This document shows positions 1 through 64,000 of a DNA stretch of 64,000 bases, piece by piece. The notes below the pieces were generated by a model. It saw nothing but the letters and a program-made list of their open reading frames with translations. It had not been told where the DNA came from and searched no databases. Source of the DNA: Pseudomonas sp. (GTDB lineage Bacteria > Pseudomonadota > Gammaproteobacteria > Pseudomonadales > Pseudomonadaceae); the NCBI GenBank assembly GCA_034519305.1, contig JAXHOM010000020.1:9163-73162 (forward strand), read 5' to 3'. Each line of letters opens with the position of its first letter. The stretch's first letter is position 1. Made by a program: the position numbers and the translations under genes.

Positions 1-2027
1 AGGCCTTGGCTTTGATAGACGTTGGCCAGGTTGACCACGGCTGGAGGGAAGGGGTCGAGCGCAATGGCGCGGCGCAAATAGGCTTCGGCCTGGGCCGCGT
101 CGCCGCGCTCGGCATACAGCGCACCGAGGTTGGTCAGGGATTCCGGTCGGTCGGCATTGAATTGCTGAGCGGCGATGTACTCATCCAGGCCTCTTTCGAA
201 GGCGGCGCGTTGCACGGGGTTGAGCTGTTGTTCGGCGGCGCCGACCAGGCCGCGTGCGGCAGCCATGCGTACGCTGCGCAGTGGATCGTTGAGCAGCGGC
301 GGTAGGGCTTGCGAACTCATCGCGGGAGCGATGCGGGCGACGGCTTCGACGGCCGCCAGGCGGACCGTTTCATTGTCGTCATACAGGCCGTCGACCAGAA
401 GGCTGAAGGTTTGTTGGTCGCGGCTTTCATTCAGGCGCGACAGCGCTGTGGCGCGGGCAATGGCCGGCTGGTCCTTGTCGGTCGCCACGGCCATCAGGGC
501 CGCATGGGCGGATGGCAGACCCTGGGAGGCAGCCGCAAAGGCCTCGGCATAACGTTGATGGCCGGCAGGCGGGTGCGGGTACCACTGCTGCACCTTGTCG
601 GCGGCCCACTGCGGCTGCTTGTCGGTATGACAGCTGTTGCAGGCGTTGGGCGTGCCCAGGGTAACCGACAGGTCGGGGCGCGGAATGCGCAGCGAGTGAT
701 CGTTGCGCGGGTCGATCTGCATATAGGTGGTGGTCGGCATATGGCAGCTGACGCACTGCGATCCCTTGGAGCCTTGGGGGTGAAAACTGTGCTGCGGGCC
801 GTCGTATTTGCTCGGCAGGTGGCACTGGGCACAGACGCCGTTGCCTTCGGCGCGCAGTTTCAACGAGTGCGGCTCGTGGCAGTCGCTGCAGGTCACGCCC
901 TTGGCGAACATTTTGCTCTGCAGGAAGGAGCCGTGGTTGAACACCTCATCGCGTTGCTGACCGTCTGGCCAATACAGGCCGTCATCCAGCAGAGCGGGGT
1001 GATAGTTGTCGGCCAGGCGCTGGCCGTGGACAAAGGTGTCGCTGTTCTGGCCACGGCGCGAGTGGCAGGTGGCACAGGTTTCGATTTCCACTGTGCCTTT
1101 GCGGGGTTCGCTGCGCGTGGCGTTACCGGTTTTCAGCTCGCTGCGCCAACTGATGCCGCGGCGTTCGTCGAGCACGTGCGGCAGACCTTTGCCCGGCCCG
1201 CTGAAGGCTTCTGCGCCGGGTTCATGCTTGGCCCAGGTCAGGTGATTGGAGCCGGGACCATGGCAGGCCTCGCAGGACACGTTGATCTCTGACCACTGGG
1301 TGTTGAAGGTCTTGGTTTCGGCGTTGTAGTTCTTTTGCAGATTAGTGGAGTGGCAGTCGGCGCACTGGTAGTTCCAGTTTTGGTCGATGCTGGTCCAGTG
1401 CAGGTAGTCGCCGGCCTTGAGCTTCTGCTCCGGGTAGAGGTGGAACCAACGTTGGCCGCCTTTCTCCTGCGGTCGGCTGTCCCAGGCAATGCCGAAGGCC
1501 TGCAGGCGGCCGCCGGGAAATTCGATCAGGTATTGCTGCAGCGGGGTAAAGCCGAAGGTGTATTTGATTTCGAAGTCAGCGAGCTTGCCGTCCGGGCCGT
1601 CGGTGTTGACGAAGAATTTGCCGTCACGGCTGAAGAAGGTGCTGGTAATGCCGTTGTAGCTGAAATGGGCATTGTTGAAATTGCCCAGCACGCTGTTGGC
1701 CGTGGCGATCTGCATGGCCATGTCGTGGTGTGAGCCTTGCCACAGGTCGTGTTGCTGGCTGTGGCAGCCGGCGCAGGTTTCGCCACCGACATAGGTCAGC
1801 GGTTTTTCGCGCGGGGCCGGAGCAGTAGATTGAGGCGCTGGGCTTGCTACTGGGGTGCTGGGCACGGCAGGAGTGCTGCTCAGCTTGAAATAGGCGATGC
1901 CCGTGACAAGCAATAGCGCGAGCGCCGCCAGCCAATACCAATTCCAGCGCGTGCTCGTCGGCCTGACGGTTACCGATGAGTGTGGCGGCATGGATTTTTG
2001 AGGTGCCTTTTTTTTGTGCTTAGGCAC
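1..2027 (-). CDS. Multiheme (8 CxxCH) c-type cytochrome with C-terminal helical-repeat (HEAT/TPR-like) region; 3' end runs off the window
   Basis: Read manually (absent from the ORF track): GTG at 2027 or ATG at 1991, N-terminal TM segment WYWLAALALLLVTGIAYF, then CAGCH, CADCH, CEACH, CATCH, CSDCH, CAQCH, CVSCH, CNSCH. Confidence 0.8.
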   Translation of the reverse strand, partial: MPKHKKKAPQKSMPPHSSVTVRPTSTRWNWYWLAALALLLVTGIAYFKLSSTPAVPSTPVASPAPQSTAPAPREKPLTYVGGETCAGCHSQQHDLWQGSHHDMAMQIATANSVLGNFNNAHFSYNGITSTFFSRDGKFFVNTDGPDGKLADFEIKYTFGFTPLQQYLIEFPGGRLQAFGIAWDSRPQEKGGQRWFHLYPEQKLKAGDYLHWTSIDQNWNYQCADCHSTNLQKNYNAETKTFNTQWSEINVSCEACHGPGSNHLTWAKHEPGAEAFSGPGKGLPHVLDERRGISWRSELKTGNATRSEPRKGTVEIETCATCHSRRGQNSDTFVHGQRLADNYHPALLDDGLYWPDGQQRDEVFNHGSFLQSKMFAKGVTCSDCHEPHSLKLRAEGNGVCAQCHLPSKYDGPQHSFHPQGSKGSQCVSCHMPTTTYMQIDPRNDHSLRIPRPDLSVTLGTPNACNSCHTDKQPQWAADKVQQWYPHPPAGHQRYAEAFAAASQGLPSAHAALMAVATDKDQPAIARATALSRLNESRDQQTFSLLVDGLYDDNETVRLAAVEAVARIAPAMSSQALPPLLNDPLRSVRMAAARGLVGAAEQQLNPVQRAAFERGLDEYIAAQQFNADRPESLTNLGALYAERGDAAQAEAYLRRAIALDPFPPAVVNLANVYQSQG

Positions 2028-2546
2028 TGTTTGATCTGCTGATAAGGAGGTGGATGGCGGTCGCCTGACGTTTGTTAAACGAGTATTTCAGCATCCAGCA
2101 GGCCCCGTCCATCGTGGGTGCAATTACGCAAATCAATTGCTGAATCGTTTAGCGTTTCGTAAACGCTTCTGATGGTTCGCTTTAGGCTGATCTCGCCTGT
2201 TACGACGGGTGACTTTCGGCCAAACGCGGCCCTGGTATCTAAGCACCCAGGTGCATAGCGTAAATCAGCTATGTGAAGCCCTCGGGGGCGTAACTCCCTG
2301 CTTCTTTCGTCTGCCGTGTGAACATGCATCACACCTATGCCCGCGCGTCCGTTCGCAACAGCCAGGCCAATGTCAGACTCGACATCGGAGATAAGTACGA
2401 CCATTGGGGCTGCTTGTTTATCCGGCATCACCGAGTGGTTGCACGCTCCAAAAAAAAGGCGCCACCAGGGCGCCATCAGGTCAAAGGTTAGGGCCACGAC
2501 CTGCAAGTGTGGAGCACACACAATTCATTACCTGGTTGCTGTTGCC

Positions 2547-2873
2547 TCAGTTGCTCGCCGAGAGCCGTGCGGCATCGTCCTGCAGTTCCTGTGGCAAGCG
2601 GTTGGGGCGTACTTCGGTAAGGCTGCCGTCGTCATTTCTGACCAGAAAGGCCCGCCCACTCTGGCCACTGCCATGCTGAATCTGCTCGCCACTGAAGTAA
2701 CCAATGGCCGCGCCAACCAAGGCGCCGATTGGGCCGCCGGCTGCGCCGCCGAGTAATACGCCGGTGCCACTGCCGAAGGTTTGTCCGACGCGATTTTCTT
2801 CGGTGCTACCGACAATTTCCGCAGCATTAGCTAGGGGCGCGAGCAGTACCAAGGTGAGTAAAAGTTTGTTCAT
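2547..2873 (-). CDS. Small exported glycine-zipper protein
   Basis: Signal peptide MNKLLLTLVLLAPLANA and GxxxG run GVLLGGAAGGPIGALVGAAIG. Confidence 0.7.
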   Translation of the reverse strand: MNKLLLTLVLLAPLANAAEIVGSTEENRVGQTFGSGTGVLLGGAAGGPIGALVGAAIGYFSGEQIQHGSGQSGRAFLVRNDDGSLTEVRPNRLPQELQDDAARLSASN

Positions 2874-3158
2874 TTGTCTGTCTCCGAACTTGATTGAAGG
2901 TGGCCTGAAGCCGACGGAGAAAGTGTCGCAATATCTTCTAGCTCAAAGAATGACCAGCTTTTCTAATAGACTGTTTCAGGATTTGGAATTGTTGGTGCGG
3001 GCGTGGCACATCATCCAGGCGCCCTCATGGCTGGGGGATAACTGGGATGATTCAAGAGGGGGGGAGTGCTTGCGCTGGGCTTTTAGCCTGAGCAGGGCGT
3101 CGAACAGTTCGCCATTGGCCCTGCGTTTATACGTGGTCAGGTTTTCAGCATGGGGTGA

Positions 3159-3635
3159 TCAAAGGCCCAGTTCACTGAGGCTCGGATGGTCGTCGGGACG
3201 ACGGCCTTGTGGCCAGTGGAACAGTCGCTCAGCGTTGCTAATCGGCAGGTCGTTGATGCTGGCGTAACGTGCCTGCATCAGCCCCTGGTCATCGAACTCC
3301 CAGTTCTCGTTGCCGTAGGAGCGAAACCATTGGCCATTGGCGTCGTGCCACTCATAGGCGAAGCGCACGGCGATGCGGTTGTCAGTGTGGGCCCAGAGCT
3401 CCTTGATCAAGCGGTACTCGTGCTCGCGCTGCCATTTGCTGGCGAGGAAGGCGCGGATCTGTTCGCGGCCCAGCGGGAACTCATGGCGATTGCGCCAGCG
3501 ACTGTCCGGTGTATACGCCAGCGCCACGCGCTCGGGGTCGCGGCTGTTCCAGCCATCTTCTGCCATGCGCACTTTCTGCATGGCGGTTTCGCGGGTGAAA
3601 GGCGGCAAGGGTGGGCGGGCTTCAACGTTGCTCAT
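3159..3635 (-). CDS. DUF1348 / SnoaL-like (NTF2-fold) protein
   Basis: [47 protein letters not shown] motifs. Confidence 0.9.
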
Positions 3636-3659
3636 GGTGTTTACCTTAACGGCTTGGGT

Positions 3660-3971
3660 TCAAGGGCTGCCGGCAGACTCGACCACCAGAACGCGTGCCA
3701 CCCCGAGAGGGTGGGCGACGTGTTCGGTGCCGCTGCTGGCGTAGAAAATGTCGCCGCACTCCAGCAGGCAGGACTGCTCCAGCCCGTCCTCGCGGTAGTG
3801 CATCTGCACTCGGCCATCGAGTACGACAAATACCTCTTGGCCGTCGTTGATGTGCCAGCGGTAAGGCTGATCAGTCCAGTGCAGGCGGGTCGTAATGCCC
3901 TGCATGTTGGCGATGTCGAGGGCGCCCCAGGCGCGCTCAGCGATGAATTGTTTGCTGCGGATGATCTTCAT
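3660..3971 (-). CDS. Cupin-domain protein
   Basis: WHINDGQEVFVVLDG...GTEHVAHP cupin motifs. Confidence 0.85.
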   Translation of the reverse strand: MKIIRSKQFIAERAWGALDIANMQGITTRLHWTDQPYRWHINDGQEVFVVLDGRVQMHYREDGLEQSCLLECGDIFYASSGTEHVAHPLGVARVLVVESAGSP

Positions 3972-3983
3972 TGATACGGCTCG

Positions 3984-6065
3984 TCAGAGGTCCAGAATCA
4001 GAGGTTGTACCGCGCCGGCACTGGCCGCGGGTACGGCGCAGCAGATCAGCACCTGGCCGGCTTCCGGCATTTCGGCCGGTGGCTGCGGGTAGGTCACTGC
4101 GCCGCTGACAATGCGCGTCTTGCAGGTGCCGCAGGAACCGCCGCGACAGCTGAAGTCGGGTGTCAGGCCACGGCTTTCGGCCAGTTCCAGCAAGCTGCCG
4201 CTGTCTGGCGTCCAGCGCGCTTCCTTGGCCGACTGTTCGAATAACACCGGCACCGGGCCACTGGCGGCGGCCGGCAAGGCCGGTTGCGCGCTGCCCTGAT
4301 CGGCCTGGCGGCGCAGGCTGGAGGGGCCGAAGGTTTCGGCATGGATGCGCATGTCGCTGATACTCAAGGCCCGCAGGCCGTCATACAGGTCCTGGGTGAA
4401 ACGGCTCGGGCCGCACAGGTAGAAGTCATAGTCGTCAAAGGGCAGCAGGGCCTTGAGCAGCGCCACATCGATGCGCCCGGCCAGCTCGAAGTCCTGACCT
4501 TCCCGCGCATGGGGTTCGGGCTGGCTGAGCAGGCGCACGGCGTGGACGGCGTCACCGCCGCGCTGCAGCAGGCTGAACAGTTCATCGCGAAAGGCCAGTT
4601 CGGCCAGGCTGCGCGCGCTTTGCAGCAGCCACACCGGGCGCGAACGACGCAGCCGCTGGTTCTGAAAAATGACCTCACGGAGCATCGACAGCAGCGGAGT
4701 AATACCCACCCCGGCGGCGAGCAGAACCAGTGGACGGCGCTGCTCGGCATCCAGGCTGAAGCGGCCCTGCGGGGCACGCGACTCGAGCAGGCTGCCAACC
4801 TCGACCTGATCATGCAGGTAGCTTGAAGCGACGCCTTCGCGCTTGACGCTGATGCGCAGGAAGTTATCCGAGGGGGCGCTGGACAGGCTGTACGTGCGGA
4901 TCAGCGGCTGGGCCTGGCCAGCAATCGACAGACGCAGGGGCAGGTGCTGACCGGCGCTAAAGTCCGCCAAGCCTGCGCCGTCAGCGGGCTCCAGATAGAA
5001 GGAGCGAATGTGGCGGCTCTCCTCGACGATGCGTGTCACCCGTAACGGCCGCCATTGATCGCGCAGCGCCTGCGCGGCCAGGCGGGCTTGGGCATCGGCC
5101 CAGTCGCCGGTCATCAGGCTGTTGGCCGAGTAGCTATGAAAATCCCAGCGCAGGTTGAGGGCCGCTGGCCGCCACACCTGTTCCTCAACCTGCACCTGCC
5201 AGAGCCGTTCGGCGCCCTGGAACGCCTTGACCTGCGGGCCGTCGAGGATCAGTTCGGTGCGTCCGCTGACCTGCAGCAGGTCGCCACTGGCAAAGTCGAT
5301 AAACAATAAGCCGGCGCGTGGGTTGAGCAGCAGGTTGCCGAGGGTGTTGAAGTGCAGGTTGCCGGCAAAGTCGGGGATGGTCAGGCAGTCGCCCTCGACC
5401 CTGACGAAGCCGGCCTGGCCGCCACGGTGGGACATGTCCACCGAGCGGCTGCCATCGGCGTGCTCGATGTAACTGGCGACGAAGAAGGTGTCGGCGTTGG
5501 CAATCAGTGCGCGGGCCGCGTCATCCAGGCCGCTGCGGCGCTGGGCAGGAGGCCGTGGGGGCGTGCGCTCAGCCACGTTGACCCGCACCTCACGGTGTTG
5601 GATGTATTGCGGGCAGTTACCAAAGGCATGCTCGACGGCAATGCTCAACTGCTCAGCATTACGGGTCAGCACATGGCCATTGATTCGGTTGCGTCGGCGG
5701 CTGTGCAGTTCGATGCCCAGTAGGCCGATTGCCGAGCTGGCACCCAATGCGGCGGCGGCCGGATCGTCCGCTGACAGAGGGCCATGCAGTTCTAGCTGCT
5801 GCGGCTCGGGGGCCTGAACGAAACCTGGCGGGCCTTCGGCGATGCTGGCCCAAGGGCGGCCCTGATCATCCACGGCGGCAAACAAAATAAACGGCAGTTG
5901 CTGATAGAAAAGGCGGTGCTGCTCGGGCATGTGGTCGCGAATCACCCGTCGGCCAAACACCTCCATGCGCTCGGCCACGCCGGCGCGCGCCTGCAACTGC
6001 TTTTCCCCGGCATGCCAGGGGGAGGGGGTGTTTTCGTCGGGCGGGTTCATGCTCGGGCTCCGCAT
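3984..6065 (-). CDS. Pyridoxamine 5'-phosphate oxidase-like / FAD-NAD-binding / 2Fe-2S ferredoxin fusion oxidoreductase
   Basis: SHRGG and PDFAGN motifs, RTYSLS, AAGVGITP, YLCGP, C-terminal CRGGSCGTC...CC. Confidence 0.9.
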   Translation of the reverse strand: MRSPSMNPPDENTPSPWHAGEKQLQARAGVAERMEVFGRRVIRDHMPEQHRLFYQQLPFILFAAVDDQGRPWASIAEGPPGFVQAPEPQQLELHGPLSADDPAAAALGASSAIGLLGIELHSRRRNRINGHVLTRNAEQLSIAVEHAFGNCPQYIQHREVRVNVAERTPPRPPAQRRSGLDDAARALIANADTFFVASYIEHADGSRSVDMSHRGGQAGFVRVEGDCLTIPDFAGNLHFNTLGNLLLNPRAGLLFIDFASGDLLQVSGRTELILDGPQVKAFQGAERLWQVQVEEQVWRPAALNLRWDFHSYSANSLMTGDWADAQARLAAQALRDQWRPLRVTRIVEESRHIRSFYLEPADGAGLADFSAGQHLPLRLSIAGQAQPLIRTYSLSSAPSDNFLRISVKREGVASSYLHDQVEVGSLLESRAPQGRFSLDAEQRRPLVLLAAGVGITPLLSMLREVIFQNQRLRRSRPVWLLQSARSLAELAFRDELFSLLQRGGDAVHAVRLLSQPEPHAREGQDFELAGRIDVALLKALLPFDDYDFYLCGPSRFTQDLYDGLRALSISDMRIHAETFGPSSLRRQADQGSAQPALPAAASGPVPVLFEQSAKEARWTPDSGSLLELAESRGLTPDFSCRGGSCGTCKTRIVSGAVTYPQPPAEMPEAGQVLICCAVPAASAGAVQPLILDL

Positions 6066-6124
6066 ACATCAAAAAGAAAAGGCCGGACAGGCACCCAATG
6101 TTGTTCGTTTAAAGCGCCACAGCG

Positions 6125-6192
6125 GTAGCCCGGATGAAATCCGGGGGCGAATGCGCACGTCAACGAGCCTCCCCGGATTTCATCCGGACTAC
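6125..6192. repeat. Inverted pair of GTAG-family REP elements
   Basis: GTAGCCCGGATGAAATCCGGG ... CCCGGATTTCATCCGGACTAC in an intergenic space. Confidence 0.8.
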
Positions 6193-6264
6193 AAAGATGC
6201 CGTTCACTTGGCTTAAGTGAACGGCATCGCGGACAGCCACCTGAGTCGCTGTCCGGCTTGGCCC

Positions 6265-6894
6265 TTAAGCGCTTTGTAGGCCTACGGCGGTGCGCTGCAT
6301 CGGCACGAAGCCCGGCAGGGCTTCAATGCGTGCCAGCCAGGCGCGCACTTGCGGGTAGTCAGCCAGCGAGACATTGCCTTCCGGGGCGTGGGCTATGTAG
6401 GTATAGCCGGCCACATCGGCCAGGGTGGCCGTGTTGCCGGCCAGGAACGGGCTGTTGGCCAGTTCCTTCTCTACCACCTGCAGCAGGGCATGGCTGCGGG
6501 CAATGGTCGACTCGGCATCGTAGGGGGCACCGAATACGGTAATCAGCCGCGCGGTGGCCGGCCCGGAAGCGATTTGCCCAGCCGCCACCGACAACCAGCG
6601 CTGCACCTTGGCGGCGGCAACTGGTTCAGCCGGCAACCAGCGGCCGCTGGTGTCGTACTTCTTCGCCAAGTACACCAGGATGGCGTTGGAATCGCTCAAT
6701 ACAGTGCCGTTGTCATCAATCGCCGGCACCTGGCCAAACGGGTTGATAGCGAGAAACTCGGCTTGCTTGTGGGCGCCCTTGGCCAGGTCGACGAAGACCA
6801 GTTCGGTCGGCACGTTGAGCAGCGAGAGCAGCAGTTCGACGCGATGGGCGTGGCCGGACAGTGGGTGACGGAACAGTTTGATGGCGTTGGACAT
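6265..6894 (-). CDS. Glutathione S-transferase
   Basis: [27 protein letters not shown] motifs; ATG at 6894. Confidence 0.92.
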
Positions 6895-7060
6895 GGTGAA
6901 CTCCGAAGTCAGTAGTACCGCAGCGACGGGGTGGCGAGGTGCCGGGGCTTGCCGTGCTGGTGGAGCCATCTTCGCGTTTCAGTCTTTGCGGGAGAATCGC
7001 CAGAAATGGCAATCCTTTGTTTCACTTACTGCAATAAAGCGTCCCTAAGCCCCTAAAGGC

Positions 7061-7960
7061 CTAACGCAGCGCCGGGTGTTCGCGCAGCCTGCTGACCGTG
7101 AAATCGATGAAGCTGCGTACCCGTGCGGCCGCTTTGCGCCCTTCCCGGTAGGCCAGATACACCGGCAGTGGTGGCAGCTCATAGGTCTGGAGTAAGCGAC
7201 ACAGGCGGCCTTGCTCAATGAGCTCATGAACCTGATAACTCATGCAGCGGATCACCCCGCTGGCAGCGCAGGCGGCCACGATTGCCGCCTGGTTGGTGGC
7301 GCAGGTCAGGCGCGGGCGTAGGCTGACGGTGAGCGGGTTGCCCTGGTCCTGAAAGCGCCATTCCGGCAGGCGTGAGTCGGCGGTGGAGTGAATGATCTGC
7401 TGGGTGGACAACGCCTGCGGGCGCTCGGGTGTGCCATGGCGTTGCAGGTAGTCCGGGCTGGCGCAGACCACCCGGCGAATGCTGCCGACCTGCAGGGCAA
7501 ACAGTGAGGAGTCCGGGAGGGCGCCGACCAGTACGGCTACGTCAATGCCTTCTTCATGCAGGTTTGGGAAGCGGTCCAGGTATTGGGCGAACATCTCCAC
7601 ATGGGGGTAGGCCTGCAGATAGTCGAGCAGGGTGGCGGTCATGATCTGCTGGCCAAACAGCAGTGGCATGGCCAGGTGCAAATGGCCTCGCGGCTCGGCA
7701 TGCAGGCCACTGGCCGAGGCTTCGGCTTCTTTGACATCTTGCAGGATGCGCTGGCAGTCGCTGGCAAAGCGCTCACCGGACGCGGTCAGGCTGACGCCGC
7801 GGGTACTGCGTTGCAGCAGTGGCGTACCCAGGCGTTGCTCCAGTGCGGCCATTGCGCGGGTCACGGTGGGTGCCGAGATATTCAGGCGGCGGGCTGCTGC
7901 TGCCAGACTGAGATCGCTGACCACCGCCTGGAAAATACGCATTTCTTGGTAGCGATCCAT
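7061..7960 (-). CDS. LysR-family transcriptional regulator (CrgA-like)
   Basis: N-terminal HTH SLAAAARRLNISAPTVTR...LLQRSTR; 299 aa. Confidence 0.92.
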   Translation of the reverse strand: MDRYQEMRIFQAVVSDLSLAAAARRLNISAPTVTRAMAALEQRLGTPLLQRSTRGVSLTASGERFASDCQRILQDVKEAEASASGLHAEPRGHLHLAMPLLFGQQIMTATLLDYLQAYPHVEMFAQYLDRFPNLHEEGIDVAVLVGALPDSSLFALQVGSIRRVVCASPDYLQRHGTPERPQALSTQQIIHSTADSRLPEWRFQDQGNPLTVSLRPRLTCATNQAAIVAACAASGVIRCMSYQVHELIEQGRLCRLLQTYELPPLPVYLAYREGRKAAARVRSFIDFTVSRLREHPALR

Positions 7961-7965
7961 TGTGC

Positions 7966-8880
7966 TCAGTCTCGGCCGGCAGGCTTGAGTGCGCTGGATT
8001 GGCTCAGTTGCGCGCTGCAGAAGTCGACAAAGGTGCGCACCTTGGCCGGCACCTTGCGGCCGCTTTGATAGACCACATGGATGGGCAGGGGCGGTTGCTC
8101 GAAGTTCTGCAGGACAATTTCCAACTCGCCGGCCGCCACCTTGCTGGCCACCTGATAGGACAGCACGCGGGTCAGGCCCCAGCCCAGGCTGACGGCATTG
8201 ATGGCCGCCTGGTTGGCGGTGACCAGCAGGCGTGGCTGCGGGCGAATGTTGAGGGCGCCGTCAGGGCCGCTGAATTCCCAGTTGCTCAGCAATGGACTGC
8301 TGGTTGCCACCACCAACTGAGCCTGAAGCAGTTCGTCGGGGTGTTGCGGTCGGCCGTGGGTGTTCAGGTACGTCGGTGACGCACAGATCACCCGACGTAC
8401 CTCGCCGACTTTCACGGCATGCAGACCGCTGTCGGGCAGGTTGCCGATGCGGATGGCCACATCGATGCCCTCATCGACCATGCTCACCACCCGGTCTACC
8501 AGCAAGGCCTTGATGGTCACGGCTGGGTGCTGGGCCAGGTAGTCGATCATCACTGGAGTGACAAACAACTCGCCAAACAGCACTGGCGCAGAGAGGGTGA
8601 GTTGCCCGCGGGCGATGGCGTGGCTGCCAGCGGCCGACTCTTCGGCTTCCTCTAGTTCGGCGAGGATCCGCCGGCAGTCTTCCACATAGCGCTGGCCCGC
8701 TTCGGTGACATGCACGCTGCGGGTGGTGCGGGCCAGTAGCAGGGTGCCGATGCGCTCTTCCAGGGCCGCCACGGCACGGGTCACGCTGGGTGGTGACATG
8801 TTCAGGCGCCGCGCGGCGGCGGCAAAGCCTTGCTCTTCAGCGACGGCCAAAAACACCTGCATTTCCTGAAAACGATCCAT
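7966..8880 (-). CDS. LysR-family transcriptional regulator (CrgA-like)
   Basis: GFAAAARRLNMSPPSVTR...LLARTTR; EGIDVAIRIG. Confidence 0.93.
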   Translation of the reverse strand: MDRFQEMQVFLAVAEEQGFAAAARRLNMSPPSVTRAVAALEERIGTLLLARTTRSVHVTEAGQRYVEDCRRILAELEEAEESAAGSHAIARGQLTLSAPVLFGELFVTPVMIDYLAQHPAVTIKALLVDRVVSMVDEGIDVAIRIGNLPDSGLHAVKVGEVRRVICASPTYLNTHGRPQHPDELLQAQLVVATSSPLLSNWEFSGPDGALNIRPQPRLLVTANQAAINAVSLGWGLTRVLSYQVASKVAAGELEIVLQNFEQPPLPIHVVYQSGRKVPAKVRTFVDFCSAQLSQSSALKPAGRD

Positions 8881-9058
8881 CGGCGGCTCCTGTAGGTCTG
8901 CGTCGAGTGTGCGTGATTTGTTTCATTTTCTGCAATAGAGCCTTGCAGTAGGCGGTCGTTCAGCTGCGCAGTGTTGCGATCTAGAGTGGCTCCACGTCGA
9001 ACGCAGTTGGTTTCGACGCACTCAACCCCACTCGATTGCGTCAATAAGGAATTACCTC

Positions 9059-9559
9059 ATGAGCCTGAAGAACTCTTTTATCGCCAGCTCCCTGGCTGTT
9101 GCCCTGTCCCTTGGTGCCGGCGCCTTGCTGACTGCGACTAGCAGCTTTGCCTATGACGAAGCCTCGACCTCGTCGATCAACGTCGATGCGGCCCAGGTCA
9201 TCCTCAAAGGCTATGACAGCGTCTCCTATTTCAAGGGCCAACCGGTCGAGGGTGACAAGCGCTTTGCCGCCGCTCATGACGGCGCAACCTATTACTTCGC
9301 CAGTGCGGAAAACCTCAAAGCCTTCCAGGCCAACCCGGCTAAGTACGCCCCGCAATTTGGCGGCTATTGCGCCATGGGCGCGGCCCTTGGCAAGAAGCTG
9401 GATGTAGACCCAAGCCAGTACAAAGTGGTCGACGGCAAGCTGTACCTGAACGTTAACGCCGACGTGTTCAAGAAGTGGTCAGAGGACGTGCCGGGCAACA
9501 TTGCCAAAGCCAACGCTAACTGGCCTGCAATCAAGGACAAGGCCGCCAACAGCCTGTAA
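9059..9559 (+). CDS. Exported YHS-domain protein
   Basis: Signal peptide; [33 protein letters not shown] motifs. Confidence 0.88.
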
Positions 9560-9621
9560 CACCACTCGGCCTGTCACCCCCGCCAGGGTGGCAGGCCGTT
9601 TGCCCTGACTTGGAGTTCGAT

Positions 9622-10134
9622 ATGAGTACTTGCCCTCTTTTACTGCGTTTGCCAGGAGTGGCTCGCGACGTCTTATTGCTGTTGGCGCGCGTCGCACCGG
9701 CAGCGATTTTCTGGCAATCCGGGCGCACCAAGGTGGATGGTTGGCAGCTCAATGACAGCGCGCTCTATCTGTTTGCAAACGAATACCGGCTGCCCCTGCT
9801 GGCGCCGTACAGCGCTGCCGTGCTGGCAGCTATTGCCGAACATTTGTTCCCTCTGTTGTTGCTGCTGGGCCTAGGTTCGCGGCTGGCCGCTCTGGCGTTA
9901 CTGGGCATGACTCTGGTGATCCAGCTATTTGTCTATCCCGACGCCTGGCCGACCCACGGCACCTGGGCGGTGGCGTTGTTACTGCTGCTGGCTCAAGGCC
10001 CCGGACGCTTATCGCTGGATCACTTGCTGAGTGGTTACTGGCGCAAGCGGTTGGCCAGGGACGATGAGCGTCTGAGCGGCAATGCGTGTATCGAGCATGC
10101 TGACCCCGAGCAATGCCTGAGGACACCGCAATGA
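9622..10134 (+). CDS. DoxX-family membrane protein
   Basis: [39 protein letters not shown]; GGAG upstream of ATG 9622. Confidence 0.88.
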
Positions 10135-10751
10135 TTGAGGTCTACACCGCACTTACACCGAACGGCATCAAGGTGCCAATCGCCTTGGAAGAGTTGGGTC
10201 TGGAGTATCGGCTTATCACCGTCAACCTGGCTGCTGGAGAGCAGAGCCGCCCGGAGTTTCTCGCCATCAATCCCAATGGCCGCATTCCGGCGATTGTCGA
10301 TCATCAGGGACCGGATGGGCAGACGGTGAGCCTCTTCGAGTCCGGGGCGATTTTGCTCTACCTGGCCGAAAAGGCCGGTGGTCTGCTTCCACGAGATGCC
10401 CTCGAACGGCTGCGGGCCATGGAGTACCTGTTTCTACAGGTCGCCAGTGTCGGGCCGATGTTTGGTCAGGCCGGCTGGTTTTTGCGCTCCACACCGACGC
10501 CCTGTGCGGTGGCGATTGAGCGCTTTCGCGGCGAGGCCTTGCGCCTGACCGGCGTACTTGAAGCGCGCTTGCGCGAGCAGCCCTGGCTGGCCGGCAGCGA
10601 GTATTCACTGGCCGACATCATGAATTTCTCCTGGTTGCGAATGGCCCATTACGGCGGTATCGAGCTGGCCAGGTTTCCCGCGGTGGCGACCTGGGTGGCC
10701 ACCATCAGCGAGCGTCCTGCGGTTCAGCGGGCGTTGGCGCGCATGCAATAA
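10131..10751 (+). CDS. Glutathione S-transferase (YfcG/YghU-like)
   Basis: TPNG motif, [25 protein letters not shown]. Confidence 0.9.
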
Positions 10752-10772
10752 CACCATTTTTGAGAGGGGCTA

Positions 10773-11066
10773 ATGATGAGTCGTCGTAATGTGCATGCCG
10801 CGTTGGCGTTGTCGCTAACCACTGCGTTGCTGACCAGTCAGGCGCTGAGTGCGGCTGATGGCGGGGTAAATGCCGGTAAGGAGAAATGCTATGGCATCTC
10901 CAAGGCTGGGCAGAATGATTGTGCTGCAGGCGCTGGGACGTCCTGCGCCGGTTCGGCAAAAATCGATTACCAGGGCAATGCCTGGAAGCTCGTGCCGACA
11001 GGCACTTGTACCCATATCGAGACTCCCCACGGTATGGGTTCACTCATGCCGTTGTCACGTCCCTGA
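10773..11066 (+). CDS. DUF2282 (bufferin BufA1-type) exported Cys-containing precursor peptide
   Basis: Signal peptide plus [20 protein letters not shown]...WKLVPTGTC four-Cys pattern. Confidence 0.88.
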
Positions 11067-11111
11067 GAGGTTCTCGGGTTCTGGCGTTGCAGCCGTTTTT
11101 GAGGTGTGAGG

Positions 11112-11996
11112 ATGAACAGCCGTACGCTGTTGCAAGGCGCCGGTGTGGCGTTTCAGGCGGAACATTTCGCCGCCATTATGGCGGACCCGCAACGCCTGGA
11201 TTTTTTCGAAATCCAGGCCGAACAGTATTATTCGACCGATGCTGTCGCGCACATGCAGGTCTTCGCCTTGCGCCAGTTGTTGCCACTTTCGGTGCATGGC
11301 ATCGGCTTGTCTCTGGGTGGCGAAGCGGCTCTAAGCAGCGAGCATTTGCATGGGTTGCAGCAACTCTGCCGGCGTTACCAGCCAGCGCTGGTTTCTGCCC
11401 ATCTGGGCTGTGCGCCGCAAGCGGCCAGCCTGCTCGGCGACAATCTGCCTCTGGCGTATAACGCCAGCACCCTGCAACGTTTGGCCGAGCATGTCGATCA
11501 GGTGCAAGCGCTCCTGGGCCGTCAGTTGTTGATTGAGAACCCGCCGGCCTATGTACGTCTGATGGAAAGTGACATGGATGAAGCGGATTTTCTCCATGAG
11601 CTGTGCCAACGCACTGCATGCGGTTTGTTGCTGGATATCGGCAATCTGTTGATCAGCTGTCATAACTGTGGCGGCAATGCCGAGGACTATCTGCGCCGCC
11701 TGCCTGCGCAACAGATCGGCGAAATTCATCTCGGCGGTTATAGCCAACTGCGCCTGGCCAGCGGCGCTTATCTGCTGGTAGATGAGCACGCCAGCGTGGT
11801 GGCCGATGCCAGTTGGGATCTGTATACCGATCTGCTGCGGCGTATCGGCAAGCGGCCGGTCGTAGTGGAATGGGAGCGCCAGTTGCCATCCTGGCTGGTG
11901 CTGGCCGCCGAAGTCGATTGCGCGCGAGCCCTGCAGCATTTTCCGTTTATGCCAGCGTGTTGCCGCGAGGATGTGATCCGTTTCGATCAAACGTGA
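11112..11996 (+). CDS. DUF692 multinuclear non-heme iron-dependent oxidase (MNIO), divergent
   Basis: LSVHGIGLSLG, LIENP, GLLLD..N, EIHL.G, DEH motifs; directly follows DUF2282. Confidence 0.85.
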   Translation: MNSRTLLQGAGVAFQAEHFAAIMADPQRLDFFEIQAEQYYSTDAVAHMQVFALRQLLPLSVHGIGLSLGGEAALSSEHLHGLQQLCRRYQPALVSAHLGCAPQAASLLGDNLPLAYNASTLQRLAEHVDQVQALLGRQLLIENPPAYVRLMESDMDEADFLHELCQRTACGLLLDIGNLLISCHNCGGNAEDYLRRLPAQQIGEIHLGGYSQLRLASGAYLLVDEHASVVADASWDLYTDLLRRIGKRPVVVEWERQLPSWLVLAAEVDCARALQHFPFMPACCREDVIRFDQT

Positions 11997-12019
11997 TGAT
12001 CCGGGCATTGCAGTTGAAT

Positions 12020-12065
12020 AATGAAAACACCGTTACCGACGAGACGCGGTAACGGTGTTTTCATT
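12020..12065. terminator. Bidirectional intrinsic terminator hairpin
   Basis: 19-bp perfect stem AATGAAAACACCGTTACCG / CGGTAACGGTGTTTTCATT between convergent genes. Confidence 0.8.
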
Positions 12066-12092
12066 GGCTAGCTGTAGATGTCAGGCTGGGTA

Positions 12093-12446
12093 TCAGGCAC
12101 GACGGTTGTGTTGCAGGGTACGCTCGCTGCCATTTTCCGCCAGTTCTACACGCTGCTCTTGACGCAGTTTTCGGCTGTTTTTCAGAGTACGTTCGCTACC
12201 ATTCTCGGTCAGTTCTACGCGCCGCTCCTGACGCTGCTTTCGGCTGTTTATCAGCGTGCGTTCGCTGCCGTTCTCTGCCAGTTTTACGTGCTGCTCCTGA
12301 CGTAATTTTCGGCTGTTTTCCAGAGTGCGCTCGCTGCCGTTTTCGACAATTAGCAGGGTTTCATTCGCCTGCAGTTGGCTAGCGCTGATTACGGCCAGTA
12401 GTGCCAGGGTATGCGTCAAACGGCGAGTTATGTTGAGGTGGTTCAT
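12093..12446 (-). CDS. Secreted protein built of 23-aa tandem repeats (ENGSERTL core)
   Basis: Signal peptide; four ENGSERTL cores at a 69-bp period. Confidence 0.8.
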   Translation of the reverse strand: MNHLNITRRLTHTLALLAVISASQLQANETLLIVENGSERTLENSRKLRQEQHVKLAENGSERTLINSRKQRQERRVELTENGSERTLKNSRKLRQEQRVELAENGSERTLQHNRRA

Positions 12447-12804
12447 GTTGGCTTTCCTTCAAGTCAGTTACCGTCTCCGGCGTTGAAGTAAGCTTCTCAA
12501 TTATCAGATTATTGAGGAATAGATGTTTTAGTAAGTGCTTAATTTCACTTTTTGAAATTATAGGTGTGGGGCATGAGAGCGTTTGCGCTGTGAGGCGTTG
12601 CAAACCGTGTGCCTGGCTGGCGCAGTGTATGCACTGCGACTCATCCGCCGGCATGCTCTCCTGGCGGCCAAGCGCACAAACGGCTGGCCGTCAGGTTTGC
12701 CTGGGCCTTGTCGACAAGCAGATTGATCACCCGTTTGCCGCTCGGGTCGCGACGTTACAGCTAGACGTCACTCGCGCTCTGTTCGCGCAACAACTCTTCG
12801 TCGA

Positions 12805-14247
12805 TCAGGAATTGAATTTACGATCTGGTGCTTTAGGCATGCCTTGCAGCGTACTTGTAAGGGCCGCGAGTAAGTTCAATGAGGCTCCCACGCAAAGGGC
12901 AAACTGGGGCGCAGAATCGGCGGGGAGCAGGTTAAAAAGCAGTGTCATGACGACTGCGCCAGCCGTTTGCCCGAGCAGGCGAGCGGTCCCTTGCATGCCA
13001 CCAGCCGCACCGCTCCGACTCAGCGGCGCCGCGAGGAACATGTTGCGGTTATTGGCCACGTTGAAGAGACCGAAGCCGAGGCCGCACAGCATGGTCAGTG
13101 GCACCAGCGTCATGAGATTTTCCCGCAGAGGCCAAAGCGCAGCCCCTGCTAATCCTGTCGCAAGACAAATGCCACCTACCGAGCAAAGCCAGGCAGCCGA
13201 CCATCGGTTTGACAGGCTGCCAGCCAGCGGAGCGATCAGCGCGACTGTTAAAGGCCAGGGAATCATGTAGAGGCCCGTCATCAGCACCTCTTGCCCAAGG
13301 TTGTGCTGAAGGTAGAAGGGCAGCGCCACCAAGCCTGCAGTTTGCCCAGCAAAGCAGAGCACCGAGGCAATAACTGATATACGGAATGAAGTGACTCTAA
13401 GCAGATCCAGCGGAATCAGTGGCGCGTCCTTCTGCCTTTCCCGCTTCACCAATAGCGCCAGTTGGATGGCAGAGATGGACAGTAACGCTGCCGTCAGCAC
13501 GAGGTGCTCGGTGATGACGCCAACGGCGATGACCAGTGATGCAAAGGTCCCGGCATTCAATGCCATGCTCAATAGATCGACTTTGCGCGCGGTACCGTCC
13601 AGTGCTGGTAGCGCGCTGGTCGCTAGCAGCACCCATAATCCGAAGGGGAGCAGCACAGCAAACAACCATGGCCAGTCTGCCACGCTGAGCATTGCTGCCC
13701 CCAATGCAGGGCCTGCTGCTGATGACAGGGCAACCGCGAGCGCATTCCAGCCGATAGCGGCGCCCAGTTTCTGGCTCGGCACCACTTGGCGCAGTAGTGC
13801 AATGGCGAGCGCCATCACTGCCGCACCTCCCAGTCCCTGCAGCAACCGCGCAGCAATCAGCCAAGACAGCGTCGGGGCCAGTGCGCACATCAGCGTGGCG
13901 GCCAGAAAGAGCGCCACGCCCCAGCGGAACACCCGGCGGTAGCCAAGGCTTTCACCCAGCGCTGCGCAGGGGAGCAACGCCATCAGGAGCGCCGCTTGGT
14001 TGGCCGTGATGATCCAGATGGACAGCGCAGGAGGCACTTGCAACGATTGGGCAATCGTTGGCAGGGCCATGTTGGCTATCGCCGTGTTGAGCACCACCAG
14101 CACCATGGCAGCCAGCACTGAGCTGACGGCAGCCAGGCGCCTCGGTTGTGCGCGCACTGAGAGCTCGTCCACAGCATGCTCCGAGATGGCTGCCGGTGCA
14201 GGTTGTGTGCTGAGGCGGTCGGTTTCGGGAGCAGGGCCATGGGTCAT
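12805..14247 (-). CDS. MFS efflux transporter (DHA2-like)
   Basis: About 14 hydrophobic segments, IANMALPTIA, ARLLQGLGGA; start overlaps the upstream stop. Confidence 0.9.
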   Translation of the reverse strand: MTHGPAPETDRLSTQPAPAAISEHAVDELSVRAQPRRLAAVSSVLAAMVLVVLNTAIANMALPTIAQSLQVPPALSIWIITANQAALLMALLPCAALGESLGYRRVFRWGVALFLAATLMCALAPTLSWLIAARLLQGLGGAAVMALAIALLRQVVPSQKLGAAIGWNALAVALSSAAGPALGAAMLSVADWPWLFAVLLPFGLWVLLATSALPALDGTARKVDLLSMALNAGTFASLVIAVGVITEHLVLTAALLSISAIQLALLVKRERQKDAPLIPLDLLRVTSFRISVIASVLCFAGQTAGLVALPFYLQHNLGQEVLMTGLYMIPWPLTVALIAPLAGSLSNRWSAAWLCSVGGICLATGLAGAALWPLRENLMTLVPLTMLCGLGFGLFNVANNRNMFLAAPLSRSGAAGGMQGTARLLGQTAGAVVMTLLFNLLPADSAPQFALCVGASLNLLAALTSTLQGMPKAPDRKFNS

Positions 14248-14807
14248 GATTTCAACCACTCGGGCGCGCACTGGCTCGCCGGAACCCACTCACCCTCCTG
14301 CTCGACATACCGTGTCAGCGTGCGGGCTTCTTGGTCTTCCTTCTTTAAGTCCCGCTCGGTGAAGCGAAAGAGCAGCGCTGGCCCGCTAATGCACTGCGTA
14401 TCGTGAATATCACCCGGCAGGTAGACCTGCGTTTGACCGGCGCTCACCCTTGTGGACCCGCGCTTTACCAGTTTCACCTGGCCATCCGAGCCCTGCACTT
14501 TGGCGTAGGTGCCCATTTCTATTTCACCGTGCTGCACCGCGTAAATGACCCAGCTCCGACCATGATCATGAGGTGGCCGGTAGAGCCCTTCAGGCTCGGT
14601 GTGTGCCAGCAGTACAAATCCGTTCTCCGGGTCTCGGTGCATCTCTTGCTGGGCCAGTGCTTGCTGGTGCAGGTCAGCCAGCCAGGGTTCGGTGACAGGT
14701 GTCTTCAGGAGATCATCCAGCTGTTGCTGGCAGCCTGCGACCACTGCAGAACTGAGCGGTCCCCAGATTGCTTGGATACGCGCAACACATCTGTTCAACG
14801 AGCTCAT
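14244..14807 (-). CDS. Cupin / cysteine-dioxygenase-like protein
   Basis: PPHDHG..WVIY and PGDIHDT motifs. Confidence 0.7.
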   Translation of the reverse strand: MSSLNRCVARIQAIWGPLSSAVVAGCQQQLDDLLKTPVTEPWLADLHQQALAQQEMHRDPENGFVLLAHTEPEGLYRPPHDHGRSWVIYAVQHGEIEMGTYAKVQGSDGQVKLVKRGSTRVSAGQTQVYLPGDIHDTQCISGPALLFRFTERDLKKEDQEARTLTRYVEQEGEWVPASQCAPEWLKS

Positions 14808-14951
14808 ACAGTCTCTCCTCATTCACTTCGGTACGAATGTGCCGATGGAGGGAACTGTATGCAGCACGCAGATGTGGCGGAAGACGCAGCGTTTGCACGT
14901 TATTGTTGCGTATGACGCTATGTGAGGGACAAGTTGGGCTACCATCAGGCC

Positions 14952-15848
14952 ATGTCGAATCCGGACCTTAATCTGCTCATTACCCTCGACGCCGTGCTGG
15001 CTGAGGGCAGTGTTGCGCGTGCAGCCAAACGCCTGCGGCTCAGCCCTTCGGCCATGAGCCGGGCACTTGCGCGGCTGAGAGAAACCACGGGAGATCCGCT
15101 TTTAGTCAGGGCGGGACGGGGGCTCGTTCCTACTCCCAGGGCAATCGAACTTCGTGATCGCGTCAGTCAGCTTGTGCGGGATGCACAGGAGGTTTTGCGG
15201 CCAGCCGAACTTCTTGATCTAGAAAAACTCGACCGTACGTTCGCGATCAGGAGCAGTGAAGGTTTTGCTGAAAGCTTTGGCCCGGCTCTGATCGCACGAA
15301 TTGCGGGGCAGGCCCCTGGAGTACGGCTGTTCTTTATGCAGAAGCCGGACAAAGACAGCAAGCCATTACGCGATGGAATCGTGGATCTGGAAACCGGTGT
15401 GATCGATCTGGCCTCTGCCCCCGAGCTGAGAGGCCAGGCGCTGTTCAGGGATCATTACATTGGCGTGGTACGAGCCAGGCATCCACTGAGCCGCGGCACA
15501 ATCACCCCGGAAAAGTATGCGGCGGGCATGCATATTTCCGTGTCACGGGAAGGATTAGAAAAAGGTCCCTTAGATGACGCGCTGCTGCAACTTGGATTGC
15601 AGCGAAAGATAGCCACCATCGTCGGTGGTTTTTCGACGGCGCTGGGACTGGCTAGGGGCTCGGACCTCATCGCCAGCGTTCCCGAGCGTCATACCGCGAG
15701 TTTGCGCGAAGGCATGTATAGCTTTGCGCTTCCTTTGCGTACGACGGCGTTCACTGTCTCCTTGCTGTGGCATCCACGATTCAGCGCAGATCCTGCTCAT
15801 CGATGGCTTCGAGATTTGATCCTGCAAGTTTGCAGGAAGGATGAATAA
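14952..15848 (+). CDS. LysR-family regulator (NodD/LeuO-like)
   Basis: DLNLLITLDA...SVARAA.RL.LSPSAMSRAL.RLR; DPAHRWLR. Confidence 0.92.
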   Translation: MSNPDLNLLITLDAVLAEGSVARAAKRLRLSPSAMSRALARLRETTGDPLLVRAGRGLVPTPRAIELRDRVSQLVRDAQEVLRPAELLDLEKLDRTFAIRSSEGFAESFGPALIARIAGQAPGVRLFFMQKPDKDSKPLRDGIVDLETGVIDLASAPELRGQALFRDHYIGVVRARHPLSRGTITPEKYAAGMHISVSREGLEKGPLDDALLQLGLQRKIATIVGGFSTALGLARGSDLIASVPERHTASLREGMYSFALPLRTTAFTVSLLWHPRFSADPAHRWLRDLILQVCRKDE

Positions 15849-15892
15849 GCGCCCTTTTCTCTGAGCCTTCGTCGTCAATAAAAACTAGAGTG

Positions 15893-15957
15893 CTGTGGCT
15901 CAATGATTCTGGACACCCCGATAGGGCGTTAAGCTTCGCCCAGCCATGAGGTGTTTA
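15893..15957 (+). mobile_element. Probable IS3-family left-end remnant
   Basis: TGTGGCTCAATGATTCTGGACACCCC...GAGGTGTT resembles IS3 IRL plus RBS (recognition from memory); no transposase follows. Confidence 0.4.
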
Positions 15958-15978
15958 ATCTCTAGTGATAAAGAAATC

Positions 15979-16109
15979 GTACGCAAAACGGTACGCCAAT
16001 TTTTTATCGGGCTTATAAACGAAAAAAGGCCAGCACGATGGCTGACCTAAGTCGTTGTTTCATATGGTGGGCCTGCACGGACTTGAACCGTGGACCAAAG
16101 GATTATGAG
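15979..16109. repeat. Distal att site: displaced 3' half of tRNA-Ile(CAT) (16065-16109) plus ~86 bp flank, direct repeat of 52572-52702
   Basis: Near-identical alignment of the two segments, ending in the anticodon loop (GGATTATGAG). Confidence 0.95.
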
Positions 16110-16236
16110 ACAGTAAAAAGCACGTTTCTGGTCGTTTCCCAGCGTCTCCCGAAAAAAGCCGATTTAGCGCGTTATCCTAAATTCAAGGGGTTAGGTGTTT
16201 CCCCTTGGTTCTGGGTATGGCCGGTCATGCCCTAAG

Positions 16237-16260
16237 AAACGGTACGCAAAACGGTACGCA
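16237..16260 (+). promoter_or_regulatory. Putative integrase arm-type sites (tandem AAACGGTACGCA x2)
   Basis: Same tandem 12-mer at 52567-52590 and, slightly degenerate, at ~15975-15996. Confidence 0.65.
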
Positions 16261-16263
16261 GAA

Positions 16264-17730
16264 ATGGCAGAGGCATCGGGCAAGGCGAGTAGTAGGAAAT
16301 TTCTGACAGATGTGGAGCTGAAGGCGCTCAAGCCTGGTCAGACTGCCACCGATTCACTGCCAGGCCGAGGTAGTGGATCAATCTTGTTCGATTGCCGTGC
16401 CTCAGGGGCTGTCGAGGCCTACTACCGTCGCCGTGATGAAGGAGGCCAGCAGAAGATTAAGCTGGGTGTCTTCAAGAAAACACCGAAGAGCCCTGGCCTC
16501 TCACTTACTGAGCTTCGCGAGCAAGCGGTACGTTACGCAAAGATCGCGGCAGAGCATGGTGACATTAAGGCGTACCTAGCCAGATGTGCTGCCGAAGAAG
16601 AGGTCGAGCAAGCAGAACGCCAGCGCCAGATGCATGAGCAGCAGCGACTTGCTGCAATAGAGGCTTCTAAAGGCACTTTGTCCGAATTGTTCCGGGATTA
16701 CATCGAAGACCGTCGCCGTGAAGGTGTTTCAGCGGCGCAGATCAAGGAGTTCGAGCGTGTGCTGTCTAAGGACCTGGAAGGCGAGAAAGTTGTAGCCGTG
16801 AGCAAGGAAGGCCAAGAGGAACGGCTCGACATCATGAATATGAAGGCCAAGGATGTCAGGCCGGAGCATGTGAATCTTCTGCTGAAACCAATCTGGGACA
16901 GGGGAGCTAGGCGTCAGGCGGGCAAGGTTCGTTCGTTTCTCGTGGCTGCTTTCAATTTCGGTCTGAAAGCGGAGCATCATATCGACCGAAGCAGTGCTAA
17001 AAGCTACGGACTTCAGATGAATCCTGCGGATCCAGTGACTGTCCCGAACACGTCAAAACCTGGCGAGCGCGCCCTCACTGATAAGGAGCTTAAGCAATTT
17101 TGGTACACCATCACCAAGGTCGATTCGGTTGGTGCGATTATGGCGCGTGTCTTTCACTTTGCTTTTGCTACTGCAGGGCAGCGTCCCCTCCAGTTTATCC
17201 GTGAGCCCTGGACCAGCTACAACCTTCAAAAGAAGTACTTGAAGATCATAGATAGCAAAGGGCGTGGCAGTAAAAAGCGTGCTCACTTCGTTCCCTTAAG
17301 CAACAGGGCCGTGCAGGTACTTGAACAGGTTCGTGCCTTGCAGCCCCCAGGGGCCGTATATCCCTGGAGTGTTGGTGGGCAAAAGCCGATTCACGCGTCC
17401 AGTTTGTCTCATGCGGTGAGCGAGTGGCTCGCTACTGACCACGCCAAAATGAACAGCCAGCCCATCCCAAAATTCAGCCCACGTGATATTCGTCGCACAT
17501 GCACACAGTTTATGCAGCGTAACGGCATCAAGGATTTCGATAGTGACGCGCTGCAGTCACACGGGCAAACAGGTGTTGTCGTTACGCACTATCGCAATAA
17601 CCCTGAAGCGAAACTGCCTCAGATGCGCCCGACCATGGAGGCTTTCGATGCGGCGCTGAGTCGTCTGCTCGACGGTTCTGATGAGGATGAGCATCAGGCT
17701 GAGCAGCTGGATTTGTTCGAAGCTGGATAA
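16264..17730 (+). CDS. int: Tyrosine integrase (P4-like, with N-terminal arm-binding domain)
   Basis: LTDVELKALKP N-terminus; TAGQRP, PRDIRRT, QSH...THY catalytic motifs; adjacent to att. Confidence 0.9.
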   Translation: MAEASGKASSRKFLTDVELKALKPGQTATDSLPGRGSGSILFDCRASGAVEAYYRRRDEGGQQKIKLGVFKKTPKSPGLSLTELREQAVRYAKIAAEHGDIKAYLARCAAEEEVEQAERQRQMHEQQRLAAIEASKGTLSELFRDYIEDRRREGVSAAQIKEFERVLSKDLEGEKVVAVSKEGQEERLDIMNMKAKDVRPEHVNLLLKPIWDRGARRQAGKVRSFLVAAFNFGLKAEHHIDRSSAKSYGLQMNPADPVTVPNTSKPGERALTDKELKQFWYTITKVDSVGAIMARVFHFAFATAGQRPLQFIREPWTSYNLQKKYLKIIDSKGRGSKKRAHFVPLSNRAVQVLEQVRALQPPGAVYPWSVGGQKPIHASSLSHAVSEWLATDHAKMNSQPIPKFSPRDIRRTCTQFMQRNGIKDFDSDALQSHGQTGVVVTHYRNNPEAKLPQMRPTMEAFDAALSRLLDGSDEDEHQAEQLDLFEAG

Positions 17731-17973
17731 GTTTCTGTAAAGTCAAGTATTTTGTTGATCAATCCATGGTGCTGTGAAAATATACAGGTACTGGGGTTGT
17801 GCGGAGCCCCATGGTTTGCCGCTGTGTCGTTGTCTACTTGATGCGCTGCGGAAATGGAAAAGTAGAACTAATGCCTCGAAGGCACGATCCGTCTGAGTAG
17901 TTCACCATGAGGAAAACATCACCACAGCTTCACCTACATCTCCCTGCTGGTACCTCGATTTTGGAGGTGGCCT

Positions 17974-18156
17974 ATGTCTGAGATGGTTCTCCTAGATTTC
18001 AATGCCGTCAGTCGCAAGGTTGGCCTGAGCCGCAAGACCATCTACTGCCGTATCCGAGAGGGTGCCTTCCCGAGACAGGTGAAGATAGGTCGAGCAAGTC
18101 GCTGGCTTCAGCATGAGGTCGACGACTGGATAACCAGTGCAGCTGCAGCGAGATAG
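17974..18156 (+). CDS. alpA: AlpA-family regulator / recombination directionality factor
   Basis: V..KVGLSRKTIY..I..G.FP.QVKIGRASRW...EV..WI; GGAGG RBS. Confidence 0.9.
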   Translation: MSEMVLLDFNAVSRKVGLSRKTIYCRIREGAFPRQVKIGRASRWLQHEVDDWITSAAAAR

Positions 18157-18579
18157 CAAAGAGGCCGGTCAAATGACCGGCATTTCTTTTGCCTGAAAGG
18201 ACCATAGGACTTTTGATCCTATGATCGCTTATACAATGTTGGTCGGAGGAATGCCCTGAAGTATGAGTTGCCTCACCTACCAGGACATCTCTCTAACTGT
18301 GGGGTTAAGCCACAACCGGGATCAGCGGGTCGGCTGCGGCAAGAGCAGCAGTGCGATCAGCAGCAGGCGGATAAATCCACACGCTGTTGATCTGCTGCTT
18401 TAGAGTTTTCGCTTCGTCGCGAACCAGTTGCACTTGCCGATCCCAGCCCTCGGTGAACACAGCGCCCCAAGCTCCGAGATCAAGGCAGGTCACATACTTC
18501 ACCTAGCGATACCTGCGTGAACGGCAAATTCAGAAATCCATGGCAGCAGATTCTGCGCGTCGGGTTGACAGCAAAACGT

Positions 18580-19018
18580 TGCCCAGCCCTGTGCAGTATG
18601 TTTTCCTGGGCGGTGGCCTGCTAAGCCGCAGACGCAGCCTTCGCTCAATCGCGCGATGCGCCGTTTCTACGATGACTACGTTAAGGATTCGGAGCGCGTC
18701 GAAGAGGAGAACCTACTGCGTGTTGCCGATGGTTATCCGCGCCCAACCGTGAATGACTTGCGTCGCACGGCGACCACGCACATGTCCAAACATGGCTTGG
18801 GCAAGGAAGTGCGTAGTCGCATCCTCAACCATAAGGACTTGTCGGTGGATGCGATCTATGACCGTTACGCCTACTTTGAAAATAAGGCAGAGGCTCTCCA
18901 GGGGTGGCACGCCTATCTGAAGCGGTTGCTGCAGAAGGAATTTGGCGACGTGGATTGGGTCGAGTTTTACGGGCGGCGGATGGAGGCGGTGGCGCCAGGT
19001 GATGAAAATGAGGAATAA
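18580..19018 (+). pseudogene. C-terminal remnant of a second tyrosine integrase
   Basis: TVNDLRRTATT...RILNH....DAIYDRYAY; upstream YVFPG motif broken by a 1-nt shift; no N-terminus. Confidence 0.75.
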
Positions 19019-19333
19019 GTCCGAGCACTGAGTCCTAGATCGCTGGTGCCTGCGGGTCAATGTACCGTCGGTATTGGCCCTGGCAGTCCTATGACCCCGT
19101 GGTGTACCTGCGGGTAAGTTTGGTGGGGGGAGGTAGTGCCGGCGTGTTTGGTCTCATCTGTGCCTAGAAATTACAGTCTTATGTTTGTTGGAGCTTCACT
19201 AGGTCTGGATATGACTCTGGCTCGCTAAGCTGAACCAGAGCCCATAACCAAAGGCTGCTTCCCAAAGCGAATGTTTTGTACCTGTCTGACAACACAGTTG
19301 TACAGTTGCCGCCAGTGCCAGGCGACGGTGTCG

Positions 19334-19687
19334 CTATCGATACGAGCGGAAAAGTGCCCACGCCGTGAAGGCGCCTAGCAATGGGTAAATCCGCAGAATA
19401 TCGACTCGTATGTTTGCCTCAGGCGATTGGGCGAGGATGAGCGCCTCCCAAACGACGTAAGCAGCCCGGGCTCCAGCGGTCACGAGGGTCCAGAAGGAAT
19501 GACGACGGCCAGCAGCGGCTTCGAACCGCGGCGCCAAATACAGCGCCGCGAAGACGGCTGCCATCAACGCGCTATTGAACGGTTTGCCAACAAGATAGAG
19601 AAGCGAGGAGTTCCATGGCGTATCTCCGGTAACTTGGACGTCAGTCACCCACGACGACCACACTGAAAGTTTCGTGGCGCTCTTCAC
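19334..19687 (-). CDS. Hypothetical membrane protein (possibly truncated)
   Basis: Three hydrophobic segments, ANIRVD motif. Confidence 0.5.
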   Translation of the reverse strand: MKSATKLSVWSSWVTDVQVTGDTPWNSSLLYLVGKPFNSALMAAVFAALYLAPRFEAAAGRRHSFWTLVTAGARAAYVVWEALILAQSPEANIRVDILRIYPLLGAFTAWALFRSYR

Positions 19688-19763
19688 CTATGTGGATTAT
19701 TTTGAGACTTTCTTGTTGTTCGGCCCATTTGCCACGCAAAGCTAGGGTGACCTGCCCGTCAGC

Positions 19764-21050
19764 ATGAATGGAAACCAATATCCAATGCACCTGCCCTGGA
19801 AACTGATCGCACTGCCAATCCCCCTTTTCCTGCTGGCCTGCAGTGCGCCAAACCCGTTAATGCTGATGTCTACCCCGGTGATCTACGAGCAGGCGGCCAT
19901 AGATCCCTTTGCCCATCTACAGGAGGAGGAGCGAGACCCTAACATTGAACTGTTTTACGCCACCAATCGCAGCCCGGAAGCAGGTGGCTATGGCAATCAG
20001 TACAGTGACACCCTGCATCTAGGGCGCACCGATGTTCGCCTCGGAAGTGCGCAGGATCAGTGGCCCGAATTACATGCCGCCTCACTCAGCGCAACTCGGA
20101 CACACGAGTTGCCGCTAAGTCTGAACAGCGTGAGGGAGGATGCCATCCTGCCTGTGCAACAGACCATCGAGGTGCCCCTGAGTCAGGAATTGCAGAAATA
20201 TGTGGATGCAATCAATCTCGATTTGGCCAAAGCCCGGGATAAAGAAATTCTCATCTATGTTCACGGCGCCAAGGTGGATTTTGCCAACGCCAATCAGTTG
20301 ACGGGCGAACTGGTGCATTTTGCGGGCCGCGATTTCGTCGGTATGGCGTTCGCCTGGCCCTCTCACCAGAACATTCTGAGTTACCTGGTCGGCATCGACG
20401 TGGCACGCGCGCGCCAATCCAGTCAGGCCTTGAGCCAGTTGATCGAGCTTCTGGCGAGGCATACCGCAGCCGAGCGTATCAACCTAGTGGCATACAGCGC
20501 GGGAGGGCGTGTAGCTTCGCTAGCCCTGCAGGGCCTCGCGTCTCGCCATCCAGCCCTCGACACGCAACAGTTGCAGGCACGCTACAGAGTTGGCGCAGTG
20601 ATTTTTGCTGCCGCCGACGTGCCAGAAGAACTGTTTGAAGAGCGTTTGCCCGGCATTAGCAGGGTCGCCGAGCAGGTCATGATCACCGTCTCCGACAAGG
20701 ATGATGCCCTGATGCTGGCCCACCAGCTCATGCCGGGAGGCCCCCGGATCGGTACTGTTCAGGCCGAGGCGTCTCTGCAGGGCTTCGCCAGCCGGAACCA
20801 TCTGAATAACGTCACCCTGCTGGACGTTTCCAGCCAGCATAAGGCGGCGGGAGGTGTTATTGCGGGGCATCACTACTGGTACCGCCACCCGTGGGTCAGC
20901 AGCGATGTGATCCTGCTGATGCGCACCAACCTGCAGCCGGCCCAGCGCGCCCTTACCGTCAGTGAACACCCGGCAGTGTGGTACATGCGACCCGACTATC
21001 CCACGGCGGTGCGCAATGCCGCCCGCCAGATTCTGCGCGGACAGTGGTAA
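19764..21050 (+). CDS. Alpha/beta hydrolase lipoprotein (DUF900-like)
   Basis: Lipobox LLAC, FYATNR, IYVHG, FAWPS, nucleophile elbow AYSAG. Confidence 0.85.
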   Translation: MNGNQYPMHLPWKLIALPIPLFLLACSAPNPLMLMSTPVIYEQAAIDPFAHLQEEERDPNIELFYATNRSPEAGGYGNQYSDTLHLGRTDVRLGSAQDQWPELHAASLSATRTHELPLSLNSVREDAILPVQQTIEVPLSQELQKYVDAINLDLAKARDKEILIYVHGAKVDFANANQLTGELVHFAGRDFVGMAFAWPSHQNILSYLVGIDVARARQSSQALSQLIELLARHTAAERINLVAYSAGGRVASLALQGLASRHPALDTQQLQARYRVGAVIFAAADVPEELFEERLPGISRVAEQVMITVSDKDDALMLAHQLMPGGPRIGTVQAEASLQGFASRNHLNNVTLLDVSSQHKAAGGVIAGHHYWYRHPWVSSDVILLMRTNLQPAQRALTVSEHPAVWYMRPDYPTAVRNAARQILRGQW

Positions 21051-21122
21051 GGTCACCCAACGCCCGTCGCCTGGCAAACAACACTCACGCCTCAGTCTGT
21101 CACCCGAAACGGAGAGCACGAC

Positions 21123-26305
<5,183 letters not shown>

Positions 26306-26354
26306 CCGATTACGGCTGCTGTCGCAGGGATTACGAGGCAGCCGTGTCGGCGGA

Positions 26355-27101
26355 TCAACCGCCTGAGATGACGGCTTCCGGGATGGTGTAGTGCTCGTAG
26401 TCGTTGACTTCAATTGACCAGTCGTAGCCCTGCTTCACGGCCTTGACTGTCTCGCCGGGGTTGGTGGTCACCTTGTCGCCCATGAAGGTCAGAACCCGCT
26501 TGAGGCCACCGGGTGGGGTGATGTGCACCTCGGCATTGCCGGGTTTTCCACGAATGACTCCAAACTGGCACTCGATGGGTTTGTCGGTGCCCATCTGGCA
26601 CGGCAGCGGGCCGGTGGCGTTGTACGCGGTGCCCTTGACCTTGGCATCGCTGGCTGGTGCCTGGCCCAGAGCGGCTGCCTTTGGCTTGCCGGTAATGCCG
26701 ACCGTGAGGGTGTAGTCTGCTGCTTCATTGCGCCGCGCGGCGCTGCGCATCAGATAGACGCGCACCTTGTATTCGCCATCGGCCGGCAAGGCGCCCGTCC
26801 ATTCGTTGCCATCGCTTGAGCCTACGAACAGGGCTTCGTCATTACTGCCGGGCGGCAGCACATTGAAATAGTTAGCGCCATGCTTGGTCACCAGCCTGAC
26901 GCTCATGGTCTGCCCGGCCTTGGCCCGCAGGCTGTAGTCGATGGTCTGCTCGCCCTTGATGCTGCCCTGGATGGTGGCCGAGGAACTGCCCTTGGTGAAG
27001 TGCACCGCCTGAGTCTGAATGCCATCGGCCGCGAAGGCCGGCGGCAACGCACAGAGTAGGCTGGCGGCCAGTGCCGTTGCGATCAAACGATTCCTTTTCA
27101 T
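26355..27101 (-). CDS. Exported PliG-like (g-type lysozyme inhibitor-like) two-domain protein
   Basis: Signal peptide; VHF.KGSSSATIQG.IKG, DY.L.AKAGQ.M.V, GEY.VRVYLMR..ARR. Confidence 0.7.
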   Translation of the reverse strand: MKRNRLIATALAASLLCALPPAFAADGIQTQAVHFTKGSSSATIQGSIKGEQTIDYSLRAKAGQTMSVRLVTKHGANYFNVLPPGSNDEALFVGSSDGNEWTGALPADGEYKVRVYLMRSAARRNEAADYTLTVGITGKPKAAALGQAPASDAKVKGTAYNATGPLPCQMGTDKPIECQFGVIRGKPGNAEVHITPPGGLKRVLTFMGDKVTTNPGETVKAVKQGYDWSIEVNDYEHYTIPEAVISGG

Positions 27102-27176
27102 GTCATTACCTCGATGGTTTTTGCGTTGTCTGGAGGCTGGGGAAGTGCTTCCCGGCTCCTCCTCGTTAATCCCGCC

Positions 27177-30100
27177 TCACTCGTGGTGCTGATGGTGCGC
27201 GTCGGTCGCCGTCTCGACCGGCACATCGACCAGTTGGCTGGCCGGGTCATGCTCGCTGCCCGGTGCGCCCTGAGATTCGGGCAACTCTTGCCCTGCAGTC
27301 AGCAGCACCTCGGTCGGCGGCAGGTCAGCAGCATCGGTCGTCGTTGCCGTGGTGGCATCGACACCGGCGGCGGCCAGATAATCGCCAAGCGGGGAGGAGG
27401 CTGAATCGTCGTTTACCACCCCCGCAGCACCCGCATCATGCGAGGTGTCGGCAAAATGCAAGTAATCGGCCAGCGGGCTGGCGGTCGTGTCACCGGTATC
27501 GATCGCCGTTACGCCAGCGCCGACATCTTCGGTGATGGCCGTATGGGACGTATCGTCCGTGCCGGTTGGCGCAACCGTGTCGTGGTGGACCAAGTCATCG
27601 GCGGAGGCCACCGCGAGTGCATCGTGGGCCGTTTGGCCAATGGCGCTGCCATCATCCGCAACAAGGGTGTCGGCCGTGTCGATCGGCTGGTCGCCAGCGA
27701 TTTCATCGGCCTGAGGAGCCGGTGCGGGCACCGCCTGATCCGGCACATGCACCGTGAAAGGAAGGTCGATCGGATGGTGAGTACCGTCGTCAGTAATTTC
27801 TGCGGTGAGACGCAATTGCGCATCTCCCTGGAAGCCTGGTGGTGCCTCAATATCTACCTGTGAAAGGCTTCCAACAAATTGAGGCGGTATATCCACATGG
27901 AAAGGCCCTCCTGCATGCGGATTTTGCGGGTCAGCAAACGAGCCATCCGCGGCTTTGACTTGATAAAACGCATGGGCTACATAGACTATCCAATCGGCTG
28001 AGGGCACCTCGATACGAGCGGACGAGAATTGTTCGCCGCTATCCGTCTGGGAGCCAATCTGGATTGGCAGCTGAAACGTGCTACCAGCAGAAGTAGTCAC
28101 ATCCTGCATCGACACGGTCATGTCCAATACCGAGTGAACAGTGCCACCGACATGACGCGTTGTACTGGTCGTCTCACCCGTAGCCTCCATCGCCGTTGCG
28201 GTCACCTTCAGCGCAAAAGAACCTGACCAGTTCACATCCGGCGTCAGCTTCAACCCTTGCAACTGTGCCGGGGTCAGCGTCCAGCTGCCATCTGCGTTAT
28301 GGGTGCCGGCGGAAAGCGTCGCTCCGGAAGGCAGGTCTTCGATGGTGATGCTGAGCGTCTCGCCATCGTCATGATGCACATTGACGTCGATATCCAGTGC
28401 CATCGCACCGGAATGTTCCATGGAGTCCGCCAGATTCATCACCGACAGGGCCGGTTTTTCGGCCACCGGATCGACGGTGATATCAAGCTGCATGACCTTG
28501 TCGGCCGTGAGCGTATGGTCGGTCGCCGTCGCCGTAACCGCCAGATGGATGTCACCGGAAAAATCCGCTGGCGGGGTCATGATCAGCCCCGGCAGTTGGT
28601 CCGGGCTCAGCGTCCAGCTGCCATCGGCGTTGTGCGTTCCGGCAGAGAGCGTGGCCCCCTGCGGCAAGCCGGCAACTTGCAGCGACAGGTGTTCAGAGGC
28701 ATCCGGGTCGCTCAGGGTGAGGTGCAGCTCGACACCGGTATCTTCGGGAATGCTGGCCGTGAAATGCGAATCCGAGGGAGGACCCTGACGGTCGGTAGTG
28801 GTTCCTTCTCGATAAGAAGCTCTCCCGTCAGTCCATCCGGTCCATCCGGCCATTTCATTTACATAGTCTTCGCCTTGAGGCGCTCCAGGAACGTTATAGA
28901 CCTTAAGCGCCCATGATGTGGATGCATGATGCGGATCGCTATGCGCCGGATCATCCTTGAATATAAAGGTCATCTCCTGGCCCGGATAATCGCAGAAAAG
29001 GTATGTGTTGTCTCTATCACCTCCCAGATCGAGCACGGCCGCTCGACCCTTTGGCGTATCCTCGATACCCGTTACCTGAAACATATGCCCCATGATCATT
29101 ACGGCCTTGAGGTCATCCACACAGGCTTGATCTTCGGGAATCAAATGAGCCCCCGTGCCAACCATGTCACCAAAATCTTGTCCAACGGTTGGACCATACG
29201 AAGCGCCTCAAACTAGTCGTGACCGCTGTATCCGATGGCGCACCTAAAGCAGCGCTCATCTGCACCGCACCCAGACTGATACCGAGCACCGGGGTGTCTG
29301 CCACCGGGGTAATGTCGATCATCGCGTGGCCGGTGGCCGTGGCCTGGCCGTCGGTGACCTCGATGGAAATCGGCAGGTGGCTGCCGTCGTAGTTGGCCGC
29401 CGGGGTAAAGGTCCAGGCGCCGCTGGCTGCATCGTGGGCGAAGCTGCCGTATTCCGGGCTGATGCGCACTGCGGCGACATGCAGCGCGTCATGGTCGGCA
29501 TCGCTGCCGCCCACCATGCGGATCAGGTCGGCTTCGGTAAAGGTCTTGGCGGTGTCCTCGGCCGTCGCTCCCAGATTGGCGGCATGGCCGGCATCCACGG
29601 CCGTCACGGTCGGGCCGTGGTTGCTGCCGGTGATGGTGACGCTGGCGGTCTGGTGGATGGTTCCTGCTGAGGGGTCTGCGGCCTGAGCCATCTCGTACTG
29701 GACCTGCACCTGCTGTTGCTGGCCGTGGGCCAGGCTGCCAAACGCACTGCTGGTCGGGTCCACCTGCAGGGTGTGGCCGTCAGCGGCCAGCGTGAAGCCG
29801 GCCGGCACCTGATCGGACCAGGACTGCCCACCGTCGGAGGAATACTGCACATGCTGCACCGCCGTGCCGGCGATGCTGCCGGCAAGCAGGTCGAGCGCGG
29901 TAGCCGCCGTGCCATGTTGGGCCGAGGCGGTGGGGGTGTCCTGGTACAGCACTTCGGTGCTGGCATCGACGGCGGTGCCAAACAGGTCGGTCGCGTGGGC
30001 AGTGACGGCCCAGTCGTGGTTGCCATCGACCAGCACCTGGCTCTGATCAAAGCTCAGACTCCACGCGCCACCGGTCACCGTGGTGTGCAGGTCGAAGGTG

Positions 30101-33100
30101 TTTTCCGGGTGGTTCCTGTCGGCCAGGTGCAGGGTGATCGGCGTGCCGTCGGGCAGGCCGACGGCCGTGCCGTGAATGGCGAGGTCAGGCGAGGTGGTCT
30201 CGAAGCTGCTGGCCGTGTGCAGGGCATTGTCGACCGTGGTGATCGCCAATTGCCCCGGCGTGGCCTTGATGTCGAGCTGGGCGTGGGCCTCGACCGTCGA
30301 GGTGCCATCGGTCACCTTGAGGGTGATGTCGAGGTCGTCGGCGTGGAAGTTGGCGGCGGGCTTGAAGATAAAGTCGCCGTTGGGTTGCGGTGCGAAATAG
30401 CCGGCGCGTGGGTCGATATGAACCTCGGTGATACTGAGTGCATCACCATCCGGGTCGGCGGCGCCAACCAGTTGCAGCAATTGCGCCTTGGTGAAGGTGG
30501 TCTCGGTATTGACCGCGATGTCAGGCATTGCTGCCGGGTGCGAGCCATCTGCGGCAACGGTCAGCACGTCGTCAACGGCGGTCACCGCCAGCTTGGCGTG
30601 TGCGTCGGTGGAGGTGGTGCCGTCAGTGACGGCAATGGTCAGCGGCACCTGGTCGCCATGGAAGTCGGCGGCCGGGGTGAAGGTCCAGTCGCCGGTGGCG
30701 GCATCTTTGGAAAATGCGCCAAATTTCGGGTCGACCGTAACACTCCCCACGTGAAGGACGTTACCGGCATCGGCATCGGTCGCGCCAACCAGTTTAAGCA
30801 GGTCGGCCTCGGTGAAGGTTTTGGCGGTGTCTTCCAGGGTGGCGCCGAGGTCGGCGACATGGGTCGCATCGGCCGTGACCGTGGGCGCAGTGTTGGGCGG
30901 CGGGGTGATGTCGATCACCCCAGCCCCCGAAGTGGTGGCCGTGCCGTCGGTGACAGTAATGGTGAGCGGGAGGTTATCGCCGCTGACACCCTGCGCGGGG
31001 GTAAAGGTCCAGCTGCCGTCCGGGTTGTGGGCAAAGCTGCCGTACTGCGGGTCGATATGCACATCGGAGACCGACAACGAACCGCCACCGGGGTTGGTGG
31101 CGCCGAACAGGGACAGCAACTGGGCTTCGGTAAACGTCTGCGGCTGATCGTGTGCACCCGCACCCAAATCGACCACATTGTTGGCGACCTGCGGCCCCTG
31201 GCTGGTGCCGCGTATGTCGATCACGATGTCGTGGGTGGTGCCGTCGCTGAAGCGCACCGTGAAGGTGTCGTGGTCGGTCTGGCCGCTGGCCAGCGCCTGG
31301 CTGGCGGGCAATGACGGATCGAGCTGGAAGCGCCAGATGCCCTGGGCATTGACGGAGAGCTGCCCGAACTGGCCCTGGGTGGCAGTTTGCTCGATCACCT
31401 GCGGGGCAGCGCTGTCCACGTCGGTGGCGCGGACCAGCCCGGCTGCTTCCAGATTGGCACGGGCCAGATCGGCGACGTGCGAGCCCATGTCGATGACGGT
31501 GGCGGCATCGTCGGTGCCGGTGACCTGTAGCGTAATGGTCTGGGTCGTGGCCGCGCCGTGTTCGTCGGTGACCGTAGCGGTGAACGTTTCCGTTCGATGG
31601 TCATTGACGTTGAGGGCCTGAGTCGCAGGGCGGCTGTTGTCCAGGGTGTAGGTCCACTGCCCGGTGGCGGCGTCGATGGCGAGACTGCCGTAGGTGCCGG
31701 CAGTCTGCGCGACAGACCAGGTGAGGTGCGCGCCGGCGTCGACGTCGGTGGCGGCGAGTGTGCCGGTGGCGGTGGTGGTCGCGGCATCTTCGGTCACCGC
31801 ACCCGTGGCGCTGCCCGCCGTCGAGGTGACGGTCGGCGCGTCGTTGCTGCCGGTGATCGTGACGGTGACGGTGTGGGTAGTGCCGTCGGCGCTATGCACC
31901 TCAAAGGTATCGGTGATCTGCCTTCCGGCCGGGAGTGACTGGATGGTTGGGTTGTCGTTGTCTGCCGCATACGTCCAGCTGCCATTGGGCAAGATTGCAA
32001 ATGAGCCGAAGCCGGCACTGCTCTGGCCATGTGCGGCGGCGAAGGTGGCCTCGCCCTGATCGATATCGGTGACGGCCAGTTGCCCCATGCAGGTGAGCGA
32101 GTGATGCGTCTGCCCCTGCACGGTGCTCGTCAGGACACTGGTGTCTTCGATCACCCCGGATTGCGTGCCGGTTTCGGTGATGACCGCCCCGTCGTTGGTG
32201 CCGGTGACGTCGATGGTCACGGTTTGGGTGGCGGTGGCACCGTGTTCGTCGGTGACGGTGACCGTAAAGGTTTCGCTCCCCGGGTGTCCGCTGGTCAGGC
32301 CCTGGGTGGCGGCACGGCTGTTGTCGAGGGTGTAGGTCCACTGGCCGCTGGCGGCGTCGACGGCGAGACTGCCGTAGGTGCCGGCAGTCTGCGCGACAGA
32401 CCAGGTGAGGTGCGCGCCAGCGTCGACATCGCTGGCGGAGAGTGTGCCGGTGGCGGTCGTGGTGGCAGCGTCTTCGGTCACCGCGCCGGTCGCGCTGCTC
32501 AATGCGGAGGTGATGACCGGCGCATCGTCGGTCCCGGTGACGTTGACGGTGACGGTCTGGCTGACGCGCTCGCCGCTGTCAGTGGTGACTTCGACGGTGA
32601 AGGTTTCGGTGCGGGTCTGGCCGGCGGCCAGTTCATTGGTGGCAGCCTGGCTGTTGTCCAGCGTGTAGGTCCAGTGGCCCTGCGCGTCGACGGCGAAGCT
32701 GCCGTAATGGCCGGCGGTGTGCGCCTGGGCGGTGAACACCGGATGGTCGCCGATGTCGGCATCGGTGACGTGCATCTGGCCGCTGAGACTGGCGTGCGCA
32801 GCATCGTCTTCGGTGGTGCTGCCCAGAACAGGGACGCCAGCGCTGACGGTGGCCTGGTGTCCGGCGATGCTGACCGTCATCGGGTCCGTGGTCACGCCAC
32901 CCGTCACAGTGTGCAGGGCATGGTCGCCATCGGGCAGTTTGGGCACGCCCAGTTGCCAATGGCCCTGGGCGTCTGCCGTGGTGCTTCCGAGCAGGGTATT
33001 GCCTTCGTAAACGTCTACATGTCCGCCGGCGGTTGCCGTGCCGGACAGCACGGAAATGCCGGTGTTGGCGTTCACGCCGACCAGTTTGTTCAGGTAGATG

Positions 33101-36100
33101 TAATCACCGGGGCCGTTGGCGCGATCGTCGTCACAGACCTTGACCAGCTGGCCAACGGTGCCGTCTTCGAATATCACCAGGCCGCCATCGAAGTTGTTCC
33201 GAATGCTCGGTGCCAGCGGCGCGTAACGCGCCGGCCCGCCGTCGAGGTGTTGGCCAAACCACTGGTGTTGATCCAGATAAATGTAACCGGCCCCGGCAGC
33301 GGCGAGATTACCGGTGTTGTAGGCGGCATGGGTGACCGGCAGGTCGCCGTGGGCAATGCTGGCCAGCAGGTTGTGGCTGTCGCCCGGCAGAAATAGCCCG
33401 ACCATCCGGGTGCCGACCGGGACGCCCTGGTGCGCACTCGTGTACATGCTGAGATCGGTGGCGCCGGTGAAGTCGGTGATCTGGGCAACCTGGCGGATGT
33501 CGGCCGGCGCCGGGGGCGTGACCTGAATCAGCGGCGCATCGTGGGTGCCGGTGACCGTGATGGTGATGTCCGCGGGCCCGTTCGGGCCCTGGAGGGTGAA
33601 GGTTTCGGTGCGGGTCTCGCCTTCTTTCAAGCCCTGCACGGCATCCGCTTTATTGTTGAGGGTGTACACCCAGTGGCCCTGGTCGCGCAGGTCGAGGCTG
33701 CCGAAGTGCCCGGCCATGGTGTGGTCGCCCAGATGCAGGGTTCCGCCACTGGTCGAGGAGAGGTCGCCGGTGATGACCGTGGTGGCGGCATCTTCCTTGA
33801 CGCTACCGGAGAGATCGCCGGTGAGCGTCGAGCGGACGGTGACTTCCGCATGGGCGGTGGTGGTGGCGGTACCGTCGCTGACGGTGAGGGTGACTGGCAG
33901 GTGATCGCCATGGGCGGTGCCGGCCGGATGGAAAGTCCAGTCGCCGCTGGCCGCGCGGGTGAAGCTGCCATAGGCGGGATCAATGTGAACTGCGCTGATG
34001 GAGAGCGTGTCGTGATCGACGTCGGCCGCATGCACGAGGGAAAGCAGCTGCGTTTCGGTGAAGGTCTGGCTGGCACCGGCAAAGGCGGTGCCCAGGTTGG
34101 CGGCATGGGCCGTGTCGACCGCAGTGACGGTGGGCGCGTCGTTGGTGCCGGTGATGGTGACGGTGACGGTATGGGTGGTGCCGTCGGCGCTATGCACCTC
34201 GAAGGAATCGGTGATCTGCCTTCCGGCCGGGAGTGCCTGGATGGCTGGGTTGTCGTTGTCTGCCGCATACGTCCAGCTGCCGTTGGGCAAGATTGCAAAT
34301 GAGCCGAAGCCGGCACTGCTCTGGCCATGCGCGGCGGTGAAGGTGGCCTCGCCCTGATCGGCATCGGTGACGGCCAGTTGCCCCATGCAGGTGAGCGAGT
34401 GATGCGTCTGGCCCTGCACGGTGCTCGTCAGGACACTGGTGTCTTCGATCACCCCGGATTGCGTGCCGGTTTCGGTGATGACCGCCGCGTCGTTGGTGCC
34501 GGTGACGCCGATGGTCACGGTCTGGGTGGCGGTGGCGCCGTGTTCGTCGGTGACGGTGACTGTAAAGGTTTCGCTCCCCGGGTGTCCGCTGGTCAGGCCC
34601 TGGGTGGCGGCACGGCTGTTGTCGAGGGTGAAGGTCCACTGGCCGCTGGCGGCGTCGACGGCGAGATTGCCGTAGGTGCCGGTAGCCTGCGCGACGGACC
34701 AGGTGAGGTGCGCGCCGGCGTCGACATCGCTGGCGGAGAGCGTGCCGGTGGCGGTCGTGGTGGCGGCGTCTTCGGTCACCGCGCCGGTTGCGCTGGTAGT
34801 CGCCGAGATAATGACCGGCGTGTCGTTGACGCTGGCCACGTGGAGGGCTCCGCTCGCCTCGGCCGAGTCCACATGACCGTCGCTGACTTTGTAGCCAAAG
34901 GCAACGTCGCCGTTAAAGTTGGCGGCGGGCCGGAACACCAGATGCGAGATATCTGTCGCGTCGATCTGCTGGCCTGCCGTGACCGCCTGGCCGTTGAGCA
35001 GGAACTGCCCTTGTGTCGCCGCATCCGGCAGTTGGGTCAGAGTGACATGGTGCAGCGTATCGCTGGTGTCCACGTCATGGAAGCCGAAATCGGCAGTGCC
35101 GAGCGTGATGTCCTGGTCTTCGCTACCCTGCACGCTGAGTGCGCTGGCAACGGTCGGCACGTCATTGGTGCCGACAATGTGCACCGTGACGGTGTGAGTC
35201 GTACCGTCGACCGAATAGGCTGTGAATGTATCGGTGAGCGGTTCGCCCTCGCCTAGTGCCTGCACAGCCGGGTTATTGTTGTCGAGCCGATAGATCCATG
35301 CGCCTGAGGGTGCCAGGATAAATCCACCGTAACCGCTATCGCTGACACCATGAAATTCAGCTTTAAAGTGATTTTCACCCTGATCAGTATCAGTTACCTC
35401 GAGCTTGCCTGAAGCTTGGGAATAGGCTGATCCACGAGTCAATGTGTCTTCTTTAACCGGATTTCCGGGACTGCTTTCTGTAATCACAGCCGCATCATTG
35501 GTCCCCGCCAGGGTTACCGTAATGGTCTGCCGGGTACCGTCGGCCGTCATGACTTCGATGCTGTCGGTAGCCTGATGGCCGCTCTGGAGCGCCTGGACTA
35601 TAGGAGCGCTGTTGTCGGCGGTGTAGGTCCAGTGGCCCTGTGCGTCGATGCTGAAGCTGCCGTAACCATGGTCGCCGACAATGCCCTGCATGGCGATGAA
35701 GTGTTCCTGGTTGGCATCCGGGTCGGTCACAACGAGCTGACCCTCGGTGTGCAGCGTGGTGCCGGCGCCGACGTTGTCCTCGATGACATCTCCGGTGTGC
35801 GTGCCGCTGACTACCGCGACATCGTTGGCGCCCATGATGGTGACGGAAATCATCTTGGGCGTGCCGTCGACGCTGCCAACCATGACCGTGTCGGTCAGGG
35901 TTTTGCCGGCGATGAGGGCCTGGACATCGGGGTTGCTGTTGTCGAGCTGATAGGTCCAGTCGCCATTGGCGGCAAGGGTGAAATGGCCGTAGTGTGTAGC
36001 CTGATCGATCGGCTGAAAGGCGGATTCGCCGGCATTCGGGTCGGTGATGTCGAGGTGGTGGCTGATGGTGCTCGTCTGGTCTTCGTTGGCCATGGCGGCC

Positions 36101-38865
36101 GACGTACCGGCGAAGATGGCCGGGGCGTTGCTGCCCTTGAGTTGCAGGTCGATGGTGTGGGTGGTGCCATCGGCGGTGCGCACGGTGAAGTGCTCGTCGA
36201 CATGGGCGTTGGCGCCGAGGTTGGCGAGCGCGGGGTTGGCGGCGTCCGCCGAGTAGTGCCAGTGGCCGTCGGCCTGGATTTCGAGCACGCCGTAGGTGCC
36301 CGTGAGCAACTGGCCCTGGAAGTGGTTTTCGCCTTGGTCGAGGTCGATCACCGCCAGTTGGCCGTCGACACGCACGCGCCCGCCCTGGGCACTGGCGACG
36401 GAGCCGATGGCGTGGTCGATGCCGGCAACGACGGGAACATCGTTGGTGCCGGTAATGGTGATCTGCAACTGGGTGGTACCCGTGCCCCCGTGGGAGTCCG
36501 TGACCAGCACCGGCACGCTCAGGGTCAGTTTCTGACCTGCAGCCAGATAGTTGTAATGCGGGTCCGCGGGGTCGAAGCTGTAGCGGCCGTCGGGAAAGAG
36601 CGTCAAGCCTTCGAGTGGCTGGCCGCGACTGAAGGTGAGCGTGGCACCGTCGTCCGGATCGGTGGCGGTGAGCTGGCCGCTGACGGTGGCCCCGCCTTCG
36701 AGCACCTGGCGCGTTGGCACGACATTCAGGGTCGGCGCATCGTTGGTGCCGGTGATGGTGATCTCGATGGTACGCGCCGAAGTGGCGCCAGCGGCATCGA
36801 CGACCTCGACCGGGATGTTGACGATCTGTTTTTGACCGAAGGCGAGGTGGTTATAGGCCGGATCGCCCGGGTCGAAGGTATAGCTGCCGTCGGCATTGAG
36901 CGTGAAGCCGTGGACCGGGGCGGTGGCGCGGTAAGTGAGCGTGTCGGTGACATCGACATCCATAGCGGCGAGCCGGCCGTGCATCGGCGGGCTGCCCTCG
37001 AACGTGACCATAGGCGGCACGACCATCAGCGACGGCGCATCGTTGGTGCCGGTGACGACGATCTGCAGGGTTTCGCTGCCGCGCGCGCCGGCCTGGTCAG
37101 TGACGGTCACCGGGATATTGATGAACTGTTGGGCGCCGGGTGCCAGATGCTGGTAGGCAGCGTTGGACGGATCGAAGCTGTAGCTGCCATCGGCATGCAG
37201 GGTAAAGCCGGGCACTGTCTGTGGCGCGCCAAAGACCAGGATGTCGCCATTGTCCGGATCAGTCGCGACCAGCTTGCCGGTGAGCACGGCGGCGTCTTCG
37301 GTGGCGGTCAGCGACGTGACCTGCAGAGTGGGAGCATCGTTGGTGCCAGTCAGGGTGATCTGCAGGTTCTGGGTGCTTGAAGCGCCCAGGCTGTCGGTGA
37401 CCGTGACGGGAATGCTGATGAGCTTTTGCTCGCCTTCACGCAGATGATCATAGGTCGGGTGGGCCAGGTCGAAGGTGTAGCTGCCGTCGGGATGCAGCGT
37501 GAAGCCGTCGAGCGGCTGGCCGAGGCTGTAGGTCAGCGTATCGCCGTGATCGACGTCGGTGGCCGTGAGTTGGCCATGCAGCGGGGCGGCGCCTTCGCGG
37601 GTGGCCAGAGGCGCAGCGATGGCCATCACTGGCGCGTCGTTGCTGCCGGTGATGGTGATGCTGATGGCTTGCGTGGTGCCGTCCCGGGTGGCGATAACCA
37701 CCCGATCGGTGAGGGTGTCACCGGCCTTGAGCTCCTGCACGGCCGCTTGGCTGTTGTCGAGCTGGTACTGCCAGCTGCCATCGGCACTGAGGGAGAAAAA
37801 ACCGTGGCTGGCGGCGGTCTGCGTCATGCTCACGAATGCGGCTTCGCCGGTATCGACATCGGTCACCACGAGCTTGCCGGAGAGGGTGCTCTGCTGATCC
37901 TCGCCGATGGTTCCAGTACTGGCACCGCTGATCACTGCGCGGTCATTCTCGCCACGGATGGCGATCAGCAGCGGCACTGACTGCATGCGGCCGTCGGTAT
38001 CGACCACCGAGATCACGAAGTGCTCGCTGAGTGGCTGGCCCTGCCCAAGAGCCTGAACCTGCGCGGCGGCATTGTTCAGGCTATAGCGCCAGTGGCCGTC
38101 GGCATCCAGCTGCAACCGACCGTAGAGGCCGTCCGTGTGATCGGCCTGCCACTGAACGGCGCCATGCCCGCCAGATGCACTGAGCAGTCCACGGGCTTGC
38201 TGGCGGCCGTCTTCATTGACTTGGCCCAGGGTATCGCCGGATACGGCCAGAGGGGCGTTGCCTGACGCTGACTGCGGCAGCACATGGGGTTGTGGCTGAG
38301 ATGTCGGTGGGAGCTGAGTATGGGCTGCTGATTGCGCTTGACTGGGTAACTGCGACGGCGTGTGCGACTGCTCCTGCGGGGCCGAAGCCCCTGCGGAAAG
38401 TACCTTGAGGCCGACGGCGCCGGGCAGCTCGGTGAGCACGAAGTGGCCTTCGACATGGCTGGCCGACAGATCAGTGGGCGGCAGGCCGTCGGTATCGGCA
38501 CCGGTATAACCCATCCAGGCTGCCGCGCCTGCCATGGCGATTGGTTGCGCGGCAGGGACGGTACCGGCCAGCGATGGCGGAACGGGTGCCAGCTCTTCGG
38601 TCGGCAGCGCAATCGGCACAGCCTCTGCGGAAGGATCCGGTGGCGCGGGCTGCTCGGACGCCTGGCCCCGGCCTGCCGCAGCCTCCGGTTCGGTTGCCGG
38701 TGGCAGCTCGGGAGCTGGTTCGCTGACGCTCCAACCGATTTCACTGACCGGCTGGGAATCCTGCATCTGGCCCAGGCTCGTGTCGCGTGCTTTGAGCCGC
38801 GCCGCCTGCTCGGCTGGAGAGCCCTTGGCAGTGTTTGAGTCTGCTGGCGTGTGCTTCTTGTCCAT
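27177..38865 (-). CDS. Giant VCBS/cadherin-like repeat adhesin (~3900 codons), split by a frameshift near 29210
   Basis: Dozens of ITGTNDAP and G.W.Y.LDN repeats; ATG 38865 with GGAGG RBS; ORFs 29167-38913 and 27177-29165 join with a 1-nt shift. Confidence 0.85.
31826..32488. repeat. ~660-bp near-identical internal duplication in the adhesin (copy at ~34124-34786)
   Basis: Same sequence offset by 2298 bp, e.g. CGGGTGTCCGCTGGTCAGGCCCTGGG at 32281 and 34579. Confidence 0.85.
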
Positions 38866-38909
38866 GGCGGCCTCCCGGCAACTGGCTCGGCGCTCCTGCG
38901 CCGCTTGGA

Positions 38910-40255
38910 TCAACGTTCGTGAAAGGCAGTATCTGCCGTGAGGAAAATAGGCTTCAACAGATACTGAATCACTGATTTACGCCCGGTGACGATATCAGCC
39001 TCGCCTGTCATGCCTGCGATGATCCGACGTGAGTCGTTGCCTACGTAGGGGTGTTCCAGGCTGATCTGTACCTTGTAGAAGCTCGCGCCATTTTCCTTGA
39101 GCTTGAACGAGGTGGGCGAAACCCGCGAGACAGTCCCCGGCACCGAGCCAAAGCGGCTGTAGTCAAAGGAGTCAACTTTGACCACCGCATGCTGGCCTGG
39201 CTGAATGAAGCCGATATCGCGTGGCTGCACCATGACTTCCATGACCACATCCTGACCGGCCGGCACTATCTCGGCGACCACCCCGCCGGGGGCGATTACG
39301 GCGTTCTGCTTGGTTTGCGGCAGGTTCATCACCACCCCCGCGACAGGTGCCTTGATCTCGAATTGCGCGCCGCGCTGTGCCAGTGCGCGTTCCTCGGCCT
39401 GCAGCTCGCGCCACAGTTCGGTGGTCTTGCCCAGCTCGATGCTGATGTTCTGGGTGAACTCGGCATCCACGCTTTTGGTCTCCGCTTCCAGGGTAGTGAT
39501 CTGGTCCTGGGCAGAGGCCATGCGCGAGGCCAGCTCGGACTGCCGTTCCTGCACGGCAGTAACTTGCTGGCGTGCGTCGCTGAGCATCAGCTTGCTCACC
39601 AGCCCCTTGCGTGCGCCCTCTTCCAGACGGGCCAGGCGACTACTCGCCTCCGCCAGCTCCCTGGCCAGCAGCGCCTTGTCGCGCCGCATGCCGTCGATCT
39701 GGCGCTGCTGCTGGACAATCGCACTGCGCTTGGCATCGCCCAGAGAGCGGCGTTCATCCAGCTGAATGGCGTACGAGGCCCTGGCCTGCTGCACCATGTT
39801 GGGGAACTTGGCAAACGCTGCAAAATCCGGCTCGCGGTTTTCCAGCAGCGCGCCTAGGCGCTCGCGGTCGATCAGCGCTGAGGCCAGTTTGACTTCGTTC
39901 TGTGCCTTTTCCTTGTTCAGGTTGGTTGCCGCGAACTCGACCAGTGCCTGGCCGGCTTCGACGGTCTGGCCTTCCTGCACCAGTAGCCGGACGATGGTGC
40001 CGCCTTCTTCGACCTGCAGTGATTGCACGCCAGCGCCGGGCTGGACTTCGCCGTGGGCTTTGGCCAACTCGTCGACCTGCGCCAGGCTTGCCCAGACGAT
40101 AAACACCAGCACCAGCCCAGCTACGGCCAGCATCGTCCGGCGCAGCAGCAGGGTCTGGCGCGAATCGTCGAGGAGGTTGTCGATGCGCGCGCTGAAGCTC
40201 TGATCGGCGGCGATTACGTCGATGATTTCTAGAGATTCTTTCTTGTTCATGGTGG

Positions 40256-40259
<4 letters not shown>
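38910..40259 (-). CDS. HlyD-family type I secretion periplasmic adaptor
   Basis: N-terminal TM, coiled coil, IKAPVAG, DIGFI.PGQ, GMT..ADIVTG..SVIQYLLKP. Confidence 0.93.
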
Positions 40260-42432
<2,173 letters not shown>

Positions 42433-42436
<4 letters not shown>

Positions 42437-44040
42437 GCGCCCACCTCGCCAGTTTCGATCACCAACTGCCGGGTGCAGGAGGCCATCAGGGCTTCCTTAT
42501 GCGACACCAGCAGTACCGTTGTATTGCCCTGCAATGACTTGAGCACCTCGGCCAAGCGCCTGATGCCGTCAAGGTCGAGGCCGCTGGCGGCATGATCGAG
42601 CAGCAGGATGCGCGGTTTGCGCAATAACCCGCGAATCAGTGCGATGCGCTGGTAGATGCCCTCGTCCAGATGTTCCGTGGCCCCTAGCCCGACCTCGGTG
42701 AGCACCCCATGGCGCAAACGGTCCAGGTAGGGCTGCAGGCCCAGTAGTTCGCAGTAGTGCTTCACCTCTGCGTTGCAGCGCGGGTCAAACAGGGTCAGGT
42801 TGTTGAGGATGGAACCGGGCACCAGTGCCGGATGACGGGTCACCAGCGCGACGCTGCGGGCATAGTCGGCGCGCGCAAGGCGCTCGACAGGCTGACCGTC
42901 GAGCAGCACCTGGATGCGCTCATCCAAGGTAATCCCGGCAACCACCGACAGCAGATGAGAGGCATCTGTCGCGCTGGCCGAATGCACATGAACGACTTCG
43001 CCGGCAGCGATGCGAGCCGGTCCGGAAAACCAGCCTGGCGCCGTTAGAGTCAGCTCGCCTGCGCCAATCGCCGCGCCGGCACCCGGCGCAGGAGTTATGT
43101 CCACCTGGAAATCACTGCTGAACAGATCATCGACCTTGGCTTGGGCGGCGCCGGTGCGTGCCAGCTGTGCCCAGTAACCGAGGCTCGCCATGACAGGCCC
43201 GACCGCCCGGCCAACCAGCATGGTGCAAGCTGCCAGACCGCCCGTGCTGAGCCGGCCATTCACCACCTCAACCGCCCCCCAGGCCACCACCAGCACGGTC
43301 GCCAGCTGGCTGATTGCCTGGGCATTTTCCCGCACCCAGCCCTGCAGGGTTTCTAGGCTGGCGCTGCGCTGCATGTAGGCAGCGTTCAGCCGCCGGTAGA
43401 TGGCTGCCACTCGCCCCTCGGCCCCGGCGGACTTGATGTCGGCCAACCCCGTCAGGCTGCTCCAGGCCAGAGTCCTGCGCTGCCAGTCACTTTCTTCGAC
43501 CTTAACTGCAAGGGCGGCAATGATCCGGCTCCAGCGCGCTGCCAGCAGAACCCCGCAGAGAAACAGTGCTAGGGGAACCATGACAAGCCAGCCGCCGATA
43601 TAGGCAATCAGGGCCAGATACAGCAGCGCGAAGGGCGTTTCGTATAGAGCGGCACCGGCTTGGCCAGACCAGAAGTCCCGCACCTGCCCGATGGAACGCA
43701 ATGCATCGCTGATGGCGGGTGCACCGCGCTTCTCAACCTTCTGAACATCCGCGTGCAGCAGACTCTCCAGTGCTTTCAGGTAGGTCTGCGCCTCGTAGCG
43801 GGCGGCAAAGCGCGCAAACAGCAGCACCCGCCCGTAACGCAGAAATGCCTCCATGACAATCGCCAGCCCTACCCCCAACACCAGGACAAGTGCCGTGCCA
43901 TAGGACTGACTGGGCAGGATGCGGTCGTAGATGTGCAGCAGCGCCAGCGGCAACGCCAGCGCCAGCACATGGATCACCGCGGTGACGAGCAACAGGTCGC
44001 CACGAAGTGCGGGCCTGGCAAACAGCGTGGATTTCGGCAT
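42433..44040 (-). CDS. Second type I secretion ABC transporter subunit with degenerate NBD
   Basis: LALPLALLHIYDRILP TMD start; QRIALIRGLLRKPRILLLD; Walker A absent. Confidence 0.85.
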
Positions 44041-44342
44041 AGGTCCTTCTTATGTATCCGCAAGTATGCTTTGCACGATAATAAATGTAAGTTCAATCCA
44101 ATGCTTATGCTTGCGTAGCTGCATCCTCAATCACAAGGTTCTTTCGGGGGGATGCAGTCTATGAGCGCTATCCCCAAGAAGGTCGCCACGACAGGATATG
44201 AATCGCATCCATTTTCGTAGATGCCTTCAATCCTCCATGGCCGACTCCTTCCTGTCGCGTACTGCCGGACTAAAATGCAGATTGTTCATGGGAGGTGGTA
44301 AAGGACTACGCGATGCTTGATTTTGGTGCGTTGGCCATACGG

Positions 44343-45305
44343 CTATGAGTGCGGCTTCGGTAGGCTCTTTCCGACATGCCGTTGCTTCATTTCCGTATAC
44401 CAATGGCCTCGGGTTGCGGCTGGAAACACAATCTCTCCCAGAATGTGTCCTTGACCATATCTTGGTTGCTTTTGCGGATGACGAATACTTGCCACATCAA
44501 CGCCCGCTGCGGATTGGACATGGCATTTCATGCCTGTGCCCAACCGACCGTCACCGTACACACTGATTGACGAGGTGGATTGGTGCCCCATGATGTAAGC
44601 CATGCTTTCAGGGCTTTCCCCGGATGCTTTCAGAATTGATCCCATCTGATGCCTAAAGCTTTTCAGCGTCGGATGCTTTTTCCTCTTAGGCCACAGGCTT
44701 CGGCATTCTTTGCGCAAGCAGTCTCTGATCGCGGTGATGGTGCGTGGGCACTCGGCCATCCACTGTGCGGCCCATTCCACAAGCTTCAGCGTTCTTGGCT
44801 TATTGATTACCAAGGTGCGGTCCGCGCCGCGGTGCAGTTCGGCAGATTTTTTGCCGCCAATAATGTGCACTAGGTTGCCTGTGATGGTGATCGTGCGCAT
44901 CTCGCAGGGGCGTACGCCCAGGCAATAAGCCAGCACTAGTGATGCTGCCTCGTCGAGATTGCCCTTTGCGCGCAGGTGCTTGTGCAGCAATTTGAAGTCC
45001 TCGAAGGAGACTTTCCTTACCTGTTTTCGCTTGGGCTTTTTCGCTATCAGGCTGTTAGGAGCGGTGACCGGGTTGACCAGCGCTCTGATAGCAGCAGCGT
45101 CTTCAGTGCTGCCCCGAGCGAGCTGGTCGTTCATCAAGGCATTCTTGAGGGTGCTGAATGCATTTGGCCGATAGTCCTGAGCACAGGCAAGCAAAGCCGC
45201 GCAGATCTGCGCTGAAGTTGGATTGTCCTCACCGCAGTGATTCCGATAGAAGTTTTGTGCTCGGGTTTGGTACCGCTGCAAGGTCGTTGGCTGCATGGCT
45301 GTCAT
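44343..45305 (-). CDS. Compact tyrosine recombinase-superfamily protein (no obvious arm-binding domain)
   Basis: GVRPCE (R), GGKK (K), LKSFRH (KxxR), MGHQSTSSISVY (H...Y). Confidence 0.85.
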   Translation of the reverse strand: MTAMQPTTLQRYQTRAQNFYRNHCGEDNPTSAQICAALLACAQDYRPNAFSTLKNALMNDQLARGSTEDAAAIRALVNPVTAPNSLIAKKPKRKQVRKVSFEDFKLLHKHLRAKGNLDEAASLVLAYCLGVRPCEMRTITITGNLVHIIGGKKSAELHRGADRTLVINKPRTLKLVEWAAQWMAECPRTITAIRDCLRKECRSLWPKRKKHPTLKSFRHQMGSILKASGESPESMAYIMGHQSTSSISVYGDGRLGTGMKCHVQSAAGVDVASIRHPQKQPRYGQGHILGEIVFPAATRGHWYTEMKQRHVGKSLPKPHS

Positions 45306-45434
45306 CTCTCATCTTGTTGTTTTGATGACAAAGCTAAGCCGCTTCGCGAAAGGCGTTGTGTCAGTTCGGCCTACACTGAAATGCACTACGCCTTCGCTTC
45401 GTTTTTTCTCGTTCCGTCCGAACTGCCCCAACGC

Positions 45435-45461
45435 CCTCTTACTCGCGCCGCGAGTAAGAGG
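45435..45461. repeat. Perfect 13-1-13 palindrome
   Basis: CCTCTTACTCGCG C CGCGAGTAAGAGG. Confidence 0.95.
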
Positions 45462-45827
45462 TGCGCGCTCTCACTCACGCGACACGCTTCATCTGTATTC
45501 AGCGTGCGCCGTGAGCAAAAGCGCGCGCAAGCCTTTTGTCATCAAAATCAAAACGCAGCCAGCGCCTGTGGCGCTGAAGGGACGAGCTCGGCAGCACGAA
45601 GCCCGCAAGCGGAGATGCATGGACAATCGATGCATTTAAAAATGCTTGCTATCGGTCGGTTTTTTGGTTGTGTATTTTGAATATAAATATTTGATTCGTA
45701 TGGTTTTTATATCGAAATATAACCAATAAAAGCAGTGCCGGTTTGGGCACTCTTTGCGTCGGAGGTGGCGGTGATTGTGCCACTTCCGGCTGCTTTTGGT
45801 GCCTGATCAGGCAGCGCTAATGCCGCA

Positions 45828-46074
45828 TGCGGCACAGTAAGTGTGTCGCAAACCGCAGCTGCGACATGCGGGGTGTATCGCAGCTAGCTGCTTGGGACAT
45901 GGTCAGGGTATCGCAGCGCGTGTTGGTGACAGACTGAATGTGCTGCACCAGTGTCCTGCGACACTCCCAGGGTGTCGTAACCGAGTCTGCTACAAGCGGG
46001 GTGTATCGCGGCTAGCGCATGCGACACAAGATTTGTATCGCCGCACGAGCTTGCGACACACCTAGGGTTGCCAC
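45828..46074. repeat. Array of 8 dyads TGCGACA-N9-TRTCGCA with ~32-bp period and variable spacers
   Basis: Left arms start at 45828, 45860, 45893, 45925, 45957, 45988, 46020 and 46052. Confidence 0.9.
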
Positions 46075-46208
46075 TGCGATATTAGGCTATGTCTTCGGGG
46101 CAAACAGCTTTCGTGCGGATGGAGCTGTCTGTAGCTGTTGCCAATATGCAATTGCACTCATTTGCTCGCCAGAGCACACATGAGAAGCCGTTACGACAGG
46201 CTGCATCC

Positions 46209-47823
46209 GGCCGATTCTGTTGAAAAAGTAGGTTCAGCGGCAGCCGGCCGGTCGGATGTGCCTGCTGTCGAAGTGGCTGGAGGCCACTTCAAGCTGCCTT
46301 TCGGCGTTTCACTGAGCTTCCTTGCCCAGGTCTGAGGGTTAGTTCGAGGGTTTCTGCTCGCCGCAGGCGCACCTATCCCGTGATCGGTGGCCCGTGAGGC
46401 AGTAGCTTGGCCATACGTCTCAGGTTTTGCACAGTCGCGGCCAAGGTGAATTCGTCAATCGCACCCGTCAGTCCACGCAGTCGTAAACGGTCGAGTTTCA
46501 TGATCCGTTTGAGGTGGGCGAACAGCATCTCCACCTTCTTCCGTTCGCAACGAGAGACGAGGTATTCCGGTGTCTTGGCGATGCGTCGAGCCACGTCACG
46601 GGCCGCTTCATGGATGCTCCGAGCGATCTTGCGGAATGCGGTATTGGGGCAGCACTTCGCTTTCAGCGGACAGGTGGCGCAGTCGGTTTGGCTGGAGCGG
46701 TAGATGATGGTATTGGCCTTGGTCACACGCGATCTTTTCTGGGTGAAGGCACGCCATTCACTGCGTAGCGGTTTGCCGACTGGGCAGCGGTATTCATTGG
46801 TCTCTGGATTCCAGTGGAAGTCGTTACTGGAAAGACTGTCGTCCTTGCGCTCGGTCTTATCCCACACCGGCACGTGCGGCTCGATGTTCTTTTCTTCGAC
46901 CATCCAGGCCAGCATCGGGGCAGTGCCATAGGCGGTATCGCCGATGAGGCGTTCCGGCGTGAGATCGAACTGCGCTTCGACACGCTCAACCATCGTCCTG
47001 GTCGAATCGACTTCGGCGGTACGGTGCGCCGGGGTCGCCTCCACATCCATGATCACGCCGTGCTCAGTGTCGATCAGGTAGTTCGTGGAGTAGGCAAAGA
47101 ATGCGGGGCCGCCTGGCGCTGCTGTCCAACGAGACAGCGGATCGGTGAGTGAAATCTTCTTGGGGAGGGTTTCAGCCAACGTCTCTTCATCAAGGGCTTC
47201 GAGGTACTCGCGTACGGCGCGGCTGCTCAGCGCAGGATCACGCCAATCGACTTCATCTCCAGCCACTCCACGTTGCCGGCTGGCATCAGCCTTGATGATG
47301 CTGGCGTCGACGGCGAAACCTTCCCCCTTTACCAGGCCGGCCGCCATGCAGCGTCGCAGCACCTCATTGAACAACCAGCGGAACAGACCGCTGTCACGGA
47401 AGCGGCCGTGGCGATTCTTCGAGAAGGTCGAGTGATTGGGTACTTCGTCTTCCAGACCCAGCCGGCAGAACCAGCGATAGGCCAGATTTAAATGCACCTC
47501 TTCGCATAGTCGTCGCTCGGAGCGGATGCCGTAGCAGTAGCCAACGACCAGCATGCGCACCATCAACTCAGGGTCGATCGAGGGGCGTCCAATGGGGCTG
47601 TAGAAGTCGGCCAGATGTGCACGCAGATCGCTGAGATCCAGGCACTGGTCGATGCTGCGCAAGAGGTGTTGGGGCGGAACGTGGTCTTCCAGATTGAACG
47701 AGTAAAACAGCCGCTGCTGCCCACTCGGTAGCTGTCCCATCATGCTGTTCGCCCCCACGCTCACTGACAGAGCAATTTTGCCAACGGCATGGGGAGGTCG
47801 CTACTTTTTCAACAGAATCGGCC
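46209..47823 (-). mobile_element. IS1182-family insertion sequence
   Basis: 23-bp perfect terminal IRs GGCCGATTCTGTTGAAAAAGTAG / CTACTTTTTCAACAGAATCGGCC around a transposase. Confidence 0.92.
46373..47743 (-). CDS. IS1182-family DDE transposase
   Basis: GRPSIDPELM, RSERRLC, AVDAS, GDTAYG, KKVEMLFAHLK. Confidence 0.93.
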   Translation of the reverse strand: MMGQLPSGQQRLFYSFNLEDHVPPQHLLRSIDQCLDLSDLRAHLADFYSPIGRPSIDPELMVRMLVVGYCYGIRSERRLCEEVHLNLAYRWFCRLGLEDEVPNHSTFSKNRHGRFRDSGLFRWLFNEVLRRCMAAGLVKGEGFAVDASIIKADASRQRGVAGDEVDWRDPALSSRAVREYLEALDEETLAETLPKKISLTDPLSRWTAAPGGPAFFAYSTNYLIDTEHGVIMDVEATPAHRTAEVDSTRTMVERVEAQFDLTPERLIGDTAYGTAPMLAWMVEEKNIEPHVPVWDKTERKDDSLSSNDFHWNPETNEYRCPVGKPLRSEWRAFTQKRSRVTKANTIIYRSSQTDCATCPLKAKCCPNTAFRKIARSIHEAARDVARRIAKTPEYLVSRCERKKVEMLFAHLKRIMKLDRLRLRGLTGAIDEFTLAATVQNLRRMAKLLPHGPPITG

Positions 47824-47896
47824 AAAATCGGTCATTCAGGGAAATACAGAAGTACAGCGCGCACTAATGACAATTAGTGCTTCCTGGAGACACGCT

Positions 47897-48193
47897 CTAC
47901 CTTTTTCCAGCATTCGCCTTCATGCTCAAACTGAAGGCTACGCAGGCCGCCGAGGCACTGATCAACATCAACCAGAGCAGTGACCCGAAGCTCGGGCCAT
48001 CGCGCAGGATGCAGATTAGGTAGACAACTCCAAGCAGGCTGAAGCCGGCAGGACGCAGCCAGCGCCTGGGGGGTATCTGGCAGAAGCGTTGCGCCATTAA
48101 ATCCTTCCAGTGACGCGGCATAGCCAGTGCCAAACAGGCGAATCCGGCATAGCCTACGAATCCGGCCAGTAATAACTCCAGCAAGCTATTCAT
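47897..48193 (-). CDS. DUF3325-type small membrane protein (iron-uptake cluster)
   Basis: YAGFACLALAM.RH motif; follows a PepSY-TM gene. Confidence 0.75.
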   Translation of the reverse strand: MNSLLELLLAGFVGYAGFACLALAMPRHWKDLMAQRFCQIPPRRWLRPAGFSLLGVVYLICILRDGPSFGSLLWLMLISASAACVAFSLSMKANAGKR

Positions 48194-49423
48194 GGCGTAA
48201 TACCGCTGCCTGCTTACGATCCCTGCGCTGAGGCTCACGTGCGGGTTGGCCCAAGCGGCGAGCGACCCAAACCGCCAATACGGCAGTCAGTATCAAGGCG
48301 ATGTCCACTCCTGCGACTGCCCATTGGCGATCCGTCAGGCTTCGCAGAATATGATCGCCCGTGCTCCAAGCATTAAGCAGCGGGCATGCTAGGGATAAAG
48401 CAGCAATTCCCCATACCTGTTCACGCCATGCTTTAGCCGGCCGCAACCAGGCATGTGCAAATGTCGCCAGCCAAGCCAAGTAGAACACCAGGATTTCCAC
48501 CTCAGCCCGTTCCATGCCGGCGGCACTAAAGCCAAGCGGTAGCAAACGGTTGGCAACCAGCATGGCCAGTGTTGCCAGGACAATGCCGCTGACGCTGCCG
48601 ATGGTCAGACCTTCAACAATTCGCACGCCAGGTAAACCTTTCTTGGCATGGCTGGCGCGGCGTGCGCCAAGCCAGAACAGAAAGCCAGTAGCAATCATCA
48701 CGCAGCCCGCTACGCCGGCAATAAAGTAGAGCCAACGCAAAGGCCAATGCTCGAACTGGATGAAATGCAGACCAGATATAAATCGTTGCACGGTCATTAC
48801 CGGGCCAGCAGCAAAGCGCTTCAGCACTTCACCGTTACTCGCATCGAAGTACAGGGTGTCCAGGTGCATAGTGATGTCGTTGGCATAAGCGCGCCGCACC
48901 TCGACATAGCTGTTGGCATCACCCGGATGCCAGACCCTGATGAAGAAGGGGTTACCGCCCTGCCACTCGTGTTCAGCCTGGGCCAACATCGCGTCTATTG
49001 AGCCCATTGTTCCAGGTTGTTCAGCTTTGTCCCTACGGTACTGTCCGTAAGCCTCTGTTTCGAACTCGACGCGTGCCTGCGCATGCTTTCCGTAGGTCGC
49101 TAAGTGAGCTTGCGGAAAATAGATGTTCATAAAAATGATCAGCCCCGAGAGGGCGATCATAAAGTGAAAAGGAAGCGCGACGACTCCGCTCAGGTTATGC
49201 AGATCCAGGCTGCTGCGTTGCAGTGTCTTGCGCGGTCTGAAGGTGAAGAAATCAGCAAAAATCTTCTTGTGAATCACCACCCCAGAAACCAGCAAAACCA
49301 GCATGCCCATGCCTGCCAAACCGACGAGCCAATAGCCAATATCGAGCCACTTGAGGTGCAGCATAAAGTGAAACGGAAAGATAAAGCCGGTGCCAGCTTC
49401 ACTGCCTTGGTCGTCAATCAAAG
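48186..49423 (-). pseudogene. 5'-truncated PepSY-associated TM helix protein
   Basis: FHFMLH, LVSGVVIH, DLHNLSGV, LHF motifs; N-terminus replaced at the IS66 end. Confidence 0.8.
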
Positions 49424-49564
49424 GTAAGCGTCCGGCCAACACACCTACCTGACAGCGTCGTCTAAGGCGATGGTGTCCACCTGATTTTAAGTGGACACCT
49501 TTTTTAGCCTTTTTAAGAGGACGCTCATGCAACAAGAACGCCGTTCCTATTCCAAGTCCTTCAA
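49424..49564 (+). mobile_element. IS66-family left-end remnant
   Basis: Begins GTAAGCGTCC; GGTGTCCAC/GTGGACACC stem; tnpA start MQQERRSYSKSF at 49527, then truncated. Confidence 0.8.
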
Positions 49565-50060
49565 CGGCCTGCACCATGTAGCGGTTGACGGTGCGCACAT
49601 TAACCTTCAGCGCATCGGCAATTTGTGCGTACGTCAGACCTTCGAGTTGTGACAGAAGGAATGCTTTACGCACCTTGGCGGGTAAAGTGTTGAGCACAGC
49701 ATCGACTTCGTTCAAGGCTTCAAGAATCAGCGCATGATCTTCAAGGCTTGGCGTGAATTGCTCAGGCAGCTGCGCCAGTGCTTCCAGGTAGGCGCGCTCC
49801 AGACTCTGCCGGCGAAAATGATTGAACATCAGCCGTTTAGCCACAGTGACCAAATAGGCACGGGGCTCAGCCAATTGCAGCTCTGTGTTCGGATGCTGGC
49901 TGACCAGGATGCGCATAAAGGTATCCTGCGCCAGATCAGCCGCATCGCAGCGATTTTCCAAGCGTTTACGCAGCCATCCGTAAAGCCAGGAATGGTGATC
50001 ACTGTAAAGGGCGTGCAGTGCTCTCTGGGGGTGCGTAGCTGCTGTACTGAATGGGCGCAC
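49565..50060 (-). CDS. FecI-like ECF sigma factor, 3' end fused to the IS66 remnant
   Basis: LYSDHHSWL.GWLR, DAADLAQDTF, AFLLSQLEGLTY.QIA. Confidence 0.85.
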
Positions 50061-50090
50061 GGGGTAATCCGGAGAGTTGCCTAGCTGAGT

Positions 50091-50110
50091 AAATGCGAAT
50101 TTTTCTCATT
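50091..50110. promoter_or_regulatory. Probable Fur box upstream of the FecI-like sigma factor
   Basis: AAATGCGAATTTTTCTCATT resembles the AATGAGAATnATTCTCATT-type dyad. Confidence 0.6.
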
Positions 50111-50271
50111 CTAATGATGGCAATCTCATTGCGCAATCGGCTAACACGCCAGGGGAGCGGTTATTCGTAAGATAAATCCTCCTAATCTTGCCAAACGATA
50201 TAGCTAGCCGATGCATCTAGTGACTGGCGGCTTTTGGCCGGGAGTTGCCGCAAGTGGACGGAAGCTCACGA

Positions 50272-50293
50272 CCGGTTCTGTTGAAAAACTCCC
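50272..50293 (+). mobile_element. Orphan IS1182-like terminal repeat
   Basis: CCGGTTCTGTTGAAAAACTCCC resembles the IR at 46209. Confidence 0.55.
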
Positions 50294-50408
50294 TCGACGA
50301 TTTCCTTCGCCGAAAGTACGCGGCTGACCCCAGTTCGGTGGCACCATGACTGTCACCCAGCCTGTTCCGAAACAGTAGGTTAAGGCTTAGCTGCAGAGCA
50401 GGTTGCGA

Positions 50409-50807
50409 TCAGATGATGCAGGCTACGTTCTCGATGCTGGTGCGCTTCCGCTGACCTGGCCCGAGTAGCAGATATGCTGTGTTCAACGTGCGGAACAGAA
50501 AGTCATCCGCGAAATGATGCAGCGGAGACGTTCGCACGAAGTCGCCCACATCCCATCGCCTCTCGCTGTCGTAGACGACCGTATCTGCGTAGATGATTGC
50601 CGGTTGACGCTGAGATGCCACCAGGTTCTGGAGTATTTCCGTGGGCGCGTCCAGGTCTAGCCAGAGCCAGTTGCGAATCAGGCAGAATGATCCATGAGGA
50701 AAGCGCTGTCTGGCGTAGCTGAGTGCTTCTGCGTCGGACATCGAGCTGCCGGACATAGGCAGACCTATGCCCGGAAAAAGCTGAGCCCAGGGGCTTAGGT
50801 CGGTCAT
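50409..50807 (-). CDS. Conserved Pseudomonas island protein (DUF6957-like)
   Basis: FCLIRNWLWLD, IIYADTVVYDS..RW..GDFVRTS, FRTLNT.YLLLG pattern. Confidence 0.6.
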   Translation of the reverse strand: MTDLSPWAQLFPGIGLPMSGSSMSDAEALSYARQRFPHGSFCLIRNWLWLDLDAPTEILQNLVASQRQPAIIYADTVVYDSERRWDVGDFVRTSPLHHFADDFLFRTLNTAYLLLGPGQRKRTSIENVACII

Positions 50808-50808
50808 A

Positions 50809-51216
50809 TCATTTAGCCCAGCCGGGGTACGTGTAAGGGAAGTCGGGCTCCAGTCGCGCGAGTTGGAGTGCGCTTGTGAGGGCCTCTGCATCGGCGAAAC
50901 CCGCACGACTAGAACCTTTTCCGATTGTCGTGACGAGATGCTCCATGATCAGCTCCAGTCTCTCGGTGGCGGTCCTAATACTAAGCAGCTCCAGGTTGGC
51001 AATTACGTTGCACAGCAGATCTATCGCCTGCGGTAATTGATCAACCGAGACAGTGCCGAAGCTTCCCCCAAAAGCTGTCGTAAATTCCCGTTCCATCCTT
51101 GCGACCCGCGTGATTTGCCCGTTGGGGGCTCCGTGCATGCTCTGCCAGAGCGTTATGGCGTTCAGGATTTCTTGGGGCGTGGGAGTTAAGAACTCTTTTG
51201 GACGTTTGGTCGTCAT
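50809..51216 (-). CDS. Hypothetical protein
   Basis: 135-aa ORF tightly packed in an operon-like arrangement. Confidence 0.6.
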   Translation of the reverse strand: MTTKRPKEFLTPTPQEILNAITLWQSMHGAPNGQITRVARMEREFTTAFGGSFGTVSVDQLPQAIDLLCNVIANLELLSIRTATERLELIMEHLVTTIGKGSSRAGFADAEALTSALQLARLEPDFPYTYPGWAK

Positions 51217-51227
51217 GATGGCTGCCC

Positions 51228-51692
51228 TTAGTTAGAGCGCCGGTTGGCGGTTTTTTTGAAGCGAGGAGAGCATCTTCCTGAGAGTGTGGACCATCTGATC
51301 TTGTTTCTTGAACAGCTGTAGTGATCTTCGCAGATCAGCATTTTTTCCAGCATCTGTGCGGTGTCTTGATCGGCCATGCTCCATGCAGAGCGATACTTGT
51401 TCAGGCACTCAATGGCTGCGCGTCTGCTATCCGGGCAAAGTTGATCCAGGATGTGGTCAATGAAGTCTGGGGTTAGTCGTAGCGGCAAGTAGTAGAGCGA
51501 GCCCCCAGCTTCGTGTGCCTCTTCAACACGGAGTTCGCCTCCAAATTCTGTGATGGCAAGCTCTGCCAGGGACGTTTGTGCACCGAACAACTGAAGCAGC
51601 GATTTCAGTTCCACGCGGAGTTGCAGCGATTCCATGTTCATCTTGAGCTGAAGCATGCCGCCTGCAGGTGTGGTTTGTGTCGTGGTGTTCAT
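51228..51692 (-). CDS. Hypothetical protein
   Basis: 154-aa ORF with GGAG RBS; first gene of a three-gene run. Confidence 0.6.
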   Translation of the reverse strand: MNTTTQTTPAGGMLQLKMNMESLQLRVELKSLLQLFGAQTSLAELAITEFGGELRVEEAHEAGGSLYYLPLRLTPDFIDHILDQLCPDSRRAAIECLNKYRSAWSMADQDTAQMLEKMLICEDHYSCSRNKIRWSTLSGRCSPRFKKTANRRSN

Positions 51693-51834
51693 GGGCTTCT
51701 CCAGTAATTTGAGAATCTGATTTGTGTTTATTGACAGCGGTATGTGGGTGGTGATAGCGAAACAAGGTAATGCTATGCCATCACGATGTGTCGCGTCAAA
51801 GGTGGCTTGATACTTCCTTTTCTGAGCGCGATAG

Positions 51835-52302
51835 ATGAGCTACGAAAAGGTGTTGGGTGAGGTGGTCAGAGACGTGAGGCTTAGGGCTGGCCTCACGCAT
51901 GAAGCTTGTGCTGAAGTCGTCAACGCTACCCACTTACGTCAGATCGAGAAGGGGCTGGCCGCAGTCAGAATTGACACGCTGGTAGCCCTATGTGGAGTGC
52001 TGGGCGTTTCACCGAGCCAATTGCTTTTGGTTGCTGAGGCGCGCTCGGCTGGTCAGGCGGTTGAAGAGCACCTTGGCGCGAACAACAAGCAAATTCTGTT
52101 GCTTCTGGAGGCTGGGCGGTTCGAGCCTGTCACGTCAAAAGATGCAGCGAGAGGAATTCGTGGCCAGAAGGCTGATGCGACCCGCGATGAGACTCGTCGA
52201 TTGCAGGCCGAAGGCCTATCTAAAGCTGATATCGCACGTCAGTTAGGCGTCACGGTGAGGACCGTTGAGCGTTATTGGGTCAAGCCAGTCACTCAGAAGT
52301 GA
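51835..52302 (+). CDS. Dual-HTH DNA-binding protein (N-terminal XRE, C-terminal resolvase/Hin-like HTH)
   Basis: VRDVRLRAGLTHE...LRQIEKG...LCGVLGVSPSQL; C-terminal LQAEGLSKADIARQLGVTVRTVERYW. Confidence 0.8.
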   Translation: MSYEKVLGEVVRDVRLRAGLTHEACAEVVNATHLRQIEKGLAAVRIDTLVALCGVLGVSPSQLLLVAEARSAGQAVEEHLGANNKQILLLLEAGRFEPVTSKDAARGIRGQKADATRDETRRLQAEGLSKADIARQLGVTVRTVERYWVKPVTQK

Positions 52303-52335
52303 CTAGGCAGCATCTACATTGGGTTTCGCGTCTTA

Positions 52336-52435
52336 TGCGACATCGTCCGTGTGTTGCGGCGTGAGCGTGCGACAGCTCAAGTGAGTCGCAGATGTGGTAT
52401 GGCAATACTCTCTGTGTGTCGCGCTTCCTGCAATA
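52336..52435. repeat. Second array of the TGCGACA-N9-TGTCGC dyad (3 dyads plus a half-site)
   Basis: Left arms at 52336, 52368 and 52401; spacers tcgtccgtg, gctcaagtg, ctctctgtg. Confidence 0.8.
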
Positions 52436-52657
52436 CGCAGACCCTTTCTCCGGCCTGAACGCCTAATACCGTACCCGTTTGGGAGGTAGCACAAACCCAT
52501 TGGAGTGCTGCCTGGGTATCAATCTGCGAGCTAAAGCGCTCGTTGCGTTCCGTCGCAGCAAAAATGAAACGGTACGCAAAACGGTACGCAAATTTTTTAT
52601 CGAGCCCATAAACGACAAAAGGCCAGCACGATGGCTGACCTAAGTCGTTGTTTCATA

Positions 52658-52734
52658 TGGTGGGCCCACACGGACTCGAACCGTGGACCAAAGGATTATG
52701 AGTCCTCTGCTCTAACCAACTGAGCTACAGGCCC
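52658..52734 (-). tRNA. ileX: tRNA-Ile2 (anticodon CAT; may be auto-annotated as Met)
   Basis: 77-nt cloverleaf GGGCCTGTAGCTCAG...CTCATAA...GGTTCGAGTCC...CCA downstream of rpoD. Confidence 0.93.
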
Positions 52735-52837
52735 CAGAAAGCGGGGCGATTATAACGAGGCCCTGGCGCTTGCGCCAACGGAACGCGGTGCGCAGGGGAA
52801 TTATCTGGTGGTGGCGGGTGTTTCCAGTGGCGTAATG

Positions 52838-52867
52838 CAAAACCCCCAGCCGGGGCTGGGGGTTTTG
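52838..52867 (-). terminator. rpoD intrinsic terminator
   Basis: CAAAACCCCCAGC-cggg-GCTGGGGGTTTTG hairpin just past the stop codon. Confidence 0.8.
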
Positions 52868-52870
52868 GTG

Positions 52871-54713
<1,843 letters not shown>

Positions 54714-54780
54714 AACACCCTATCCATTGAAGGTCTTGGCGGGCAAAAAACAAGCCGCGGATTATACCCGAGAAAGCCCC

Positions 54781-56778
54781 TTATGCGCCAGTTGGGGGCG
54801 AGGTAATTGCGGCGGTGTTGCGGCTGAGCAGGTTGCGTAGCTGATCTTTTTCTTCGGGGCTCAGTTCACTTTGACGGGCTTTGAGCAGCAAATGTTCCAA
54901 GCTGCGCTCGCGTTGGCGCGCTGCAAGTCTAGTTATAGTGTCGAAAAACTGTTGTTCAAGGCTGTCGGCTGAAATCAGCCATTCCTTCTCGGCCAGGGCC
55001 TGCAGCAGGCGGCCTTGCTCGGTTCCGTGCCAGCGCGCAATTAGTTGCAGGCTGCGCAGCTTGGGGTTTTTCTGCAGGGCGCCGAGCAGCGCGACCAGCA
55101 GTTGGGCGTAGGTGTCGTCTTCGGCAGCGAAGTGGCTGGCGTCCTCAACTTTATGCGCCAGTGCTGGGTGATGCAGCAGCGTGCGCAGGGCGGTGAGGGT
55201 GGGCGATTCGACGCTAACTGGCTTGCGCGGTGCGCGCGGTTGATCGTCGCGGCTGCCCTTTTTCCAGTTTTTGTCTTTGTAACCGCTCTTGCCGTCGCCT
55301 TTCTTCCAGGTTTTTTGTGGTTCGAAGTCGGCGGCAGGCGGTTCGATGTAGTGGGCGTAGTCGGCAATATCGCCATAATCCGGCGGGCTGTCGTGCTGGC
55401 CTGTGCTGATGTTGCTGTAGTCCGGGTAGTCGGGCGCGGCGCTGGATTGGCTGACGGGCGTGCTGCGGCTTGCCGGGGGGGCGCTGTTGTCGTTGCTGAG
55501 GCCGGTAATTTCGCTCAGGCGTTGGCGCATCAATGTGCGCAGGTTGGCGCCGGGGATCTTGTCGATCAGCGGGGCGGCCAGGGTCATCAAGTGGGCCTTG
55601 CCTTCCAGGGAGCGCGGGTCGGCTTCCTGGGTCAGTTGCTGGAAGAAGTAATCGGCCAGTGGCTGAGCTTGCTGGGTGATGCGGGCGCGAAAGGCGTCTG
55701 TGCCTTCGGCGCGCACCAAGGTGTCGGGGTCTTCGCCTTCGGGCAGAAACAGAAAGCGTGCGCGGCGACCGTCCTGCAGGCTGGGCAGGGTCGCTTCGAG
55801 TGCGCGCCAGGCGGCTTTGCGGCCGGCTGAGTCGCCGTCAAAACAGAACAGCACGCTGGGCACGATGCGAAACAGGCGCTTGAGGTGTTCTTCGCTGGTG
55901 GCGGTGCCGAGGGTGGCGACGGCGTTGCGCAGGCCTTGCTGGGCCAGGGCGATAACGTCCATGTAGCCCTCAACCACCATGATCTCGTCGAGGTGGCGAT
56001 TGCTCTGGCGCGCCTCATAAAGGCCGTAGAGTTCCTGGCCTTTATGGAAGACCGGGGTTTCCGGGGAGTTCAGGTACTTGGGTTTGTCGTCGCCCAGTAC
56101 CCGGCCGCCGAAGGCGATGATGCGTCCGCGGCTGTCGCGAATGGGGAAAATCACTCGGTCGCGAAAGCGGTCGTAGCGTTTGACCTTCTCGGGGTTCTCG
56201 GCGTTTTCCACCAGCAGACCGGCGTCGATCAGGTGCTTCTGCGCCAGGTTGTCGCCACCCAGATGTTTGTAGAGGTTGTCCCAGCCTGGCGGGGCGAAGC
56301 CGAGGCCGAAGTCGCGGGCAATTTCGCCGGAAAGGCCGCGGCCTTTCAGGTAATCGACGGCCGCTTTGCGGGTCGGATGGCTTTTCAGGGCCTGGCGGTA
56401 AAACTCAGCGGCTGCTGTTAATAGCGGATACAGCGGTGAGTCGGTGGGCTGGCGCGGTGTGTGCGGGCGGCCGCTTTCTTCGCGCGGCACTTCCATGCCG
56501 GCCTGCTTGGCCAGGTCTTCCACGGCCTGGACGAAGTCCAGATGGTCGTGGTCCATGATAAAGCCGAGGGCGTTGCCGCCGGCGCCACAGCCGAAGCAGT
56601 AGTAGAACTGTTTATCGGGGCTGACGCTGAAAGAGGGAGTTTTCTCCTTGTGAAACGGGCAGCAGGCGCTGTAATTCTTGCCGGCTTTTTTCAGTTGCAC
56701 GCGCGAACTCACCACGTCGACGATGTCGGTGCGGTTGAGGAGGTCGTCGATAAACGATTGTGGAATCAGGCCGGCCAT
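54781..56778 (-). CDS. dnaG: DNA primase
   Basis: CPFH..KTPSF zinc finger, KYLNSPET, VEGYMDV, FDGD. Confidence 0.98.
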   Translation of the reverse strand: MAGLIPQSFIDDLLNRTDIVDVVSSRVQLKKAGKNYSACCPFHKEKTPSFSVSPDKQFYYCFGCGAGGNALGFIMDHDHLDFVQAVEDLAKQAGMEVPREESGRPHTPRQPTDSPLYPLLTAAAEFYRQALKSHPTRKAAVDYLKGRGLSGEIARDFGLGFAPPGWDNLYKHLGGDNLAQKHLIDAGLLVENAENPEKVKRYDRFRDRVIFPIRDSRGRIIAFGGRVLGDDKPKYLNSPETPVFHKGQELYGLYEARQSNRHLDEIMVVEGYMDVIALAQQGLRNAVATLGTATSEEHLKRLFRIVPSVLFCFDGDSAGRKAAWRALEATLPSLQDGRRARFLFLPEGEDPDTLVRAEGTDAFRARITQQAQPLADYFFQQLTQEADPRSLEGKAHLMTLAAPLIDKIPGANLRTLMRQRLSEITGLSNDNSAPPASRSTPVSQSSAAPDYPDYSNISTGQHDSPPDYGDIADYAHYIEPPAADFEPQKTWKKGDGKSGYKDKNWKKGSRDDQPRAPRKPVSVESPTLTALRTLLHHPALAHKVEDASHFAAEDDTYAQLLVALLGALQKNPKLRSLQLIARWHGTEQGRLLQALAEKEWLISADSLEQQFFDTITRLAARQRERSLEHLLLKARQSELSPEEKDQLRNLLSRNTAAITSPPTGA

Positions 56779-56884
56779 AAGGGGTCAGGATACTGCTCGA
56801 AGGCGGTGACTGGGCGGGCGGATAAAACAAAAAAACTCCGGCCATTCGCGAATCTGCGAAGCGGAGTGGTGCTCAGTAAAAACG

Positions 56885-56910
56885 CAATGCCCGACCGAGG
56901 TCGGGCATTG
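56885..56910 (-). terminator. Hairpin between rpsU and dnaG
   Basis: CAATGCCCGACC-ga-GGTCGGGCATTG followed by a U-rich tract on the minus strand. Confidence 0.7.
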
Positions 56911-56940
56911 TGCTGAAGCGCTAGCGGTGCGACGTGTAAC

Positions 56941-57156
56941 TTAGTACATGCGCACGTGACGGCGCTGTTCGCGCTGCACTTTCTTCGCGTGACGCTTAAC
57001 AGCAGCTGCTGCCTTGCGCTTACGCTCAGAGGTGGGCTTTTCGTAGAATTCGCGGCTGCGCACTTCAGCCAGTACACCGGCCTTTTCGCAGGAGCGCTTG
57101 AAGCGACGCAGAGCTACGTCGAAGGGTTCGTTCTCTTTAACTTTGACGGCTGGCAT
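56941..57156 (-). CDS. rpsU: 30S ribosomal protein S21
   Basis: [27 protein letters not shown], 71 aa. Confidence 0.98.
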
Positions 57157-57358
57157 CCAGGGCTTACCTTCACAATGTACCGATGGTGAACGCACTCCTG
57201 GCAAATGGCACGGGAGAACGTCGGTTTTTAAGGGTTGCGGATGTTAACCCCTTGGCGCGAGGAATGCAAAGCCTCTGATCGAAAACCGCTGGTCGGTGCC
57301 CGGGGTGGGCATTATCATGCGCGCCTTCGATTTTGCCCACCCTTAAAGGCGCAAACCC

Positions 57359-58384
57359 ATGCTAGTGCTGGGATTAGAGACTTCCTGCGACGAAACCGGC
57401 GTCGCGTTATACGACAGTGAGCGTGGTCTGCTGGCCGATGCGCTGTTCAGTCAGATTGATTTGCACCGTGCCTACGGCGGCGTTGTGCCGGAGTTGGCCT
57501 CGCGCGATCACGTCAAGCGCATGCTGCCGTTGATCCGCCAGGTGCTGGAGGAGGCGGGGTGTACGGCCCAGGACATTGACGCCATTGCCTATACCGCGGG
57601 CCCCGGCCTGGTCGGTGCCTTGCTGGTGGGCGCTTCGTGCGCCCAGGCGCTGGCGTTTGCCTGGGAGATTCCGGCGCTGGGCGTGCACCACATGGAAGGT
57701 CATTTGCTGGCGCCAATGCTGGAAGAGCAGCCGCCGCAGTTTCCGTTCGTCGCTTTGTTGGTGTCGGGTGGCCATACCCAGTTGGTACGCGTGGATGGCA
57801 TCGGCCGTTATGCCTTGCTCGGCGAGTCGCTGGACGATGCCGCTGGCGAGGCCTTCGACAAGACCGCCAAGATGCTCGGGCTGGTCTATCCGGGCGGGCC
57901 GGAGATTGCGCGCCTGGCTGAACGTGGCGTGCCTGGGCGGTTTGTTTTCCCGCGGCCGATGACCGATCGGCCTGGGCTGGACTTCAGTTTCAGCGGTTTG
58001 AAGACCTTTGCCTTGAACACCTGGCAGCAACAGCGCACGGGTGGCGAGGCTGACGAGCAGGTTCGTTGTGATATCGCCCTGGCGTTTCAGCAGGCGGTGG
58101 TGGAAACCCTGACCATCAAATGCAAGCGCGCGCTGAAGCACACGCATTTGAAGAGTCTGGTTATCGCCGGCGGCGTGAGTGCCAATCAGGCATTGCGCAG
58201 TGGTCTGGAGAAGATGCTCAAGGAGCTCGGTGGTCAGGTCTTCTACGCGCGGCCACGGTTCTGTACCGATAACGGTGCGATGATCGCGTATGCGGGCTGT
58301 CAGCGCCTGCTGGCGGGGCAGCAGGACGGCCCCGCGATTGGTGTGCAGGCTCGTTGGCCAATGGAGCAATTGTTGCCGTTATGA
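57359..58384 (+). CDS. tsaD: tRNA N6-adenosine threonylcarbamoyltransferase
   Basis: [33 protein letters not shown]. Confidence 0.98.
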
Positions 58385-58404
58385 GGCGGCTGCAGGTTGA
58401 TCGC

Positions 58405-58974
58405 TCAAAAATGCCGTTCGCGCCCGGCGAACAGGTCGCGTAAATTGCCGCGGTGGCGCCAGACAATCAGGCCGCACAGCGCGCTCATGGGCAGCAGGGC
58501 GCCGGGTTGTTGCCAGGCCAGCAAGGGCAGTGTCAGCGGTGTGGCGATCAGCGCAGCGAGGGAGCTGATGCGGGTCAGCTGAAAGCTCAGCAGCCAGGCG
58601 CCTACCGCCAGTAAAGCTGCGGGCGGGTAGAGGCCCAGGAGCATGCCGGCGGCAGTGGCCACGCCCTTGCCGCCACGGAAGCGAAAAAACACCGGGTAGA
58701 GGTGACCAACGACTGCCGCCAGACCAACCCAGGCTTGTTGCTGGATGCTGAAGTGCCAGGCCGCCGCCACCAGTACTGGCAGCAGGCCTTTGCTCAAGTC
58801 ACCGAGAAGGGTGAGGATGGCCAGTTTTTTTCCCGCCAGGCGTAGCATGTTGCTGGCGCCGGGGTTGCCCGAGCCGCCATCACGGGGGTCGGGGCCGCCC
58901 GCCAGGCGACTGAGCAGGATGGCAAACGACAGGGAGCCGAGCAGGTAGGCGAGGAACGCCAAGAGCCAAAACAT
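58405..58974 (-). CDS. plsY: Glycerol-3-phosphate acyltransferase PlsY
   Basis: [28 protein letters not shown]. Confidence 0.96.
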
Positions 58975-59047
58975 GGTTTCCATTCCGGGGCGGGTAAGCC
59001 CCGATTCTAACGGCGCATGGCGCCCTTGTCGTGCCGGAGCAGCGTAC

Positions 59048-59401
59048 GTGGACAGAGTGTTTATCGAAGGGCTGGAGGTCGATACGGTGATCGGCGCCTA
59101 CGATTGGGAGCGCGAGATTCGCCAGTGCCTGCGCCTAGACTTGAGCTTCGCCTGGGACAACCGCAAGCCGGCGGCCAATGATGACCTGAGCCTGGCGCTG
59201 GATTACGCCACGGTCTCGACACGCATTCAGGCCTTTGCCCAGGACGCGCAATTTATCCTGGTGGAAACCTTCGCCGAACGCCTGGCGGCGCTGCTGATGG
59301 ACGAATTTCACATTCCCTGGCTGCGCCTCAAACTGACCAAGCCCGGTGCCGTGCCGGCCGCCAGTGGCGTAGGCGTGGAGATTGAGCGCGGATGCCTGTG
59401 A
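59048..59401 (+). CDS. folB: Dihydroneopterin aldolase
   Basis: GTG start; DRVFIEGL...[18 protein letters not shown]. Confidence 0.96.
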
Positions 59402-59931
59402 CGCGAATATTTCTTGGCCTCGGCAGCAATATCGAGCGCGAACGGCACCTGCGCGCCGGGCTCGATGCCTTGGCCGGCTTTGTCGGTTCCCTGCAGTGCT
59501 CGCCGGTGTTCGAGAGCGAGCCGGTAGGTATCAGCAGTGGCCCATTCTTCAATCTGGTGGTGTCGGGCGAGACCGATTTGACACTGGCGGAGTTGGACCA
59601 GCGACTGAAGCTGATCGAGGCCGACAATGGCCGCTACGCCCCCGGCCGCAAGGGCCTGCCGCTGGATATCGATGTGCTGCTGTATGGCGAGCAGGTGGGC
59701 GATTTTGATGGCCTGGTGCTGCCGCGGGCTGAAATCCTCAAAAATGCCTTTGTGCTTTGGCCGCTGGCTTTGCACGCGGCGCATACCGTGCATCCCGGTG
59801 TGCAGCGTTGCTTTGCCGACCTCTGGCAGACGGCGCAGATTGAGCAGCAGCTGTGGCCGGTGGCGTTCAGCTGGCGTGAGCAGCCGCTAACGCCCGCGGC
59901 CTTGTGCGCCGAGTACCCGGCCAAGCCCTGA
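59392..59931 (+). CDS. folK: 2-amino-4-hydroxy-6-hydroxymethyldihydropteridine diphosphokinase
   Basis: LGLGSN, FFNLV, LDIDVLLYG. Confidence 0.95.
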   Translation: MPVTRIFLGLGSNIERERHLRAGLDALAGFVGSLQCSPVFESEPVGISSGPFFNLVVSGETDLTLAELDQRLKLIEADNGRYAPGRKGLPLDIDVLLYGEQVGDFDGLVLPRAEILKNAFVLWPLALHAAHTVHPGVQRCFADLWQTAQIEQQLWPVAFSWREQPLTPAALCAEYPAKP

Positions 59932-60417
59932 TCAGGGTGTGCTGACGATAATCGCCACGCGCCGATTTTCGCTGCGCCCTTCGGCGGTGGCGTTGTCGGC
60001 AATCGGCTTGCTTTGGCCCATGCCGTGGGTCGCAATCAGCTGCGCATCCATGCCTGCACTTTGCATCACGGTTGCCACCGTCTGCGCGCGGCGCAGTGAC
60101 AGCTGCTGGTTATACGCCGCCTGGCCGACATTGTCGGTGTGGCCTTCCAGGCGCACCTGCTGAATACCGACGCCCAGCAGGGCGCGGGTGATTTGCGTCA
60201 GTTGGGCATTGCTGGCGCTGGAGACGACTTCGGAGTTGGTGTCGAACAGCACTTTTCCGGAGAGGCCCAGCTCCCAGCCATCTTCGGTCCACTGGAAACC
60301 ATTGCTCTTGAGCACTGCCACCTGTTCGGCGCTGAGGCCTTTGGGGGCGCTCTGGCAGCCGCTGAGGAGTGCTGCGCCGAGCACGCTGATCAACAGCAAT
60401 CGAATTAAACTGCGCAC
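59932..60417 (-). CDS. yfiB: OmpA-family lipoprotein YfiB
   Basis: Lipobox LSGC, GHTD, LSLRRA, NRRV. Confidence 0.9.
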   Translation of the reverse strand: MRSLIRLLLISVLGAALLSGCQSAPKGLSAEQVAVLKSNGFQWTEDGWELGLSGKVLFDTNSEVVSSASNAQLTQITRALLGVGIQQVRLEGHTDNVGQAAYNQQLSLRRAQTVATVMQSAGMDAQLIATHGMGQSKPIADNATAEGRSENRRVAIIVSTP

Positions 60418-60431
60418 GATGAAGTTCCTTT

Positions 60432-61691
60432 TCAGTTGGTAATTGAGTTCTGGCCTTTGGCCATGGTTCGTCCGCCCTGGTTGCGCTTGGCTTGATACAT
60501 GGCGACATCCGCTTTGTGCACGAGGGCTTCAGGGTTGTCGGCATGCTTCGGGTAGAGGGCGATGCCGATACTGAGTGAGTTGGTGATGCTGCCGCCTTCG
60601 GGAAGGGCGATGGGCGCGCGCATGCTGTCGATGATTTTGTCGGCGATCAGTGCCGCGTCATTTTCATGGTGGATGGGCTCGAGCAGCACCGCAAACTCGT
60701 CGCCACCCAGGCGCGCGACGGTGTCACCTTCACGCAGCTGGGCGCGCAGGCGCTGGGCGATGGCGATCAGCACAGCGTCGCCAGCGGCATGGCCGAGCTG
60801 ATCGTTGATCTCCTTGAAGCGGTTGCTGTCGAGAAACATCACCGCCATCTGGGTGTTGCTGTCGCGGGCTTGGCGCATGCTGCCGAGCAGGCGCGATTCG
60901 AAAAAGGCGCGGTTGGGCAGCCCGGTCAGTGCATCGTGGCTGGCTTGGTGCGCCAGCGAGGCATTCTCGCGCTCCAGTTGGTGCTGCCAGGCCTCAAGTT
61001 GATCGAGCAGTGCGTTGAAATTCTCGGCCAGCTCGTTGAGGTCGGCGATCGGGGTGGCCGGCACGCGCTCGTTGAAGGTGCGCTGTGTAGAAATACTGTG
61101 CGCCACGTGCGACAGGTTGCGCAGCGGTTCGGTAATCGCCCGTTGTATGCGTTTGGAGCCGTAGATCGCGCCCAATGCACTGAGCGCCAGGCTGGCCAGC
61201 AGACCGAACAGGCCGCCGAGCAGGAAGCGCAGCAGGGTGGTGTCTTGGCCGCTGAGGTGCAGTGCGCCGATCTGTTGGCCCTGGTAGGTGATGGGCTGGA
61301 TCACCACGTCCGGCAGCAGCAGGTGGGCGATGGCTTGCTCGGCGCTGTTCAGTACCGTGCTTTTGGGGGCGTCCAGGCGGGCGAGCAGCGCGCCGTTTTT
61401 ATCGAAGACGGCCACCTGGGCGATTTCTTCGCTCTTGCAGACCTGCTCCAGGGTTTCGCGTACCGCGGTGCGGTCATTGAACACCACGGCAGCTTCCAGG
61501 GTGTAAGCCAGGGAGCGGGCAATCAGTTGCAGGTTATGGCCGGCGTAGGTGCTGAGCGCCAGCAGGCTGACCAGGGTCAGCGACAGGCTGGTCAGCCCCA
61601 TGGCCAGCAGGGCGACGCGCAGGTGCGCGCGCTGCAGCAGGCGGCGCAGGCTGAGGCGCTGTTGAGTGACTTTGGGTTTTCTGCGGTTCAT
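60432..61691 (-). CDS. yfiN: Diguanylate cyclase YfiN/TpbB (periplasmic-HAMP-GGDEF)
   Basis: Two TMs, HAMP, HDALTGLPNR, RLGGDEF. Confidence 0.92.
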   Translation of the reverse strand: MNRRKPKVTQQRLSLRRLLQRAHLRVALLAMGLTSLSLTLVSLLALSTYAGHNLQLIARSLAYTLEAAVVFNDRTAVRETLEQVCKSEEIAQVAVFDKNGALLARLDAPKSTVLNSAEQAIAHLLLPDVVIQPITYQGQQIGALHLSGQDTTLLRFLLGGLFGLLASLALSALGAIYGSKRIQRAITEPLRNLSHVAHSISTQRTFNERVPATPIADLNELAENFNALLDQLEAWQHQLERENASLAHQASHDALTGLPNRAFFESRLLGSMRQARDSNTQMAVMFLDSNRFKEINDQLGHAAGDAVLIAIAQRLRAQLREGDTVARLGGDEFAVLLEPIHHENDAALIADKIIDSMRAPIALPEGGSITNSLSIGIALYPKHADNPEALVHKADVAMYQAKRNQGGRTMAKGQNSITN

Positions 61692-62290
61692 GGCTGTGGG
61701 CCTGCACGCTTGCCCAGCTGCAGCACGTTGGGGTGAATACGGATGCCGCTGCGGGCGACGGCGTCTAGGTTGACCTTGAACGCCACATGCTCATCGCTGA
61801 TGCCGAGGCAGAACAGGCTGCCTTCACTGCAGGCCTGGCTGGCTTCACTGATGGTCAGAATTGGTTTGCCGACCAGGCGGCTGAACAGCTCGATGCGCTG
61901 GCTTTCTTCGATTACGCCGAGGTAGACAGCTTCACAGTCGGTTTCCAGCAGCGGACTGTCGATTAGCAGGCGTTTGGCTTGTACCGGCAGGAGGGATTCC
62001 AGCTCGTGATTTTGCCACAGCAAGTCGGCGTACTCGGTTGGCGCGATCACACACAGGCGCAGGCTTTGCGGCTGCTGCGGCCAACGGGCATAGCTGAGAA
62101 TACCGTGCACCACGTGGGCGACCTGAGTGGCGCGCAGTGTGGCGCTCTCCGGGGTGGATTCGGCCTGGGTCAGCGCCGACCAGAGTGTCAGCAGGACGGT
62201 GCAGAGAACGTTTCGATTGGCGCGCATAAACACTGAACGATTGAGATGCAAGGTGAGGTCTCCGGCGTGGCCTGTTCGGCGCTGATGCAC
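61688..62290 (-). CDS. yfiR: Periplasmic regulator YfiR (start uncertain)
   Basis: GILSYARWP, LCV, ILTISE, FCL, VNLDAVARSG.RIHP. Confidence 0.9.
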   Translation of the reverse strand: MHQRRTGHAGDLTLHLNRSVFMRANRNVLCTVLLTLWSALTQAESTPESATLRATQVAHVVHGILSYARWPQQPQSLRLCVIAPTEYADLLWQNHELESLLPVQAKRLLIDSPLLETDCEAVYLGVIEESQRIELFSRLVGKPILTISEASQACSEGSLFCLGISDEHVAFKVNLDAVARSGIRIHPNVLQLGKRAGPQP

Positions 62291-62428
62291 GCACGTTGGC
62301 GCGTGGCAAGGCAGGCTCTTGTTAAGTAAAGCTCATGCGCTCAGTTTTTGGCGTCAAAAAACATGCTTGTATTGGCTGGAGGCCTAGTGCTGCAAGGCCT
62401 GCAGCCTATCAGTGTGCGGCGGGCGGCG

Positions 62429-63661
62429 CTACGGTCGTGCTGTGTTCTGCCGAAATTGCTGCAGCGCCTGCAGGCGTGCTTCCTGCAATGCGGCGCCCAG
62501 TGCGGCACCCTGCAGGCCGCGTTCAAGCAGCGGTTGCACGGCCACCGCACGGGCGGCGTGCATGGCGGCGCGCAGGTAGTCGGCTTGCGGGTAGGCGCGC
62601 TGCTCGAAGCCCAGGCGGCCGCGGGCATCCATCTCGCAGGCGGCGATAAACTCTTCAAAGCGCTGCGGACGGCGGAACACATCGAAACCTTGCAGCAGCT
62701 TGAGCAGGGTGGCGGCCTTGAGCTCCAGCGCGCGATGGCCGTGGGTGTGGAACTCGCCGACCTGCACGGCCAGCTCCTGGCAATCCTTGGGCGCCTTGTA
62801 GCGTTGATTGATTGCGCGGATCAGCTTCAGCCCCGTGCGCTCGTGGGCGATATGCCGGGGCCACTCGGCCTCTGGCGTCAGGCCCTTGCCGACATCGTGC
62901 AGCAGGCAGGCCCAGCGCACCGTCAGTGGCTGCTGGTGTTCGGCGCATTGGCGCAGCACGCTGAGCACGTGCTCGCCGGTGTCGATTTCCGGGTGATGGG
63001 CGGCGGGCTGCGGGACACCGAACAGCGCGTCGACTTCCGGCAGCAGCTCTTGTAGGGCGCCACACGCGTGCAGTACGCGGATGAACACGTCTGGGCGCGG
63101 CTCCATCAGGGCGCGGGAGATTTCCTTCCAGCTGCGTTCGGCGGTCAGTGCCTGCAATTCACCGGATTCGCTGAGTTGGCGCATCAACGCCAGGGTTTCA
63201 TCGGCCACGTGAAAGCCCAGGGTTGCGTAGCGCGCGGCAAAGCGGGCGACGCGCAGCACACGCAGCGGGTCTTCGGCGAAGGCCGGGGATACATGGCGCA
63301 GTAGGCGGGCTTCGAGGTCGCGCTGGCCGCCATAGGGGTCGTACAACTGGCCCTTGGCGTCTTCGGCCATGGCGTTGATGGTCAGGTCGCGGCGAATCAG
63401 GTCGTCTTCGACGCTGACGTCCGGGCTGGCGAAGAAGGTGAAACCACCGTAGCCCTGGCCGGATTTGCGCTCGGTGCGGGCGAGGGCATATTCCTCGCCC
63501 GTTTGCGGGTGGAGAAACACCGGGAAGTCGTCGCCGACCGGGCGAAAGCCCTGAGCCAGCATCTGTTCAACCGTAGCGCCTACCACCAGCCAGTCGATGT
63601 CGGTGACCGGTTGGCCGAGCAAGCGGTCGCGCACAGCGCCGCCGACCTTGTAAATCTGCAT
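62429..63661 (-). CDS. cca: Multifunctional CCA tRNA nucleotidyltransferase
   Basis: [27 protein letters not shown] domain. Confidence 0.97.
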
Positions 63662-63714
63662 GGGAACTCCTTCGTCAGGCCTACAGCATACCGCCTGAGC
63701 CAGGAGTATGGGGC

Positions 63715-64000
63715 TTAGCGGGCCATGGGCACTTGTTGCAGCAGGGCGTTGCTGGCCTTGTGCAGTTGCTCGTCGCTGTCCCAGGCGGGGCTGAGGCCGG
63801 TGTCGACCTGGCCTTCCCAGAGCACGTGGTCCTGCAGGTCGGTAAGGCGCAGGTGCAGGGTGGCCCGCTCTTCCTTAAGGCGGTGCACGCTCTGGTAAGG
63901 GCCAAGGAGGCCAGGCGGTGGCAGATCGGTGCTGAGTTCAACGGGTTCGCTGCGCAGCCCCAGCCAGTAGTAAGCGCGCAGTTGCGCTGGCGAGCCTTCA
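63715..64000 (-). CDS. Partial hypothetical protein (C-terminus; DUF4136-like?)
   Basis: Open frame ...[17 protein letters not shown]...LLQQVPMAR* running in from the window edge. Confidence 0.55.

Follow-up and report, generated by a model that had tools for sequence, protein, structure and literature searches.

A phased lattice of inverted sites beside a MobK-related tyrosine recombinase is a candidate helper-type replication origin on a Pseudomonas island

We analysed a 64,000-nucleotide stretch of Pseudomonas DNA (hereafter the window) and found that an array upstream of a tyrosine-recombinase gene is a genuine, conserved set of inverted DNA sites placed three helical turns apart. Taken together with a second lattice and an AT-rich tract beside it, the array could quite plausibly be a helper-type replication origin on a Rep-less mobilizable island. 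The initiator predicted to bind the lattice in trans is a helicase resembling N15 RepA, encoded by helper prophage-like elements.

Geometry and conservation of the lattice

The main lattice (positions 45828–46074; like the other lattices, the AT-rich tract and the cassette described below, it is assigned to no strand) consists of eight dyads of the form TGCGA(C/T)A-N9-T(G/A)TCGCA with a period of 31–33 bp, the last being a half unit. The dyads start at 45828, 45860, 45893, 45925, 45957, 45988, 46020 and 46052, giving start-to-start gaps of 32, 33, 32, 32, 31, 32 and 32 in that order. The eight consecutive inverted dyads of a preliminary description of this DNA were re-found with the unit sequences as first listed, and its measurements of the internal spacers (constantly 9 nt and ending in G, true in all eight units), of the linkers (8–10 nt) and of the 31–33-bp dyad period were reproduced. 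Its start of the array also stands; its end at 46081, with eight full units, does not. The lattice ends at 46074, and unit 8 is really a half unit, because five of the seven positions of its right arm are mismatched. The motif goes beyond what shuffled DNA yields: with up to 5 mismatches tolerated per unit, we scored a chain of 8 units here; 300 base-shuffles of the region gave chains no longer than 3, and the longest chains in other parts of the window were of 2–3. The source genome (2.78 Mb, 85% complete) holds 167 dyads, and its only phased pairs are those of the main array and of a cluster at 52336/52368. This cluster, close to the island's tRNA end, is a partial copy of the lattice (52336–52423), its three dyads being separated by gaps of 32 and then 33.

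Among relatives of the recombinase, arrays have 3–9 units, and their phasing is conserved. Across 51 arrays (these, like all counts of relatives given here, include kin and are not independent), 274 of 277 gaps are of 30–33 bp (248) or 22–23 bp (26), and the other three, all from one lineage, are of 90 bp and off-phase; gap filling permitted only phased steps, the raw gaps being 22, 31–33, 53–54, 61–64 and 90. The 22–23-bp gaps represent the loss of about one helical turn, and they abolish the second "spacer", which is then −1 or 0 nt long. At one locus (L150) the array has been enlarged through tandem duplication. The G that ends each spacer is an eighth arm base, conserved in 89% of 328 units, whereas the mirror position is conserved in just 57%.

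From the array toward the recombinase gene, the order is main lattice, second lattice, AT-rich tract and cassette. The second lattice (45737–45835) comprises five GCC-N6-GGC-like dyads with periods of 21, 21, 22 and 21, and is also found at period 21 in a dusA element (L198). The AT-rich tract (45650–45735), a candidate unwinding or bending region, agrees with the earlier remark that the array lies close to AT-rich DNA. It contains a conserved GGTTAT motif (45719–45724, minus strand), which we found in 49 of the 51 arrays using a fixed window, and a match at 45684–45696 to the IHF consensus; that consensus, counted with no shuffle control, is exact in 15 of 51 arrays and has at most one mismatch in 39. 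The preliminary description had overlooked the second lattice, the inverted-repeat-bounded cassette and the three-dyad partial copy.

The island, its recombinase and the adjoining cassette

The lattice lies on a 36.6-kb island that extends from a tRNA-Met(CAT) gene, its integration site (52658–52734, minus strand), to a duplicated 3' part of that tRNA near 16065. Both att copies are on the minus strand and have approximate limits: the right copy (52578–52703) consists of the tRNA 3' part and ~80 nt, and the left copy (15985–16110) of the duplicated tRNA 3' part and downstream sequence. The left att adjoins the island's own integrase-like gene, a 511-aa ORF (16195–17730, plus strand) with a weak Phage_int_M match below the cut-off. 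Since the island has this ORF, the gene at 44343–45305 is a second tyrosine recombinase; given that separate integrase-like gene and the att duplication, we rejected an island-integrase role for it. The tRNA-Met gene is flanked on its two sides by an imperfect inverted repeat of 17 nt (52545–52561 and 52770–52786).

Relatives' islands, which are integrated at tRNA-Thr, tRNA-Met or tRNA-Ser, have the backbone order Xre, F5, P22_AR_N gene, DUF6957, array, cassette and recombinase. The window has a 155-aa Xre + HTH_7 regulator (51835–52302, plus strand), a conserved hypothetical gene of family F5 (51228–51692, minus strand), a 135-aa ORF (50809–51216, minus strand) at the slot of the antirepressor-like P22_AR_N gene of relatives, and a DUF6957 gene (50409–50906, minus strand); an IS transposase gene (DUF772 + DDE; 46373–47764, minus strand) is inserted between these backbone genes and the array. 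The tRNA was the sole match in an Rfam search and DUF6957 the sole match in an Atlas search, and we found no description of DUF6957 in the literature. The 51835 protein, suggested earlier for binding assays, is unlikely to be the lattice binder: the array occurs without it, and a close homolog is present in just 2 of 10 array genomes. As a candidate binder it was also rejected on the finding that extra dyads adjoin only 2 of 5 distinct close homologs.

Among the cargo are a two-component system and a type I secretion system that comes with a giant cadherin/Ig-repeat protein. In the secretion locus (27177–44040, minus strand), the cadherin/Ig-repeat protein has 3248 aa and a 662-aa ORF lies 2 bp past its stop codon; the two are possibly one split adhesin gene. 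At 48186–50060 (minus strand), the N-terminal part of an ECF sigma factor is fused in frame to a PepSY_TM domain, which probably marks a deletion junction in the cargo.

The gene at 44343–45305 (minus strand) encodes a 320-aa tyrosine-recombinase-fold protein (YR) that is related to MobK and has an N-terminal helical domain. Its catalytic residues R132, K152 (or K153), R218, H241 and Y250 are assigned with R132, K152, R218, H241 and Y250 invariant in 38 homologs, and K215 occupies the H/Y position. The predicted structure (pLDDT 82) is XerA/Cre-like, aligned over most of its length, and residues 6–74 are modelled as a helical core-binding-like domain. YR is 27% identical to MobK of pIGRK over 154 aa (E 1e-11; HHalign probability 97), a profile of the YR family gives 52.9 bits for MobK and no more than 11.7 for any of five integrases, and the family groups with MobK (support 91/92) in a 17-row tree that has long outgroup branches and leaves out XerC/D. 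On these sequence comparisons YR is probably a relaxase; it could be a resolvase, since its model has a core-binding-like domain that MobK lacks. The earlier assignment as a tyrosine recombinase holds for the fold; a MobK-like relaxase, and not an integrase, is the probable identity.

The YR family is found in 51 of 401 Pseudomonadaceae genomes. YR matches 65 plasmid records, many of them 2.7–3.7-kb enterobacterial plasmids, and its best plasmid homolog (38% identity over 281 aa) is on a plasmid of 3,249 bp that encodes a replication initiator of its own. A phage origin of YR was rejected, a search of 50,697 phage records having given no match. Near-identical distant homologs (~38%; L076–L081) form a clade that lacks both cassette and lattice and is found in many genomes of genus g17 as well as on one large plasmid. 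Other islands (L029–L034, e.g. L030:5298-10900) have a distant YR immediately after two large integrase genes, and L030, L032 and L034 sit at tmRNA; L029–L032 have the cassette, and none of L029–L034 has the lattice.

Between the YR gene and the AT-rich tract lies a conserved 228-bp cassette (45320–45547) with internal hairpins, whose ends form a perfect 13-bp inverted repeat. It contains a 13-1-13 palindrome (45435–45461) with a TACT-N9-AGTA core, a candidate nick or core site; this core persists in distant YR homologs, including on a small 3.2-kb plasmid. We counted these features at non-duplicate YR loci with at least 850 nt of upstream sequence, shorter and duplicate loci being left out. 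Among 61 loci with at least 53% YR identity, the array is present at 51, the palindrome at 59 and both cassette ends at 59. Among 35 more distant loci, the array is present at none, the palindrome at 18 and both cassette ends at 19. Cassette identity at seven loci is 74–96% where that of coding DNA is 56–83%. Because the palindrome and the cassette ends stay with YR where the array is absent, and because the cassette is better conserved than coding DNA, the cassette rather than the array is the likely target of YR, and we regard it as a candidate oriT. For the preliminary description's proposal to look for comparable arrays upstream of homologs, the outcome is positive for close relatives (51 of 61) and negative for distant ones (0 of 35). 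Assembled contigs from RNA runs cover the cassette in 4 of 4 cases and parts of the array in 3 of 4, and are mute on expression and processing.

Lattices and helicases in relaxase-bearing elements

A two-dyad pattern matched 10 of 401 family genomes, and its reversed control matched none. Two of the ten matches, in G255 and G381, are away from a YR gene. In G255 (L197:9248-10150), a 10-unit lattice, a GCC lattice and an AT tract precede a different inverted-repeat cassette; there is no adjoining YR or relaxase gene, a distant YR is 27 kb off, and the first genes of the island are two large integrase genes. At one end of a dusA-integrated element in G381, the same dyad recurs with gaps of 32, 33, 43, 41 and 41; its linkers contain GGTTAT, a 21-bp GCC lattice accompanies it, and the whole lies upstream of genes for a mobC-like protein and a PF03432 relaxase. 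In G993, too, the same dyad, the GCC lattice and GGTTAT precede a mobC-like gene and a gene for a PF03432 relaxase. The geometry, the conservation and the presence of the three motifs in helicase-bearing dusA elements are observed directly.

The same dyad, or a degenerate form, is found near relatives of the G381 relaxase in G993, G985, G808 and G1066. Other relatives of this relaxase have a TGCGA-based 21-bp lattice or unrelated 31–32-bp palindromes, of TGTTCT type in G290 and of GTGATATATCAC type in G898. An oriT-like core of MOBP type is present at 19 of 20 MOBP loci and at none of the 51 YR-array loci, so the lattice is the only part that MOBP and YR loci have in common. The lattice is 300–800 bp upstream of the relaxase gene in all located cases except L197. 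Blastn searches of plasmids with the array, the cassette and three other lattices gave nothing meaningful, short motifs being poor seeds; viral contigs scanned for exact patterns yielded no locus in one scan and 2 in another, both of these being known YR elements; and a class-wide zero-mismatch pattern scan matched 0 of 401, a scan so insensitive that the source genome itself went unmatched. A YR relative with 55% identity (L025:8850-9420) has another lattice at the same position, built from CGTACA...TGACGG words within a 189-bp higher-order repeat; this lattice had no plasmid match by blastn.

The candidate helper elements encode a 760–860-aa PF02399 helicase, related to RepA of phiHAP-1, PY54, VP882 and N15 (24–29% identity), and a separate primase-like gene. 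The G993 element also has portal, terminase, capsid and tail genes. Prophage-like elements with a relaxase gene are integrated at dusA in G993 and G985, and similar ones occur in G290. Head and tail genes are found together with mobC, a MOBP relaxase, the helicase and a phased lattice at L215/L216/L228 (G993:C1:2602000-2647000), L217/L218/L234 and L220/L229. Such dusA-type elements, with virion genes and a relaxase, are apparent phage-IME hybrids. In G381 (L213/L214; G381:C1:1742000-1788000), large cargo genes that look BREX-like by eye take the place of the G993 virion genes; the element retains the helicase, the primase-like gene, the lattice and the relaxase.

The helicase is rare, occurring in 9 of 400 genus genomes. 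It is present in 6 of 12 relaxase genomes, which are exactly the six with 31–32-bp lattices, and is absent from three with the 21-bp type (G1018, G871 and G059, their lattices identified by eye) and from three with no lattice seen. Among viral records, 8 of 13 have it, and the other five are 26–55% complete. In a prospective check, two of three elements newly reached through the helicase have a 31–32-bp lattice before the relaxase gene; the third, in G1161, encodes a 1116-aa N15-like RepA and has no lattice within 40 kb. Helicases that are ~25% identical pair with wholly different lattice words. The five helicases that go with type-A lattices have a C-terminal motif in common, even where local identity is 42%, whereas this motif is different in five helicases with the 21-bp type; the exception is G1075, with a type-A-like C-terminal motif alongside a 21-bp-type lattice. 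In the helpers, the relaxase and mobC diverge in step with the helicase, so this correlation cannot single out the helicase. A fold search with the helicase C-terminus gave no match at E ≤ 0.001. Neither the source genome (85% complete) nor the island has a helicase match, and among 19 array-bearing YR genome handles there are two matches, one to a distant homolog. A PF02399 family search of five genomes gave no match, and neither did its controls.

From sequence we infer a scheme of binding, replication and nicking, and the identity of the helper. The island integrase would excise the island at the tRNA att sites; the helper helicase would be loaded onto the two lattices (32-bp and 21-bp), with every site on the same face of the DNA; the AT/IHF tract would open and the circle would be amplified. 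The MobK-like YR would then nick the adjacent cassette, probably at the palindrome at 45435–45461, and guide the DNA to a conjugation pore that a different element provides. A fuller version, which we put forward as a doubtful though possible account, is that Rep-less Pseudomonadaceae islands copy the origin of dusA prophage-IME hybrids and are amplified by the N15-type RepA helicase, likely derepress the helper via a P22-Ant-like gene, and exit through a third element's pore using a MOB_M relaxase with a core-binding domain, each helicase variant reading its own two- or three-turn palindrome lattice.

Competing readings and known systems

The array is very probably a protein lattice on duplex DNA, because its spacers are positional, its arms do not covary, its second spacer is collapsible and no Nop gene accompanies it; the variable 9-mers are likely mere spacers. 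Among the models of the preliminary description, a phased protein-binding lattice of origin or oriT type gained support from the phasing, the lack of arm covariation and the helicase-bearing helper elements. In 201 distinct units the arms pair as often as independent columns would predict, and the variable arm pair 6/18 shows no covariation (p=0.74), with 36 C-A and 51 T-G combinations among 197, mismatches that break pairing on either strand. These data weigh against the earlier TIGR-like model, taken here to mean that transcripts of the array would be processed to ~32-nt dual-spacer guides of YR or another protein, a reading that we consider very improbable. Two alternating short repeats with 9-nt spacers are indeed present, both repeats begin with TG and end with CA (though inverted symmetry entails that), and spacer positions 9/15 pair above expectation (76 observed and 52 expected of 201). 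However, the array has no CCA box, no Rfam match and no sigma-70-like promoter that we could find, 26 of the 277 gaps leave a second spacer of −1 or 0 nt, and 28 joined spacer words (17–19-mers) match the genome no better than shuffles. The absence of a Nop-domain (Tas) gene, remarked on earlier, was borne out by failure to find PF01798 in the source genome (85% complete), in a search whose control was positive in 4 of 14 genomes. Spacer turnover between relatives would have favoured guides or crossover sites; instead, spacers are inherited by position, with core identity of 0.52 at the same position and 0.33 at other positions, and the window and L017 have 62 of 72 spacer bases in common where their YRs are 61% identical. 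Positional spacers and growth via tandem duplication also agree with the earlier statement that this is not a CRISPR array. That the dyads are binding or crossover sites of YR, whether as tandem core sites that differ in their overlaps or as sites where a relaxase loads, is improbable. The unit resembles a tyrosine-recombinase core site in size, the array-to-YR distance is fixed in 51 loci, and YR has a modelled Cre/Xer-like two-domain fold. Yet the array is lacking at 45 of 96 YR loci (10 of 61 close and all 35 distant ones) and is found without YR, the same word standing beside an unrelated HUH relaxase, and the feature that tracks YR is a different one, the 45435–45461 palindrome. Near-identical arrays accompany YRs only 61% identical, spacer shuffling was not seen, growth at L150 is by tandem duplication, and units abut or overlap at gaps of 22–23, with no room for 13-bp arms.

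If proteins bind the lattice, the question is to what end. As features of an origin, the phased sites are present, and a cognate initiator in cis is found in the dusA-type elements but not in the source genome. Set against an origin are the 21-bp lattices at the relaxase in G1018, G871 and G059 where no helicase is matched, the mixed pairing in G1075, the N15-like RepA of G1161 with no lattice in 40 kb, the co-occurrence of helper and YR array in just 2 of 19 handles, the off-phase 90-bp gap of one lineage (3 of 277), and the 41–43-bp gaps, rather than a uniform 32, in helper lattices with the same word. A less likely alternative is that a non-helicase protein of helper or host binds the lattice, making it a transfer-accessory or partition (parS/centromere-like) platform that would bend or wrap DNA by oriT or stabilise the excised circle, in the way that IncC parS mimics serve SGI1. 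The position 300–800 bp upstream of the relaxase gene suits this alternative, as do L197, where the lattice precedes an oriT-like cassette with no relaxase adjacent, and the lattice-bearing elements without a helicase; there are precedents in those parts of PMC10954446 and PMC12421886 that bear on such platforms. However, the lattice word varies among elements that keep one oriT-like core, blastn (weak for 7-bp motifs) gave no conjugative plasmid with these repeats, and the layout of lattice plus AT tract and the link to a rare origin-binding helicase suit an origin better. The helper elements encode TerS, TerL, portal, capsid and tail, and island relatives have an antirepressor-like P22_AR_N gene and an Xre repressor, as would fit a pac-like packaging-initiation platform for helper TerS on an island that is a phage satellite. 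We think this hardly likely: no head or tail genes were seen by eye among the listed G381 ORF starts (three proteins scanned), and the lattice is distant from terminase genes and adjoins the AT tract and oriT.

The candidate origin, as we prefer to read the lattice, has known parts. MobK is a demonstrated relaxase with its oriT just upstream, as set out in the relevant sections of PMC8152469, and our YR likewise has an inverted-repeat-rich region directly upstream. MOB_M relaxases are the commonest chromosomal relaxases in six species, and 96% of their genes lie near an integrase, according to the survey portion of bioRxiv 10.64898/2026.01.13.699239; the YR island similarly has a separate integrase. 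YR has the R-K-R-H-Y catalytic fold of the MOB_M modules (MobK/pIGRK, MpsA-MpsB/SGI1, TcpM/pCW3). Unlike YR, which has an N-terminal core-binding domain in the same chain, MobK, TcpM and MpsA are without one. The TACT-N9-AGTA palindrome was not seen by eye in the pIGRK upstream region, and the sections of these reports that describe MobK and MOB_M modules mention no phased lattice. SGI1, in the parts of PMC10954446 and PMC6414798 that deal with it, is a helper-dependent island with a YR-like relaxase and copies of the IncC parS, and so resembles the present island in bearing copies of a helper's protein-binding site. SGI1 differs, by the same accounts, in having two 22-bp sites and its own rep operon, whereas here there are 3–9 phased dyads, a second lattice, an AT tract, no island initiator that we found, and matching elements that are prophage-like.

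The candidate binder is homologous to the RepA helicase region of the N15, PY54, phiHAP-1 and VP882 replicons at 24–29% identity. Helper proteins differ from N15-type RepA in their length (~760–860 aa), in the separate primase-like gene and in belonging to integrating elements with mobC and a relaxase; the likeness is one of protein, N15 origin structure lying outside the comparison. TIGR-Tas arrays, as characterized in the array-defining passages of PMC12045711, have two alternating short repeats, ~9-nt variable sequence and 5–15 units, and our array shares the alternation and the ~9-nt variable spacing. Those passages also specify 8–12-nt repeats, UG and CCA boxes and two fixed-length spacers. 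Here the arms are 7–8 nt, mutually inverted and end in ACA/GCA, the unit is 32 nt, the second spacer is −1 to 10 nt, the spacers are vertically inherited, and there is neither a CCA box nor a Nop gene. PIMEs, defined by alpA, a replicase and trbJ/trbL in the defining part of bioRxiv 10.64898/2026.01.12.698999, are also integrated, helper-mobilised islands of Pseudomonadota with large cargo; the present island is not a PIME by that definition, none of alpA, replicase or trbJ/trbL being recognised among the scanned backbone genes.

In a literature that was mostly open-access, we found no description of this lattice, nor of a lattice-helicase series in relaxase-bearing prophage-like elements. The MOB_M-like module, the phased origin-like lattice and the mimicry of a helper, the last as in the pertinent part of the SGI1 report (PMC6414798), are each known; their combination appears new. 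The published MOB_M profile and oriT lists may already contain these elements. The analysis also points out prophage-like elements in which virion genes occur together with a relaxase and an N15-type initiator, a mix of which the literature searches gave no account, and the sets of helicase and lattice, with at least four lattice words, could yield orthogonal conditional replicons. If the relaxase assignment is true, a family annotated "site-specific integrase" would be reassigned to probable relaxases with a precise candidate oriT. If the lattice is an origin, it would name the step, so far missing, by which a common class of cargo islands replicates, and would be a case of origin mimicry, beyond the mimicry of helper sites so far described for oriT and parS.
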